Shown here: positions 1 through 64,000 of the stretch, one piece after another
Layout: each line of letters opens with the position of its first letter
Position numbering within the stretch: the stretch's first letter is position 1
From: Eledone cirrhosa
Lineage: Eukaryota
Length of the DNA: 64,000 nucleotides
NCBI GenBank assembly: GCA_964016885.1
Contig: OZ024745.1
Coordinates: forward strand, 81,406,001 to 81,470,000
Direction of reading: 5' to 3'
Translations under genes and position numbers: made by a program
The notes under the pieces: model-generated
Told to the model about the DNA's origin: nothing
The model's database searches: none
Seen by the model: only the letters and a program-made list of their open reading frames with translations

Positions 1-330
1 TTCGGTGTTGTTGTCTTTTTTGTTGCTGCTGTTGTTGTCACTGTTGGTAATATTGTTCATGTTTTCCTTGGTGTTGCTATTGTTGCAGTTGTTGGTTGTG
101 GTGTTATTGTCATTGTTCTTGTTGTTGGTGCTGGTATTATTTACCGGGTTTGGTTTCGTAGTTTCAATATTTTCAACGTTTTTCGATAATGCGAAAGGGG
201 AAGGCTGCAAGCTTTGTACTCCTACCTTCCCTCCACCACTTTTCTTAGTGGGCGTGGCACTCACGACAGTGTGCGAGGTGGAAATGGCATCCATTGCTGA
301 CTACCAAATCTACACAGTTTTGAGATGAAA

Positions 331-401
331 ATGAAAATTTCGCCCCAGAAAGGGGCGAAAATTAGTTGACTCAACGTCTGCAGGCCCAGGCAAGGGGTTA
401 A
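331..401 (-). mobile_element. piggyBac-like DNA transposon/MITE terminus
   Basis: Minus strand reads TTAA-CCCCTTGCC..., i.e. a TTAA target followed by CCC, with a subterminal 9-bp hairpin (TTTCGCCCC/GGGGCGAAA at 338-360). The partner end was not found in the window. Confidence 0.4.
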
Positions 402-489
402 CTAAACAATGCTATTAAATTAAGCAATTAACTCACAATTTTTTTGACAATAATCCGTAAAAATCTGGAGCGAAGTAATTCACGTCTAT

Positions 490-850
490 ATCAAGTGGTA
501 ATTGATATAGAGAGGGGGTTGGGAGAGTGTTCCATGTAGTAGATATAGAGAGGAGGATAGTTTGGTGTTAATTGATATAGTGAGTGGGTTTGGGAGAGTG
601 TATTGTATGTTGGATATAAAGAGGGTGAAAGACTGATGTTTATTGATATAGAGAGAGGAATTTTAAGAGAGTTCTGTGTAGTAGATATACAGAGAGGGAG
701 AGGGTATTGTATGTTAGATATAAAGAGGGGGAGATATTTGTGTTAATTGACATAGAGAGAGGGGGTTGGTACAGAGAGGGGGATTTGAAGAAAGGTCTGC
801 GTAGTTGATATAAAGAGGGGGAGAGTTGGTGTTAATTGATATAGAGACGA
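490..850. repeat. Degenerate GA-rich minisatellite
   Basis: GATATAGAGAG(A)GG...TGGTGTTAATT blocks recur at roughly 30-65 bp spacing. Confidence 0.75.
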
Positions 851-859
851 GATAGGGGC

Positions 860-1111
860 ATGCACGTCACCCCCCTCAGTGCAATTATGCCCCCACCCCT
901 CCCGCAATAATTATATTTTCTCCCCAAACTACCAAAACACACATATATTTGGATATGCGCTACAATTTATGTACATGTTATGTTTATTGCATATTGAAGT
1001 TTTCTGAACAATTTAGAGTGCAAAGAGCTAAACTAATCACTACCATTAAATTGTACAAATTTGACCGTCCCCAGCCCCAATCTAAATCCAGAAATGCTTC
1101 CACCGTCCCCG
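860..1111 (+). mobile_element. Dispersed repeat (MITE-like), with a second inverted copy at about 2969-3130
   Basis: ATATGCGCTACAATTTATGTACATG, GTGCAAAGAG.TAAACTAA and AAATGCTTCCA.C..CCCC are shared with the reverse complement of 2969-3130. Confidence 0.55.
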
Positions 1112-1436
1112 ATATTAGTTATAGCTAAACTATGAATCATGAACGGCTGGAAATTAAAATTGACATTGGCGAGATTGAAACTTAAGATGTAAACTATGTC
1201 TGCCTATCACATCTGGTAGCAGTGTTGTGGAGATAGAGTCATCATTCGACACTAGTGTCTAGTGAGGGAATATGAGTAGAGTGGTTGGTAATGAATGAGA
1301 TTGTTACTAGATGAAAAACATTTTTTTTCTTCTCCAAACAACCAATCAAAATAAAGAACACACTTATCACCCAAAACGAATGAGAATTGATATATTTTAA
1401 AGCTGTACGCGAAACATTTGGTCATTAAGCAAACAG

Positions 1437-1525
1437 AAGTCTGATGAGCTTTTCATTCCAGTGTCGGGCCCGATCGATAGAAATCGAACCTTGAGCTCAT
1501 CAATCGCGAAACGCGCGTCGCACTT
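1437..1525 (+). ncRNA. Type I hammerhead ribozyme, long stem II (family shared with 32.7-32.9 kb)
   Basis: CUGAUGA (1441) ...GAAA-CGCGCG-UC (1508-1519). Palindromic stem III; stem I is weak. The downstream flank is homologous to 32900-32960. Confidence 0.65.
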
Positions 1526-1689
1526 AAATAAACTTAATGAAAATTTGACACCTCGTCCCAACTTATTATTAGTATTACACTCTGCTTAGTACAACCACAA
1601 AGTACGAACTGGTAAGGATGTAACTACGCGACGAGTGCTCAATTTGGTGAACCAACAGTAACTTGAAGATACAATCTCTAAACTATATA

Positions 1690-1766
<77 letters not shown>

Positions 1767-1929
1767 GTGTGTGTGTGGTATTTTTACCCGATATCCTAAA
1801 CCTGTATTCACAGTCACAAAACATAACGCTAGTAACCACAAGTTACTCACATAGTAACATAAATGTATATATATATATATATATATATACATACACACAC
1901 ATATTTACTTATACTTACACAGACATACA

Positions 1930-1971
<42 letters not shown>

Positions 1972-2524
1972 TATATATACACATGCACTTTGTTTCGCAT
2001 CCGGTTTATGTCAAGCCGACCACTTGGGACCTCACACATTCATTTACATACGCGCCGGCGCACATGTATAAACACCCTAATTAAAAACAAAGACACACAC
2101 GCACACGCGCACATACACATATGCACATGAAAAATATGTATATATATGCACATGGGTAGCCCTACCTATGCGCTCAAACACTCACATAGCCCACATCCAC
2201 GAAAAGAAATAGAGCCAATGCTTATATATATATCCAACATCTTATAGATCACAACAAGCACTGCATTTTTTTTGTCGAATAACGAGTCTCATGAGCAGAT
2301 GGATAATGGACACGGGTCCATAATTTCTATGGGTGACCTTCAGCGAATCCTCTGCAAAACTCCCGTAACAAGTCGATACATAATAAAAAGAATATATACA
2401 TTAAATGGAACTTCATTCCTTAATATATATACGGAGTCTCCCTGTGCACTGTGTGCTTACTTTGCTACCACCACCACAGTAACTCACTGAATCACACACA
2501 CACATACATTATATATATATATAC

Positions 2525-2961
2525 AGGTGCAATGTCAACTCTGGATGTCGGTGAGCATGTCCAGCTAACCTCAGTCGCCTCTGTGTCAATTTTGAGCTGA
2601 CTTTTGGGATGCTCCCATACAGCTCTCAGTTTTTCATCCTCAGTGTATACTGATTAATGTTCAGAGCCATCCTCAGCATTCTCGTGTAGCACCCATCCAC
2701 TATCTGAGTGAGTTTCTTGGTCAGTGTCCAAGTCTCAGACCCGTACAGCAGCACAGACTCCACTTGTTGACATTGCACTCAGTGCTCCTGTGGGAGCCCC
2801 TACATGGATACACTAGAAGAGGAAGACCAAGGTTAACGTATGTTGATGCCCTAAGGACAGACACTGGTCTGTTGGAGACGCAGGACATGGTAGCGATAAT
2901 GAGGGACAGAGACCGCTGGAGAGAACTCGTCCATGGATCTCGGGAATTTTACCCGCCTTAG
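2525..2961 (+). mobile_element. RTE-clade LINE 3' fragment with 5' inversion
   Basis: Plus part encodes VLLWEPLHGYTRRGRPRLTYVDAL...RDRWRELV. Minus part 2525-2763 encodes ESVLLYGSETWTLTKKL...RLRLAGHAHRHPE, the immediately upstream RT C-terminus. Confidence 0.85.
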
Positions 2962-3232
2962 ATATATACAGGGGTGATGGAAGCATTTCTGAAGAGAGAG
3001 GGGGGGGGGCACATTTGGTCAATTTTAGTTGTGTTTAGTTTACCTCTTTGCACCCTAAAATGGTCAGAAAACATCGCTATACGATAGCATGTACATAAAT
3101 TGTAGCGCATATTCAAAATGCTCTGTACCCTTTCCAAAGGGGTTAATATATCGAACTTCTTCGCATTTGGTAATAGACTGGTATTATACCCAATTTATTA
3201 TACCCAATTTATTATACCCAATTTATTCATCT

Positions 3233-3321
<89 letters not shown>

Positions 3322-3325
<4 letters not shown>

Positions 3326-3482
3326 ATAATAATAAATGTGAAGACTAAAATCCAAAGAGTGCTCGATAAGGTTAAATATATACCAAATATATAAGAGCCA
3401 TAGAACAAATATTTATTAAAATAAAAGATTAAAGTTTAAGCAAAGAATCGCTGCTTTTACCCTTAACGTGAGCTTCTGAAAC
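3322..3482 (-). mobile_element. Short retro-3'-end repeat abutting (TA)n, with a second copy at 46447-46606
   Basis: The two copies of about 160 bp are highly similar, carry AATAAA on the minus strand and end in a TA microsatellite. Confidence 0.7.
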
Positions 3483-3849
3483 TAAAAAAATCAATCTGTG
3501 AACGCAGAAGTAAATATTTCGAAAAACGTTGCAACCGAAGGAAAACAGGAAGACGATACTTTGGTTCGTGAAGACGTTCCCTGGCAATGGACGGAAAAAA
3601 GCGAAGATAATACGTCGTTATATGCAGCGTAATAACAATTGCACGCAAAGACTAAAACAATGTTTATGATATAAATTGAGTCATTAGGCTAATATTCTAT
3701 TTAGGAAACCGAATGATTCTCGGCTTCGGAGTTAAGAATAATCTAAATAAATTAGTTGAAGAAAATGACAGAGGTTATTAAAATCATATATGTATATATA
3801 TTATATATATGTATATGTATATATATAAATGTATATATATATCACCTTG

Positions 3850-4105
3850 ATCACCTTGACCGACCAGTCTGTCGGGCGTTCATTTGGCGCCGCTGGTCAC
3901 AGCACATCGTGCTGTTTTATCCATAAGATAACGCCATCCCACTGGCTGGGCGGGCAGGCCGGCACCTCTTCATCTCATTTCTACAGCTGAGCAAACTAGA
4001 GCAATGTAAAATAAAGTGTCTTGCTCAAGGAAACAACACATCACCCGTCCGAGAATTGAACTCACAACCTTTCGATTGCAAGCTCTAACCACTAGGCCAT
4101 GCGCC

Positions 4106-4110
<5 letters not shown>
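3850..4110 (-). mobile_element. tRNA-derived SINE (family 2), with a related copy at 32416-32520 (+)
   Basis: Box A TGGCCTAGTGG, box B-like GAGTTCAATTC, then GTTT/GTCCTTGAGCAAGACAC. Confidence 0.75.
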
Positions 4111-4142
<32 letters not shown>

Positions 4143-4254
4143 AATTAATATCTAGTAACATATATATACATACAGATGCATATCAATGCTAGCAAATATA
4201 TAGGTTTTGTCTTAGTAACATTGTGGTTCAATGCATGGGGTTGCAGAACAATAA

Positions 4255-4622
4255 TATGAGAGACGTAAAATAAGAAAATTATAAAATTAACTTACTTACT
4301 AAAATATCACTTCCAACTAATTAGTTTCTGGAATGGAGTAAATATATTTTCCGAAGAAGATATAGAGAAACATTCCGTCGTCAGGGCTAGTAATTCAGTC
4401 CACGCTTTGCTATTTCCTATCCACTGAATTATTGTTTTAATACGTTTCCAGAGTCCTCGCTTTGCCTGGAAACTTAGCTGAGAATAGAATTCCCTGACGA
4501 CCGAATGTTTCTCTATATCTTCTTCGGAAAATATATTTACTCCATTCCAGAAACTAATTAGTTGGAAGTGATATTTTAGTAAGTAAGTTAATTTTATAAT
4601 TTTCTTATTTTACGTCTCTCAT
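4255..4622. repeat. Local inverted duplication (4255-4386 / 4493-4622) of a PLE-type 3' end
   Basis: About 130-bp near-perfect reverse complements. Both arms start at CCCTGACGA and the right arm ends at (TA)n. Confidence 0.85.
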
Positions 4623-4772
4623 ATATATATATATATATATATAGAAAGTTATATTTAAATTGTTGGGTTAACAACGAGTAAATATTTATAACTGATATAA
4701 AAGCACTCAACAAGTATTTGGAGTATATTTATGATATTAAATAAATGGAAACTATATTTATAAAACCATATT

Positions 4773-4838
4773 TATTTCGTTATATATATTTCAGGGATAT
4801 CATATTAACAATATGTTATGCCTTCTTCAGACAAAATA
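4773..4838 (-). ncRNA. Minimal type I hammerhead ribozyme in pLTR
   Basis: UAUUUUGU-CUGAAGA-stem II-GAAA-UAUAUA-UA-ACGAAAUA, with an 8-bp stem I. Confidence 0.85.
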
Positions 4839-5959
4839 CAATATAAACAGTCTTATAAATAAATAGATACGACATACCTTTCAATCACCTTGCATTTGGG
4901 AGGTTGATTTGGCAGTAAAAAATATTGTGGACAGTTGTAAAAAGAAAGAGAGAAAGAAAGGAAGAGAAACGAGGCATTATAATGTAAATATCAGTATTCA
5001 TGAATGAGACATGTATCTATAATGTGTGAAAAGTAATGATCTTATGTCTAGTTTTTAAAAATTCATATGTTTATATCATAATTATAAACAAACTCCCAAT
5101 TCACACGTAAACATTCTCATTGTGCTATAAAAATTCAAGTATACATATATGTGTGTATATATACACATATATATAGAGTCTATATTAATTTTAACAATAC
5201 TATTCTTGTTTTTACTCTACATGATTGTCGATCAAGCAGAAATAGAGAACAGATTTCAATATATTAATAAAAATAAAAATAAAAATAAAATAAAAAAATA
5301 AAAATAACAGAGACAAGAAAATAAATAAATAAACAGAAAACTAAAACATTTAATATTAAAAATAAAAAATATTAGAAAATATTAAAAAATAATAAAAATA
5401 AAACATAGTATGCCACGCAAATCGGCCACAGAGATCAGCCTTTCAAAGTTAATTGACAATATATTGCCAAGTTCATCATAAGCATCAGAGTCGAAACAGA
5501 TAAAACAAAAATTGTTTACCAAATCCTGTCTAGCAGAAATCATTCCAAAAGTTTAGGATACCCATTTGGTCTACATATGTTCTTATATTTAATATAGAAG
5601 TTTATCTAGTGTAAAATTTAATTCGATATATTTGGAGCATCAGCTTTTAGGGTAGTTTAATTATTCATGAAGAATGTTTTAATAAAAAGAATGTTTTAAT
5701 AAAAAGAAGAAATCGAAAGATTTATCGGCTAGTTTCATAAATAATTACAAATCAAATCAAACATAACTACATTTTAAATTTAAATTTATATTTAAACGTT
5801 GAGTTCAATCTATGTCTGCAGCAACTGAATAAATTTGGCCGATTTGCGTGGCATACTATGTTTTATTTTTATTATTTTTTAATATTTTCTAATATTTTTT
5901 ATTTTAGGTGATTGAAAGGTATGTCGTATCTATTTATTTATAAGACTGTTTATATTGGA

Positions 5960-6021
5960 TTTTGTCTGAAGAAGGCATAACATATTGTTAATATGATATC
6001 CCTGGAATATATATAACGAAA
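5960..6021 (+). ncRNA. Hammerhead copy in inverted pLTR (GAAA mutated to GGAA)
   Basis: Inverted copy of 4773-4838 with one core substitution. Confidence 0.65.
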
Positions 6022-6060
6022 AAAATATGGTTTTATAAATATTGTTTCCATTTATTTAAT

Positions 6061-6117
<57 letters not shown>

Positions 6118-6118
6118 A

Positions 6119-6149
<31 letters not shown>

Positions 6150-6150
6150 G

Positions 6151-6277
<127 letters not shown>

Positions 6278-6581
6278 TAGAAAATGAGTTTTATTTTACA
6301 AAATGAAAAATAACGAGATGTCCTACACGAGTGAAAGTATAAGGGAAAAAAATGAAATCGAAAATGCAACTGGAGTCTTTTTTAAAATATTTATTTTGTT
6401 GCTTTACCAGTTTCGCAATTCTTGTGCTTTTCAAAAGTAGAATTGAAATGGAGGGTTTGTGGTTTTTCTCATATATATTTTGCAAGAGATGTCAACATGA
6501 ATGGACCTGTTATTTTTATCTAAAGACATTTTTCCAATTCCATCCCGCCCGTCCTCTCAATCTATTCTATTTCTCATTCTT

Positions 6582-6617
6582 TCTTCTGATGAAGTACTAG
6601 CGTCCGAAACGTTAAGA
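6582..6617 (+). ncRNA. Minimal hammerhead (GAAAC-GUU type), with a degenerate relative at about 25166-25203
   Basis: UCUU-CUGAUGA-AGUAC-UAGC-GUCC-GAAAC-GUU-AAGA, followed by a short tail ending at (TA)n. Confidence 0.65.
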
Positions 6618-6701
6618 CCCTGTTCCTGCTATATCAAGCGTTAACCTAATATATACCTTCCATATACTGTACCGATTGTGTTGTTATTTCTGTTTACCTT
6701 T

Positions 6702-6756
<55 letters not shown>

Positions 6757-6845
6757 ATAGTTAAATATTAGACAGGAACAAAAAACAGAGAGGCAGTACA
6801 AATGGTAGTTTATTAGGTTCACGCTTTTGAGAGTGGGGGTGGGGG

Positions 6846-6879
6846 ACGACGTTTTGGGCATAAGCCCTTCATCAGGAGA
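6846..6879 (-). ncRNA. Degenerate minimal hammerhead
   Basis: CUGAUGA-A-GGGC-UUAU-GCCC-AAAAC-GUC. G12 is mutated and stem I is poor. Confidence 0.45.
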
Positions 6880-7446
6880 AAAGTAGGTAGGAAGAGAGTT
6901 CTGAGGGTGTGTGGGGGAGTGGTGGAAAGACATTTTTAAAAAAGGGGGGAGGAAAGAGAAAAGAGAGGAAAAACGATTTTTTTAGAAGTACAAATAAAAA
7001 TAAAAATAAACATAAAAATAAACAAGTGGTGGAAGGGTGTGAGACGTGTAGGAGTGGTGGCGGGTGGAGTTGGGAGAGGGAGGAGGGGGATCCGAGCGGG
7101 GAGGGCTGAAGGTGGTGTTTGTGTATGTGTGTAGGTGTACGAGGTGTGTGTGTAGGTATACGTGTGTGTGTGTATGTATATGAATGTGAGAGTTGGGGGA
7201 AGAACGAGGTTCCATGTTCAGGTAAAGGGGAATCGGTGCGTACATGGGGTGGGGGTGTAAGTCGGTGTGTGCGTGCGTGTGGATGAAGAGGGGTCAGAGG
7301 GGGAGGGGGTCGTGTGGATTCCGGAGGCTGATTGTGAGTATGAGTGTTTTTTCGTGGGTATGTTCCTAAAGTAGTTCCGTGGAGTGTGCGATAAGATGTT
7401 GGATATTTCTCATGTTATAGTGTGGATAGCTGGAACGATGACCGGT

Positions 7447-7489
<43 letters not shown>

Positions 7490-7514
7490 ATATATATGTA
7501 TATATATATATATG

Positions 7515-8110
<596 letters not shown>

Positions 8111-8532
8111 CAGTTTTTATTTGCTTACAATATTTCATCCATACCGTTGGGTAGGAATCATCAGAGCTTAATAAACACAGTGCTGAGTATAAGCTCTACC
8201 AATCTTAGTCACACGAACAATCGGAATACAATAGAGGGTAAAGATAGGGAGATCGGAGATGGTGAATAAGGAGAGAGTACATGCTGGGGTTGTTAAGCAC
8301 CACAGCTAAATGCTAGGGCACAAGCAGATCTCATAAGATGCAGATACAATTGATGGCACACAAAATCAAAAAATACAAACAATGGTTAAAACATAATAAA
8401 AAAGTAAAAGGAAGATAATATAAAGAGATAAAAAGTGAATAAAAAGGTAGAAGATTTTTTTATTTTTTATTTTAAAGGGAAAGGAGTGAAACAAGAAATA
8501 AAAAAATAAAAAAAGAGTTTTAAGCACATTCA

Positions 8533-8671
8533 TTTATTATGGCTATTGGTGAGCTTTGTTACACTAAAGTTTCACCTGCATACTCACAGGAACACCAGTC
8601 TTGTCTGGTGATGCTGTGAGTACGCAGGTGGGACTCCAGAATAACAAAGCTCATCACTTAGCCATAATAAA
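8533..8671. repeat. Imperfect 139-nt palindrome (hairpin/MITE-like)
   Basis: Paired blocks TTTATTATGGCTA/TAGCCATAATAAA, TGAGCTTTGTTA/TAACAAAGCTCA, TACTCACAG/CTGTGAGTA and CACCAG/CTGGTG around a 6-nt loop. Confidence 0.85.
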
Positions 8672-8990
8672 CTAAAATTTAAACTATACTTCGGTATTTA
8701 GTTTTCATTCTTACGTCCGTCAATAATTCTCGTTCTCTCAGGTCTTGAATAACCCCGTCGCCCACGTTTATTAATTTTTCAGATTTTCTCCAGTCACCCC
8801 GAATTTTATATTTATTTATTTATTGCTTTTCCTCTTCTTTACTATATCTCTAATTTGCTCTACGTCCTTTTCTTCTTTAAGTTTATCATATTATTTGTGG
8901 TATAAAACCGTTGAAATTTGATGAAATAAATCACTGCCAATACGGGAATTGAATAATCAAGACCGTAGCGGTATGCCATATATCAAATCC

Positions 8991-9060
8991 TATATTTTGT
9001 CTGATGAGGACGTACTGAAAAAATAGCACAGTACCTTTGAAATATATATAATAAAGTATA
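8991..9060 (+). ncRNA. Minimal type I hammerhead in 5' pLTR (3' pLTR copy at about 12835-12882 is truncated)
   Basis: 10-bp stem I UAUAUUUUGU/AUAAAGUAUA, CUGAUGA, GUACUG/CAGUAC stem II, GAAA-UAUAUA-UA. Confidence 0.88.
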
Positions 9061-9261
9061 TATTTTGATTATGCGAATATTTTTCATTTGTTAACATTTT
9101 GAATATTAAAAACTCCAGGAAATGTTTTTTTTATCTGTTTAGTGCTTCTGATCTATTGTAAAACTGTATTCGTTGAGTAATCAACGAACCAGATTAATCT
9201 TTGGTCATATTTAGCTCCCAGAAGGTTGGGCGCTTCTTCTGTAATAGATTACTAATAAATG

Positions 9262-11596
9262 ATGGAATTCTTCAGGATTTCTACATCTCTCAAGGATATA
9301 CCAATACCATCAAACGAAGAATATATGAGACAACTTATTTGGAAAAACCAACTCCTTCATAATAAGACTGCGGTGGCGTGCTTTCCACTTTGAAAATAAG
9401 GAGAAAATTGATAAGAAAAACACCAACCATAATTTCGATCATATTTTTAGATCTAGGAAAAATCCTCTATACAACAAACTCTTGGCTCATTTCGAAAACG
9501 AAATTATAAGTATATTAAGGAACATTAAATTTAAAAAAAAAAAACATATTGAGGCCAAGAATACCTCAAGGGTCTAAAGGAAAAAATTAATGACATGCAA
9601 AAAATAAATAAAATATTAGTGAAATCAGATAAAACGAACAACCTATACGGGATGGAAAGAACAAATTATAACGACTTAATTTTAAAAGAATTGAGGAAAA
9701 ATTATAAAAAGGCCCCAAGTGAGGATTTATTGGATATTAATAGTGATGCATTTAAAATTATCACCAATCTTGGAATAGAGCGGAAGACTGAACCTTTCAT
9801 ACCAAAGCAACTGCGGATAAATTTTAAAGACTATAAAAGAAATTTCGAAGAGGACTTACCAGTTAGACTTATAGCACCTTCTAAATCAGATCTTGGAATA
9901 ATTAGTAAAAAATATAATAGATAGGATTTTACCAACACTTAAATTGAGGTCACGGCTAAATCTATGGAAAGGCACTAGTGAAGTCATAGATTGGTTCAAT
10001 AATATCAAAAATAAAAATAATTATAAGTTCATTCGAATGGATATAGCGAGTTATTATTCCTCGATAACTCCTAATCTATTAAATAAGGCGCTATCATTTG
10101 CATATAAACACACAGACCTATCTAGTGATGAGATAAATATTATATTAACAGCAAGGCGAACTTTAATTGATTTTAATAATGATCTTTGGACCAGGGCGGA
10201 TAGACAGAAGAAGTTTGACATTACTCTGGGTTGGTTAGATTCGGCGTAAGTTACAGATCTTGTGGGCATTTTTATCCTTAACATGATAAATAGAAAACTG
10301 TCGGAGATTACCGGAGGTTTATATAGGGACGACATACTATTTATTGTAGAAAAACATAACAATAGCGAATTAAATAGAGTAAAGAAAGTAATTATAGAAT
10401 TTTTTAAAAATTACGACCTGAAATTAGAAGTAGAAAATAATAATAAAATAGTTAATTTTTTAGATGTGACTCTAAATTTGAACTCAGGCCTTTATTATCC
10501 TTTCCATAAAGTCAATGAGAACTTAAATTGTATTAGTTTTTATTCTAATCATCCTAAAAGTGTTAAGAATGCAATAGTCAACAGTGTACAACAACGAATA
10601 TCCAGACTGTCTGCTAATAGATCCATATTTAATAGTAAGGCTGTATATTATAATGAAGCGTTACATAAAGCTGGATATAACAATAATATTGAGTATATAG
10701 AAAAAATACTGAAACTAAAATTAATTATAATCACAGTAATCATAATAAAAATGAATATAAAAACAACAACTTGAATAAATCGGGGAAAAAAATAAGAACT
10801 AGATCTATAATTTGGTATGCTCCGCCAGCATCTTTAGCTATTAAAACACCTGTAGCACATTTATTTTTTAAAGCTTTGGATAAATGCTTCCCTAGGTCAC
10901 ATAAATATTACTCTATCTTCAATAGACACATAGTTAAACTTTCTTATTCAACAACTATGAATATTGCTCAAAATATAGCAAAAAAAAAAAATCTTAAGTT
11001 GAACCAACCTATAATTAGCAACAATATCAATAACAATATATTAGTTAATGGGAATAACAATAATAATAGTTTAAACACGAATAATAGTAGAACACCTTTA
11101 AATAATAATGGGAATAGTTTAACGTCTGTAAATAACACTGAGAAGAAATGTAATTGTAGAAAGAGGTCTGAATGTCTTTTACAAAATAATTACCTTGACA
11201 AAAATCTAGTATATAAATGTACCATTAAGACAAATAATAATATATATAACTACATAGGGGCCACCTCTCTAAATTTAAGGATCATTGGTATAATAATAGA
11301 CACTCTTTCAATAGACCAGATAAGAAATGTTCAACTTCACTTTCACAACTAGTATGGTCTTTAAAGGACAATAATATTAAATACTCCATCTCTTAGACGA
11401 AATTAAAGAATGCTGCTTCCTATCGGAACTCAACTATTTCGCAAATTTGCAATCTTTGTAACCTTGAGATTCTACAGATAATTACAAATTATGACAATTT
11501 AATCAACAAAAAAATGATTTATTTAGTAGTTGTCACCATAAAATTGGTAAAACTTTCCAGGCAATGTACAAGTTTCGAAAAAATATTGACAATTAA
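9262..11596 (+). pseudogene. PLE RT + GIY-YIG ORF, with frameshifts and stops
   Basis: MEFFRISTSLKDIP start; KSDKT, VRLIAPSKSDLG, MDIASYYSSI, GLYRDD, NFLDVTL, SNHP, CNCRKRSEC and VYKC...YIG motifs are spread over ORFs 9595-9924, 9944-10249, 10262-10774 and 10771-11352. Confidence 0.92.
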
Positions 11597-13813
11597 TAAT
11601 TTAAATATATATATATAAGTTTTGCCTTATTGTAGTAATAATTTATTGTTATTTATATGTATTAGAATAATTTCATTAAGAGTCTCGTTTGATTAGGACA
11701 GTTCAATATTTAACTAGACATCAATTATGATATATACAATAGATGATTTATGGCTTTCGTAATATCGCTGGACGTGAGAGTATAGATATGTTATAAATGC
11801 TTGTATAAGTTAAATGAGTTATCTTCCTTTTGTTTACATTGTCCGTAAAAATTTCTTTTTGACTAGCTTGCTAAATTATATTAAATATGTAATATGTAAA
11901 TTAATAATATATAGACTATCATCAAAAGGAAACTATATATCAAAAGAAGTAAATATAACCTTTCATTAAATTAATGAAAATAAACTTTTGAGAGTAAATA
12001 TAACTACAGTTTGATTCTAAATGAATAGTAAAGCTTTTATAAAGAGAATCTCTAAATTAAATTAAATAATTTTGGTAATAAATGATTTAAATATATTATC
12101 TGTATTGATGATGATTTATGCATGGTAATATATTTTAATACATATTTAATAATTATTTAAATAAGCTTTAAAAATTAATTCTCTTAAAGTTGTAACAAAA
12201 TATTTATAGAATATCTTACCTTAAAATTAAAATTGTAATAATCTATATGAGTTAAATTAAATGATATAAATTTATTATTAAATTAAATTATGTGATTGCT
12301 ATAGAAAGTAATCTATACTGAATAATCTTGATATAATATATAAGTATAATTAGCTAAAACATAATCAAATACAAGAGATATTCAATTGTTTATGAATATG
12401 AATAGATTTGTTTATGAATAGATTTGATTTCTTATTTTACCTAGCATTTGAAAACAACGGTTTTTTTTTATTCCCCTCTATTCGGAGTTTCCTTATCTTT
12501 CTCTATTTCTCTTTACTCCCATTCATTCCCTTTTACTATCCCCACACCTTCCCTCTCTTTTGTCGTTATTCCTCTTTTCTTTTTTATATATTTCTTTTCT
12601 TCTTTTATTCATGCATCCATTTCTTTTTTTATTCATTTATCTATTTATGTATGTATTTATTGATTTCTTGCCTTTCCTCTTCTTTACTATATCTCTAATT
12701 TGCTCTACGTCCTTTTGTCTTTAAGTTTATCATATAATTTGTGATATAAAACGTTGAGATTTGATGAAATAAATCACTGCCAATACGGGAATTGAATAAT
12801 CAAGACCGTAGCGGTATGTCATATATCAAATCATATATGTTGTCTGATGAGGACGTACTGAAAAAAACAGCACAGTACCTTTGTACTGAAAAAAAAACAC
12901 CACAGATATGGTCGGTTTAAATGCTAAAGTGTTAAAAGAGAGGACATCTTAAAGCTGATCATTAAAAACTACCAAGATTGGAAATACAATATATGTTGTC
13001 AAAAATCTACCAACTATAAACAAAATGTTTTTGTACATGGAGACTACGAAAGGATTCAACAACAGAAACTTTTAACTGCTTTACAGTTTCCTTTGTTTTT
13101 AATTTTTTATTCATCTTCTTTTGACTTCCGTTGGCCTTCCCATTTTTTTTTTATCTCCGTCTATTTTGCTTTTGTTTCTTATCTGTAAGGGATACTAAAT
13201 CCCCCTCCCTAGTCTGTAAAGGCTTACTAGCTAAACGCGAACGTTTAAATTGATTAAATAAATAAATAAATAAATAGATAAATAGATAAAGCAGTTTTTG
13301 TCTACTCCAAGATAATGTAGGGTTTGAACTCCAGCAAACGGTGTACTCGTCGGTTAAACTGTATCCTTACTACATATAACAACGAACTATGCTTCAAGGT
13401 GGTATCTATATATAAAGGAAAAAAACTTGGCCGTTGATAGTTTAATGCCATTTTTTTGGCAAAATTTAAAGAAACAAAAAATTGATTAAAGAAATCGATA
13501 ATGAATCTCGAAAATTGAACAGGAAAAGCAAGAAAAGAAATATATATAATCAAATTTTATTCTGGCATAGAAATAAATATATTTTTGTCCTCATCTCTTA
13601 ATGATTGTTAGACCGATCAAGTTGTTCAATTACACAAGTTGTTATAAACTTTTGGTTCAACATTGATTATACTGTACTGAATTTTCTCATCAACCAAATC
13701 TACATTGTGTATCTTTCCTTTGTGTACTTGTTGAAAACTGATGAAGTGATGGGATAAAATAGAATAAGAACAATATCTTTCAAAAGGAATCCCTGGTGGT
13801 TTTTGATATTATG

Positions 13814-13931
<118 letters not shown>

Positions 13932-13936
13932 TACAC

Positions 13937-13995
<59 letters not shown>

Positions 13996-14039
13996 TTTTG
14001 AGTTTATGTTGGTTGTATACCAACACCTCAGTATGCAGG

Positions 14040-15976
14040 CTGGAGCATTCGACGAAGTGACAATACAAACACTCAGCAGAACCATGTGAAAGGAGGGAAG
14101 GGGGGACCCAGAGCCCACCCAAGAAACACAAACAGACCCAAGGACCCCCCACCGAGCATGGGGGAGGACCAACATGTAACACATAATGAGAACCCTAATC
14201 TAGGCAGGCAGAGGCCGACCACCCTCTGCAACTGCAGAAACCCCGAATCATGCCCCCTTGGTAATGAATGTCTCAAGAAGAACCTAGTGTACTGTTGTAG
14301 GGTTAAAACCCCCAACTCCGAACACCTCTACATAGGAGCCACATCAACGAGCTTTAAGGACCGCTGGTACAACCATCGCCATTCATTCAAGAAGGAGGCC
14401 AAAAGGAAAAGCACAGCTCTCTCCGACCTGATCTGGAAGCTTAAGCTGGACAGGACCCCATACTCCCTGGCCTGGTACATAATCAGGAAAGTACCACCCG
14501 ATAAAGGGGATCTTGCATATGCAAACTATGCCTGAACGAGACCCTCGAGATACTAAGAGGTGGAAGCGGCCTGATAAACCTCAGAACCGACTTCTTCGGG
14601 ACATGCAGACACCTTAGAGCCGGGACCTTTCTCAAGATATATGGACAGTAGCAACACAAGAAGATGTGAACTCCCCTCAAGCTATAGGGACTTCTACAGA
14701 ACATGAAAACACCTCTCGGCCAGACCTCCCTCAAGCTATATGGGCAATAACAACACCCTAGGTTGTGAACTCCCCCTCAAGCCACAGGGAACAACCCAGG
14801 CGGAGCAGACACCATGATAGCCTAGAGATAGAATCGGACACAGCCTTAATAATTTGGCCAACATCTATAACACAAACACTTTTAATTTACCAGATTTCTG
14901 ACTTTCAAGTTCCAATCTTAAATCTTGATTTCTCTTTATTAATTTGTTATTTGTTTTCTGCCCTCTTCACTGTATCACCTTATATTTATTTTAAGTTGAG
15001 ATAGATTATAACACAAACACATTGAGTTTGAATATCTCATCTTAACATCTTGTCTCATACCAATCTATCCAACATATTCTGACCTTGAGATTGGTTATAG
15101 CACACACACACACACACTTTATCCTACATTATTTCTCACTTCTCCATATGCATTTTCATTACTTTTTCACCAATCTCTCATTTATTCTTTATTCTTTATT
15201 CTCTATTTATTTATTTATTTTCAAATTACACAAATTATATTAATTATTTTATTATATTATTTATTTATTTTCTGTTCTCTTCATTTATTGCCTTATATTT
15301 CTTCATATACATGGAAGAACCCCCCACCCCACCACCACCACCACCACCACCACCACCACTACGATGGTGGCGGGAGGGATGAAGGAAAAAAAACACAAAC
15401 TGGATACTTCTAAATTGTTAGCAGCAGCAAGATATAAGCTGACCACTACACCAACAACAGTACCAAAATAATGGTGGAGGTCAAATGTACTCAACAATAG
15501 CAGGCTAAAACACTACAGGGAGCCTCACCCCAGAAAGAATTCTATAGACTTCTGACTGAGGAATGCTTTCAGAACTGACCAATGGGAAGTTTGACACTTT
15601 TTCTGTTATTTTGTTCCTTTAACACCTTGTCCCTTCTACTATTTTATCAATTTTTAAGCAAACTCCAACAATAACAACACTTAGAATGAGGAATGTTCTA
15701 ATAACTGACCAATGAGAGGAGAAGGGGACCTTTGACACTAAAATTCGTTTGTTTGAATTCATATGACTCCAGTTCCTCAGTGAATTAACAACCCAACAAG
15801 GAACTGGGCATATCAGAGTATTGACAATATTATACACCTAAACAACATATGTACTTGTCTATACCATACTAATTCAAACTGCCTGAAGAGGTCACAGCCA
15901 AAGATGGCTGTCACTGAAATATATATAGCAGTAATAAACGAAGCTAAATTTTAATCATTTGACTTTCATTTAACTT

Positions 15977-15982
<6 letters not shown>
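14040..15982 (+). mobile_element. 5'-truncated PLE: GIY-YIG endonuclease fragment (14086-14650) plus 3' UTR/pLTR
   Basis: CNCRNPESCPLGNECLKKNLVYCC...LYIGATSTSFKDRWYNH. The tail carries an HHR and AATAAA and ends at (TA)n. Confidence 0.88.
15878..15932 (+). ncRNA. Intact-looking minimal type I hammerhead
   Basis: ACUGC-CUGAAGA-GGUCACAGCC/GGCUGUCACU-GAAA-UAUAUA-UA-GCAGU. Confidence 0.92.
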
Positions 15983-16008
<26 letters not shown>

Positions 16009-16080
16009 TACATTATGAAGAGAGAATAAACATTAGATATAATTAGTAATAAGATATATCATACCTAGCTGGTTCTTCAG

Positions 16081-16174
16081 TCCCCGACTACGTAGTTTCG
16101 TGACATATTATGCAAAAACATTAGATCATAGAGATATAGAGTTTTTGTGAGGTTCTGCCGACTTATCAAGGGGA
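16081..16174 (-). ncRNA. Type I hammerhead with U3-A8 core variant
   Basis: UCCCC-UUGAUAA-GU...AC-GAAA-CUACGUAG-UC-GGGGA. Confidence 0.7.
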
Positions 16175-17654
16175 TACCTCATTAAGGATTTCAAAACACG
16201 TCTGCAATGCGTGAGATAGAATCTCGAAAAGGCGGAGGGAGAGTCAATCACGTGATACAGCGGTCAAGAAACAGAGCTAAGCCCCTTATAACCCTGACAA
16301 AAATACCACGGAGGCGGAGGGGGTATTCATATCAAAGCCGTAGAAGAGGTGCTTTGAGGAGGCGAGAAGTATGAGTAATGGTAGCTATCCAGCAGTCACT
16401 ACACTTCAAAGGTTACTCGACCAAAGGGAGTTATAAACAATATATAGAGATATATATATACAGATATATGTGTGTTTGTGAATATATATGTATGTATATA
16501 TCCATGTACGTGTGTATATATATATGTGTGTGCGTGTATGTGTATGTATGTATATATGTGTATATATATATATGTATGTGTGTACATTAGAAGTTTTTGA
16601 GCAAATTACTACTGATAAAACGGTAACAATAATTGTGATCGTCTCATTCATTTCTCCGTCTCTTTTCTCCACCGATTCGCTGAAACTAAACAATTCACTG
16701 TCAATTACCAGCAATTTTTATGGCCTCTAACTTCAAATCTTATTCATTTTCTTTAATTTGCTTATCCCCTTCTGCTTCGCTTTCTTCCGAGACAAATTTT
16801 TGATCTTTTTGTTCTTCATTCAATGTGATTTTCCCCTTATTGATAATAGTTGTCGTTGGTAAATTAGCTGAACATAAGATAAGCTACAGAAAACTTTATT
16901 ACCTATAGTGCTAGTAAAGTGATTTTCGATTTCGGTACAGCAAGACCATAGGTTTACTCGGAAGAAGATGAGATTCTGTGATGTTTTTACCACTCACCAA
17001 AGGTAAGAATGGTAAGAATTAGCTTCAAAGGAAATCGGATATGGCTCGCTGTCTCGATTTGCAAAATAAGTAGAGTCTTCCCCGTCTCGTACTTGCTACT
17101 ACTATTAGAAAAAAAATTGTATCAATTAATTTTTTTTTTTCTTCTTTTTTTTAGATGTTACTTTCTCATTCTTCTTCACTTCAAACTTGTGGCATTGTGC
17201 CCAAGCGTGGAGTCAAAATGTTAATATTTATTTCTAAGTTTGGCATAAGATTACAAATTTATTTGGCAGAATCGACCCAAATATATGCCTGTCATACTTA
17301 CTTTATATACTTTAATACTTATTTCTTCACCAGCGGAAGGATCAATATAAAAAGTTAATCACAGTGATGTTAAAACTTAAAACTTTGAGTGACATAACTA
17401 AATACATTTAGTCTGATAGTTCTATCAACTCTACCCCGTTGACAGACAGAGGCGTAACCAGGTTCTAAAAATAGAGAAAACGAGCACATAAAAAGGATGG
17501 CGACAGTACACGTACCAATTAATTGTAAATTTCATCAATATTTGTATTATATATTTAAAATGAAAACACAAGGAAGATACAGTTTTAAAGGAAATACATA
17601 AATATGTCGCTAAGGGTTTTTTACCCAATTTTCTAAAGCTATTATTATTTATAG

Positions 17655-17835
17655 AGGCGGTGGATTGGCAGTATCGGTAGAGGGTCGGACGCCATACTTT
17701 CCAGCATAGTTACGTCCCTTTACGATCTGAGTTCAAATCCCGCCGAGGTTGACTTTGCCTTTCATCCTTACGGGGTCGATAAAATAAAGTACTAGTAATG
17801 CACTGCGTAATTGCTGGCCTTGTGCCAATGGTATA
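17655..17835 (+). mobile_element. tRNA-derived SINE (family 1)
   Basis: TGGCAGTATCGG box A, GAGTTCAAATCC box B, GACTTTGCCTTTCATCC...GATAAAATAAAGTAC body. Confidence 0.9.
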
Positions 17836-18115
17836 AGAAAATATTTTTAGTGATTTTTGCGTTAAGAGTCGAACATTTCAAATTTCAAATCATCCAAGTG
17901 CATTATAAGATATACATAATTCACGTCAATCAGGGTCGGATTTAAACCAACGAGGAACTTCAGGTTAAGTGATACCCACTTCCACCATACACAAACATTA
18001 AAATACAAAGTAAACCTGCAAATTACATATCAGTCTGCCTATTGCGCTTAATGCGAATTGACAAGTTATAGATACTTACAAATGTTAAATGTGAAAAACT
18101 GTAATGACGTAAATA

Positions 18116-18475
<360 letters not shown>

Positions 18476-18635
18476 ATAAATCCCCGATGTTGTAGTCGTA
18501 CGAGGGTGATAGTATTTTGTTGTCCTCGCTGTTGATATTTTCTGAGTTGTTGATGTTGCCGATGTCGTTTTCTAAGGCTACTTATTGTCGGCATAATAAA
18601 AGAAAAGGGATTGCAAGATTTGAATGACTGGAAAC

Positions 18636-18684
<49 letters not shown>

Positions 18685-20509
18685 CACATACGAAGAAACA
18701 CGTATCAGTGTTATACAATAAATGCTATTCCCACTCTTCTGGATTATGATGTTTTTTTAATAATAATTTAAAACATGACATTTGAAACTTATAGTTTTGC
18801 AGTCCAGGCGAGCAAGAGATAACTATAAAACAGCTGTTGAACAAAAGAGACACTAAATGTGATTGAAAAAATTAAAGAGATATAAGATGTCACTGAAAAT
18901 ATCGATTCGATTACTTCTGATCTGTTATCTATAGGAGACAGCAAATGTGATTAGTTGCGATACAAAAATGTTATCAAGATATCATCTTGCTGTTCAGTCT
19001 GAAATATCCAAATTATATTTTTTGTTTTAAATTGCATATACAGAAAGAGCATAAAATAAGCTTTAAAGTGAAACATAATTTTACACACCTTGCATGTTTT
19101 TTTTTATTCTTTAAATAAATGTTGAAACAAATAAAATCAGAACGCCTGCATTAATTTCTGAGCAATCGAGTGCCAATATAACTCATATATAGTGATGACC
19201 CAGGTAAGAGTGATGGATGTGAAAGGAATGATGCAGCATTTAGCAGATAAATGTTAAATCTATCAACACCTGCAAACTCTAGTGAGTATGATTCTAGTAT
19301 GTCGCAGTTTGCTTTTCCTTTAGGCGGGAATATTACACAGAACTTCATTAGTAAATTTTCCACTTCTTTTAACGATTAATACACTGAATTATAGCAATCT
19401 TTGTAGCTAGGACAAAGTGAAGCTGGCTATCGAGATATGGCCAGTACTTAACTTCCTTATTCATTCACGTCTGCACGTACTCATATTATCTATTTTCAGC
19501 TAGATGTTTTGAATCCACGATGTATAAGAGTCATAGAGATAAAGTTAGCTTTGCGGATGGATTCGAACCGTCAACCTTTCAATCAATCATTCTATGAACT
19601 TTGCCACCTACAACCTTTTTTTACTTGCTTTAAGTTCCATTGTCTTGATAAGCATCTTGGCCATAAATGACAAATATGACGAGGCAATTTAGCCATTAGT
19701 GCCAAATTCAGCAGTCTGGAAAATATATGAAATTGGATTTTGTACAAAACTTATTGAAATAGCTAAAAAATGCAGCATTTAAAACATTTTTATCTTTATT
19801 ATTTCCTTTCATTTTTTTTTTCTTATACTTTTGTTATTCTTTTGTGTTAGAAGATTTTTGTGGAGGAAATGTATCTCCAATTAGACAATCTGCTTTCGTT
19901 TGGATTTTTCTCACTATTTGCTATGAAAATGAAGTAATCTGACTCGAGAAAGATTTATTTTGAGCCAAACACCTTATACATTGTAGACAACGCATCTTCG
20001 TTCGTACTGTAGCGTAAAAATCAGTAAAGTGATATCGAAATTTTAAAATTTACAAACATGTGCATTCTTATAAACCATTATTCTTTAGTAAAAAATGAGA
20101 AACTGCCAAGGCATTTGCTCAAGTGCTGAGTGGATTGATCTCGACAAAAGTACCTTTAGAGGAGGAATGGGGATAATGAAGGAATCGAGTTAATTAATAA
20201 ATTATTATTTCCTAAACTCAGGGGATTTTAAGCTCAATGTTTTATTCTGGTTTTGTGGGATAAGACGAATATTACAGTCATAAAAAATGCATTTTTTTTT
20301 TTTATTTATTTCAGATACTTACTGGTACAATTTCTGCTAATGAAATGGGTATTATTTGGCTCCCTACTCATTCTTGTGACAAATAAGAACATTGCTTCCT
20401 CTCTGGACGTTGCGAAAACCACTCCAGTATATATTTCCATTGAAATTACTATATAAAGATAAATGACGTTATAGCGACCAAGTAAAGTCTTGTATTTAAC
20501 AAAGTCCAA

Positions 20510-20660
20510 GATGATGAATTGGCCGAGTCGTTAGAACGTCGGATAGAAATCTTTGTGGTATTTTCTCTCGCTCTCTGTGCTCTGAGTTCAAATCCCGCCC
20601 AGGTCAACTTTGCCTTTCATCCTTTCAAGGTCAATAAAAAAAGTACCAGTCCAGTACTGG
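20510..20660 (+). mobile_element. SINE family 1
   Basis: GAGTTCAAATCCCGCCCAGGTCAACTTTGCCTTTCATCC. The 3' flank is shared with the copy at 27.8-28.1 kb. Confidence 0.85.
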
Positions 20661-20907
20661 AGACGACTCTTCCTTTACATCTCTTTCTTATTTCCTTTCT
20701 TTGGAAGAAATCTGCTGTGTTCAGACATGAAGAGAAGTTGGGTTCCGCCAAGTTTAAAAATGTCCAATAAACGCCGTATGTCAATATTGTGCCTCTACGA
20801 CACAATCAGGAGTTACAGGTCCATGAAATAATAAAAATTACAAAGTCATTATTTGCAGAGACAAAAACGAGATTTTGTGTAGTGCAGGTTTTTTTCATGA
20901 ACGTTAA

Positions 20908-21006
20908 CAGTGAAATGGTTTCAGTAAATTAAATGGTTTCATAAATGCAGTGAAATGGTTTCAGTAAATTAAATGGTTTCATAAATGCAGTGAAATGGTT
21001 TCAGTA
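20908..21006. repeat. 40-bp tandem repeat, about 2.5 copies
   Basis: CAGTGAAATGGTTTCAGTAAATTAAATGGTTTCATAAATG is repeated exactly. Confidence 0.9.
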
Positions 21007-21134
21007 CAATTGAAAATAAATTCTTTGTAGTTTCAGCATCTGATATTATCACATACTTACTTTTTACTTGCTATTTTGACTTTATATTAATTAAATGCCT
21101 ATACCTCCATATATAAACATACATGTAATATTGA

Positions 21135-21355
21135 TTTTTAATTCAGGCACAAGGCCAACAAACTTTGTGGAGACAAGCAAAGTTAATTAAATCAACCCCA
21201 GTACATGACTGGTACTTTATTTTTATTAAATTCGGAAAGATAAAAGGCAAACTTGACCTCAGCGAGATTTGAACTTAGAACGTAAAGAGCAAGAACAGAT
21301 ATCGTAATGGTATTTTATCTGACAATTTAACAATACTGCCAATTGATCGCCCTCA
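21135..21355 (-). mobile_element. SINE family 1
   Basis: Reverse complement of the family 1 consensus. Confidence 0.8.
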
Positions 21356-21499
21356 AACATGCATATTAATGGGTAACATTTATATGGGTATATATTTATA
21401 TGGACATTCGTATCAATATATTAAGTACTTTAAAAAAATAATGAATTTTTTATTTCCATTTAACGCGTCTTATTTTTGTTATGTGCTACATTTAATTGT

Positions 21500-21700
21500 T
21501 TCTACTTTTGGCACAAGGCCAGCAATTATCTCAGTGGTACTTTATTTTATCGGTACTTTATTTTATCTGGTACTTTATTTTATCGACCCTATAAGGATAA
21601 AAGGAAAAGTTAACCTCGGTGGGATTTGAACTCAGACCATAACTCTATCCTGCAAAGCATGGTGTCTGACGCTCTACCGATACTGCCAATCCACCGCTTC
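21500..21700 (-). mobile_element. SINE family 1
   Basis: Reverse complement of the consensus, with an internally triplicated GGTACTTTATTTTATC. Confidence 0.85.
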
Positions 21701-21929
21701 GTGTCTGCTATTTCTATTTTATTTCATTTTATTTACGTTTCGATGTATTTGTTTGCAAAGGAAGACAATTGATTAACTATGAAAAAATTCCCCAAATGAG
21801 ATGGATTTATTAAGAATCATTTAAATATTCATAAATTGATTATGTCATCTGAAACACTGTTGGCACCAGTATGAACCAAACTTCAGGATATAAAGTGTTA
21901 TATTTGTCATTAATATATTAAAGACATCT

Positions 21930-22125
21930 TCAGAATCGGTAAAGTGTCGGTAAAGTACTTTGACGCATTTAGTAACAGCTCTTTTTATGTTCTAAGTTCC
22001 AATCTCGTCGAGGTCAGCTTTGCCTTTCATCATTTCAGGCGTTGATAAAATAAAGTACCACTGGAGTCCATTTGATCAACATTTCACTCCTTACAAATTT
22101 CTGACTTTGTGCCTATATTAGAAAT

Positions 22126-22128
<3 letters not shown>
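21930..22128 (+). mobile_element. SINE family 1
   Basis: Degenerate boxes A/B and a conserved body. Confidence 0.75.
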
Positions 22129-22195
<67 letters not shown>

Positions 22196-23519
22196 CCTGT
22201 TATTCTGTTCTACTCTGAAATCTCAGTGTTCTGAAGACAAATACCGTATTTTGTTTAACACTGTTTCTAGCAGTTTTTATTCGGAATCAGCTAGGTTACA
22301 TTCCTTCCAATGTTGTTTGTCTGTAGCTTTCGGCAGTATATCAGACGTGTAACTCTCAACAAACTGTAAAGTCCGCAAAGGACATGTCATCGGTTCCTAC
22401 AATTATGGATTAACTTATACTAAGACATCATGTTTATACAATCTCATTTTCTAATCTATTATTCCTGGTAATCTGTATATTTAGAAAAATAGTATAACTT
22501 TATATTAGTGTCATTTTTTTTATTGATCTATCCTGCGGGAGTGTAGTATGTCATCTTGAAGAGTATTACTGTTATATATTTTTTACCTTTTCTACAATTT
22601 AATCGGAGATCAAGGGAAAGTGCCCGTGATTCTTCCAGAAACTTCCAGAGAAAATGTAGGAAATAAAGAGAGCTCCTTGCTTTTCATTTTATTACTCTTA
22701 TGTCTTTCACTGGAGTAGCATCGACGAAATTTGGACGAAATACTTTACAATCACAACTCAGTGCGTTGACAGCTTATTTTTGTTGTTGTTGATCGAGCAG
22801 ATCTATAATGAAATGTATCCCGACCAGAGTGTTTTTTTAATTTTTTTATTGAACACTAAAAGGTGTGGTTAAGGGGAAATTTGGCAGCTATATCTAGCAG
22901 GTCAATCAAATAGATATATTGACCTTGATTATGTATTTGTACTCAGAAGTGAACAGAATTAGATGGTCTGTAGTTTTTTTTTCTGTCTTAGTGTGTTTTG
23001 TTAGAAGTGTATATATTATTTATAACCAACGAGAAATCAAGCACTTTTACTTGCAAAAAGAAGTAGTTATTCTTGTTGCTATGAGCTAAAAACTACTGTT
23101 TTTCTCATTAAGAATGAAACAACAAACAAGGTTTATAACGTTATACATTTTGTTAAACTACTGACTACATTTTGATAACTAAAGCTAAATGATGTCAAGG
23201 GTGGGTGTTGTAAATGACTATTATAATACAACTAATGTTTTATTTAATAGTTAAGTATATACAATTTAAGTGAAATAGAGCTTTTGAGTGATTTAACACA
23301 TCAGTGTCATAACCTTTCAATAAGATTATCACACATGAGAATTCATCAAAGTGGATTTATCACATTAATTATAAGTAAGATAACACAAAGAAGAATATTC
23401 AATATAAGATATTGCCCAAGCTTAGAATATTGAACACAACTAAAAGTCTCCACGACACCCGGGAGAATATTGCTGTTAATTGATCAATATTCTTACACTT
23501 CTCATTATTAAATTATGAG

Positions 23520-23738
23520 TGGGGGATTAGCAGTATCGGTAGAGCGTCGGACAACATGCATTGTGGCATAGAATTACGTCATTTTACGTTCTGAGTTTAA
23601 ATCTCTCCAAGGGTAGCTTTGCGTTTCAACCATGCGTCGTCGTTAAAACAAAGTACCATTAACGCAATGGGAGTCGATTTAATCGACTTTCCTCTCCCTC
23701 AAAATTGTTGGCTTTCGGCCTAAAACAGAAACTATTAT
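23520..23738 (+). mobile_element. SINE family 1
   Basis: Consensus match. Confidence 0.8.
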
Positions 23739-23859
23739 TAAAGATGTGATAGCTTTTACATTTATTATGATTTCCATCTAAGTGATAAAGTGTCAGTGTG
23801 CGTCCGTGAAAAATACACATATACACCAGGTCCGAACACAAAGGAACCAAATTCCCACT

Positions 23860-24040
23860 GTCACTGCCTCCGTCATTCCCGCTCTCCCCATCTCTCACTA
23901 TTGTGAGCAAATGGGAACCCATGCGCTGTCCGCCCCGCAACCCCGGTGGGCAGAATAGCAAAGGCGTTTCCCCGGAGGAAGGTGAGAGAGACGCGCTGGA
24001 AGAGCCATTCTAGTTGCCGAGGCTCACACCTGCGGGTATC
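23860..24040 (-). mobile_element. CRE-like (restriction-like endonuclease) non-LTR retrotransposon 3' fragment
   Basis: EPRQLEWLFQRVSLTFLRGNAFAIL resembles the QR(I/L)SxxxxRGNA C-terminal motif of these elements. GC-rich island. Confidence 0.6.
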
Positions 24041-24216
24041 CAACTGTGCCGATGGTGGTGAGTAGGGAGGTGGCCCTAGCGTCAAGAACACTAGAAGTCT
24101 TCACAAATATGTAGGAAGAAAGGTGGTGAGTTTTAGATGGCGTGCTGAACTAAATGATTTATGTTATTTAGTTATGTTCATTGTTCAAATCTTGTTTAAG
24201 TCGATATTAAGTCGAT

Positions 24217-24428
24217 ATTGACAGTATCGGTAGAGCGTCAGACACCATGCTTTGCAGCATAGAGTTATGGCCCTTTATGTTCTGAGTTCAAATCCCTCCG
24301 AGGTTAGCTTTACCTTTCATCCTTACGAGGTTGATAAATAAAGCACCAGTAACACACAAAGGACGATTTTATTGACTTTCCCCTCCCTCAAAATTGTCGG
24401 ACTTGGACCTAAAGTAGAAACAATTATA
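24217..24428 (+). mobile_element. SINE family 1
   Basis: Consensus match. The flank 24110-24205 is duplicated at 24435-24545. Confidence 0.85.
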
Positions 24429-25002
24429 AAGTATTTAGGAAGAAAGGTGGTGAGTTTTAGATACGTTGGCGTGCTGAACTAAATGATTTGTGGTGTTTAG
24501 TTAAGTGTTTTTATGTTCCTTGTTCAAATCTTGTTTAGATCGACATTATTATTCATGTTTCCAGAGTCTGTGAAATATGTACCAATCACGTAACGGGTTG
24601 ATTCAATTGATTATAGTCTACTCTAAAACGTAGAACTCTGTGCTAAAATTAGAAACCATTAATAAAGGTTATATTTGAAGGTTATGAGTAAAATTTCTTA
24701 CGCACGAATTGATAATTTCATAAATTGATAATTGTTATTGTTGTTGTTTGTGGTGTTTATTCTTGTATTATGCTGTTAGGTAACCGGGGTAGATCCATCG
24801 ATCTATTGTTCCAGTTATACCGGGGTGAGGACCACAATTCACTCTCCGACATGTGTATAATATAACAATTTGGGCATGTTCTATTCTCTCCACTGTACAG
24901 TCTATATCGATATGCCAGTTGACGAGTTGACAAGTTGTTGTTTAGCCTCAAGGTCAGACTTGATCCAACAGATCGAAAATCAAAGTTGTTCGTCTAGCGA
25001 CC

Positions 25003-25045
<43 letters not shown>

Positions 25046-25307
25046 TGCGCGCGCGCGTTTGTGTGTGTGTAATCTCAGAAATGGATGACTGAATACGCAC
25101 GTGTTTTTTTTCTCATCTTTTCCCCGTTCCTTCCTCTTTTTGTTTTATCGTCTATTTCTAATTCTATCATCTGACGAAGGACTAGTGTCGTAAACATTAA
25201 GACTCCTTTCCTGCTATTTCAAGCATTAAACTAATATATTTCTTCAATGTACTGCGTCGTTTGCTTTGTTATTTCTGTTTACTTTTTACACACACACACA
25301 CACACAT

Positions 25308-25370
<63 letters not shown>

Positions 25371-27799
25371 CGTATAATATCAACAGAAATGCACAGTTAC
25401 ATAACATGAAGAGACTAAAGCATCGTTACCAGGTCAGCCACCTTGCTAGTTGTGTAGTTTTGATTGTTCGTGTTATGTAACTCTCTGCATTTTCTGATGA
25501 TGATATATATCTATATATGTGGGGGGGGCATGTATGTGTGCATGGGGCGGGGAGCACAGAGAACGAGATTACAATGAAATTGAGAGAACAATCTTCCCTA
25601 TAAACCCAATGTTCCTGCTCTCCAATTTCTAAATTTCCCAATACAACCCCAGAAAGTATTTCTGTTATAAAAATATAAATAAACAATTTTTTTAAAGTCT
25701 GTAAAAGTACTTAACGATTCAGAAGTATCAGTGAGAAAACCAAGTGAAAGTCTGCACCAATTGAAGACAATTCAAATCCAAACAGCCTATCGTTTAATGG
25801 TCCGTATGGGCTTCGTTTTTCCTGACAAGATCCAGATATTTCTGTCTTACTCACTGCCATAACAACTTTCTCTTAAGATAGTACATGCATTCTCTGTAGT
25901 CATTGAGGCGTTCCTCTAGTCACAAATCTAAATATAAAAGGTCGCTCGATATGTGAGTGCCTGTGTGTATGTGCATGTGATAGAAAAAATGTATGTGGGT
26001 GAGAGGGAGAGAAAGATATAGAGAGAGAGATGAAAGTGAAGAAGAATGTGTGAGAGTGAGAGAAAGTTCGGTGATGAGTCCCATAACCCAGTAGGTCGTA
26101 TTCATATCTAAGGCAAGTGAACTTGTTTGAGCTCATGCCTCTTTAACTTATACGTACGGGAGGAATTGAAAATAGCACAGAACGCTAAGGAAACACTTAT
26201 CAATTTTACTGTATTCCCACTGATGACTCTGATAATCAGATAATTTCTTTGTTATGGATAAAGCACAGCATTATGACATATGAAATGCCGACACTTCGAT
26301 AGATAATTCAGTATTTTACCCATTCTGTACCTTCTATATTTATGACTCAGATGTCTACAAGTTGTTAAATCCAGAATTAGCCAAATGTCTTTAATAAGTT
26401 CATTTCTTAATCCCAGATTTCCCTGTGCGGTACTTAGGCAAGTGTTTTCTACCGTGCGTCGAGTAAATTTTGGATGACAAAATCTGACCATCTGTTAAAC
26501 TGTACCATTAATGAACTCGATTAGTTTCGCGTTGTGATACAGTTGGATCAGTTGGAGAAGGTTACTTTTGATAGGACGCTCTAGAATGCGTGTCCCTCTA
26601 CAACCTTCCCAGGAATAAATGGACGAAGAAGAAGACTTAATCTATCACCCAATTTAATACCAGCGCCCACACCTTGGATACTTATTTTGTCTGTTTGATT
26701 CGGACCAGCTCTTTGGTGTTATGGATAGACCATGAGTAAGGGCTTATTCCTCCCTTTCTTGAAGGCCCTGCAAGAAAAAGCAGCATCACAGATGATACGC
26801 TTTATCCCCTCCAAAAAATCTCTACTGCGACTTCGTCAGCATCTAAAATGACTATTAACTTAAAACAATTTGAAGGTTACGAATGAAATGTTAAAAAATA
26901 AATATCAATTGAATCTTTAATTATTATAAATTACCTGATAAGATTTGAATGCAGATGACGTTAGACATGTTCATGGAGGTGTCTCCTGTCGCAAACATTC
27001 GAGCAGTGATAGAATGCTTGCCATGATAGACATTATTAGAATACTTCTGTCAAGTTACCATTACGTATCTGATGGATTATCTCCCAAAACAAGTGAAATA
27101 ATTGTGGAGATAAAATAGTGCTGGATAAACAGCAAAAATTGCTAAACATTTACAGTTTAATTTGTAAAGGTGGATTGGCAGGTATTCTGTGGTATAATGC
27201 TGTCACCTGGTGAGCATTTGATACGTTGTTTAAACCATATCAATGTACTTGTTGCTTATTTATCTGTCTTGAATGGCATTTGATGATATTATCGTCTATA
27301 TTTGATATTCATTTAATGTACTTCTGTTATGTTCACAAATTATCCGTTAAAAAGTCAAAATATTTTACAGAAAGTTGCGTCAACTAGCCGGCTGATGCGC
27401 TTTCATTCAGTTTGCAATATCCTCGACTTAGGCAATAGATCATACATTTGTCAAGATGACAAATTGGTAGAGTCCTTAAAACGTCATATAAAATGCTTTA
27501 GTCGACTTTACTTTTCATCTTTTCGAGATCGATAAAAAGTACCAGTCTCTCACTGGAATGTTTTTTATTGTCTTCTCAGCGAGGTAGCAGATCAATCTTT
27601 CGGTGGTCGTGACCACAAGGAAAAAAAAACATGGGAAAACATTTCTTTCACTACAAATCCACCGCCGTAATTATTAATATTATATTAGTTAACTTCAAAC
27701 TTCCAGTAGAGTTTCATAAGATTAACATGAAAAACAAAATTTGTATAAATAGACTTCGCCCGCTATTCATCTCCACTTAGCTTTTGTATTTACCAAAGT

Positions 27800-27930
27800 A
27801 CGGCAGTAAATTGGCAGTCATTTGAACGCTTTGGGTATTCGTCTCTGAGTTCAAATCCCACCGAGGTCAACTTTGCCTGTCATCCTTTCGAGGTCGATAA
27901 AAAAAGCACCAGTCTAGTACTGGGGTCAAT
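27800..27930 (+). mobile_element. SINE family 1
   Basis: GAGTTCAAATCCCACCGAGGTCAACTTTGCC. Confidence 0.85.
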
Positions 27931-29915
27931 TCCTCCTCTATATCTCTTTCTCACATCCATTCTCTCACTCCTCTACCTCCCTCTGGAAGAAATCTGCTGT
28001 ATTCAAACCTGGAAAGGAGATGGGCTCTGCCAGATTTTAAAATGTCCAAGGGACGCCGTATGTCAATACGGCGCTCCTTAGAAGTTACGAGACCATACAT
28101 TCATATATAACATCAAAGTAAAAATCATTTTTTTATGTAACACAAACTTTTCTCCGCAAGTTTTTTTCACCATCAAAAGTACAGAATCTGTGGTGCTAAT
28201 TATTGGTAGAAATTCAAAGTGTAAACTACAAATCGTTAGGTTACAATGACCTTTATCATCACCTTTCATTGCCTCGCATGGCTACCGTTCTATAAAGCAC
28301 CACACTTTCTGGGTGGTTAAATAATATTTTATTTGGCTTCAACTTTGAGTAAACGTTGGTTTTTCTAACTTCACATAGAATTAGTAGAGCGTTGGGGAAA
28401 ATGGAAAAATATTTGTTAGGATCTATGGACGGTCCTTCATCTTCATTCTAAGTTCAAAACTTGGTGGGTTCAACTTTAACTTTAATTCTTTCGGTGTCGG
28501 TAAAATAATTACTAGTTAATTATTTGGTCGACTAACACACCTCATGCAAAATGTGTGTCATTGTGTCTCTGTCAGAAATCATTGTTGGTGTGTAGAAATT
28601 GTAGAGCACCGAAATAAATTCATTTTTCATCCGAGTTTTTAATCGTCCTATTTTTCGTTTAAAATTTCGCTGGTGTTTATTCTACATTTTTATATTTCTG
28701 TGTCAATAAAAGGTGTAACGGCACTGATGGGCCCCGTCTTTGTGTGTTCCAGTTGTTCGACCAACGGAACAATCTACTTATGGAATTAACGTGCTGAGTA
28801 TTCTACAGATATGAGCACCCTTAAAGTAATTCTCGATTAGTGTGTGACAAGGCTGGTCTTTGGATTAAAGGTACAGTATATCCAACTGACTTAAAAACAG
28901 TTTCCTGTCAACTCAATTTCACTTACAAGACATTGGGTCAACACAAGGCTATGGTAAATGACACTTGCGCAAGTTGTCACGCAGTTGGAATCGAACTCGA
29001 AAGCTAATGATTGTGAAGCGAACCTCTTAACAATTCGATCCTATTTCTTCCACAGTACCTACAATATACTATAGGTTATTCAATAGATTTGACCCCAATT
29101 TGGACCATTTCTCTTGATTTACAGTGCTAATTCTTTAGAAACAAACCTGGATATAACAACTACCAATTTCCCTCATAACATGTTGCTCGACTTGTGAGGT
29201 ATAGCAATCAAATCTCTCTCAAATCCCACCATACCGTCTTTTAAAAAACGAAAGATTAATTGGTTATTGTAATCTGAGATAAACTTTGTCCGAAAAGATG
29301 GGTTGGTCATGGCTAGTATTCTTTTGATCATCACAAGTCAGCTTACATAAAAGCAACTTCATGCGTTACAAATAGTAAAAAAAAAAATGCTATTTTCCTT
29401 TTTATATAACACGTCTTGCATTAACTGTTTTTTTTTACTTGATGAAATGAGATATCACCCTCCCCATGTCTTACTTAAGCATTAGTTAATCAGACGAGAG
29501 ATCACCTTCCTCATGTTTTGTTCTAACTGCTATTTTACTTGATAAAACGAGAGATCATCCTCATCCACCCTGTGCATTACTTAAGCTGTTACCTTACTTG
29601 AGTCAACGAGAGATCACCCACCACGCGTTTTGCTCAAATTGCTGTTTTACTCGGGCAAACGAAAAAGCTACAACGCGGTCGTTCAATCAATATCAAAATG
29701 CAACCAAATCTCCCTCAAACCATACCCTATTGTCTAAAAAAAGGGAAATGCGTATTGGATAGTGCAATTACCTGCAAAAGATTGGATATTCGTGGTTGGA
29801 ACGCTTTTTAACATAGGTCAATTCGATTAGAATTGATCTGGGCCTAAACAACGAGAATAACGACTGCTTTACACTTTCTCTTTGTGTGTGTGTATGTAAG
29901 TGAAAGAGAGAGAGG

Positions 29916-30005
<90 letters not shown>

Positions 30006-30917
30006 TTCTTCCTGGAGTTCGTGTATAGCTTTCGTCAGCCATCATTTTCTACCTCTTTTACATATTCTAGTTGTTGGACTACGGCTATACTGGGGCACCA
30101 CTATTCTTATTATATTTTAAATGTAGCTTCACGTCTAACAGCGGTAAATAAACTATAATTAATTGGTTGACTGATATCACCACTGTTTTTTTTTACTTTA
30201 TCTTAAATAGATATTTAATTACTTTTATAGTTGTTATTGCAAAACCTTCTTCTTCTTCTTCTTCTTCTTCTTCTTCTTCTTCTTCTCTGTCTCCGCGACA
30301 TCATCTTTCTCCTGCTTCTCCTTCTCCCTCCTTCTTTAAAACCTCTTAAGTTCAAAACAGAAAAAGACGTATTTTAAAGTTTTCGTTTTGTGGCTATTTG
30401 CCATCTTTATTACAAAACAAGTCTGTGTTTTGAAGTAGCTTTCAACAACAACAAAACAAAAACAAAACAAAAAAAATAATAAAAAAATAAACAACAAACG
30501 TTCATTTATTATTTTACTTGTCTCCCTTCATCTTTGGCAATAGTCCAGACCTATCGTTATTTACCCCGAACATTTTCTTAAGCTTCATCTATCGTTTTCA
30601 AATAATACTCAACGTGCGAAGCACTTCTTAAATTGTATTTTCTTTTCTGCTTTTATGATTTTCCGGTACATTTATTTTGAAAGTATTTTGTTTACTTTCA
30701 AAGAAAAATCCTTCATTTTGCTCCTGTTTATATATTCTTGCATATACTATGAAATCTTATAGCATATTTCAGATAATAGTTGGTTATCAAAATACATAAC
30801 GTAGTATATATGTTGAGTTTCTCCTTTTTTGTTTTTAAATAAAGACATAAATATTTGAGAATTGGGTGCTTGTTTGATATATAAATACACCAGTGTTTAT
30901 TCTGATCCACCGGGAGC

Positions 30918-31272
30918 AGATAGCTAGATCATAGTTGATCCACTGAAAGTAGATAGGCAGTAGTTGATCTACTGAGAGCAGAAAGGTCATAGTTGATCTA
31001 CTGATAGTAGATAGATCATAGTTGATCAACTGATAGTAGATAGATCATTGTTGATCATAGTTGATCTACTGATAGCAGATAGATTGTAGTTGATCTACTG
31101 ATAGTAGACAGATCATAGTTGATCTACTGACAGTCGACAGATCATAGTTGATGTTCAAGTAGATAAATCATAGTTGATCTATTGAAAAGAGTACATAGAT
31201 CATAGTTCAACTACTGAGAGTAGACAGATTATGGTTGAACTAATAAGAACACAAAGATCATAGTTGATCTAC
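30918..31272. repeat. About 29-bp hairpin-forming minisatellite, about 12 units
   Basis: Unit TAGATCATAGTTGATCTACTGATAGTAGA, with internal dyad TAGATCA/TGATCTA. Confidence 0.9.
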
Positions 31273-32285
31273 CGAGTGATCCATGATGAAATTACGACAT
31301 CGTTCAATTTAAACTAGGTGATCTGGGTTTAGTCTTTTGTGGAAATTTAATTTCAATCAAAGTAGATGTAGTCAAGATTACTCCCAAAAGTCAATATTTC
31401 CTTCCTACAAATTTTTGAAAATTTCCATCGTTAAAAACTGGGTACGACGTCATTATGGACATTAATTTTCGTTTCTTGAGGCACACTCGGGTCATTATAA
31501 AAATATTCTCGATATAATATATTAAATCATATAATTAAATTTTAAGGAAGCTTCGCTTTATTTTGTATATTCAGGGACTATTCCAAACGTAATTTCTAGA
31601 AGATTGTTTAAGATTCTATTCGCTGTATTCTGGAAGCATTTACCCAGAGGTCATGCACTAGTAGGAAAGTGATCGACCTCGTGCAACATTATATTTCATA
31701 CTGTAGTGTTAGCATACATCTGAGATAATATGAGATGTCAATTTTATGCCTTTTGTGAAATAAGATACAGCTACATACCTCTTGATATGTATAATGTCAA
31801 TGTGTATATGCTTTTTAATATATGTATAACAATTACAAGGAGGGGAGATGGGCACCACCAGCTCTTTCATTTGAAATACCATAATGGACACAAGGTAAAA
31901 TGTCTAGAGTGGCACACCAATGATTGGCTGCAGCAGTTATAGAGAGATGGGCCCCGCCAAGTATTTCTAAGGACCATTGAAATACCCTGATAGACACAGA
32001 AACATTTCTAAAATAGCATCCCAACGACTGGCAGCACCAGTTAAGTTGATTGATTGATTAATAACAATTACACATGGAACATTCATATCTTTAAAACATC
32101 GTATGCAAAAGTGAAGCGAATTGTTTTTGTCACTTTAGAATATGAAATGATGATAAAATGCAACAAAAAATGAATTTAACAGTTTTTTTTTCTTGTATTT
32201 TTACGATGTTATTACTTTAGTTTCAGCGCATGAACTTCAAAGAAGCCCGCCCCCCTTTTAATGAGTAAACACATTCTAATATAAA

Positions 32286-32383
<98 letters not shown>

Positions 32384-32668
32384 CGTGCGCGCGCATGTGT
32401 GTGTATACATACACATGTGAAGGCACGTGGCTGATAGGTTATGGAATTGGATTCGCAATTGTGATGTTGTGAGTTCGATGCGTTATGTCCTTAAGCAAGA
32501 CACTTTATTTCACGTTGCTCCTTCTACCTGAAAACATTGTTTCCTCGGCCCAATTTGACGACCTCCACCACCCTCGTTACGCGAATGAGGTCTGGGATCT
32601 TGTCGATTGACTGATATATATATATATATGTATGTGTATGTATATATATATATATATACATACATACA

Positions 32669-32970
32669 TATTGAGTAGTGACTCGCGTTTCGCTATTGAT
32701 CAGGTCAAGGTTCGATCTGTATCGATCTGGACCGACTTTGGAATGAAAATCTCGTCGGTCCTCTGCTGGAGTAATGACAGAATGAACATTACCCCAGCAG
32801 ATGTCCGACGAGCTTTTGATTCCAGAGTCGGTCCAGAGTCGATCCAGGTCGATACAGATCGAACCTTGAGCTAATCAATAGCGAAACGCGCGTCACTACT
32901 CAATAAACGTAATGAAGGCTTAACAAATCGTCCTTTTATTATTATCATTCTGCTTAGTTCTACACCTCTT
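32669..32970 (+). mobile_element. HHR-bearing 3' end with inverted duplication (palindrome 32669-32905)
   Basis: Each arm has CCGACGA...GAAA-CGCG(C/A)G-UC-ACU. Homologous to 1430-1590. Confidence 0.8.
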
Positions 32971-33054
32971 TACATACATACATATTTATATATACTCTAT
33001 TACTCTTTTATCTGTTCCAGCCATCCGGCTTTATATATATATATACATATATAT

Positions 33055-33662
33055 ATATGAAAAAGTTTGTCCTCATCAGTGGCCATCCAACCGTCGTAGG
33101 CATTTCGTCGCATTAAAGGCCATATACCTCAGGTTGGTGCGAGCAACGGCTAAAAAAAAGTCGTTGGGACACGTAAATAAAGGGGACGCTAGGGTAAACA
33201 AACAAAATGGTTTAAGCAGCAGAACTGGGACTTGTTTCCTTCTTCCTCTCTTTCTGCTGCTTAAACCATTTTGTTTGTTTACCCTAGCGTCCCCTTTATT
33301 TACGTGTCCCAACGACTTTTTTTTAGCCGTTGCTCGCACCAACCTGAGGTATATGGCCTTTAATGCGACGAAATGCCTACGACGGTTGGATGGCCACTGA
33401 TGAGGACAAACTTTTTCATATGTAACCCATTTGCAGCGCCGCAGCTCCATTATTATCATATTTACACATATATTTTTTCCTCCGCTGCCACCAGTCTGTT
33501 TCGTTCTTTGTGTCTTTACCCTTTCTAGCAGTCTCTCTCTGTTAGCCTCTTCCTCACCTTTCACTCACTCACTCTCTGTCACTACCTCTCCTCCTCCCCT
33601 TTCTTCCCGTTTGACCTGTCCACAATCCTTTTCTCGCGGGCACTTGGCCAAGCCGGTATGAA

Positions 33663-33725
<63 letters not shown>

Positions 33726-34112
33726 GCGACTTCACAGAACTTATGTTTACCGAATTCGCAGACCAGACCCCTTCTTCCTCCCGTTAGACCTGTGCGAAAT
33801 TCCTTCCTTGCTCACATTTCAACCAGGTTTGATGGTCTTTATTCTCTCGTTCACGATTCCACCGAATTTATATTCATAGAAATCTGGGACTTGTTTCCTT
33901 CTTCCTCTCTTTCTGCTGCTTAAACCATTTTGTTTGTTTACCCTAGCGTCCCCTTTATTTACGTGTCTCAACGACTTTTTTTAGCCGTTGCTCGCACCAA
34001 CCTGAGGTATATGGCCTTTAATGCGACGAAATGCCTACGACGGTTGGATGGCCACTGATGAGGACAAACTTTTTCATATGTAACCCATTTGCAGCGCCGC
34101 AGCTCCATTATT

Positions 34113-34119
<7 letters not shown>
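33055..34119 (+). mobile_element. Non-coding PLE-like element: inverted repeat + two 236-bp direct repeats, 659-bp period
   Basis: 33225-33461 equals 33884-34119, and 33055-33223 is their reverse complement. (TA)n on both sides; no credible ORF. Confidence 0.9.
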
Positions 34120-34170
<51 letters not shown>

Positions 34171-34175
<5 letters not shown>

Positions 34176-34575
34176 GACCATTCGCTATCAATTTTAAAGT
34201 AGTGACTATGTCATTAAACATACGGTATATTGCCAAATATACTATATATACATTCATGTATACATCGCTATTTCAGAGCACCAATACTAATATATATATT
34301 TATGTATATGTATATATAATATATATATATATTTGTGTATATATATACATATGTGTGTGTGTGTATATATATTCTAGGGCAGGTAAAATTCCCGAGAACC
34401 ATGGACGAGTTCTCTGCAGCGGTCTCTGTCTCTCATTATCGCTGCCATGTCCTGCAGGTGTAATGACTTGGGCTTTGGTGTTGGTGTAGAGCAGTGATAT
34501 CAGATCCACTATCTTCTTATATACACACACATATGTATATATATATACACAAATATATATATATATTATATATAC

Positions 34576-34653
<78 letters not shown>

Positions 34654-34766
34654 TAGTATTGGTGCTTTGAAATAGCGATGTATACATGAATGTATGTATA
34701 GTATATTTGGCAATATACCTTATATTTAATGACACTACTTTAAAACTGATAGCGAATGGTCTTCTA
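34171..34766. repeat. Inverted duplication (34171-34365 / 34519-34766) enclosing an RTE 3' fragment (34375-34455, minus)
   Basis: AGAAGACCATTCGCTATCA... pairs with ...TGATAGCGAATGGTCTTCT. The spacer matches the RTE end at 2880-2961. Confidence 0.85.
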
Positions 34767-34819
34767 AATGTTTTTAATTAAACATACGGTATATTGTCAA
34801 ATATACTATACATACATTC

Positions 34820-34865
<46 letters not shown>

Positions 34866-35149
34866 TCTGACGATAATTTATTAATGTTTTGTTGCTGACC
34901 TCTACTAAATTGAACATAACATAAACGTTAATTAAATATAATGTATTGCAGCACGTAAAACAACTAAATGCTTTGAAAGAATTCTTTTCTGTCTTGTTAT
35001 ATTGCTATATATGCCCTGTATTTTTATAGCTCCTTAATTATTCAATTTATTAACACAGGGTTTTCCAAAACTGTTATTTCTTTGCAGTATTAACCCTCTT
35101 CAGATTCAATCTAATACTACTTGTTACATATACAAATGTTACGTTCCTA

Positions 35150-35427
35150 GCGCACCCGCGAAGAGTGAAAAACCGTGAATATTGGACGTAGTCCATAAAA
35201 ATGCCTATAAACGTAAAGTACAGGCCGGCAAATACGGTATATTGTTATGAATAATTTAGTGTTAAAAAGCGTGAAAAAATAAATATTGCCACGAAAAAAG
35301 CCATGAAAACATCGCGGAAGATATTTATGATTCCGCGAATATGCGATGGTCTCCACGAACAATTATTTGTTAGGTTCTATGAAAAATTCTGCGAATAACC
35401 AAAACCGCGAATGTCGGGGGTTCACTG
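35150..35427 (-). mobile_element. Tc1/mariner-pogo-like MITE end
   Basis: TA-CAGTGAACCCCCGACATTCGCGG terminus and repeated CGCGAA motifs. Confidence 0.5.
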
Positions 35428-35516
35428 TACGCTTTTTAAAAAAATGTTATTACTCATACCTGTTCCAGCCATACGGCTGGGTCCATACTGGGGCATATAT
35501 GTGTGAGTGTGTTGTG

Positions 35517-35576
<60 letters not shown>

Positions 35577-35627
35577 ATAGAACAAAAAATAAAACAGAAG
35601 TCAGGCGCAGGAAGGTAGTTAGTTCGT

Positions 35628-35757
35628 TGTGCTACGATCGTTTCAGAGGGTCTATTGATCAGTGGAGATCGATGTAACGACTAGCATGGTAGTGGTTCAG
35701 TTACTACCTATTTCTAGTCTCGAAATCTCTGTTCAATCGGCCGTTTTCTTCAGAAAT
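35628..35757 (-). ncRNA. Hammerhead core with very long (about 100 nt) stem II; stem I not formed
   Basis: CUGAAGA...GAAA-CGAUCG-UA, with nested helices AUUGA/UCAAU, GAGAU/AUCUC, GACUAG/CUAGUC and GGUAGU/ACUACC. Confidence 0.6.
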
Positions 35758-36009
35758 ATTATATATATATATGTGTGTGTCTGAGTGTGTGTGTGTATGC
35801 GTGTGCATGTATGTGTGTATGTATTTGCGTGTGTCTATAGGTAAGACTGCCATTCGCCTTAACTAGAACATAAACAAATGAAAGTAAATCCGAAAGTTAT
35901 CCTCGAATACAATGGCATACAAGATGGTCCTGTCTACGGCAGTGTTACTCAAAGTGGTGGTCCAAGGACCGATGCCGGTATGCAAGCCATCAGCTACCGG
36001 TGTGTGGCC

Positions 36010-36249
36010 AGTGTCCAGGCCATGCTAAGGAATCATTTGAGGAATTTTTTTATTACTTTTTTATATGTTTTGATATTGTATTATTTGTTTACAAAATAAA
36101 TAGAAGATAAAAAAATGGTCAACTATTATTATATTCATTATATATATCGTTTCCGGTATAAATTAATATTACTACGAAATATTAGCGGTACGTGGCACAT
36201 TGAAAAGAAAAATGCCGGTCCGCCACATCAGATAGTTTGTGAAGCACTG
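36010..36249 (-). mobile_element. hAT (Charlie-like) MITE end
   Basis: CAGTGCTTCACAAAC terminus followed by GGCGGACCGGC. Confidence 0.5.
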
Positions 36250-36410
36250 GTCTACGGGGATCTCAGTCCATACGGTATCAAGGCATGATATGCATATATG
36301 CAAATAAGACCGTCAATAGTTCAAACTTATATATATATGTTTTTCAAATGAGTGTAGGAAGTAGACACCATTCCGGAAACTTACACATTAGGGTGAATAG
36401 GACACACACA

Positions 36411-36485
<75 letters not shown>

Positions 36486-36643
36486 AGGAGGTTATAGTTC
36501 ACTTGAAGCATTGTGTAATGAGGTATAAACGTTTGAATATGTGTAATAAGGCCAAAACAATGCAGGTATGGACATAGAAAAAAGAATGCAATAGTGAAAG
36601 ATATTGATGAGAATTCGTCTTTCACCTTGAATTTATTTAAATG

Positions 36644-36680
36644 TCCTTAATTTTCGAGATAATATCTCTTCTTCGGAGGG
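36644..36680 (-). ncRNA. Minimal hammerhead (CCGAAGA core), with copies at 39778-39814 (-) and 43456-43492 (+)
   Basis: CCU-CCGAAGA-A-GAGAU/AUCUC-GAAAAU-UA-AGG. Identical in all three pLTRs. Confidence 0.65.
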
Positions 36681-37087
36681 AAGTAAAGGTCTCAAACCAG
36701 CGTCTTAAATCTCCAGTCAAGCCATGCTGACCGGAAATAGTATATAGTATCTGTTCTAACTCTAATATCAAAGAATTAAAATTAGGTGGATAAAGAGTAG
36801 TCTCCCTTTAAGAGGGGTTTGTTTAGGTTTTGTATTTATTTTTTTTTTTTTATTTTATATACGTGCCTGTATATCTGTGTGGGAGAATGCATGAAGGTGT
36901 AGGTATGTGGGTGTGTGTGTGTGAGTGTGGGAAGATAGGTCTAATCGTAAAAGTGGGGGGTAGGTGTTATCTGGTGTTAGAACTGGTTTTGTGTGTGTAT
37001 GTGTGAGAGAGAATAAGTGGAGGTGTAAGCATGTGTGTGTGCGCGTGCGTGTGTGTGGGGTGTGTAAATATGGGGCTAGAGGCCCTA

Positions 37088-39645
37088 TCAGGTTATAAAT
37101 TGGGTGTTGAGCTCTAGTCTATTATTGATTGGTGGATGTGTTTTATCTATAATAAGTGCTTCCTTAATTCTAAGATTGCCGAGGTTTCTTTCCTTAGTTT
37201 CTATCCTAACTGTTATGTTTTTATCGGTGTTTTTGCATTTAACTCGGTGTTTCTTAAATGAGGAAGCGTTAGTATTGAGGTGTTCTTTTATTCTTATGTG
37301 GAGTGGTCTGGTGGTGCTACCTACGTAGAAGTTGTTGCATTTGTCACACTCTAGTCTGTATACTACGTAAGCCTGGTGGCATAGGTCTGTGTCGTTGATG
37401 GGGCAGTTGGCTAGTCTGCAGCAGTTGTCATGTCTGGTGGAGTGTCTCTTGGCCAGCCGTCCGCGCAGAGAAGGACCCGAGTGGGCCAGTTGGATATCCA
37501 GTCCCTCTCGTCTGATGGCTCTGCGGATGGCTGTTGTTGTTTCTTCACTGAAGTGTGGGAGCTTCAGGAAGCAAGTGTTAGTGACTCGGGTGTGGTGTCC
37601 TCTGTTCTTTCTGGCACGGTTTGTGGTGGATGTCGTGTATCCGTTCAGTTTGAGTACTTCCAGGAAATGTGTGGTGTGTGTGTCTCGGTCTCTGGCGTCG
37701 GTGAATTTGTTCTTGATACGTGCCAGTTCGTTCTTTATGTATCCGAACTTGGCACCGAGTGGGAGGGCCGATCTGAAATGTACGAACAGTCCCTGCTGGC
37801 GGATTTTTTATAGAAGCAGGTGTGGATGTTGACTTCCTCTGTTACCCTGAGTTGGAAGTCCAGTAGGGATAGGGATCCGCGGTCATCGGTGTGTTCCATG
37901 CTGAACTTTATACAGGCGTCCATGCTGGAGAATGTTGTGTATATTTTCTCTGCCTCCTCACGGGATGATGTAAGGATGAGTATGTCATCTACATATCGGG
38001 TGAAGAAGGCATGGGAATGGCAGGTGTTGAGGGCTCGGCATTCTAGCAGGCCCGAAAGGCTGGATCCCATGGGTAATCCTGTTGTCTGTCTGTATGTGTG
38101 GTGGTGGAAGGTGAAGTACGTGTTGTCTACTGTGAAGGACAAAAGCTGGTGTATGTCCGTCGGGTGGAGGCCGTAGCAGTGGATGTTCTCTGCGACCACG
38201 CAGTCCGTCAATAAATCGACAGCTGGGTGAGCGGGGACTGTAGTGTAGAGGGAGACAACGTCGAGGCTAAAAGCGTATTTATTTAGTTTAAGTTGTTCTG
38301 GCTGGAGTTGGTGTAGTCTACGTATAACTTCGTCGGAGCTACTGACATGCCCGGGGAAGGTGGAGAGTAGAGGCTTGAGGACCTGGGAGAGAAGCCAGGA
38401 AATTTTGTATTGGGGTCCTTCTATGCTAGAGACGATAGGTCTTATTTGCGTCTTAGTGCTATTCTTGTGGGTCTTGATGAGGTGGTAGAAAGTGGGCAGT
38501 CTGCTATTTCTAGTGGTGTAGTTGAGCTTAATTTTATTCGGGAGTTGTCTTCTCCTACAGATATCGAAACAAATGGATTTGGTCTGTTTTTCGATTTGGG
38601 CTGCAGTCATGTCCGGGATCACTGTGTACAATTCACTGCCGCTTAGGTGTTCGAAGGCTAGGTTATTGTATGTGGCTTGAGAGATGACGCAGAACTTTTT
38701 ACCTTTGTCGGATGGTAAGTAAATAAGTTCCTTATTCCGTAGGTTCTTCAGGGCGAGTTGTTGTGTCCTGGAGAGGTTAGGGGCCATCTTCTTCTGTTTC
38801 CGTAAGATGTTAAATACGGAATGTTTTAGTCTCGAGAGTTTTTCTTCCAGCTCGCGGTTGGCGGGCGGTGGATAGAGTGGGCGATCTAGTTGGTATATCG
38901 GGAATCTGGGTGTGGTGGATTCCGTGGTGTTGTTGTCGAGAGTCGATATCCATTTCAGTTGGTAGGCAGCCCGACAGAAATTCGTTTCTATGTCGAGCCA
39001 TAGTCTGTCGTCCAGTCTCTGTTTCAATATGAACTTGGGACCCAGGCTGAGGAGATCTAATTCCTCTCGGGAGAGGGATCCTGTCAAGTCTGTGACGAGG
39101 TGTTTTGCGTCAGGTATGTTGTTGGTCGGGGTGCCGCTAGGTTCGGTGTTGGTAACGTATTGTTCGCCTCTGTTGGTGTTTAGCGTTGGGATGTTGTTAA
39201 GACAGTTGGCCGTCCTGAGTTTGAGAAATGTTTGCGTTAGGCGTATTTTCTCGTAGTCTCGGCGGTGGTGGTATGACCTGTCTATAGTGGCGGAGATGAC
39301 CCTGGACAGAGGTTCTGGGGTTTCAGCGAGTTGTGGTACAAGGCTGGAAATAGTCCGTATGTGATGTTGTAGTGTGCGGTGTAGGTGTTGTATGAGTTTT
39401 CTTAGGCAGAATTTTTGTATGTAACTGAGTGATCGTTTGAGGCCTGGTGATTTGAAGCATGTTGGTAGGTGTAAATTTTTGATGGTTTTGGGGATGATGT
39501 TGTTATTCGGGCATCGTTTTAGGAAGTTTATTTGGCAGCCGGCTTTGGCGCGCTTTTCAGATAGCTGGAAGAGTTTCTTTACAGTTGTCAACTGGGCCTA
39601 GCTCAGGCGTAATGAAAGGAGGAGGTTATAGTTCACTTGAAGCAT
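37088..39645 (-). pseudogene. PLE RT + GIY-YIG ORF, near full length, with few lesions
   Basis: 618-aa ORF 37735-39591 (LGPKF, PSDKG, KTHK, IRPIVS, SLDVVSLYT, GLPMGS, RYVDD). ATG at 39645 with an in-frame TAG at 39598-39600, an 8-codon deletion after GLL and a frameshift near 37790. The endonuclease continues to 37088. Confidence 0.93.
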
Positions 39646-40224
39646 TGTGTAATGAGGTATAAACGTTTGAATATGTGTAATAAGGCCAAAACAATGCAGG
39701 TATGGACATAGAAAAAAGAATGCAATAGTGAAAGATATTGATGAGAATTCGTCTTTCACCTTGAATTTATTTAAATGTCCTTAATTTTCGAGATAATATC
39801 TCTTCTTCGGAGGGAAGTAAAGGTCTCAAACCAGCGTCTTAAATCTCCAGTCAAGCCATGCTGACCGGAAATAGTATAGAGTATCTGTTCTAACTCTAAT
39901 ATCAAAGAATTAGAATTAGGTGGATAAAGAGTAGTCTCCCTTTAAGAGGGGTTTGTTTAGGTTTTTTATTTATTTGTTGTTTTTTTTAATTTTATATACC
40001 TGCCTGTATATGTGTGTGGGAGAATGCATGAAGGTGTAGGTATGTGGGTGTGTGTGTGTGAGTGTGGGAAGATAGGTCTAATCGTAAAAGTGGGGGGTAT
40101 GTGTTATCTGGTGTTAGAACTGGTTTTGTGTGTGTATGTGTGAGAGAGAATAAGTGGAGGTGTAAGCGTGTGTGTGTGCGCGTGCGTTTGTGTGGGGTGT
40201 GTAAATATGGGGCTAGAGGCCCTA

Positions 40225-41087
40225 TCAGGTTATAAATTGGGTGTTGAGCTCTAGTCTATTATTGATTGGTGGATGTGTTTTATCTATAATAAGTGCTTCC
40301 TTAATTCTAAGATTGCCGAGGTTTCTTTCCATAGTTTCTATCCTAACTGTTATGTTTTTATCGGTGTTTTTACATTTAACTCGGTGTTTCTTAAATGAGG
40401 AAGCGTTAGTATTGAGGTGTTCTTTTATTCTTATGTGGAGTGGTCTGGTGGTGCTACCTACGTAGAAGTTGTTGCATTTGTCACACTCTAGTCTGTATAC
40501 TACGTAAGCCTGGTGGCATAGGTCTGTGTCGTTGATGGGGCAGTTGGCTAGTCTGCAGCAGTTGTCATGTCTGGTGGAGTGTCTCTTGGCCAGCCGTCCG
40601 CGCAGAGAAGGACCCGAGTGGGCCAGTTGGATATCCAGTCCCTCTCGTCTTATGGCTCTGCGGATGGCTGTTGTTGTTTCTTCACTGAAGTGTGGGAGCT
40701 TCAGGAAGAAAGTGTTAGTGCCTCGGGTGTGGTGTCCTCTGTTCTTTCTGGCACGGTTTGTGGTGGATGTCGTGTATCCGTTCAGTTTGAGTACTTCCAG
40801 GAAATGTGTGGTGTGTGTGTGTCTCGGTCTCTGGCGTCGGTGCATTTGTTCTTGATACGTGCCAGTTCGTTCTTTATGTATCCGAACTTGGCACCGAGTG
40901 GGAGGGCCGATCTGAAATGTACGAACAGGTCCCAGCTGGCGGATTTTTTATAGAAGCAGGTGTGGATGTTGCCTTCCTCTGTTACCCTGAGTTGGAAGTC
41001 CAGTAGGGATAGGGATCCGCGGTCATCGGGGTGTTCCATGCTGAACTTTATACTGGCGTCCAAGCTGGAGAATGTTGTGTATATTTT
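40225..41087 (-). pseudogene. 3' part of PLE ORF (thumb + GIY-YIG), frameshifted
   Basis: ORFs 40782-41063 and 40225-40845 (VVYRLECDKCNNFYVGSTTRPLHIRIKEH). Confidence 0.92.
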
Positions 41088-41339
41088 CCCAAGTTCATAT
41101 TGAAACAGAGACTGGACGACAGACTATGGCTCGACATAGAAACGAATTTCTGTCGGGCTGCCTACCAACTGAAATGGATATAGACTCTCGACAACAACAC
41201 CACGGAATCCACCACACCCAGATTCCCGATATACCAACTAGATCGCCCAGTCTATCCACCGCCCGCCAACCGCGAGCTGGAAGAAAAACTCTCGAGACTA
41301 AAACATTCCGTATTTAACATCTTACGGAAACAGAAGAAG

Positions 41340-43046
41340 ATGGCCCCTAACCTCTACAGGACACAACAACTCGCCCTGAAGAACCTACGGAATAAGGAAC
41401 TTATTTACTTACCATCCGACAAAGGTAAAGAGTTCTGCGTCATCTCTCAAGCCACATACAATAACCTAGCCTTCGAACACCTAAGCGACAGTGAATTGTA
41501 CACAGTGATCCCGGACATGACTGCAGCCCAAATCGAAAAACAGACCAACTCCATTTGGTTCGATATCTGTAGAAGACAACTCCCGAATAAAATTAAGCTC
41601 AACTACACCACTAGAAATAGCAGACTGCCCACTTTCTACCACCTCATCAAGACCCACAAGAATAGCACTAAGACGCAAATAAGACCTATCGTCTCTAGCA
41701 TAGAAGGACCCCTATACAAAATTTCCTGGCTTCTCTCCCAGGTCCTCAAGCCTCTACTCTCCACCTTCCCCGGGCATGTCAGTAGCTCCGACGAAGTTAT
41801 ACGTAGACTACACCAACTCCAGCCAGAACAACTTAAACTAAATAAATACGCTTTTAGCCTCGACGTTGTCTCCCTCTACACTACAGTCCCCGCTCACCCA
41901 GCTGTCGATTTATTGACGGACTGCGTGGTCGCAGAGAACATCCACTGCTACGGCCTCCACCCGACGGACATACACCAGCTTTTGTCCTTCACAGTAGACA
42001 ACACGTACTTCACCTTCCACCACCACACATACAGACAGACAACAGGATTACCCATGGGATCCAGCCTTTCGGGCCTGCTGGCCATCACCTACATGAACCA
42101 GCTAGAATGCCGAGCCCTCAACACCTGCCATTCCCATGCCTTCTTCACCCGATATGTAGATGACATACTCATCCTTACATCATCCCGTGAGGAGGCAGAG
42201 AAAATATACACAACATTCTCCAGCATAGACGCCAGTATAAAGTTCAGCATGGAACACACCGATGACCGCGGATCCCTATCCCTACTGGACTTCCAACTCA
42301 GGGTAACAGAGGAGGGCAACATCCACACCTGCTTCTATAAAAAATCCGCCAGCAGGGACCTGTTCGTACATTTCAGATCGGCCCTCCCACTCGGTGCCAA
42401 GTTCGGATACATAAAGAACGAACTGGCACGTATCAAGAACAAATGCACCGACGCCAGAGACCGAGACACACACACCACACATTTCCTGGAAGTACTCAAA
42501 CTGAACGGATACACGACATCCACCACAAACCGTGCCAGAAAGAACAGAGGACACCACACTTGCTTCCTGAAGCTCCCACACTTCAGTGAAGAAACAACAA
42601 CAGCCATCCGCAGAGCCATCAGACGAGAGGGACTGGATATACAACTGGCCCACTCGGGTCCTTCTCTGCGCGGACGGCTGGCCAAGAGACACTCCACCAG
42701 ACATGACAACTGCTGCAGACTAGCCAACTGCCCCATCAACGACACAGACCTATGCCACCAGGCTTACGTAGTATACAGACTAGAGTGTGACAAATGCAAC
42801 AACTTCTACGTAGGTAGCACCACCAGACCACTCCACATAAGAATAAAAGAACACCTCAATACTAACGCTTCCTCATTTAAGAAACACCTAGTTAAATGCA
42901 AAAACACCGATAAAAACATAACAGTTAGGATAGAAACTAAGGAAAGAAACCTCGGCAATCTTAGAATTAAGGAAGCACTTATTATAGATAAAACACATCC
43001 ACCAATCAATAATAGACTAGAGCTCAACACCCAATTTATAACCTGA
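41340..43046 (+). CDS. PLE reverse transcriptase-GIY-YIG endonuclease, 5'-truncated but uninterrupted
   Basis: The 568-aa ORF has all RT motifs (RYVDD) and the C-terminal GIY-YIG. The frame extends upstream to the inversion junction at about 41088. Confidence 0.9.
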   Translation: MAPNLYRTQQLALKNLRNKELIYLPSDKGKEFCVISQATYNNLAFEHLSDSELYTVIPDMTAAQIEKQTNSIWFDICRRQLPNKIKLNYTTRNSRLPTFYHLIKTHKNSTKTQIRPIVSSIEGPLYKISWLLSQVLKPLLSTFPGHVSSSDEVIRRLHQLQPEQLKLNKYAFSLDVVSLYTTVPAHPAVDLLTDCVVAENIHCYGLHPTDIHQLLSFTVDNTYFTFHHHTYRQTTGLPMGSSLSGLLAITYMNQLECRALNTCHSHAFFTRYVDDILILTSSREEAEKIYTTFSSIDASIKFSMEHTDDRGSLSLLDFQLRVTEEGNIHTCFYKKSASRDLFVHFRSALPLGAKFGYIKNELARIKNKCTDARDRDTHTTHFLEVLKLNGYTTSTTNRARKNRGHHTCFLKLPHFSEETTTAIRRAIRREGLDIQLAHSGPSLRGRLAKRHSTRHDNCCRLANCPINDTDLCHQAYVVYRLECDKCNNFYVGSTTRPLHIRIKEHLNTNASSFKKHLVKCKNTDKNITVRIETKERNLGNLRIKEALIIDKTHPPINNRLELNTQFIT

Positions 43047-43629
43047 TAGGGCCTCTAGCCCCATATTTACACACCCCACACACACGCACGCGCACACACA
43101 CATGCTTACACCTCCACTTATTCTCTCTCACACATACACACACAAAACCAGTTCTAACACCAGATAACACCTACCCCCCACTTTTACGATTAGACCTATC
43201 TTCCCACACTCACACACACACACCCACATACCTACACCTTCATGCATTCTCCCACACACATATACAGGCACGTATATAAAATTAAAAAATAAATAAATAA
43301 ATAAAAAACCTAAACAAACCCCTCTTAAAGGGAGACTACTCTTTATCCACCTAATTTTAATTCTTTGATATTAGAGTTAGAACAGATACTCTATACTATT
43401 TCCGGTCAGCATGGCTTGACTGGAGATTTAAGACGCTGGTTTGAGACCTTTACTTCCCTCCGAAGAAGAGATATTATCTCGAAAATTAAGGACATTTAAA
43501 TAAATTCAAGGTGAAAGACGAATTCTCATCAATATCTTTCACTATTGCATTCTTTTTTCTATGTCCATACCTGCATTGTTTTGGCCTTATTACACATATT
43601 CAAACGTTCATATATATATATATGCATAT

Positions 43630-45628
43630 AAATTACACAATTATCAAAGTTATGTTCAAATCATATTATTGCTGACAATCGTTTCTTCCAAACTTTCGTT
43701 TGGTGTCATCGGAGCATTAGCAATGTTTGTACATATAATTAACCTCCTATTCAACTGAACAATCATATAGATACATATATATTGATGTTGTGAACAACAG
43801 TTTCGTATTTAAAGAGTGGAATGGATGCGACATAGACGAGAATTGTACAATAATTCAAATTAAATTCTGTTGAATAGGAGGTTAATTATATGTACAAACA
43901 TTGCTAATGCTCCGATGACTCCAAACGAAAGTTTGGAAGAAAGATTGTCAGCAATAAAATGATTTGAACATAACTTTGATAATTGTGTAATTTATATTCC
44001 TGCTCTGTAAAACACCTGATGTTATTACATTGAGTTATTTCTCTTACTGGTAATAAATAGTAATAAATTACTGACCTTTCCTGTTTATAGTTGTTTATAG
44101 TATATACATAACTATAAATAGTATCATTATTATTATTAACTGCTCCATACTGTTGAGCTAACATACATTAAATTACAAGTATGCTAATCAAATATTACCT
44201 TCCTATGTCTACTAAGAACATACCAATACCACTCAGAGATACATATGAAAAATGATTGATTAATAGTGTCAACTCTTTTATCAATAGAGTGAGATGGAGG
44301 ACATTCCATTACGATAGAAACCGATCAGACAACAACAGAGATACAAATAATTTCGACTCTTGCAGCTTTAAAACTTTTAAAAGCCTTCCTCACAACACCT
44401 TATTAAACTCTTTTGAACATGATCTAATAAAACTAGTTAAGAACATAAGGTACAAAAAACATCGTAATAGTAACAACACCTTCTTAAACAACCTTAAAGG
44501 ATTTAATAAAAAAAAAAATTCTAGTACATGCAGATAAAACTAATAATATATATAGCTTACATTAAGATACATATAGAAAATTTATATATAAAGAACTACA
44601 TAGGAGCTATAAGAAAACTACTATTAAAAACCTAGAAGATATAAATATAGAAGGCCGTAGTATAGTGTGTAAATTAGGACTTCAGAGACATACACAGCCA
44701 TACACCCCTAACCCCCCCCCCCCCAAGATTCTCTCTGAAGGACCATAAAGAAGACTTCATTAGTAACCCTTCGATAAGACTAATTTGCCCTTCCAAATCG
44801 GACATTGGTATTATCAGCAAGAAAATATTAGATAGAATCATCCCACAGTTTAAGCACAAAATATATCTTAACCAGTGGGGAACTACAGGTGAAGTTATTG
44901 AATGGTTCAAGGATATTAAAGAGAATAAAAATAAAAAATGTATACAATTTGATATCAATTCATACTACACTTCTATTTCCTCTATCCTATTAAATAAGGC
45001 ATTAATTATGGCCTTGAACAACAGTGACCTGACTAGATCCCAAATTGATGTCATCCTTGCGGCCCGAAAAACCATAATTACATTTGAAGATCAATTATGG
45101 ACCCGCAAGCATACACACAACAACTTTGACATAACTATGGGATCTAGTGACTCGGCACAGGTCACTGATTTGGTGGGCCTATATCTACTAAATGAAATTC
45201 ATAAGAACCTACCCTACCTCAATCGTGGTTTATACCGCGATGATGCACTACTCCTTATAGACTATAAAAAATTTAATATAGAAAGAACTAGGAAAGAATT
45301 ACATAAAATTTTCAAAAACTTCAACTTAAGTATCACCTTAGATAAAAACATTAAAAACGTTAACTTCCTTTGCCTGGACTCTAAAATATATACACCCTTT
45401 CATAAACCAAACGAAAAACTAATTTATGTGGATACCAACTATAACCACCCTAAATCCATATTAAACTCAATTACTAAAGGAATATCTAAAAGAATCTCTA
45501 ATCTATCATTTAACGAAACCATATTTAACAATAATTCACAATACTATAATGAGGCCTTAGCTAAATCAGGCCATAAAAATGAGATTGAATTTCTACCTAT
45601 AAAATCACATAGTTACAACATTATTTAG
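43630..45628 (+). mobile_element. Decayed PLE, 3'-truncated, with inverted (43630-43755) and direct (from 43869) pLTR
   Basis: STKNIPIP, RVRWRTFHY, IRLICPSKSDIG, FDITMGSSDSAQVTDLVGL, GLYRDD and NHP motifs over 44181-45628. Confidence 0.9.
43670..43716 (-). ncRNA. Minimal hammerhead (CCGAUGA core), with its inverted twin at 43908-43953 (+)
   Basis: UGCU-CCGAUGA-..CCAAAC-GAAA-GUUUGG..-GAAA-CGAUUG-UC-AGCA. Confidence 0.75.
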
Positions 45629-45680
45629 CGCGAGTTCGTAATTTGAACTTGGGAATTTTATATTCTCCGAGTGAAAAGAT

Positions 45681-45764
45681 CCTTCTGACGAGAGTTTATC
45701 TTTGCAATGGATGCCGTAAGGACTGTCCGTTTATTTTTGAGACTCGAAACCGATTCGGTAAAGG
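45681..45764 (+). ncRNA. Type I hammerhead, extended stem II
   Basis: CCUU-CUGACGA-GAGUUU...AGACUC-GAAA-CCGAUUCGG-UA-AAGG. Confidence 0.88.
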
Positions 45765-45942
45765 TAACCATAGTGAGTAAAGTTAATTTTTTATTTTGAA
45801 ACTTTTTCTTATTTGCTAAACCTTGATTATATATGTTCTGGCTCGTTAATTTATTAACCTGCCTTTGAACCACACTGGCATATGGTTGGACAATACATGT
45901 TTCCCTGAGCGCTTTGTGCGTGTAGGGATATATATACTTTAT

Positions 45943-46002
<60 letters not shown>

Positions 46003-46052
46003 GCACTTTCCTATAAACAAGTGCTATTATGTCTCATATCATTATACCTTTT

Positions 46053-46118
46053 TTTTATCTGAAGAGAACACAACATCTGTCCCAGGATGATTTTGCATTC
46101 GAAATACGTATAATAAAA
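46053..46118 (+). ncRNA. Minimal type I hammerhead
   Basis: UUUUAU-CUGAAGA-GAA...UUC-GAAA-UACGUA-UA-AUAAAA. Confidence 0.85.
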
Positions 46119-46230
46119 TATATGCAACTCTTATAACCATCTTTATTTCATCTTTATTATATATATATAAATAAATAAAAGGTATAGAAAGTATTGTAGC
46201 AAGAAGCCAACAGTTTCCATATATATATAA

Positions 46231-46335
<105 letters not shown>

Positions 46336-46386
46336 TTTAAATTCGGTGGTTTATCATTGGTTAGAATACACACATATATATATATA

Positions 46387-46449
<63 letters not shown>

Positions 46450-46755
46450 ATAATAATAAATTTCAAGACTAAAATCCAAAGAGGGCTCGATAAGGATAAA
46501 TATATATCAAATATATAAGAATCGTAGAGCAAATATTTATTAAAATAACAGATTAAAGTTTAAGCAAAGAATCGCTGCGTTCACCCTTAACGGGATCTTC
46601 TGAAACATATATATATATATATATGCAAAAGTTTTATTTAAAATTGTTGGGTTACAACAAGTAAATATTTTATAACCGATATAAAGCACTCGACAAGTTT
46701 TTGGAGTAGATATACGATAGTAAACAAATGGAAACTATATTTATAAAACCATATT

Positions 46756-46821
46756 TATTTCATTATACATATTTCAGGGATACCATATTAAAAATATGGC
46801 ATGCCTTCGTCAGATAAAATA
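46756..46821 (-). ncRNA. Minimal hammerhead in 3' pLTR, with an inverted copy at 50885-50950 (+)
   Basis: UAUUUUAU-CUGACGA-...-GAAA-UAUGUA-UA-AUGAAAUA. Confidence 0.85.
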
Positions 46822-48456
46822 CAATATATAAACTGTTTTATAAATAATTTAGACGTACCATAAATATAAGCCACCATTAAGGTAGGAAGCTGGCTTGGTA
46901 GTGAGGTGATTATAATTATTTAGTTATAGTGTTAAGCACAGTTAGAAAGAAAGACGGAGAGAAAGAAGAAATGTATGTAAAGAAAAACAGAGAGAAATAG
47001 AGAGAAATAGGGGAGAGAGAAAGAAGGAGGAGGTGAAAAAAGAGAGGCAACCGAATAATAATAATTCACCATACAAATAGAGAGATTTAAGAGAGAGGGA
47101 GTACGGTAATTATTTAGTTATAGTGTTATGCACAGTTAGAGAAGAGACGGAGAGAAAGAAAAAATGGAGATGACGAGAAAATAGAGAGAGAGAGAGGTGG
47201 GAGGAAAAGAAAGAGGGAGAAAAAATAATAATAATTATATAGGGGGAGGTGAAAACCAAGAGAGAAATAAGAGAGAAACATGGGAGGCAAAGTCAAAATG
47301 TCAGATACATAAACGTCATCATATATAAAGAGAGAGGAGAAGAAAGAGCTATATCTAGAGAGAGGGATGATAGAGTTACATCTTTACGTCATGTCCTATC
47401 AATTTGAATTATCAATTCATATGAACTGGGTAATATAATGTAAATATCAATATTCATGAATGAGACATAGATATATTATGTGTGAAAATAATTTTGCTCA
47501 ATAATGACCATATGTTTAGTTTAAAACTCTGAGGTCAATATACCAAAATCTGAAATAAATCTTCAAAAAATTACCCTATTTATAAATACATACACACGCA
47601 TATGCACTTTCTGAAAAAAGAAAAAGAGAAAGTTATGTCAAGCTCTAGTCGATAATACAGACATACACATGACTTTACGTGATCAACTCTATAATTTCTT
47701 GTGTCATAAAGAAATTTCCTTGTGTTATAAAAAATTTCACTATATATATATATATATATATATAAATAAACGATTAATATTCAAGCTCTCACACATATGA
47801 TTATCGTTCATGTATATAATAGTATGCATATCTGTAACATATACAGAACTATACCTACATATATATATACATATATATGTATACACAAGATATCTGCGTG
47901 AGTGTTCCAGCATCTCTATGCACACATACAGGCACATGAACAGATAAAATATACTCTGTAATCTTTCCATATGCATGTTAATACATATGGCCTTTGCATA
48001 GAGATAACCAGATATCAATATATCAGCACAGGAATATCAAAACGTTAAAAATATTAAAAATATCTTCAACACACCCTAGGGTATCTCAGGCCACAAAAAC
48101 AGTATGCTTCATATATTTACCACAGAAATATATCCTTCCAATTTTTTCAGACAATATATTGCAAAGTTTTTTAGAGGCAATCAGAATCAAAAAGCAAATA
48201 AAAAAGCAAAAATTATTTAACAAAAATTATTTAAAGGATTTAGAAGACCCTGTGGTTCTACGGATGCTCTTATATTTAGTATAGAAATTTATCTTGCGTA
48301 AAATTTATTTAATACATTGGGAGCATCTACATTTTAGAGTAGTTTAATTACATCATTTGTTTATATTTATGAAGAAGGTTTAAAAGAAAAAGTTGAAGGA
48401 ATCGAAAGATTTATCGTCAGGTTTCATACATTAATTAAATTTCTTAATTAATTATA

Positions 48457-50684
48457 CTACATTTTAAATTTATATTTATATTTAAACGTTGACTTCAATC
48501 TATGTCTGCAGCAACTGAATAGATTGCTCCTTAGATTAAGGGAATTTTTGGATTTTAATATAAAGAATATCTCCTCCACACAGAGATCACATGTCTCAGA
48601 TGAGGAATTAAAAGGAATCCCTCTTGAGACAATATTCCAAAACATCGAATACCCAACATTATCACGTTTAAGTTGCCAGAGTAAGCTTGATAGCGAAGTT
48701 GAAAATTTTTTGTTTGGATCTGTGAAAGAATTCTTATGATTATTGAAGCGAAGTTTAAATTCTGTCGAGGTGGAACCAACATAGTTGAAAGAATTTAAGT
48801 TAGTTTTAACATTACAATTGTATATTATATTTTTAACTAAGCAATTGTTATTTAACGGACATTTAGATTTATTTCTACAGTTACAGTTATTTAATTTAAT
48901 ATTGTTTGGGTTATTATTGGTATTTTGGTTAGGTTTTAAATTCTTATTATTAATTCTGTTAATATTTTGTGCTAAATTTTTGGTGGACGAGTAAGTTAAT
49001 TTTATAGTATGTCTATTAAAAATTGAGTGATATTTATGTGTTCTAGGGAAGCGTTTGTCAAGAGCATTAAAGAATAGTTTAGCAATTTGGGTTTTAATAT
49101 TTAGTGAGAAAGGGGGGGCAAACCATATTATATTTCTAGTTCTATTTCTGTCCGGCTTTTGGAATTATTGTAATGTTTTCTATTATAGTTGTTAATGTTG
49201 TTACCGTAATTAAAATTATTATTATTATTTTGGTTAGTTTGCTTATTATTATCGATGTACTTAATTTTATCACTATATCCTGCTCTAGCTAACGCTTCAT
49301 TGTAATACTGCGCTTTTTCATCAAATATATTTTTATTAGATGAAATTCTTGAGATTCGCTCTTGAACAGAGTTCACTATAGTATTTTTAACAGATCTGGG
49401 GTGATTAGAGTTAAAATTGACATAATTCAAGTTTTCATTTAGTTTGTGAAATGGATAGTGAAGACATGTGTTGAGATTTAGTGTTACATCTAGGAAATTG
49501 ACTATTCTATGGTTATTCTCTATTTCTATTTTTAGATTAAGGTAATTAAAAAATTGTATAATTTGTTTTCTTTTTCTATTTAGTTCAGAGTTATTATTTT
49601 CAATAAGTAAAAGCATGTCATCACGATATAATCCTCCGGTTACACCTGGTATTTTTCTATGCAGCGAATTAATTATAAATAGGCCCACAAGGTCCGTTAC
49701 CTGAGCTGAGTCAGATGATCCCATAGTTATGTCGAAATTAGTATCTCTATCTGCCCTAGTCCATAGTTGGTTATTAAATGCTATCAATGTTTTCCTTGCC
49801 GATAATATAATGTGCATTTCATTGCTAGTTAGGTCTGTATGTTTGAATGCGTAATTTAGTGCCTTATTCAGTAGATTAGGGGTGATAGATGAATAGTAGT
49901 TAGCAATATCAAGTTGAATAAATTTATTATTATTGTTATATTTAATTTCTTTAAACCACTCAATAACCTCACCAGTCCCCTTCCATAACTTTAAGTAAGG
50001 TAAATTATGTAAGTTTTTAATTTGCTGTATCACTCTGTCTAGAATGTTTTTGCTAAGTTTACCCAGGTCAGATTTTGATGGTGCAATCAATCTGACTGGC
50101 AAATCATTTTCAAAATTTCTTTTGTGATCTTTCATATTGATCTTGGGTTTCCTAGGCATGAAGGGTTGTGTTTTGTTCTCAATGTCTAATTCATGCATTA
50201 TACAAGATGCCTCAGCATTCATTTTTTCCAGTTCGTCCTTACTTGCTACCTTGTACTTTTTCCTTAGTTCTTTCAATATAAGGCCACTATACATGTCGTC
50301 CTTTTGCACTCCATAAAGATTGTTGGTTTTGTCCGATTTCACCAAGATCTTCTCTGTTCTCTCCAAGCCTTCAATATTATCCTTACTGCTTCTTAGATAG
50401 TCCTGGCCTTTGAAGTTTCTCTTGAATTTGATTCCTTGGATGATAGAAATTATATCGTTTTCAAAATCCATTAATAGTTTGTTGGGGGGTGGATTTTTTT
50501 TAGATTTGAAAACTTTATCTAAATCTGAAACATTTTCATTTAGATTAGATTTATCAAAGTGGAAGGCACGCCACCTGATTCTTCTTATAAAAGAGTCTGA
50601 TTTTTCTATTAATTGTTTAATAAAGTCTTTGTTCTTAGGTAAAGGTATGTCTTTTAGAGAAGAAGATATCTTAAAGAATTCCAT
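48457..50684 (-). pseudogene. PLE RT + GIY-YIG ORF with about two frameshifts
   Basis: 518-aa RT ORF 49128-50684 (GLYRDD), continuing through CNCRNKSKCPL, IIYNC...YVGST and CDLC...LNLRSNLFSCCRH to 48457. Confidence 0.93.
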
Positions 50685-51242
50685 TTTTTCAGTTATAATA
50701 TAAAGCTATTTCTCTCTGTTTTTCTTTACATACATTTCTTCTTTCTCTCCGTCTTTCTTTCTAACTGTGCTTAACACTATAACTAAATAATTATAATCAC
50801 CTCACTACCAAGCCAGCTTCCTACCTTAATGGTGGCTTATATTTATGGTACGTCTAAATTATTTATAAAACAGTTTATATATTGTATTTTATCTGACGAA
50901 GGCATGCCATATTTTTAATATGGTATCCCTGAAATATGTATAATGAAATAAATATGGTTTTATAAATATAGTTTCCATTTGTTTACTATCGTATATATAT
51001 ATATATATATATATACAAATATATGTATAAATGTGTGTGTATGTGTATATGTTTGTGTGTCTAAGTGTATGCATATATACATTAATTTACTGAAGACTAC
51101 ACACACTGGAATCCATGCAACGCTAAAATATATAATGACGCGTATGTTTGTGCATCTGCACTAAAGTGTTTTACTAACACATTACGAATATTTTCTTACA
51201 GTTAAAATCTCCAACTGTCCTAGTCTTCATGCACAGATACAT

Positions 51243-51346
<104 letters not shown>

Positions 51347-51363
51347 TATCAACACATACACTA

Positions 51364-51420
<57 letters not shown>

Positions 51421-51840
51421 CACACACACACGCACATATCAACACATACAATACACACACACACACATGTGCACATATACACCGCGCACACATACACCAC
51501 ACACACACATATATACACATACACACGCACACATATATATACACATACACATACACACACACGCACCCACACACGCACACATATATACACATACACATAC
51601 ACGCACCCACACACGCACACATATACACCATACACACATGCACCCTCTACTTAGACATATACATAAACACATATACACAAGACTCCAACACATCATACAC
51701 ACACACATAATTGCACAGATCCCCCCCCATTTTCTGGTTCTTTAACTGCCATTCTATTACTCTATAGTTGCCCCCCTCTCTCTCTATCTCACTCACTTAA
51801 TCACTCCCTCTCTCTCTCTCCCTCTCTCTCCCTCTATATA

Positions 51841-51919
<79 letters not shown>

Positions 51920-51990
51920 TAAGTTATTCCGGGTTGAATCGGAGGTAACCACAGTAAGTAAGGGACTCAATACATAGCAGAGTATAAAAG

Positions 51991-52106
51991 TTTTAATATA
52001 GATGAGATTCTACAGGACTAGAACTGTTTCATTCTTTAGAAATCATCAGGATGATTTCTAAAGAATGAAACAGTTCTAGTCCTGTAGGATCTCATCTATA
52101 TTAAAA
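51991..52106. repeat. Near-perfect 116-bp palindrome centred on a hammerhead CUGAUGA box
   Basis: 57-bp arms with a 2-nt spacer; the minus strand reads CUGAUGA-UUUCUAAAGAAU-GAAAC. Embedded in (TA)n. Confidence 0.85.
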
Positions 52107-52107
52107 T

Positions 52108-52176
<69 letters not shown>

Positions 52177-52178
<2 letters not shown>

Positions 52179-53268
52179 CATAAAACATGTCTATAGAATC
52201 ACAAGATAAAATATATACTATTTCCTCTCCCAATTAGCATAATTAACTATATAAAAAATCGAATAGACCAGGCTATACGAATGAGGCTTCTATGAAGGAA
52301 TCTCCGACAAATAACCAAAACTAGCGCTTCGCGTCGGCCGTAGCGGAGTATTTATCGAATATTTCGACAGCGTAATCGCCTAGATACAGTCAACTAAGCA
52401 GAATTAGGTTTAAAATAAACTAGAAGATAGAATACATTTAAATACCTCTACCATGGTTTCGTCCGTGGTTTGAGTTTTCCAATAATTATGTAATAATTAT
52501 ATAAACTCGAGCGCCGGGTTCTTCAGGAAGCTCGCTCATATCTAGACATTAAATTTTCCAAAACGATCGCGCCAAGAATTCATTTCAAAATGGCTAAAAA
52601 TCGTGACGTAGTCGCGGTCAAGTTGGAAGGGGTGTGGTAGTTGCTTACGACTGGTGGCATTTTTGCTAGAAAGCACAGCACAATACAGCCAAATTTGTAT
52701 CTCAACCTAGTGGGAGATTATTACATATAAAAGTTTACATATATATATACATACACATACATATACGTGTTTTGCAACCGGTCACTTTGTGGCTCAATGA
52801 AAAATTAATAAATTAAACAATCAGAACTATATATCATAAAACATGTCTATAGAATCACAAGATAAAATATATACTATTTCCTCTCCCAATTAGCATAATT
52901 AACTATATAAAAAATCGAATAGACCAGGCTATACGAAGGAGGCTTCTATGAAGGAATTTCCGACAAATAACCAAAACTAACGCTTCGCGCCGGCCGTAGC
53001 GGAGTATTTATCGAATATTTCGACAGCGTAATCGCCTTGATACAGTCAACTAAGCAGAATTAGGTTTAAAATAAACTAGGAGAAAATATTATACATTTAA
53101 ATACCTCTACCATGGTTTCGTTCGTGTTTTGAAATATTCGATAAATACTCCGCTACGGCCGACGCGAAGCGCTAGTTTTGGTTATTTGTCGGAGATTCCT
53201 TCATAGAAGCCTCTATTCGATTTTTCATATAGTTAATTATGCTAATTGGGAGAGGAAATAGTATATAT
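52177..53268 (-). mobile_element. Non-coding retrozyme-like element, 656-bp period, inverted 5' piece
   Basis: 52177-52470 is repeated at 52833-53128, with an inverted copy at 53133-53268. HHR at 52444-52531; the 3' end is at (TA)n. Confidence 0.88.
52444..52531 (-). ncRNA. Type I hammerhead, extended stem II
   Basis: GCUUC-CUGAAGA-...-GAAA-CCAUGG-UA-GAGGU. Homologous to 7907-7983. Confidence 0.75.
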
Positions 53269-54388
53269 TCTTATAATGAATGTATTGCAACTGGCGTACG
53301 GGTTGTACATATATGGATGATTTGATGGTCAGAGTGGGGTCATGAGGACTGCGGATTGACCTCTGGTCGGCCCTGGTGATGATCATCTTTCGACATCCAA
53401 TGTAGCAAGCGATGACCCAGAGCTTACCAGAGATCATTGTGTGTTGAAGTGATTCTGCAATCACCGCGCCTAGTCCTATGAGTAGACTACAACCACAGAG
53501 ATCATTAATTTAGAATCCTCGCTCGTCGTCTATAATATTCATTTGTGGCACTCTACGATGGGGGTCAATTCACCATAATAATACGAACACCTTCAGCACA
53601 ACTTAATAGACTACTCTATAGTTAAAACACTTTATGCTTTAGAAATTTTTTAGAAGTTGCGCATAACCATAGAAATTAGGGTCTGTTTTGAGACACATTT
53701 AATAGTTAGTAATAGAAACCTCGGAGTTACCTCCCCTCATGCATTAACTCCCCTTAGTCACACACACACTTCCGGGTAGTATTTCAATGTAGATTCTCGA
53801 AACGTAACATCCTCCTGTATTGAACTAAAGAACATCAGACTACGATTCTCTAACTGGATTGTCAAACGCTCAATATCGAATTGTCGTGGATTATGTGAGG
53901 GGCATATAATCTGAAAAATACACTCCCCTGACTATGAAAATGTCGAAGTACATGAAGTCCATAACATCCCTTCGCTGTGCATTTCCAATATTTTTAATAT
54001 TTTTAATGCTTGCACTACTTTTAATGCTTATATCATTTCTCCACACACAGACTATAACAATCATATAAAGAATTTGCCACCAGATCAACCAACCTAACAC
54101 TCTTGTTTACCTACCTATGTGCTTCTACTACACGTAACTCTCTGCCACACTATATAAACAAGACGCACGTGCTTGCCACACATATAACATTTGCACTATA
54201 TAACCGCTTATTTTCATGTTGTATTTTAACCTGTATTTTTTATTGTATCTTTTAATGTGAATGTAATCTCTAAGTGTGTACTGCCACTCTAAATGCTGTA
54301 ATGAATGTTGACCCACAATGTATGCATATGTATCTGTATGTCTCTTGGGTGAAAAGGAGGTCATATAAGTGTTCATTCATTAATAAAT

Positions 54389-54436
54389 TGCTCCGAAGAA
54401 ATCCAAACCTCGGTTTGGAGGAAACAGTTGTAAGCA
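54389..54436 (+). ncRNA. Minimal hammerhead (CCGAAGA core) in a pLTR related to 43869-44130
   Basis: UGCU-CCGAAGA-AA-UCCAAAC-CUCG-GUUUGGA-G-GAAA-CAGUUG-UA-AGCA. The tail ends at (TA)n near 54645. Confidence 0.75.
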
Positions 54437-54641
54437 TAAAAATGTTTTGAACAGTTCTTTGATTCTTATATTTCATATAACTGCTCTGTAAATAATCTGA
54501 TGTTTTTACATTGAGCTACTTAACTTACTGTTAATAAGGTTGTAATATATTACTGCCTAGCACTATTTAGGGTTTGTATAAAAAAATATATATAACTGCA
54601 AAAGGTTTTTGTATTTACATAACCATAAATAGTATAATTAA

Positions 54642-54691
<50 letters not shown>

Positions 54692-55101
54692 ATATATATG
54701 TGTATATATGTGTGTGTGGTTGTATATATGTATGTGTATGTATGGATATGTTGATATTTATGTGTGTATGTATGTATGTGTATATGTATGTGTATGTGTG
54801 TATATATATATACACATATATATGTGTATATGTGTGTGTGTATGTATGAGTGTATGTATATATATATATATGTGTGTATGTATATAATTGTGTGTGTGTG
54901 TGTGTTTGCATGTGTGCTTTTATTTTATTTTTCCTTTCCTTCTTCCTTCTTCAGCCTCACTTTCATATAGATTGCATTTTTGTTTTTAGAATCCAATATC
55001 AATAAATAGACCAGGATTTTTTCATTCTGATGATTGAAAGCAAAATTTTTGGCTTTTAAGAAACCACTGGTAAATATAATTGCCTTATGTTGTTTATTAC
55101 A

Positions 55102-55169
<68 letters not shown>

Positions 55170-55464
55170 TAAATACGTGTGTATATGTGTGGGGTTGCTG
55201 GGTGTGTGTGTTTTTACAGTTTGTCTGTTAAAGTTACGTTTGTAGAGGGGAACTAAGAAAACATTCTTTTCTCTCCAAAATTCAGAAAATTGGCAAAGGT
55301 TGGGAGCTGAAATCCAAAGGATTCCCAGAATCTAAAAATTTAAAGATTAAGGAATTTAAGAGAGTTAAGAAAACTCTTAATATATCGAAACCGGTAATTC
55401 TCTCATATACTTTATATACTTCATAAAGAAATTTCAAAAAAAGAATTTTTCCTCTCTTTTTTTA

Positions 55465-55650
55465 ATAACTGTTTCTACTTTTGGCACAAGGCCTGCAATT
55501 ATCCCAGTGTATTACTGGTACTTTATTTTATCGACACCCGTAAGGATGAAAGGCAAAGTTAACCTCGTCGGATTTGAACTCAGACCATAAAGGGATGTAA
55601 CGCTTTGCTGCAAAGCATGGCGTCCAACCCTCTACCGATACTGCCAATCT
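55465..55650 (-). mobile_element. SINE family 1
   Basis: Reverse complement of the consensus. Confidence 0.85.
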
Positions 55651-55736
55651 TTTCAATAATATCACTTTGACGAATTAAAAAAGAAAAGCAGACCTTGAAA
55701 TATATCTCCCGTGCTATTCTATTTCCAACTTCATCT

Positions 55737-57441
<1,705 letters not shown>

Positions 57442-57519
57442 AGGATATTTTCGAAACAGCGAGTTGGTTTGAAATTATTAGAAATGTAAGCTAGCGCCGT
57501 ATTTTGACTAAAGCAATTA

Positions 57520-57661
57520 AAGAAATTATTTAGCCTGATAGTGGTGTTAAGAACCCTCGGAGAAATGGAAAAAGATGAGTATTGACGTATATAGGAGTCA
57601 ATACTCATCTTTTTCCATTTCTCCGAGGGTTCTTAACCCTACTATCAGGCTAAATAATCTC

Positions 57662-57664
<3 letters not shown>
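57520..57664. repeat. Fold-back duplication (about 62-bp arms) between TA tracts
   Basis: ATTATTTAGCCTGATAGT...GAGTATTGAC is reverse-complemented after a 10-nt spacer. Confidence 0.85.
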
Positions 57665-57703
<39 letters not shown>

Positions 57704-58624
57704 AGAGTATTGAAGTTTGCTTGAAGCATTATGGAACAATAAGTAAATATCTTTAAGTCGTTTGGAAGCCTCGACAATGCAAATGGGTAAATCTCCGGGT
57801 AACAAGGTCCGATGGTGGAGAGAGAGATGTAAGTGGGTGTACGTTGAGATGCGTGGTGTGTATAACATGTGTGAGATGTGTAGAATGAAGGGAAGAGTAT
57901 AAAGGATAAAAATAAAAATAACAACACAAGAAGATTTAATAGTCCCTATATATTTCGGAATCACATCCATCAACTGGGGTTTTTTTCCGGGGTGGGGAAA
58001 AAGGTTGTCTGTCGGACAGCTCGGAACGCGTCTTTCGCTGTTTGTTGATTTGAATATCTGAGGTATTCGGCCGAGCGCGCATGCGCGTGAAATGGGGTCG
58101 GTCGTACAGAGGTCAGCGGCCGAATGAGGGAGTGGGATGGCGCTAGCTGTCAGTCCGTTCTCTGCCTGTTTGTTAATGTTACTGTGTGTGTGTGTGCGTG
58201 TGTTGTTGTCTCGCTTGAGTGTGTGTGTGTGTGTGTGTTGTTGCCTTGTTTCATCTGTATTGGCAGTGTAGTATGTTCGTATGGTGGAATGCTACTGTGT
58301 GTGTGTGCGTGTGTGTGTGTGTAGTTGTCTCGTTTGCGTGTGTGTGTGTGTGCGTGTGTTGTGTGTTGTTGCATCGCTTGTTAACTTAGACCAGCCATTT
58401 CATTTCGCTTCTCTCTGATCGGTTGTTTATTTGCGGTTGCAGTCGTTTGATAAAAAGCGCTTCCTTGATACGTAACGTGCCGACATTTTCTTTCAGTCGC
58501 TAGAATCGTGACAATGGGCCTTCCGTCTTTGTTTTCCGCATTTGTCTATGTGTTTCCGGAAAGACGAGGCTCTGGTTTTGGTGTGTTCCTTGATCCGGAT
58601 GTGCAAAGGTCGAATTGTGCTACC

Positions 58625-58948
58625 TATGTAGTATTGGTTGCACCTGTCACATTCTATCTTATACACGACGTATGTGCGTAGGCAACAGTTAGCATGGCGT
58701 ATCGGGCAGTCTCTGAGGGAGCATGCGCCAGTAGATTTTTCGGGTTTCCTGGAGAGGTATCTTCGCAGGGAGGGGCCGAGTGGGCTAGGTGGATGTCGAG
58801 GCCCTCCCTCCGTATAGCCTTGCAGAGAGACAGAGACAGAGAAGCACCCAAGGCAAGTGCTTCCTTAAAATGCCACACCTGGGCGAGAAAACCACCAACG
58901 CTATCCGCAAGGCTATACGGAGGGAGGGCCTCGACATCCACCTGGCCA
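58625..58948. mobile_element. PLE endonuclease-region fragment with inversion
   Basis: CFLKMPHLGEKTTNAIRKAIRREGLDIHLA on plus and AIRREGLDIHLAHSA... on minus. Diverged relative of the 36-43 kb family. Confidence 0.8.
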
Positions 58949-59024
58949 CATCAACGTTGAGTTTTGCAACTCCGTCAAGTCGATAAAATAAATATGCACA
59001 TATGTAAATAAGGGCTCTGATGCC

Positions 59025-59775
59025 ACAATAAAAAACGGATAAAAAACGGATGCTTCCAAAATTAAAAATGGATCCCCCAAATAAAAAACGGACTGCAAAT
59101 AAAAAACGGACCCTCCCCCCTACAGCTCCAAACAAATAAAAAAAGGTCTCCAAAAAAAACGCCCCCCCCCCCCCCAATAAAAAACGGATCCCCCCAAATA
59201 AAAAACGTACACCCAATAAAAATTCCCCTCCCCATAAAAAACGGACCCCCACCCCTCCCCCCAAATAAAAACGGTCTCCAAATAAAAAACGGGCCCCACC
59301 CCAATAAAAAACGCACCCCCATAAAAAACGGACCAACCCAATAAAAAACACTCCCCCCATAAAAACGGATCCCCACCCCTCCCCCAAATAAAAACGGTCT
59401 CCAAATAAAAAACGGACCCCCCCCCCAATTAAAAACGGAATCACCATAAAAAGGAACCCAAATAAAATACGATCTCCAAAATAAAAAACGGCCACCCCCC
59501 CATAAAAAACGGGCCCCTACCCCTACCCCATATAAAAAACGGTCTCCAAATAAAATACGGACTCCGCATAAAAAACGGACCCCACCTATAAAAAAACGGT
59601 CTCCCCCATAAAAAAAACCCACCCCTCCCCCAAAATAAAAAACGGTCTCCAAATACCCCCCCCCCCCATAAAAAACGGAACCCCCAATAAAAAACGCTCC
59701 CCCCTCCATAAAAACGGACTCCAAATAAAAAACGCCCCACCCACACCCATCCCCACCCACCCACCCAGTAAAAAC
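59025..59775. repeat. About 20-bp C/A-rich minisatellite
   Basis: Unit AAATAAAAAACGGA(C)n. Confidence 0.95.
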
Positions 59776-60200
59776 TGAGACACAAACATGCAATATCAGC
59801 AAGAATTCACACAAAGCTTCTCAAAATTGTTGCCTAATTGTTTGGGATGAGTGCACAATGGCACACAAGGGTGCCCTTGAGGCATTGGACAGGACCCTGA
59901 AAGACATAGGGATTCTACGGCTCCTATGGGGATTTTCGGCAAACGCTGCTTGTCATCCCCAAAGGGACAAGAGCTGATGAAGTGCGTGCCTGCCTTAAGT
60001 CGTCCATGTTGTGGCTCCAGGTGAATAGTTTGTACCTGAGCACAAATATGCGTGCTCATTTGCATGGTGACAACATGTCTGCAGCATTTGCTCAGAAAAT
60101 TTTAGCACTTGGTGAGGGCAAGGTCCCTGCGGATAACAAGGGCGGCATAGCAGTCGACTCCCTGTGCAACATGTGAGCAGCCCTTCTGACCTTTGGGAAG
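59776..60200 (+). mobile_element. Helitron PIF1-like helicase fragment (decayed)
   Basis: LIVWDECTMAHKGALEALDRTLKDI...GDFRQTLLVIPKGTRADEVRACLKSS...LSTNMR...ILALGEG. Confidence 0.9.
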
Positions 60201-60211
60201 CAGTTTAAATT

Positions 60212-61110
60212 TTAAAAACGCCCCCCCCCCCATAAAAATGAACGCCCCACCCCACCCCCACCCAAATAAAAAACGTACTCCAAATAATAAACGTATCCCC
60301 CCAAATAAAAAACGGACCCCCCCCCCCAATAAAAAACGGATCCACCCAAATAAAAAATGGATCCGCCCAAATAAAAAACCGACCCCCAAATAAAAACGGA
60401 TGCCCCCAAATAAAAAACGGAGCCCCCAAATAAAAATGCGGACCCCAAATAAAAACTGGACCCCCCGCCCAATAAAAAAACCGAGCCCCCCAATAAAAAA
60501 CGGATCCCCCACAAATAAAAAATACAGATCCCCAATAAAAAACGGACCCCCCCTTAAATAACCCCCCCTCCAAATAAAAAAAACGCCCATCCCCCCAATA
60601 AAAAATGGACCCCCTACACATCCCCACCCCTACCCTCAAATAAAAAACGGACCTCCCATAAAAAACGCCCCCCTCCAAATAAAAAACGGATTCCAAATAA
60701 AAAACGCCCTCCCTCAATAAAAAACGGATCCCCCAAATATAAAACAGACCCCTCAAATAGAAAACGGACCCCCCAAATAAAAAACGGACCCCTCCCAAAA
60801 AACGGATTCCAAATAAAAAAAACTCCCCCCTCCCCCAAATAAAAAACGGACACGCCGCCCAAATAAAAAACAGACCCCATCCCATAAAAAACGGACTCCT
60901 CCCCCATCCCAAATAAAAAATGGACCCCCCCCCCCCCCCCCCCCCCCAATAAAAACGGGACACCCAATAAAAACCGGACCTCCCAATAAAAAATGGAGCC
61001 CCCACATCCCGACCCCTACCCCCCAAATAAAAAACGGAATCCCCCCAAATAAAAACAGAACCCCCAATTAAAAACAGATAAAAATTAAAAAATGACCCCC
61101 CCCAATAAAT
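60212..61110. repeat. About 20-bp C/A-rich minisatellite (same unit as 59025-59775)
   Basis: Unit AAATAAAAAACGGA(C)n. Confidence 0.95.
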
Positions 61111-61599
61111 AAATAAATATGTGTATGTGAGTGTTTATATAAATATGTGTATGTGAGTGTTTATATAAATATGTGTATGTGAGTGTTTATATAAATATGT
61201 GTATGTGTGTGTTTGGAAGTTTTTATGGGTATATATCTGCATATCTCTTTCTCTTTTCCTGCTTGTTTATGTCTAAATACACTTTCTCTTCTTTTCTCGC
61301 TATTACACTCACAACATTTCCTTCTTTCTTTCACTCTCTTCATATATATATGTGCGTGTGTGTGTAAGTAAGCAGGAACAAAGTCTCAAGGCTGCACCAT
61401 ATACTCTAGGGTTTCGAATAATCGTCCCCTCCATCGCTTATTAACTTTTCAGATTCCCAACCATTCCACCCTCTTATTACCTACCACTTATTAAACATTT
61501 ATGCATTAAAAACCTTCATACATGATAAAAAAATGTACATTACTAGAAATCCCATGTTATAAAATAAGTAGGATTGGTTGGGTCTTAATATGTAAACTT

Positions 61600-61845
61600 C
61601 TTCTTCGCCTAATTATTCCTGAGAGAGTCGTGGAAGGGGGTGCAGAGTCATCAAACACTCCTTCCAGCTGCGCCTGTCAGAAGCAACAGTCTCCAGCTGA
61701 TCTGGCTGGATTCCCAAGTGTGACCAGACAAGCTCATGGATGTTATCCAACCATCTTGTTCGGGGTCTACCCCTGGGTCTCCTGACGGTTAGTTTTTCCC
61801 GTAAAATCTGTCCAGCGATTCTTTCCTGAGACATTCTAATCACAT
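61600..61845 (-). mobile_element. RTE-clade LINE 3' end
   Basis: IRMSQERIAGQILREKLTVRRPRGRPRTRWLDNI...DRRSWK, followed by a short GAA-repeat tail. Confidence 0.85.
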
Positions 61846-62085
61846 ATGTAAACTAAACGACTAATTTTGGTTTTTAAAAACATCATCGGAGATAACCAAG
61901 AAACATTACCGATCCCCCCCCCCCTACTTATTCCAACACCCCCGCTTATCCACCTTCCATTACAATTGTTTCGATATCGATTAGCTCACGAGGCGATCAT
62001 AATCTCCTGGGCTCGACACTGCACCAACATCTCATCAGATATGCAGGTTCATATGTGCAGAACACATACATACTTACACACACAC

Positions 62086-62172
<87 letters not shown>

Positions 62173-62364
62173 GAGAGAGAGGGAGGAGATAGATAGATAA
62201 ATGCATAGATAGATATTAGAAAACAGACGGTGTGTGTGTGTGTCCCCACATATTCATATATAAATATATATATGCGTGTTTTTATGTGAAGAATATAGAT
62301 GGACAGACAGACAGATAAAAAGAAAGAAACACACAAAGATAGATAGAGAGATAGACATCTGGAC

Positions 62365-64000
62365 AAATAGATATATTTCTTTATTTACCATAAAGGCATA
62401 AAAAGAAGGGACAAATACAAAGGGGGAGTTTACATACAATCGAGTAAAAAGGGTATAAAATGAAAATAATCGAATATAACCTCAAAAGGGAGGGGACGTG
62501 ATGGGGGTTGCACACACCCCCGAAAAAGTGTGCAATCCTTTGCCCGGGGAGCACATGGAGAAGGTGCTCCCCTCTCCTTCACTTCTTTACCTACAGGATG
62601 GTATACAGAGAAGGCCCATTTACACGAGCCATTCTCGCCACTATCACCCACCTTTCATAAAACTGCCTGTGGCCAAGCACCTCTCTCTCCATTCTTATCC
62701 TTCTTCCGAAGTGATATCGGAAGAAGTAGACCAGACTATGGCCAGAGAGGAAGTTGCCTGACCTCAGACCTTTCAATCGTGTCCACCAAACAACCTCTTT
62801 CAACATGGCTATTACGCACAGAAAAACCGCCTTTGCTTCCTTTGTGAAGAGGGGAGGCGGTTTGATTGTCATCACGGACTCGGCGGTCAATTGAATCGGC
62901 GCCACCCGCGACAGCAGTCGTTCGGCGTAGCCCCACAGATCAGCCACGCCCGGACATTGCACCAATGCGTGCGCAACGGTTTCTTTGTGACGCACGCATC
63001 TAGGGCAAATCTTTGTTGAGGGATCCCTGCCCGGGCGCCCGTGTCTGTAGAGCCTCTCTCGAACGGGTAGAGCCCCCCGGTAGCACTGCCAGGCTAGTGA
63101 CTTCTGGAAGTTGTCCATTGGTCTCGGGCCGAAAGTCCTACCGAACAGGCTGGCCAGTTCGTCCTCTTCCATGTCCAGTGACTCTCCAAGGGTGTCATCG
63201 CCCCTGCTAGCCACCAGCCCTCTATAGAATGATGAGGTGGATTCTCCACCGATGGACTGGCCCGCTTGCCAGATAGCCCTGAGCGCCTGAGCACACTCAG
63301 TGTGCCAGTCTCCCAGTTTTCCGGATCTTTTCTTGACCCAGGACTGCAGCTCGGTGAGCGAGACGAGTCTCGGAAAGGCTCGTTTCACGAACGGAGCCCA
63401 CACCGGTTGACCAGTGAGGAATACCTGTAGGTGCCGTAGCCTTAATGCGTGCCTACGCATCATCAACCACGGCATCCCCAGCCCTCCTTTCGAAGGTTGT
63501 TGGCAGCAGATGTATCTTCTCACCATAGGAGGGCGCTTCTTCTAAAGAAATTGGAAGAGCATGCGTTCCATGGGGGTGAGTGTTTCCTTAGGGCAAGGCA
63601 CGACAGTCAGGCGGTAGTAAGTGACGGACGCTATGTAAATGTTCGCCACCTCCGCCCGGCCTTTTAGGGACAGCTTACACTTGGCCCATTTCTGGGTTAG
63701 TGCAAACACCTTGTTCGTAACCTCGTCCCAGTTCTTTTCCACCTGGAGGTCCGGTCCAAACCAGACCCCAAGCAACTTTACCGGGCCCTCCGTCCAGTGT
63801 CCGACGACACCGTCGGGAGGCATCGGTCTGCCTCTCCACGTTCCGAGTTGCAGCCCGATGGATTTTTCCCGGTTCAGTTTCGCTCCTGACAACCTTTCGT
63901 AATCCTCCAGTAAGGTACCGATCGCCTCGATTTCCGTGTCGTTGATACCATTACTGTTACGTCATCGGCGTAGGCCGACACCGCTATGCTCAATCCTGGT
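62365..64000 (-). mobile_element. L1/Tx1-clade LINE ORF2 3' half plus 3' UTR (runs off the window), frameshifted
   Basis: VSAYADD at about 63961-63981; SGAKLNREKS, VKLLGVWF, LSLKGR, KGGLGMP, CPRC...ETVAHALVQCP (zf-RVT). ORFs 63542-63892 and 62591-63526. Confidence 0.92.

Follow-up and report, generated by a model that had tools for sequence, protein, structure and literature searches.

A young non-coding PLE insertion with a predicted permuted hammerhead in its repeats and a probable link to the Naiad clade

A non-coding insertion in a (TA)n tract was, in our probable reading, made recently by the RT/GIY-YIG machinery of the Naiad clade of PLEs, and its repeats bear a candidate non-circularly permuted hammerhead. 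The insertion has PLE architecture, its repeats contain a complete hammerhead core and six helices with complementary strands, and Naiads too have this set of helices. The insertion itself is ordinary PLE structure, and non-autonomous PLE derivatives are already known; the novelty lies in the ribozyme-like motif and in its connection with Naiads. Within the literature covered, a scope outside which most subscription journals fall, the terms 'type-SGC' and 'type-CSG' occur only in PMC10085705, and the works on Naiads and ribozymes were not seen to describe this fold.

Structure of the insertion

The insertion occupies positions 33055-34119 of the window, by which we mean the whole 64-kb stretch of DNA analysed. 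These are exactly the bounds given in an earlier note on this DNA, which had described an ORF-less PLE insertion with TA flanks, one inverted and two direct repeats, a 659-nt period and a non-coding pyrimidine-rich interior, and had called it young as the repeats differ by only 1-2 nt. Each part of that architecture was recovered here; missing from the description were the tail, the diverged internal duplication, the ribozyme-like motif and the possibility of a truncated 3' UTR. The parts are as follows.

33028..33054, no strand: left (TA)n target microsatellite, overlapping the AT end of the inverted arm
33055..33224, - strand: inverted 5'-truncated copy, 170 nt, tail-less, with a whole ribozyme motif inside
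33225..33461, + strand: upstream pLTR, a 5'-truncated direct copy with tail, 237 nt
33422..33461, + strand: tail of the upstream pLTR, 40 nt
33462..33883, + strand: pyrimidine-rich non-coding body with (CT)n and a diverged duplication (about 33596-33680 against 33768-33850)
33884..34119, + strand: downstream pLTR, the 3' end of the unit, 236 nt, with its tail at 34080-34119
33354..34011, + strand: predicted cut-to-cut RNA monomer, 658 nt (inferred)
34120..34172, no strand: right (TA)n target microsatellite

The inverted arm pairs with 33252-33421 over 170 nt without a mismatch, across a 27-nt spacer, and the first direct copy matches it fully. The two direct copies differ only by a C>T substitution (33309/33968) and by one T in a T-run; since one of these two differences is a matter of run length, the period is 659 nt from start to start and 658 nt from end to end. 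Both direct copies end in the 40-nt tail, which the inverted arm lacks, and (TA)n lies on either side of the insertion, where a target-site duplication is not readable. The insertion thus has direct pLTRs from a partial tandem, an abutting inverted 5'-truncated copy and a tail missing at one end; partial tandems, an inverted 5' copy, a tail of 30-40 bp and (TA)n are given as features of PLE insertions in the accessible text of PMC8557442. The same three-part layout is seen in a coding PLE at 36484-43612 (RT with C-terminal GIY-YIG and a DKG motif; young, with copies 97-98% identical), in which two - strand direct copies carry a 40-nt tail and the inverted copy is tail-less. By comparison with this layout, the sense strand of the element is the + strand.

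The interior between the direct copies measures 422 nt, is 73% pyrimidine over 33464-33883 and includes a (CT)n run; its diverged duplication has an alignment score of 55, against a maximum of 46 in 1,000 shuffles. A hairpin (33718-33767) lies between the halves of this duplication (33596-33850), and weak splice-like sites across the pLTR-body boundary may mark an intron. ATG frames in the unit reach at most 73 aa, and the RT and GIY-YIG ORF of an autonomous PLE is absent from the element. Stop-free frames of 158 and 161 aa run across the palindrome; neither had a Pfam match and the 161-aa frame had no homologue among 104 candidates, and both were dropped as genes. At the 5' end of the unit no coding remnant was found, the best match (25 aa, E 6e-4 among 146 queries) lying on the opposite strand in the tail region. 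The window contains one copy of the element, and an exact 26-nt pLTR pattern had no match in GTDB, which says little about an animal genome.

A permuted hammerhead motif in the repeats

Each of the three repeats contains the elements of a hammerhead core in the order cleavage site, GAAA, CUGAUGA, which is the order of type SGC. The helices of copy 1 and the positions of the other two copies are listed below.

33305..33408, + strand: permuted hammerhead, copy 1, with GAAA at 33370-73 and CUGAUGA at 33397-403
33305-09/33404-08, + strand: copy 1 helix X, which begins right after A9 and closes the motif
33310-14/33328-32, + strand: copy 1 hairpin Y, ending just ahead of stem II
33334-38/33364-68, + strand: copy 1 stem II
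33339-44/33384-89, + strand: copy 1 joining helix
33347-52/33373-78, + strand: copy 1 stem III
33354-58/33392-96, + strand: copy 1 stem I
33964..34066, + strand: permuted hammerhead, copy 2, with core at 34055-61, GAAA at 34028-31 and predicted cut at 34011/34012
core at 33079, - strand: motif in the inverted arm, predicted to be cut between 33123 and 33122

The numbering of the hammerhead and the pairings of its core follow, in part, general usage. The SGC core is complete, with CUGAnGA, GAAA, the A15.1-U16.1 pair and an NUH triplet all present; in copy 1 the triplet is AUA and the predicted cut falls between 33353 and 33354. Helices of 5, 6 and 6 bp and a linker of 5 nt agree with type SGC. 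The strand right after CUGAUGA, in which stem II would be expected to continue, forms only one contiguous pair, and the 5-bp partner of stem II lies upstream; the unbroken Block C of type SGC is therefore not found in the window motif, where helices X and Y break into it at A9/G10.1. When all six block orders were scanned on both strands of the window, SGC was found solely in the three repeats.

Types SGC and CSG cleave in vitro, and in type SGC a further helix connects the far ends of stems I and II (PMC10085705, accessible text). The window motif shares with these types the S-G-C order, the full core, stems I-III, the short S-to-G linker and the joining helix, but differs in the upstream partner of stem II and the interrupted Block C, which PMC10085705 assumed to be uninterruptible. 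It also differs in its setting, an animal retrotransposon, whereas SGC is described there from metatranscriptomes only and CSG from five soil-DNA sequences; according to the same text, none of these RNAs lies in the genome of a known organism, one bacterial GCS candidate excepted. The pseudoknot hammerhead with helix IV (PMC11300833, accessible text) resembles our motif in combining a core with extra helices and pseudoknotting; however, there G10.1 follows A9 and the pseudoknot replaces helix II, and the block order and the extra helices are other than those found here.

The only substitution between the copies turns a C-G pair into a U-G pair. Among 20,000 dinucleotide shuffles of the unit, none gave SGC with stems I and III of at least 5 bp and an upstream stem II of at least 5 bp. 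With the two core words fixed, stems I and III of at least 5 bp arose in 63 of 50,000 shuffles; with the cores fixed, four helices were in place in 1 of 200,000; X and Y appeared together at their predicted places in 698 of 100,000. All of these counts are optimistic, because the descriptors were written after the motif had been seen.

In unconstrained ViennaRNA folding, hairpin Y, the joining helix and stem III formed at a probability of 0.82-0.97. Stems I and II are pseudoknots and lie outside what nested folding shows; stem I and helix X had a probability of 0.02 or less in the nested ensemble, because pseudoknots are not representable there and because their 3' strands pair in a hairpin with the tail region. 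An alternative 11-bp helix (33322-32/33380-90) reached 0.06 or less. An alternative register of stem II (33329-33/33365-69) had a probability of 0.00, against 0.06 for 33334-38, and the latter was used because the former competes with Y. The weak point of the motif is position 10.1, which is C33333 opposite C11.1 (C33369), where the whole Naiad L001 described below and Naiad consensus ends have G-C; in the model, G33332 or G33404 could substitute at 10.1.

No type I, II or III hammerhead was found in the element or in the circularised unit, on both strands and across the circular junction and allowing up to one core deviation, with a descriptor that recovered 3 of 10 control regions and is thus not fully sensitive. 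At the gathering threshold Rfam gave no match in the whole window. Rfam is insensitive here, because it also missed the plain type I hammerheads of neighbouring PLEs, none of which reached the gathering score (seven sites were found in one descriptor scan and eight in another). With E relaxed to 10, the region 32900-34300 gave 28 hairpin-shaped or low-complexity matches and no ribozyme family. Inspection by eye, together with Rfam to E 10, revealed nothing convincing of twister, pistol or HDV-like folds in the element. Naiad-1_Movir carries what we take to be a twister-like word.

Relation to the Naiad clade

Naiads are described as lacking a canonical hammerhead, with half cores and GAAA noted on either side, and the accessible text of PMC8557442 lists only 'HHR_core' or 'HHR_half_core' matches for them. 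The element likewise has no canonical type I hammerhead and lies in a (TA)n target, and it shares with the clade the partial tandem, the inverted 5' copy and the 40-nt tail. It also shares its 3' RNA helix set with Naiads, a yardstick of our own rather than a published one: the set was computed for L001 and read by eye in 6 of the 53 consensus ends. It differs from the clade in having no ORF, in its youth and in having no sequence similarity to any Naiad compared: none of five short motifs occurred in the Naiad supplement, blastn gave no match in 22 Naiad-like loci (see below), and no Naiad ORF is present in the 64-kb window. In our judgement, a Naiad-type 3' end is highly likely.

The computed comparison comes from a scan of GTDB with a Naiad RT motif, which yielded 22 loci, most likely eukaryotic contamination. 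One of them, L001 (386-5845), is a whole Naiad in a contig of a bacterial genome bin, with two 904-nt pLTRs that are 99.4% identical; it is assigned by domain order and motifs (N-terminal GIY-YIG, CxC and DKA), its Pfam scores being below the cut-off. The six helices of the window motif are all present in both pLTRs, arranged in CSG order; here X and Y form closed hairpins, and the two lie in an insert of 29 nt that separates A9 from G10.1. One motif of L001 lies at 749-900. The helices pair at 5/5 (I), 6/6 (II), 4/4 (III), 11/12 (joining helix), 5/5 (X) and 6/6 (Y) positions, the register of stem II having been chosen by eye before each of its pairs was checked, and the motif arose in 1 of 20,000 shuffles. 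L001 and the window motif have no meaningful primary sequence in common; the window form is the L001 form opened in helix X. The remaining 21 loci gave no match to the motif, and six of these (L002, L005, L006, L008, L013 and L021) end within 232 nt of the end of the reading frame. Rfam at the gathering threshold, run on 16 of the 22 loci, returned five tRNA matches only.

The supplement of PMC8557442 has 54 Naiad consensus sequences, and for 53 of them, all but Naiad_Cmel, the final 300-400 nt were read by eye. The open-X form was seen in six ends whose sequences differ (Bfor, Amil, Anas, Aacu, Obim and Ovul) and which span three independent lineages; stem I has only 2 bp in Bfor, and Aacu has three mismatches. 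A clean type CSG was seen in six others, all from nematodes (1_Nbra, 2_Nbra, 3_Nbra, Hcon, Hpol and Asuum). In the stretches read, the other 41 ends show no complete motif, with parts in Esco, Darwinula and spider families. The motif was thus seen in one of 22 loci and in 12 of 53 consensus ends, so not all Naiads carry it. The bivalve and hemichordate Naiads (PMC8557442, File S5) and four loci (L003, L009, L016 and L018) have a different conserved 3' motif in place of the hammerhead-like one. Because the only published CSG sequences came from soil DNA, it might be speculated that these ribozymes derive from nematode Naiads. The accessible text of PMC8557442 describes cephalopod Naiads as long-inactive remnants, with which this young insertion is at odds if the host is an octopus.

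Origin of the unit and possible mode of propagation

In the mechanism that we propose, the insertion consists of a single 658/659-nt unit, ahead of which lie a direct copy truncated at its 5' end (the pLTR) and an inverted copy that lacks the tail. As the motif occurs twice in the same orientation, 658 nt apart, an excisable RNA of that length is predicted: a + strand transcript starting in the upstream pLTR would fold both motifs and cut after 33353 and 34011, freeing a 658-nt monomer. The ends of the monomer would stay held by four helices across the cut (X, II, the joining helix and III; 22 bp), and because these helices span the cut, the ends could rebuild the motif and ligation to a circle would be favoured. 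The Naiad RT, supplied in trans by an autonomous Naiad, would then copy the circle or jump templates for more than one round at the (TA)n nick and so leave a partial tandem, as in a model proposed for PLEs (PMC4209133, accessible text). Transcription beginning further upstream would leave copy 1 buried in the 170-bp hairpin. That all of this holds at once, with an active hammerhead of a topology not seen in the literature covered and typical of part of the Naiad clade and a mobile ORF-less Naiad parasite replicating via a ribozyme-cut, re-closed circle, is unlikely.

A self-standing non-autonomous element has, in our judgement, an even chance of being the right reading of the unit, the odds of a non-autonomous family being much the same as those of a truncated Naiad 3' UTR. 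Under the second reading, which comes a little short of even, an autonomous Naiad would have left its 3' UTR here in one abortive event, as two 5'-truncated copies plus an inversion; the ribozyme finding would stand, but the mini-element family would fall. Such an origin would agree with the 3' UTR of L001, which is at least 980 nt long and has 472 nt from stop to core; in the present unit, 593 nt separate the start from the core. It would also agree with the PLE 3' UTRs in the window, which reach 75-76% pyrimidine and one of which has a diverged internal duplication like that of the unit body (46913-47029 against 47107-47219), with the abundance of ORF-less PLE 3' fragments in the window and with the single copy of the unit. 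However, a truncated 3' UTR requires a template jump from an internal truncation point, whereas the usual PLE form is a full-length copy preceded by a truncated one (PMC8557442, accessible text), and in all three PLEs examined that have a direct upstream pLTR (8809-12883, 36484-41087 and L001) the whole ORF region is included in the downstream copy; that no coding remnant was found where the unit begins also argues against it. For the self-standing element there are parallels in Chlamys, a sister clade with known non-autonomous PLE derivatives, of which MRC1 is an example: these too are ORF-less, make pLTRs and need a PLE with an N-terminal EN, but they come from green algae and are multicopy and active, whereas the window element is known from one copy (PMC8557442, accessible text).

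The earlier note had proposed a PLE-parasitic retrozyme family. The non-coding unit with the same-strand ribozyme-like motif twice, 658 nt apart, and the PLE-like ends agree with that proposal, and animal retrozymes have been proposed to derive from pLTRs (10.64898/2026.07.22.740005, accessible text). Like non-LTR retrozymes (PMC7229834; 10.64898/2026.07.22.740005), the element is a non-coding unit between two, here predicted, same-strand ribozymes, with PLE-derived ends and a possible circle. In the classical sense the proposal does not hold, since the scans of both strands and of the circular junction, with one core deviation allowed, found no hammerhead of type I, II or III. Animal retrozymes are defined by type I hammerheads and consist of tandem units whose monomers or circles are highly self-paired (PMC7229834, accessible text); here the motif is permuted, only one whole unit is present, the body is weakly paired (the predicted circle is 44% paired, z -2.1, with 1 of 60 shuffles as stable), and no Rfam ribozyme family appears to E 10. 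A classical retrozyme with abundant, highly paired circular RNA is therefore improbable. Still less probable is that the motif arose by chance in a MITE-like palindrome or that the assembly duplicated the sequence; the single locus in a microsatellite-rich region and the commonness of isolated CUGAnGA would suit this, but the shuffle controls and the independent recurrence in L001 speak against chance, and the tail asymmetry common to the adjacent coding PLE is predicted by neither a MITE nor a mis-assembly. A decayed or non-catalytic motif, either a Naiad 3' protein-recognition structure or a ribozyme that lost its activity through the C-C at 10.1/11.1, in a copy that was dead on arrival, is rather unlikely. 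Besides C33333 opposite C33369, the competing folds favour it, as does the locking of copy 1 in the 170-bp hairpin of a transcript starting upstream, and metazoan PLE hammerheads are often poor cutters in vitro (PMC4209133; one of nine constructs in 10.64898/2026.07.22.740005; accessible text of both). On the other hand, no other core position departs from the canonical form in any of the three near-identical copies, the sole substitution leaves U-G in place of C-G, and a mismatch or extra base at 9/10.1 is common in PLE hammerheads (PMC4209133, accessible text). We rate it as slightly more likely than not that the motif would be active in this copy.

If many Naiads bear scrambled hammerheads that standard descriptors and Rfam miss, self-cleavage would look like a general step in PLE transposition. 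Non-circularly permuted hammerheads, so far host-less environmental sequence in the accessible text of PMC10085705, would be placed in animal genomes and acquire a biological role; a hammerhead form with an interrupted core would be added. The young ORF-less unit would also point to a still-working Naiad and, possibly, a retrozyme-like parasite that uses another ribozyme.

PLEs are densely packed in the window, and several of them have DKT motifs like the Hydra clade; for the ORF at 41184-43043, the closest named relatives are Octopus bimaculoides proteins at 61-62% identity, which makes an octopod a likely host. Type I hammerheads with a palindromic helix III are found at eight sites in the PLE copies at 4623-6072, 7542-8101, 8809-12883, 15883, 44300-46124 and 46607-50999. 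ORF-less palindromic or inverted-repeat MITE-like elements lie at 4254-4624 and 43626-43997, at 32669-32905, at 34209-34734 and at 55940-57391. The window also holds a 29-nt minisatellite (30898-31297), a degenerate C/A-rich tandem array of 2 kb with units of roughly 20 nt (about 58960-61130) and, on the - strand, a non-LTR retrotransposon fragment with a zf-RVT domain (62591-63961).

Follow-up and report, generated by a model that had tools for sequence, protein, structure and literature searches.

The closest described relatives of the motif studied here are the type SGC hammerhead ribozymes (HRIMA-1 and a variant; Eckert et al. 2023, PMC10085705), named after the order of their S (site), G (GAAA) and C (CUGAnGA) blocks. 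According to excerpts of that paper, these RNAs cleave in vitro as single molecules at 0.007–0.19 per minute, with compensatory mutants in support; stem II is required, and the published descriptor demands at least 3 bp of it. The same excerpts trace SGC RNAs to metatranscriptomes, with none found in genomes of known organisms, and type CSG had previously been represented by two metagenome sequences only, as far as the consulted text goes. Among retroelements, the animal non-LTR retrozymes (Cervera and de la Pena 2020, PMC7229834; PMC7761336; preprint 10.64898/2026.07.22.740005) carry type I hammerheads, and the excerpted sources report RtcB ligation far above self-ligation (PMC7229834) and dimer cleavage by minimal Penelope hammerheads (PMC7761336); the preprint, in the part available, searched for type I only. 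For an anole Penelope-like element, the portion of PMC11167929 used here describes a hammerhead that depends on protein and is dispensable for insertion in vitro, with no cleavage-site reads. Naiad Penelope-like elements (Craig et al. 2021, PMC8557442) are reported in the excerpted text to be without canonical hammerheads, only 'HHR_core' or 'HHR_half_core' being flagged, with eight 'half cores', and a permuted fold is not described there. Searches of the Creative Commons part of PubMed Central and of bioRxiv brought up no account of permuted hammerheads in animal genomes or Naiads, and the excerpts of PMC10162972 contain no passage on permuted or extra-helix hammerheads.

The DNA analysed here is a 64,000-nt stretch of the Eledone cirrhosa genome (GCA_964016885.1, contig OZ024745.1, positions 81,406,001 to 81,470,000), hereafter the window, in whose own numbering positions are given. 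The original prediction, made from the letters of the window, had proposed a strand-scrambled hammerhead at 33339..33407 with core strands in the order A–C–B. Each strand is present where it had been placed (A at 33347-58, C at 33369-78, B at 33392-404), and the three are the S, G and C blocks of PMC10085705, as excerpted. The hammerhead core (CUGANGA, GAAA and NUH) is present and in register, as are stems I and III around U33352-A33353, and the order is SGC, not type I as non-LTR retrozymes require. The claim that A–C–B is a non-circular order stands; the idea of a new topology does not, the order being that of published type SGC (PMC10085705, same excerpts). The motif's location was right and its extent was not, the conserved domain spanning about 33304-33408 and beginning 35 nt further upstream. 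As claimed, 33339-33407 is an exact match of 33997-34065, and an inverted exact copy exists as well, at 33069-33137 and not at 33071-33139. The insertion and its parts are as follows:

33052..34119, no strand assigned: whole insertion of the non-coding repeat, an inverted 5' piece plus 1.36 tandem units, with (TA)n at either end
33052..33224, minus strand: 5' piece in inverted orientation, containing an entire ribozyme domain (core 33069-33137) and ending tail-free at the short 3' end
33304..33408, plus strand: ribozyme domain copy 1, comprising adapter strand, S block, G block and C block
33305..33309, plus strand: 5' strand of P0, partner 33404/5-33408 immediately after CUGAUGA
33310..33332, plus strand: hairpin between P0 and PII', 89% paired, both-side changes in 6 of 7 pairs, independently predicted by RNAalifold
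33334..33338, plus strand: 5' strand of PII' (UCGCA), partner 33364-68 (UGCGA) in the stem III loop, replacing stem II
33339..33344, plus strand: 5' strand of P-ext, partner 33384-89
33347..33360, plus strand: S block (strand A), with stem III 5' strand, U16.1-A17, predicted cut 33353|33354 and stem I strand
33361..33363, plus strand: UAA linker from stem I to PII', invariant in 27 copies and pattern-fixed for families found later by pattern search
33364..33378, plus strand: G block (strand C), with PII' 3' strand, N11.1, GAAA and stem III 3' strand
33384..33408, plus strand: P-ext 3' strand and C block (strand B), with stem I strand 33390-96, CUGAUGA 33397-403, N10.1 and P0 3' strand
33425..33465, plus strand: optional tail of about 40 nt, bounded by the short 3' end (71 nt past the predicted cut) and the long one (100 to 120 nt past it)
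33963..34066, plus strand: ribozyme domain copy 2, predicted cut 34011|34012

The predicted cut sites of copies 1 and 2 are spaced 658 nt, or one unit. An Rfam scan of the window returned neither a hammerhead nor a twister match; none of the 113 matches at E≤1 was a hammerhead. A descriptor for the A–C–B order matched the window three times, versus 0.013 times per 64 kb in 150 dinucleotide-matched random sequences. A twister reading, suggested by a UAAUGC word in the linker, was dropped because the word is not kept in Naiad loci, and a loop–linker kissing contact (UUA/UAA) was omitted for want of covariation.

Compared with type SGC, the window motif has the same block order, an intact core and a stem I strand within the stem III loop, and a linker of about 3 nt likewise leads to a 5-bp helix ahead of GAAA. 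The partners differ. In the published RNAs, as excerpted, the strand before GAAA pairs with the 3' flank of the C block to give stem II, whereas here its partner is the upstream adapter (PII'). The published 'I' helix, absent here, joins both flanks of the C block; in the present motif the C block's 3' flank pairs with the adapter (P0), and P-ext connects the flanks of the S and C blocks. Unlike the published SGC RNAs, the present motif is genomic and sits in an animal. It would fail the published SGC descriptor because a stem II of at least 3 bp is demanded, and we file it as a variant that would work like type SGC, outside the published alignments.

Covariation was examined in 27 copies, hand-picked from about 150 distinct listed ones and 38–95% identical. 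The domain comprises six helices with compensatory changes (P0, hairpin, PII', P-ext, III and I), in which 87.8% of 972 cells are paired and both-side changes occur in 27 of 36 pairs; none of 500 shuffles reached that level, and slid controls were 33–47% paired. With 18 copies, 92.6% of 648 cells were paired and 17 of 36 pairs changed on both sides. RNAalifold, unaided, recovered the hairpin, P-ext and stem III. Significance was judged by a home-made tree-aware G-test over 4,950 column pairs, of which the top six are all proposed pairs and four reach E≤0.05, split evenly between stem I and P-ext, while no single pair of P0, PII' or stem III does so. By helix, stem I is 88% paired with both-side changes in 7/7 pairs (two at E≤0.04) and P-ext 92% with changes in 5/6 (two at E≤0.03). 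Stem III, including A15.1-U16.1, has 97% of cells paired and both-side changes in 3/5 pairs, with few independent events (best E=4). PII' is 89% paired (2/5 pairs; best E=0.9) and P0 83% (3/4 pairs; E=50, not significant), the latter also visible by inspection in Naiad loci. The covariation check across homologs that had been proposed for the motif thus favours it, stems I and III being held with compensatory changes in 27 diverged copies. The single G-C pair read earlier as stem II fared differently: a stem II between the C and G blocks is not conserved, and 10.1-11.1, which gives no covariation signal in the tree-aware test of 27 copies (E about 1,230), pairs in 17/27 copies and in 1/13 Naiad loci. 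N11.1 can pair with N10.1 in those 17 copies and with the upstream strand in 11/27. The upstream helices that stand in for stem II had been overlooked. Where stem I, PII' and P-ext meet, positions 33338, 33360 and 33390 also covary non-canonically (E=0.5 and 3.5), which could reflect a base triple or shared ancestry.

Core conservation can be read from the five families found by homology alone, since for families beyond these the search patterns fixed core and spacing and invariance is built in. In the five, 0/11 core positions vary, versus 22/57 other positions (p=0.002). N7 takes all four bases and H17 three, while the catalytic positions stay fixed; in the 27 copies H17 can be A, C or U but is in no case G, the search patterns having fixed H for most families. 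An altered G5 occurs in 204 matches (control 10), about 1.3%, dispersed over subfamilies among the 100 listed. Folded singly, the window copy is less distinctive: its z-score is just −1.2, and without pseudoknots another fold is favoured (68% vs 19%) in a model that leaves out stems I and PII', whose pseudoknotted duplex energies are −8.7 and −5.2 kcal/mol, respectively.

The window copy belongs to a large superfamily. Pattern counts in the genome, of about 3.0 Gb, gave 808 matches for the window subfamily (control 0), 15,162 for a fixed-spacing pattern (control 4) and an additional 451 for a pattern with a different stem III (control 0). Of 41 scored window-subfamily matches, 40 show 100% identity across 130-131 nt. 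Four more families came from homology searches started at neighbouring copies, and further ones from fixed-spacing patterns. Units are non-coding and pyrimidine-rich, mostly 470–660 nt long, with one ribozyme domain each and no ORF, the longest ATG frame of a unit having 73 codons. Copies are 5'-truncated, frequently with an inverted 5' piece, and stand in partial tandems; arrays of 16 and 8 units occur within 10-kb stretches. Copy ends lie in (TA)n or (CA)n, 71 nt or 100–120 nt beyond the predicted cut, 26/29 copies stopping at 100–120 nt and 3/29 continuing into the next unit. This insertion anatomy, with its partial tandems, 5' inversions, tails and (TA)n targets, is Penelope-type. The window tail matches the 30–40 bp tail described in excerpts of PMC8557442 and PMC11167929, and the repeat's tail fits the two internal reverse-transcription start sites given in the latter. 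Long head-to-tail arrays of 492-516 nt ribozyme-bearing units were observed at two loci of G000:C1 (L145, 111.79-111.80 Mb; L146, 81.63-81.69 Mb), the L145 array opening with an inverted unit. Beyond the genome, a metagenome pattern scan for the window's own subfamilies returned 0 matches, and none of 88 pattern matches in viral contigs was a Naiad relative. Six low-depth contig pieces of the repeat family were seen in a second organism (B, run X4) by comparison with 33225-33660; contigs of three sequencing runs gave no start or end information for the repeat, and no RNA run was listed as containing it. ORFs beside copies in six loci (L109, L122, L133, L134, L086 and L088) could not be linked to the ribozyme.

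As in animal non-LTR retrozymes, the units are non-coding tandems with one ribozyme per unit, and mobilisation by Penelope-like elements has likewise been proposed for retrozymes in the excerpted sources. Retrozymes were defined there by type I hammerheads and demonstrated circular RNAs; the present units are 470–660 nt long and SGC in order. Naiads, as excerpted from Craig et al. (PMC8557442), resemble the repeat in 5' truncation, partial tandems, an inverted 5' piece, a 30–40 bp tail and (TA)n bias; unlike them, the window element is without an ORF. In the E. cirrhosa genome, Naiads were seen only as decayed remnants, although the window subfamily is young. One exact codon pattern (11 matches, control 12) led to six decayed Naiad-like remnants, one of which keeps GAAA-N23-CUGAUGA behind the RT motif, a remnant to which the RNA model gives no score. 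A Naiad remnant used as query gave no match in a word-based protein search, whereas a HMMER search did find relatives: starting from such a remnant, we recovered full-length proteins with N-terminal GIY-YIG and C-terminal RT. Three of these Naiad-type proteins (P0156, P0178 and P0265) were observed to carry a C-terminal ubiquitin carboxyl-terminal hydrolase (UCH) domain.

The same RNA fold recurs in the 3' region of Naiad-type elements. Of 523 confirmed metagenome loci, the best 80 were examined, seven having too little 3' sequence, which left 73. When any of the six block orders was allowed, the descriptor matched 9 of the 73, all SGC, on the sense strand and behind the ORF (antisense 1, Markov controls 0). 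Among 11 further CUGANGA-bearing loci, 4 show the fold by inspection, below threshold, giving 13 positive loci in about four loose groups, six of them forming one 73–99% cluster. In the other 60 loci the motif is absent from the available stretch, many such stretches being short, and 53 have no CUGANGA there. PII' is 5–6 bp with N11.1 included in 13/13 positive loci, and at least 6 bp in 11/13 versus 19% of control strands; the linker is 2–5 nt and U/A-rich. Block spacings are near-constant (S–G 15–18 nt, G–C 23–33 nt) in units of 3–4 kb. An RNA model built from E. cirrhosa copies alone placed four of these Naiad sites in its top five matches over 292 kb searched (E=3e-5 at best, then 0.04, 0.07 and 0.9). 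The 3' end is common to the repeat and an autonomous clade, Naiad.

Published Naiad 3' ends tell a similar story, with the proviso that 27 of the 54 consensus sequences of PMC8557442, itself seen in excerpts, were inspected by eye, with counts not computed and names taken from table order. Eight of the 27 show SGC with the same periphery (two octopuses, a squid, a coral, a hydrozoan, a cubozoan, a ctenophore and an acanthocephalan) and two show SGC with a different periphery (spider and ostracod). Four are in CSG order (three nematodes and a spider), with full stems and an I-helix (PMC8557442 File S5). In the other 13, nothing was clear by eye in the stretch inspected.

Judging from sequence comparison, we consider it likely that the window holds a conserved S-G-C-order hammerhead fold in a high-copy non-coding repeat, probably non-autonomous and derived from Naiads, with self-cleavage predicted 3' of A33353. 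The original prediction's pseudoknotted single-unit alternative and its cut site are backed by covariation and by the pLTR-type setting, the cut being placed at 33353|33354 by analogy. Cleavage after A33353 would proceed by ordinary hammerhead chemistry, with folding inside one unit. The local hairpin of P-ext and stem III would form first, its 20-nt loop presenting two short strands, one to the C block (stem I) and one to the upstream adapter (PII'), and the C block's 3' flank would pair with the adapter's 5' part (P0). As these strands pair with the adapter, a helical junction would replace stem II, and PII' would link the stem II side to the distal end of stem I, the role of loop–loop contacts in classical hammerheads. 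Cuts in successive units would give unit-length RNA, and some 20 bp spread over four helices may keep its two ends together, which would promote circularisation. A Penelope-type RT/GIY-YIG protein would then copy uncut or circular RNA into (TA)n from an internal start 70–120 nt beyond the cut; genomic 3' ends beyond the cut imply a template RNA that was uncut or re-joined.

Other readings account for part of these data. The fold might be real and serve mainly as a protein-recognition or reverse-transcription-start signal, its core being structural or cutting only with protein, which we regard as unlikely. The missing stem II, the rival fold in the window copy and the protein-assisted, dispensable hammerhead of the excerpted PMC11167929 all fit such a role, as do copies that end downstream of the cut, so that uncut RNA may be the template. 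Against it, precisely the catalytic positions are fixed while N7 and H17 vary, and no amplified G5-mutant subfamily appears among the 100 listed of the 204 altered-G5 matches.

Less probable still is a ribozyme completed only across two tandem units or molecules in classical order (A1+B1+C2), the original prediction's other proposal. Near-identical tandem units, common tandems and arrays, and the dimer cleavage of minimal Penelope hammerheads (PMC7761336, as excerpted) speak for it, and covariation is blind to the choice between single-unit and two-repeat folds because tandem units are identical. However, P-ext and stem III form an alignment-predicted local hairpin that would be made about 600 nt before the next unit; block spacings are short and nearly fixed even in Naiad loci with 3–4 kb units; the classical fold requires the stem II that is absent here; and SGC RNAs cleave as single molecules (PMC10085705, as excerpted). 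Chance co-occurrence of short motifs, aided by the palindrome UGGCCA, had been offered as a caveat and now seems hardly credible. The window's stem I is indeed palindromic and single-sequence folding unremarkable, but in sister families stem I is no palindrome and carries compensatory changes, the same fold stands in Naiad loci, and control counts, tree-aware covariation and the random-sequence rate given above refute coincidence.

On the preferred reading of a single-unit SGC-order fold, a broader picture appears plausible, and on balance we favour it, with less assurance than the reading of the window itself: non-circularly permuted hammerheads may be native to a large part of the Naiad clade, in a four-strand SGC version without stem II among animals ranging from ctenophores and cnidarians to cephalopods, and as CSG in nematodes and a spider. 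Here the SGC form would have founded a superfamily resembling retrozymes, with over 15,000 copies; by clamping the two cut ends, its fold may let the RNA circularise itself. If so, a topology otherwise known from environmental RNA alone would gain its first members in animal genomes, and no earlier natural hammerhead would have had a junction in place of stem II. The SGC fold would explain the report that Naiads lack canonical hammerheads, the descriptors having missed permuted ones, and this published character of a major retrotransposon clade would be overturned. Non-circular permutations would gain a known host and a biological job, and a hammerhead core working without stem II would revise the ribozyme's minimal definition. 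With a construct of 110 nt and many naturally compensated variants, cleavage, folding and ligation can be tested directly, and the young family with its near-identical copies offers a handle on the role of hammerheads in Penelope-like transposition.

The window holds further retroelements and motifs. A Penelope-like element at 36484-43610 has RT and C-terminal GIY-YIG, tandem and inverted pieces and a (TA)n end; it has no sequence in common with the unit beyond 10–15 nt words. A retroelement protein in the window has named relatives from Octopus, and no solved structure matched the window RT. Near 43460-43484, copies of that element show a type-I-like hammerhead core with CCGAAGA in place of CUGANGA. 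More RT-like ORF pieces, with no Pfam match, lie at 44678-45628 (plus strand) and 48457-50705 (minus strand). A 74-nt inverted repeat at 32669-32905 has GAAA and a palindromic stem III with UC, like minimal type I hammerheads, and no recognisable CUGANGA. A degenerate 29-nt tandem repeat occupies 30898-31297, and several motifs resembling canonical type I hammerheads, from other repeat families, occur at 4494, 4830, 9001, 46059 and 50893.
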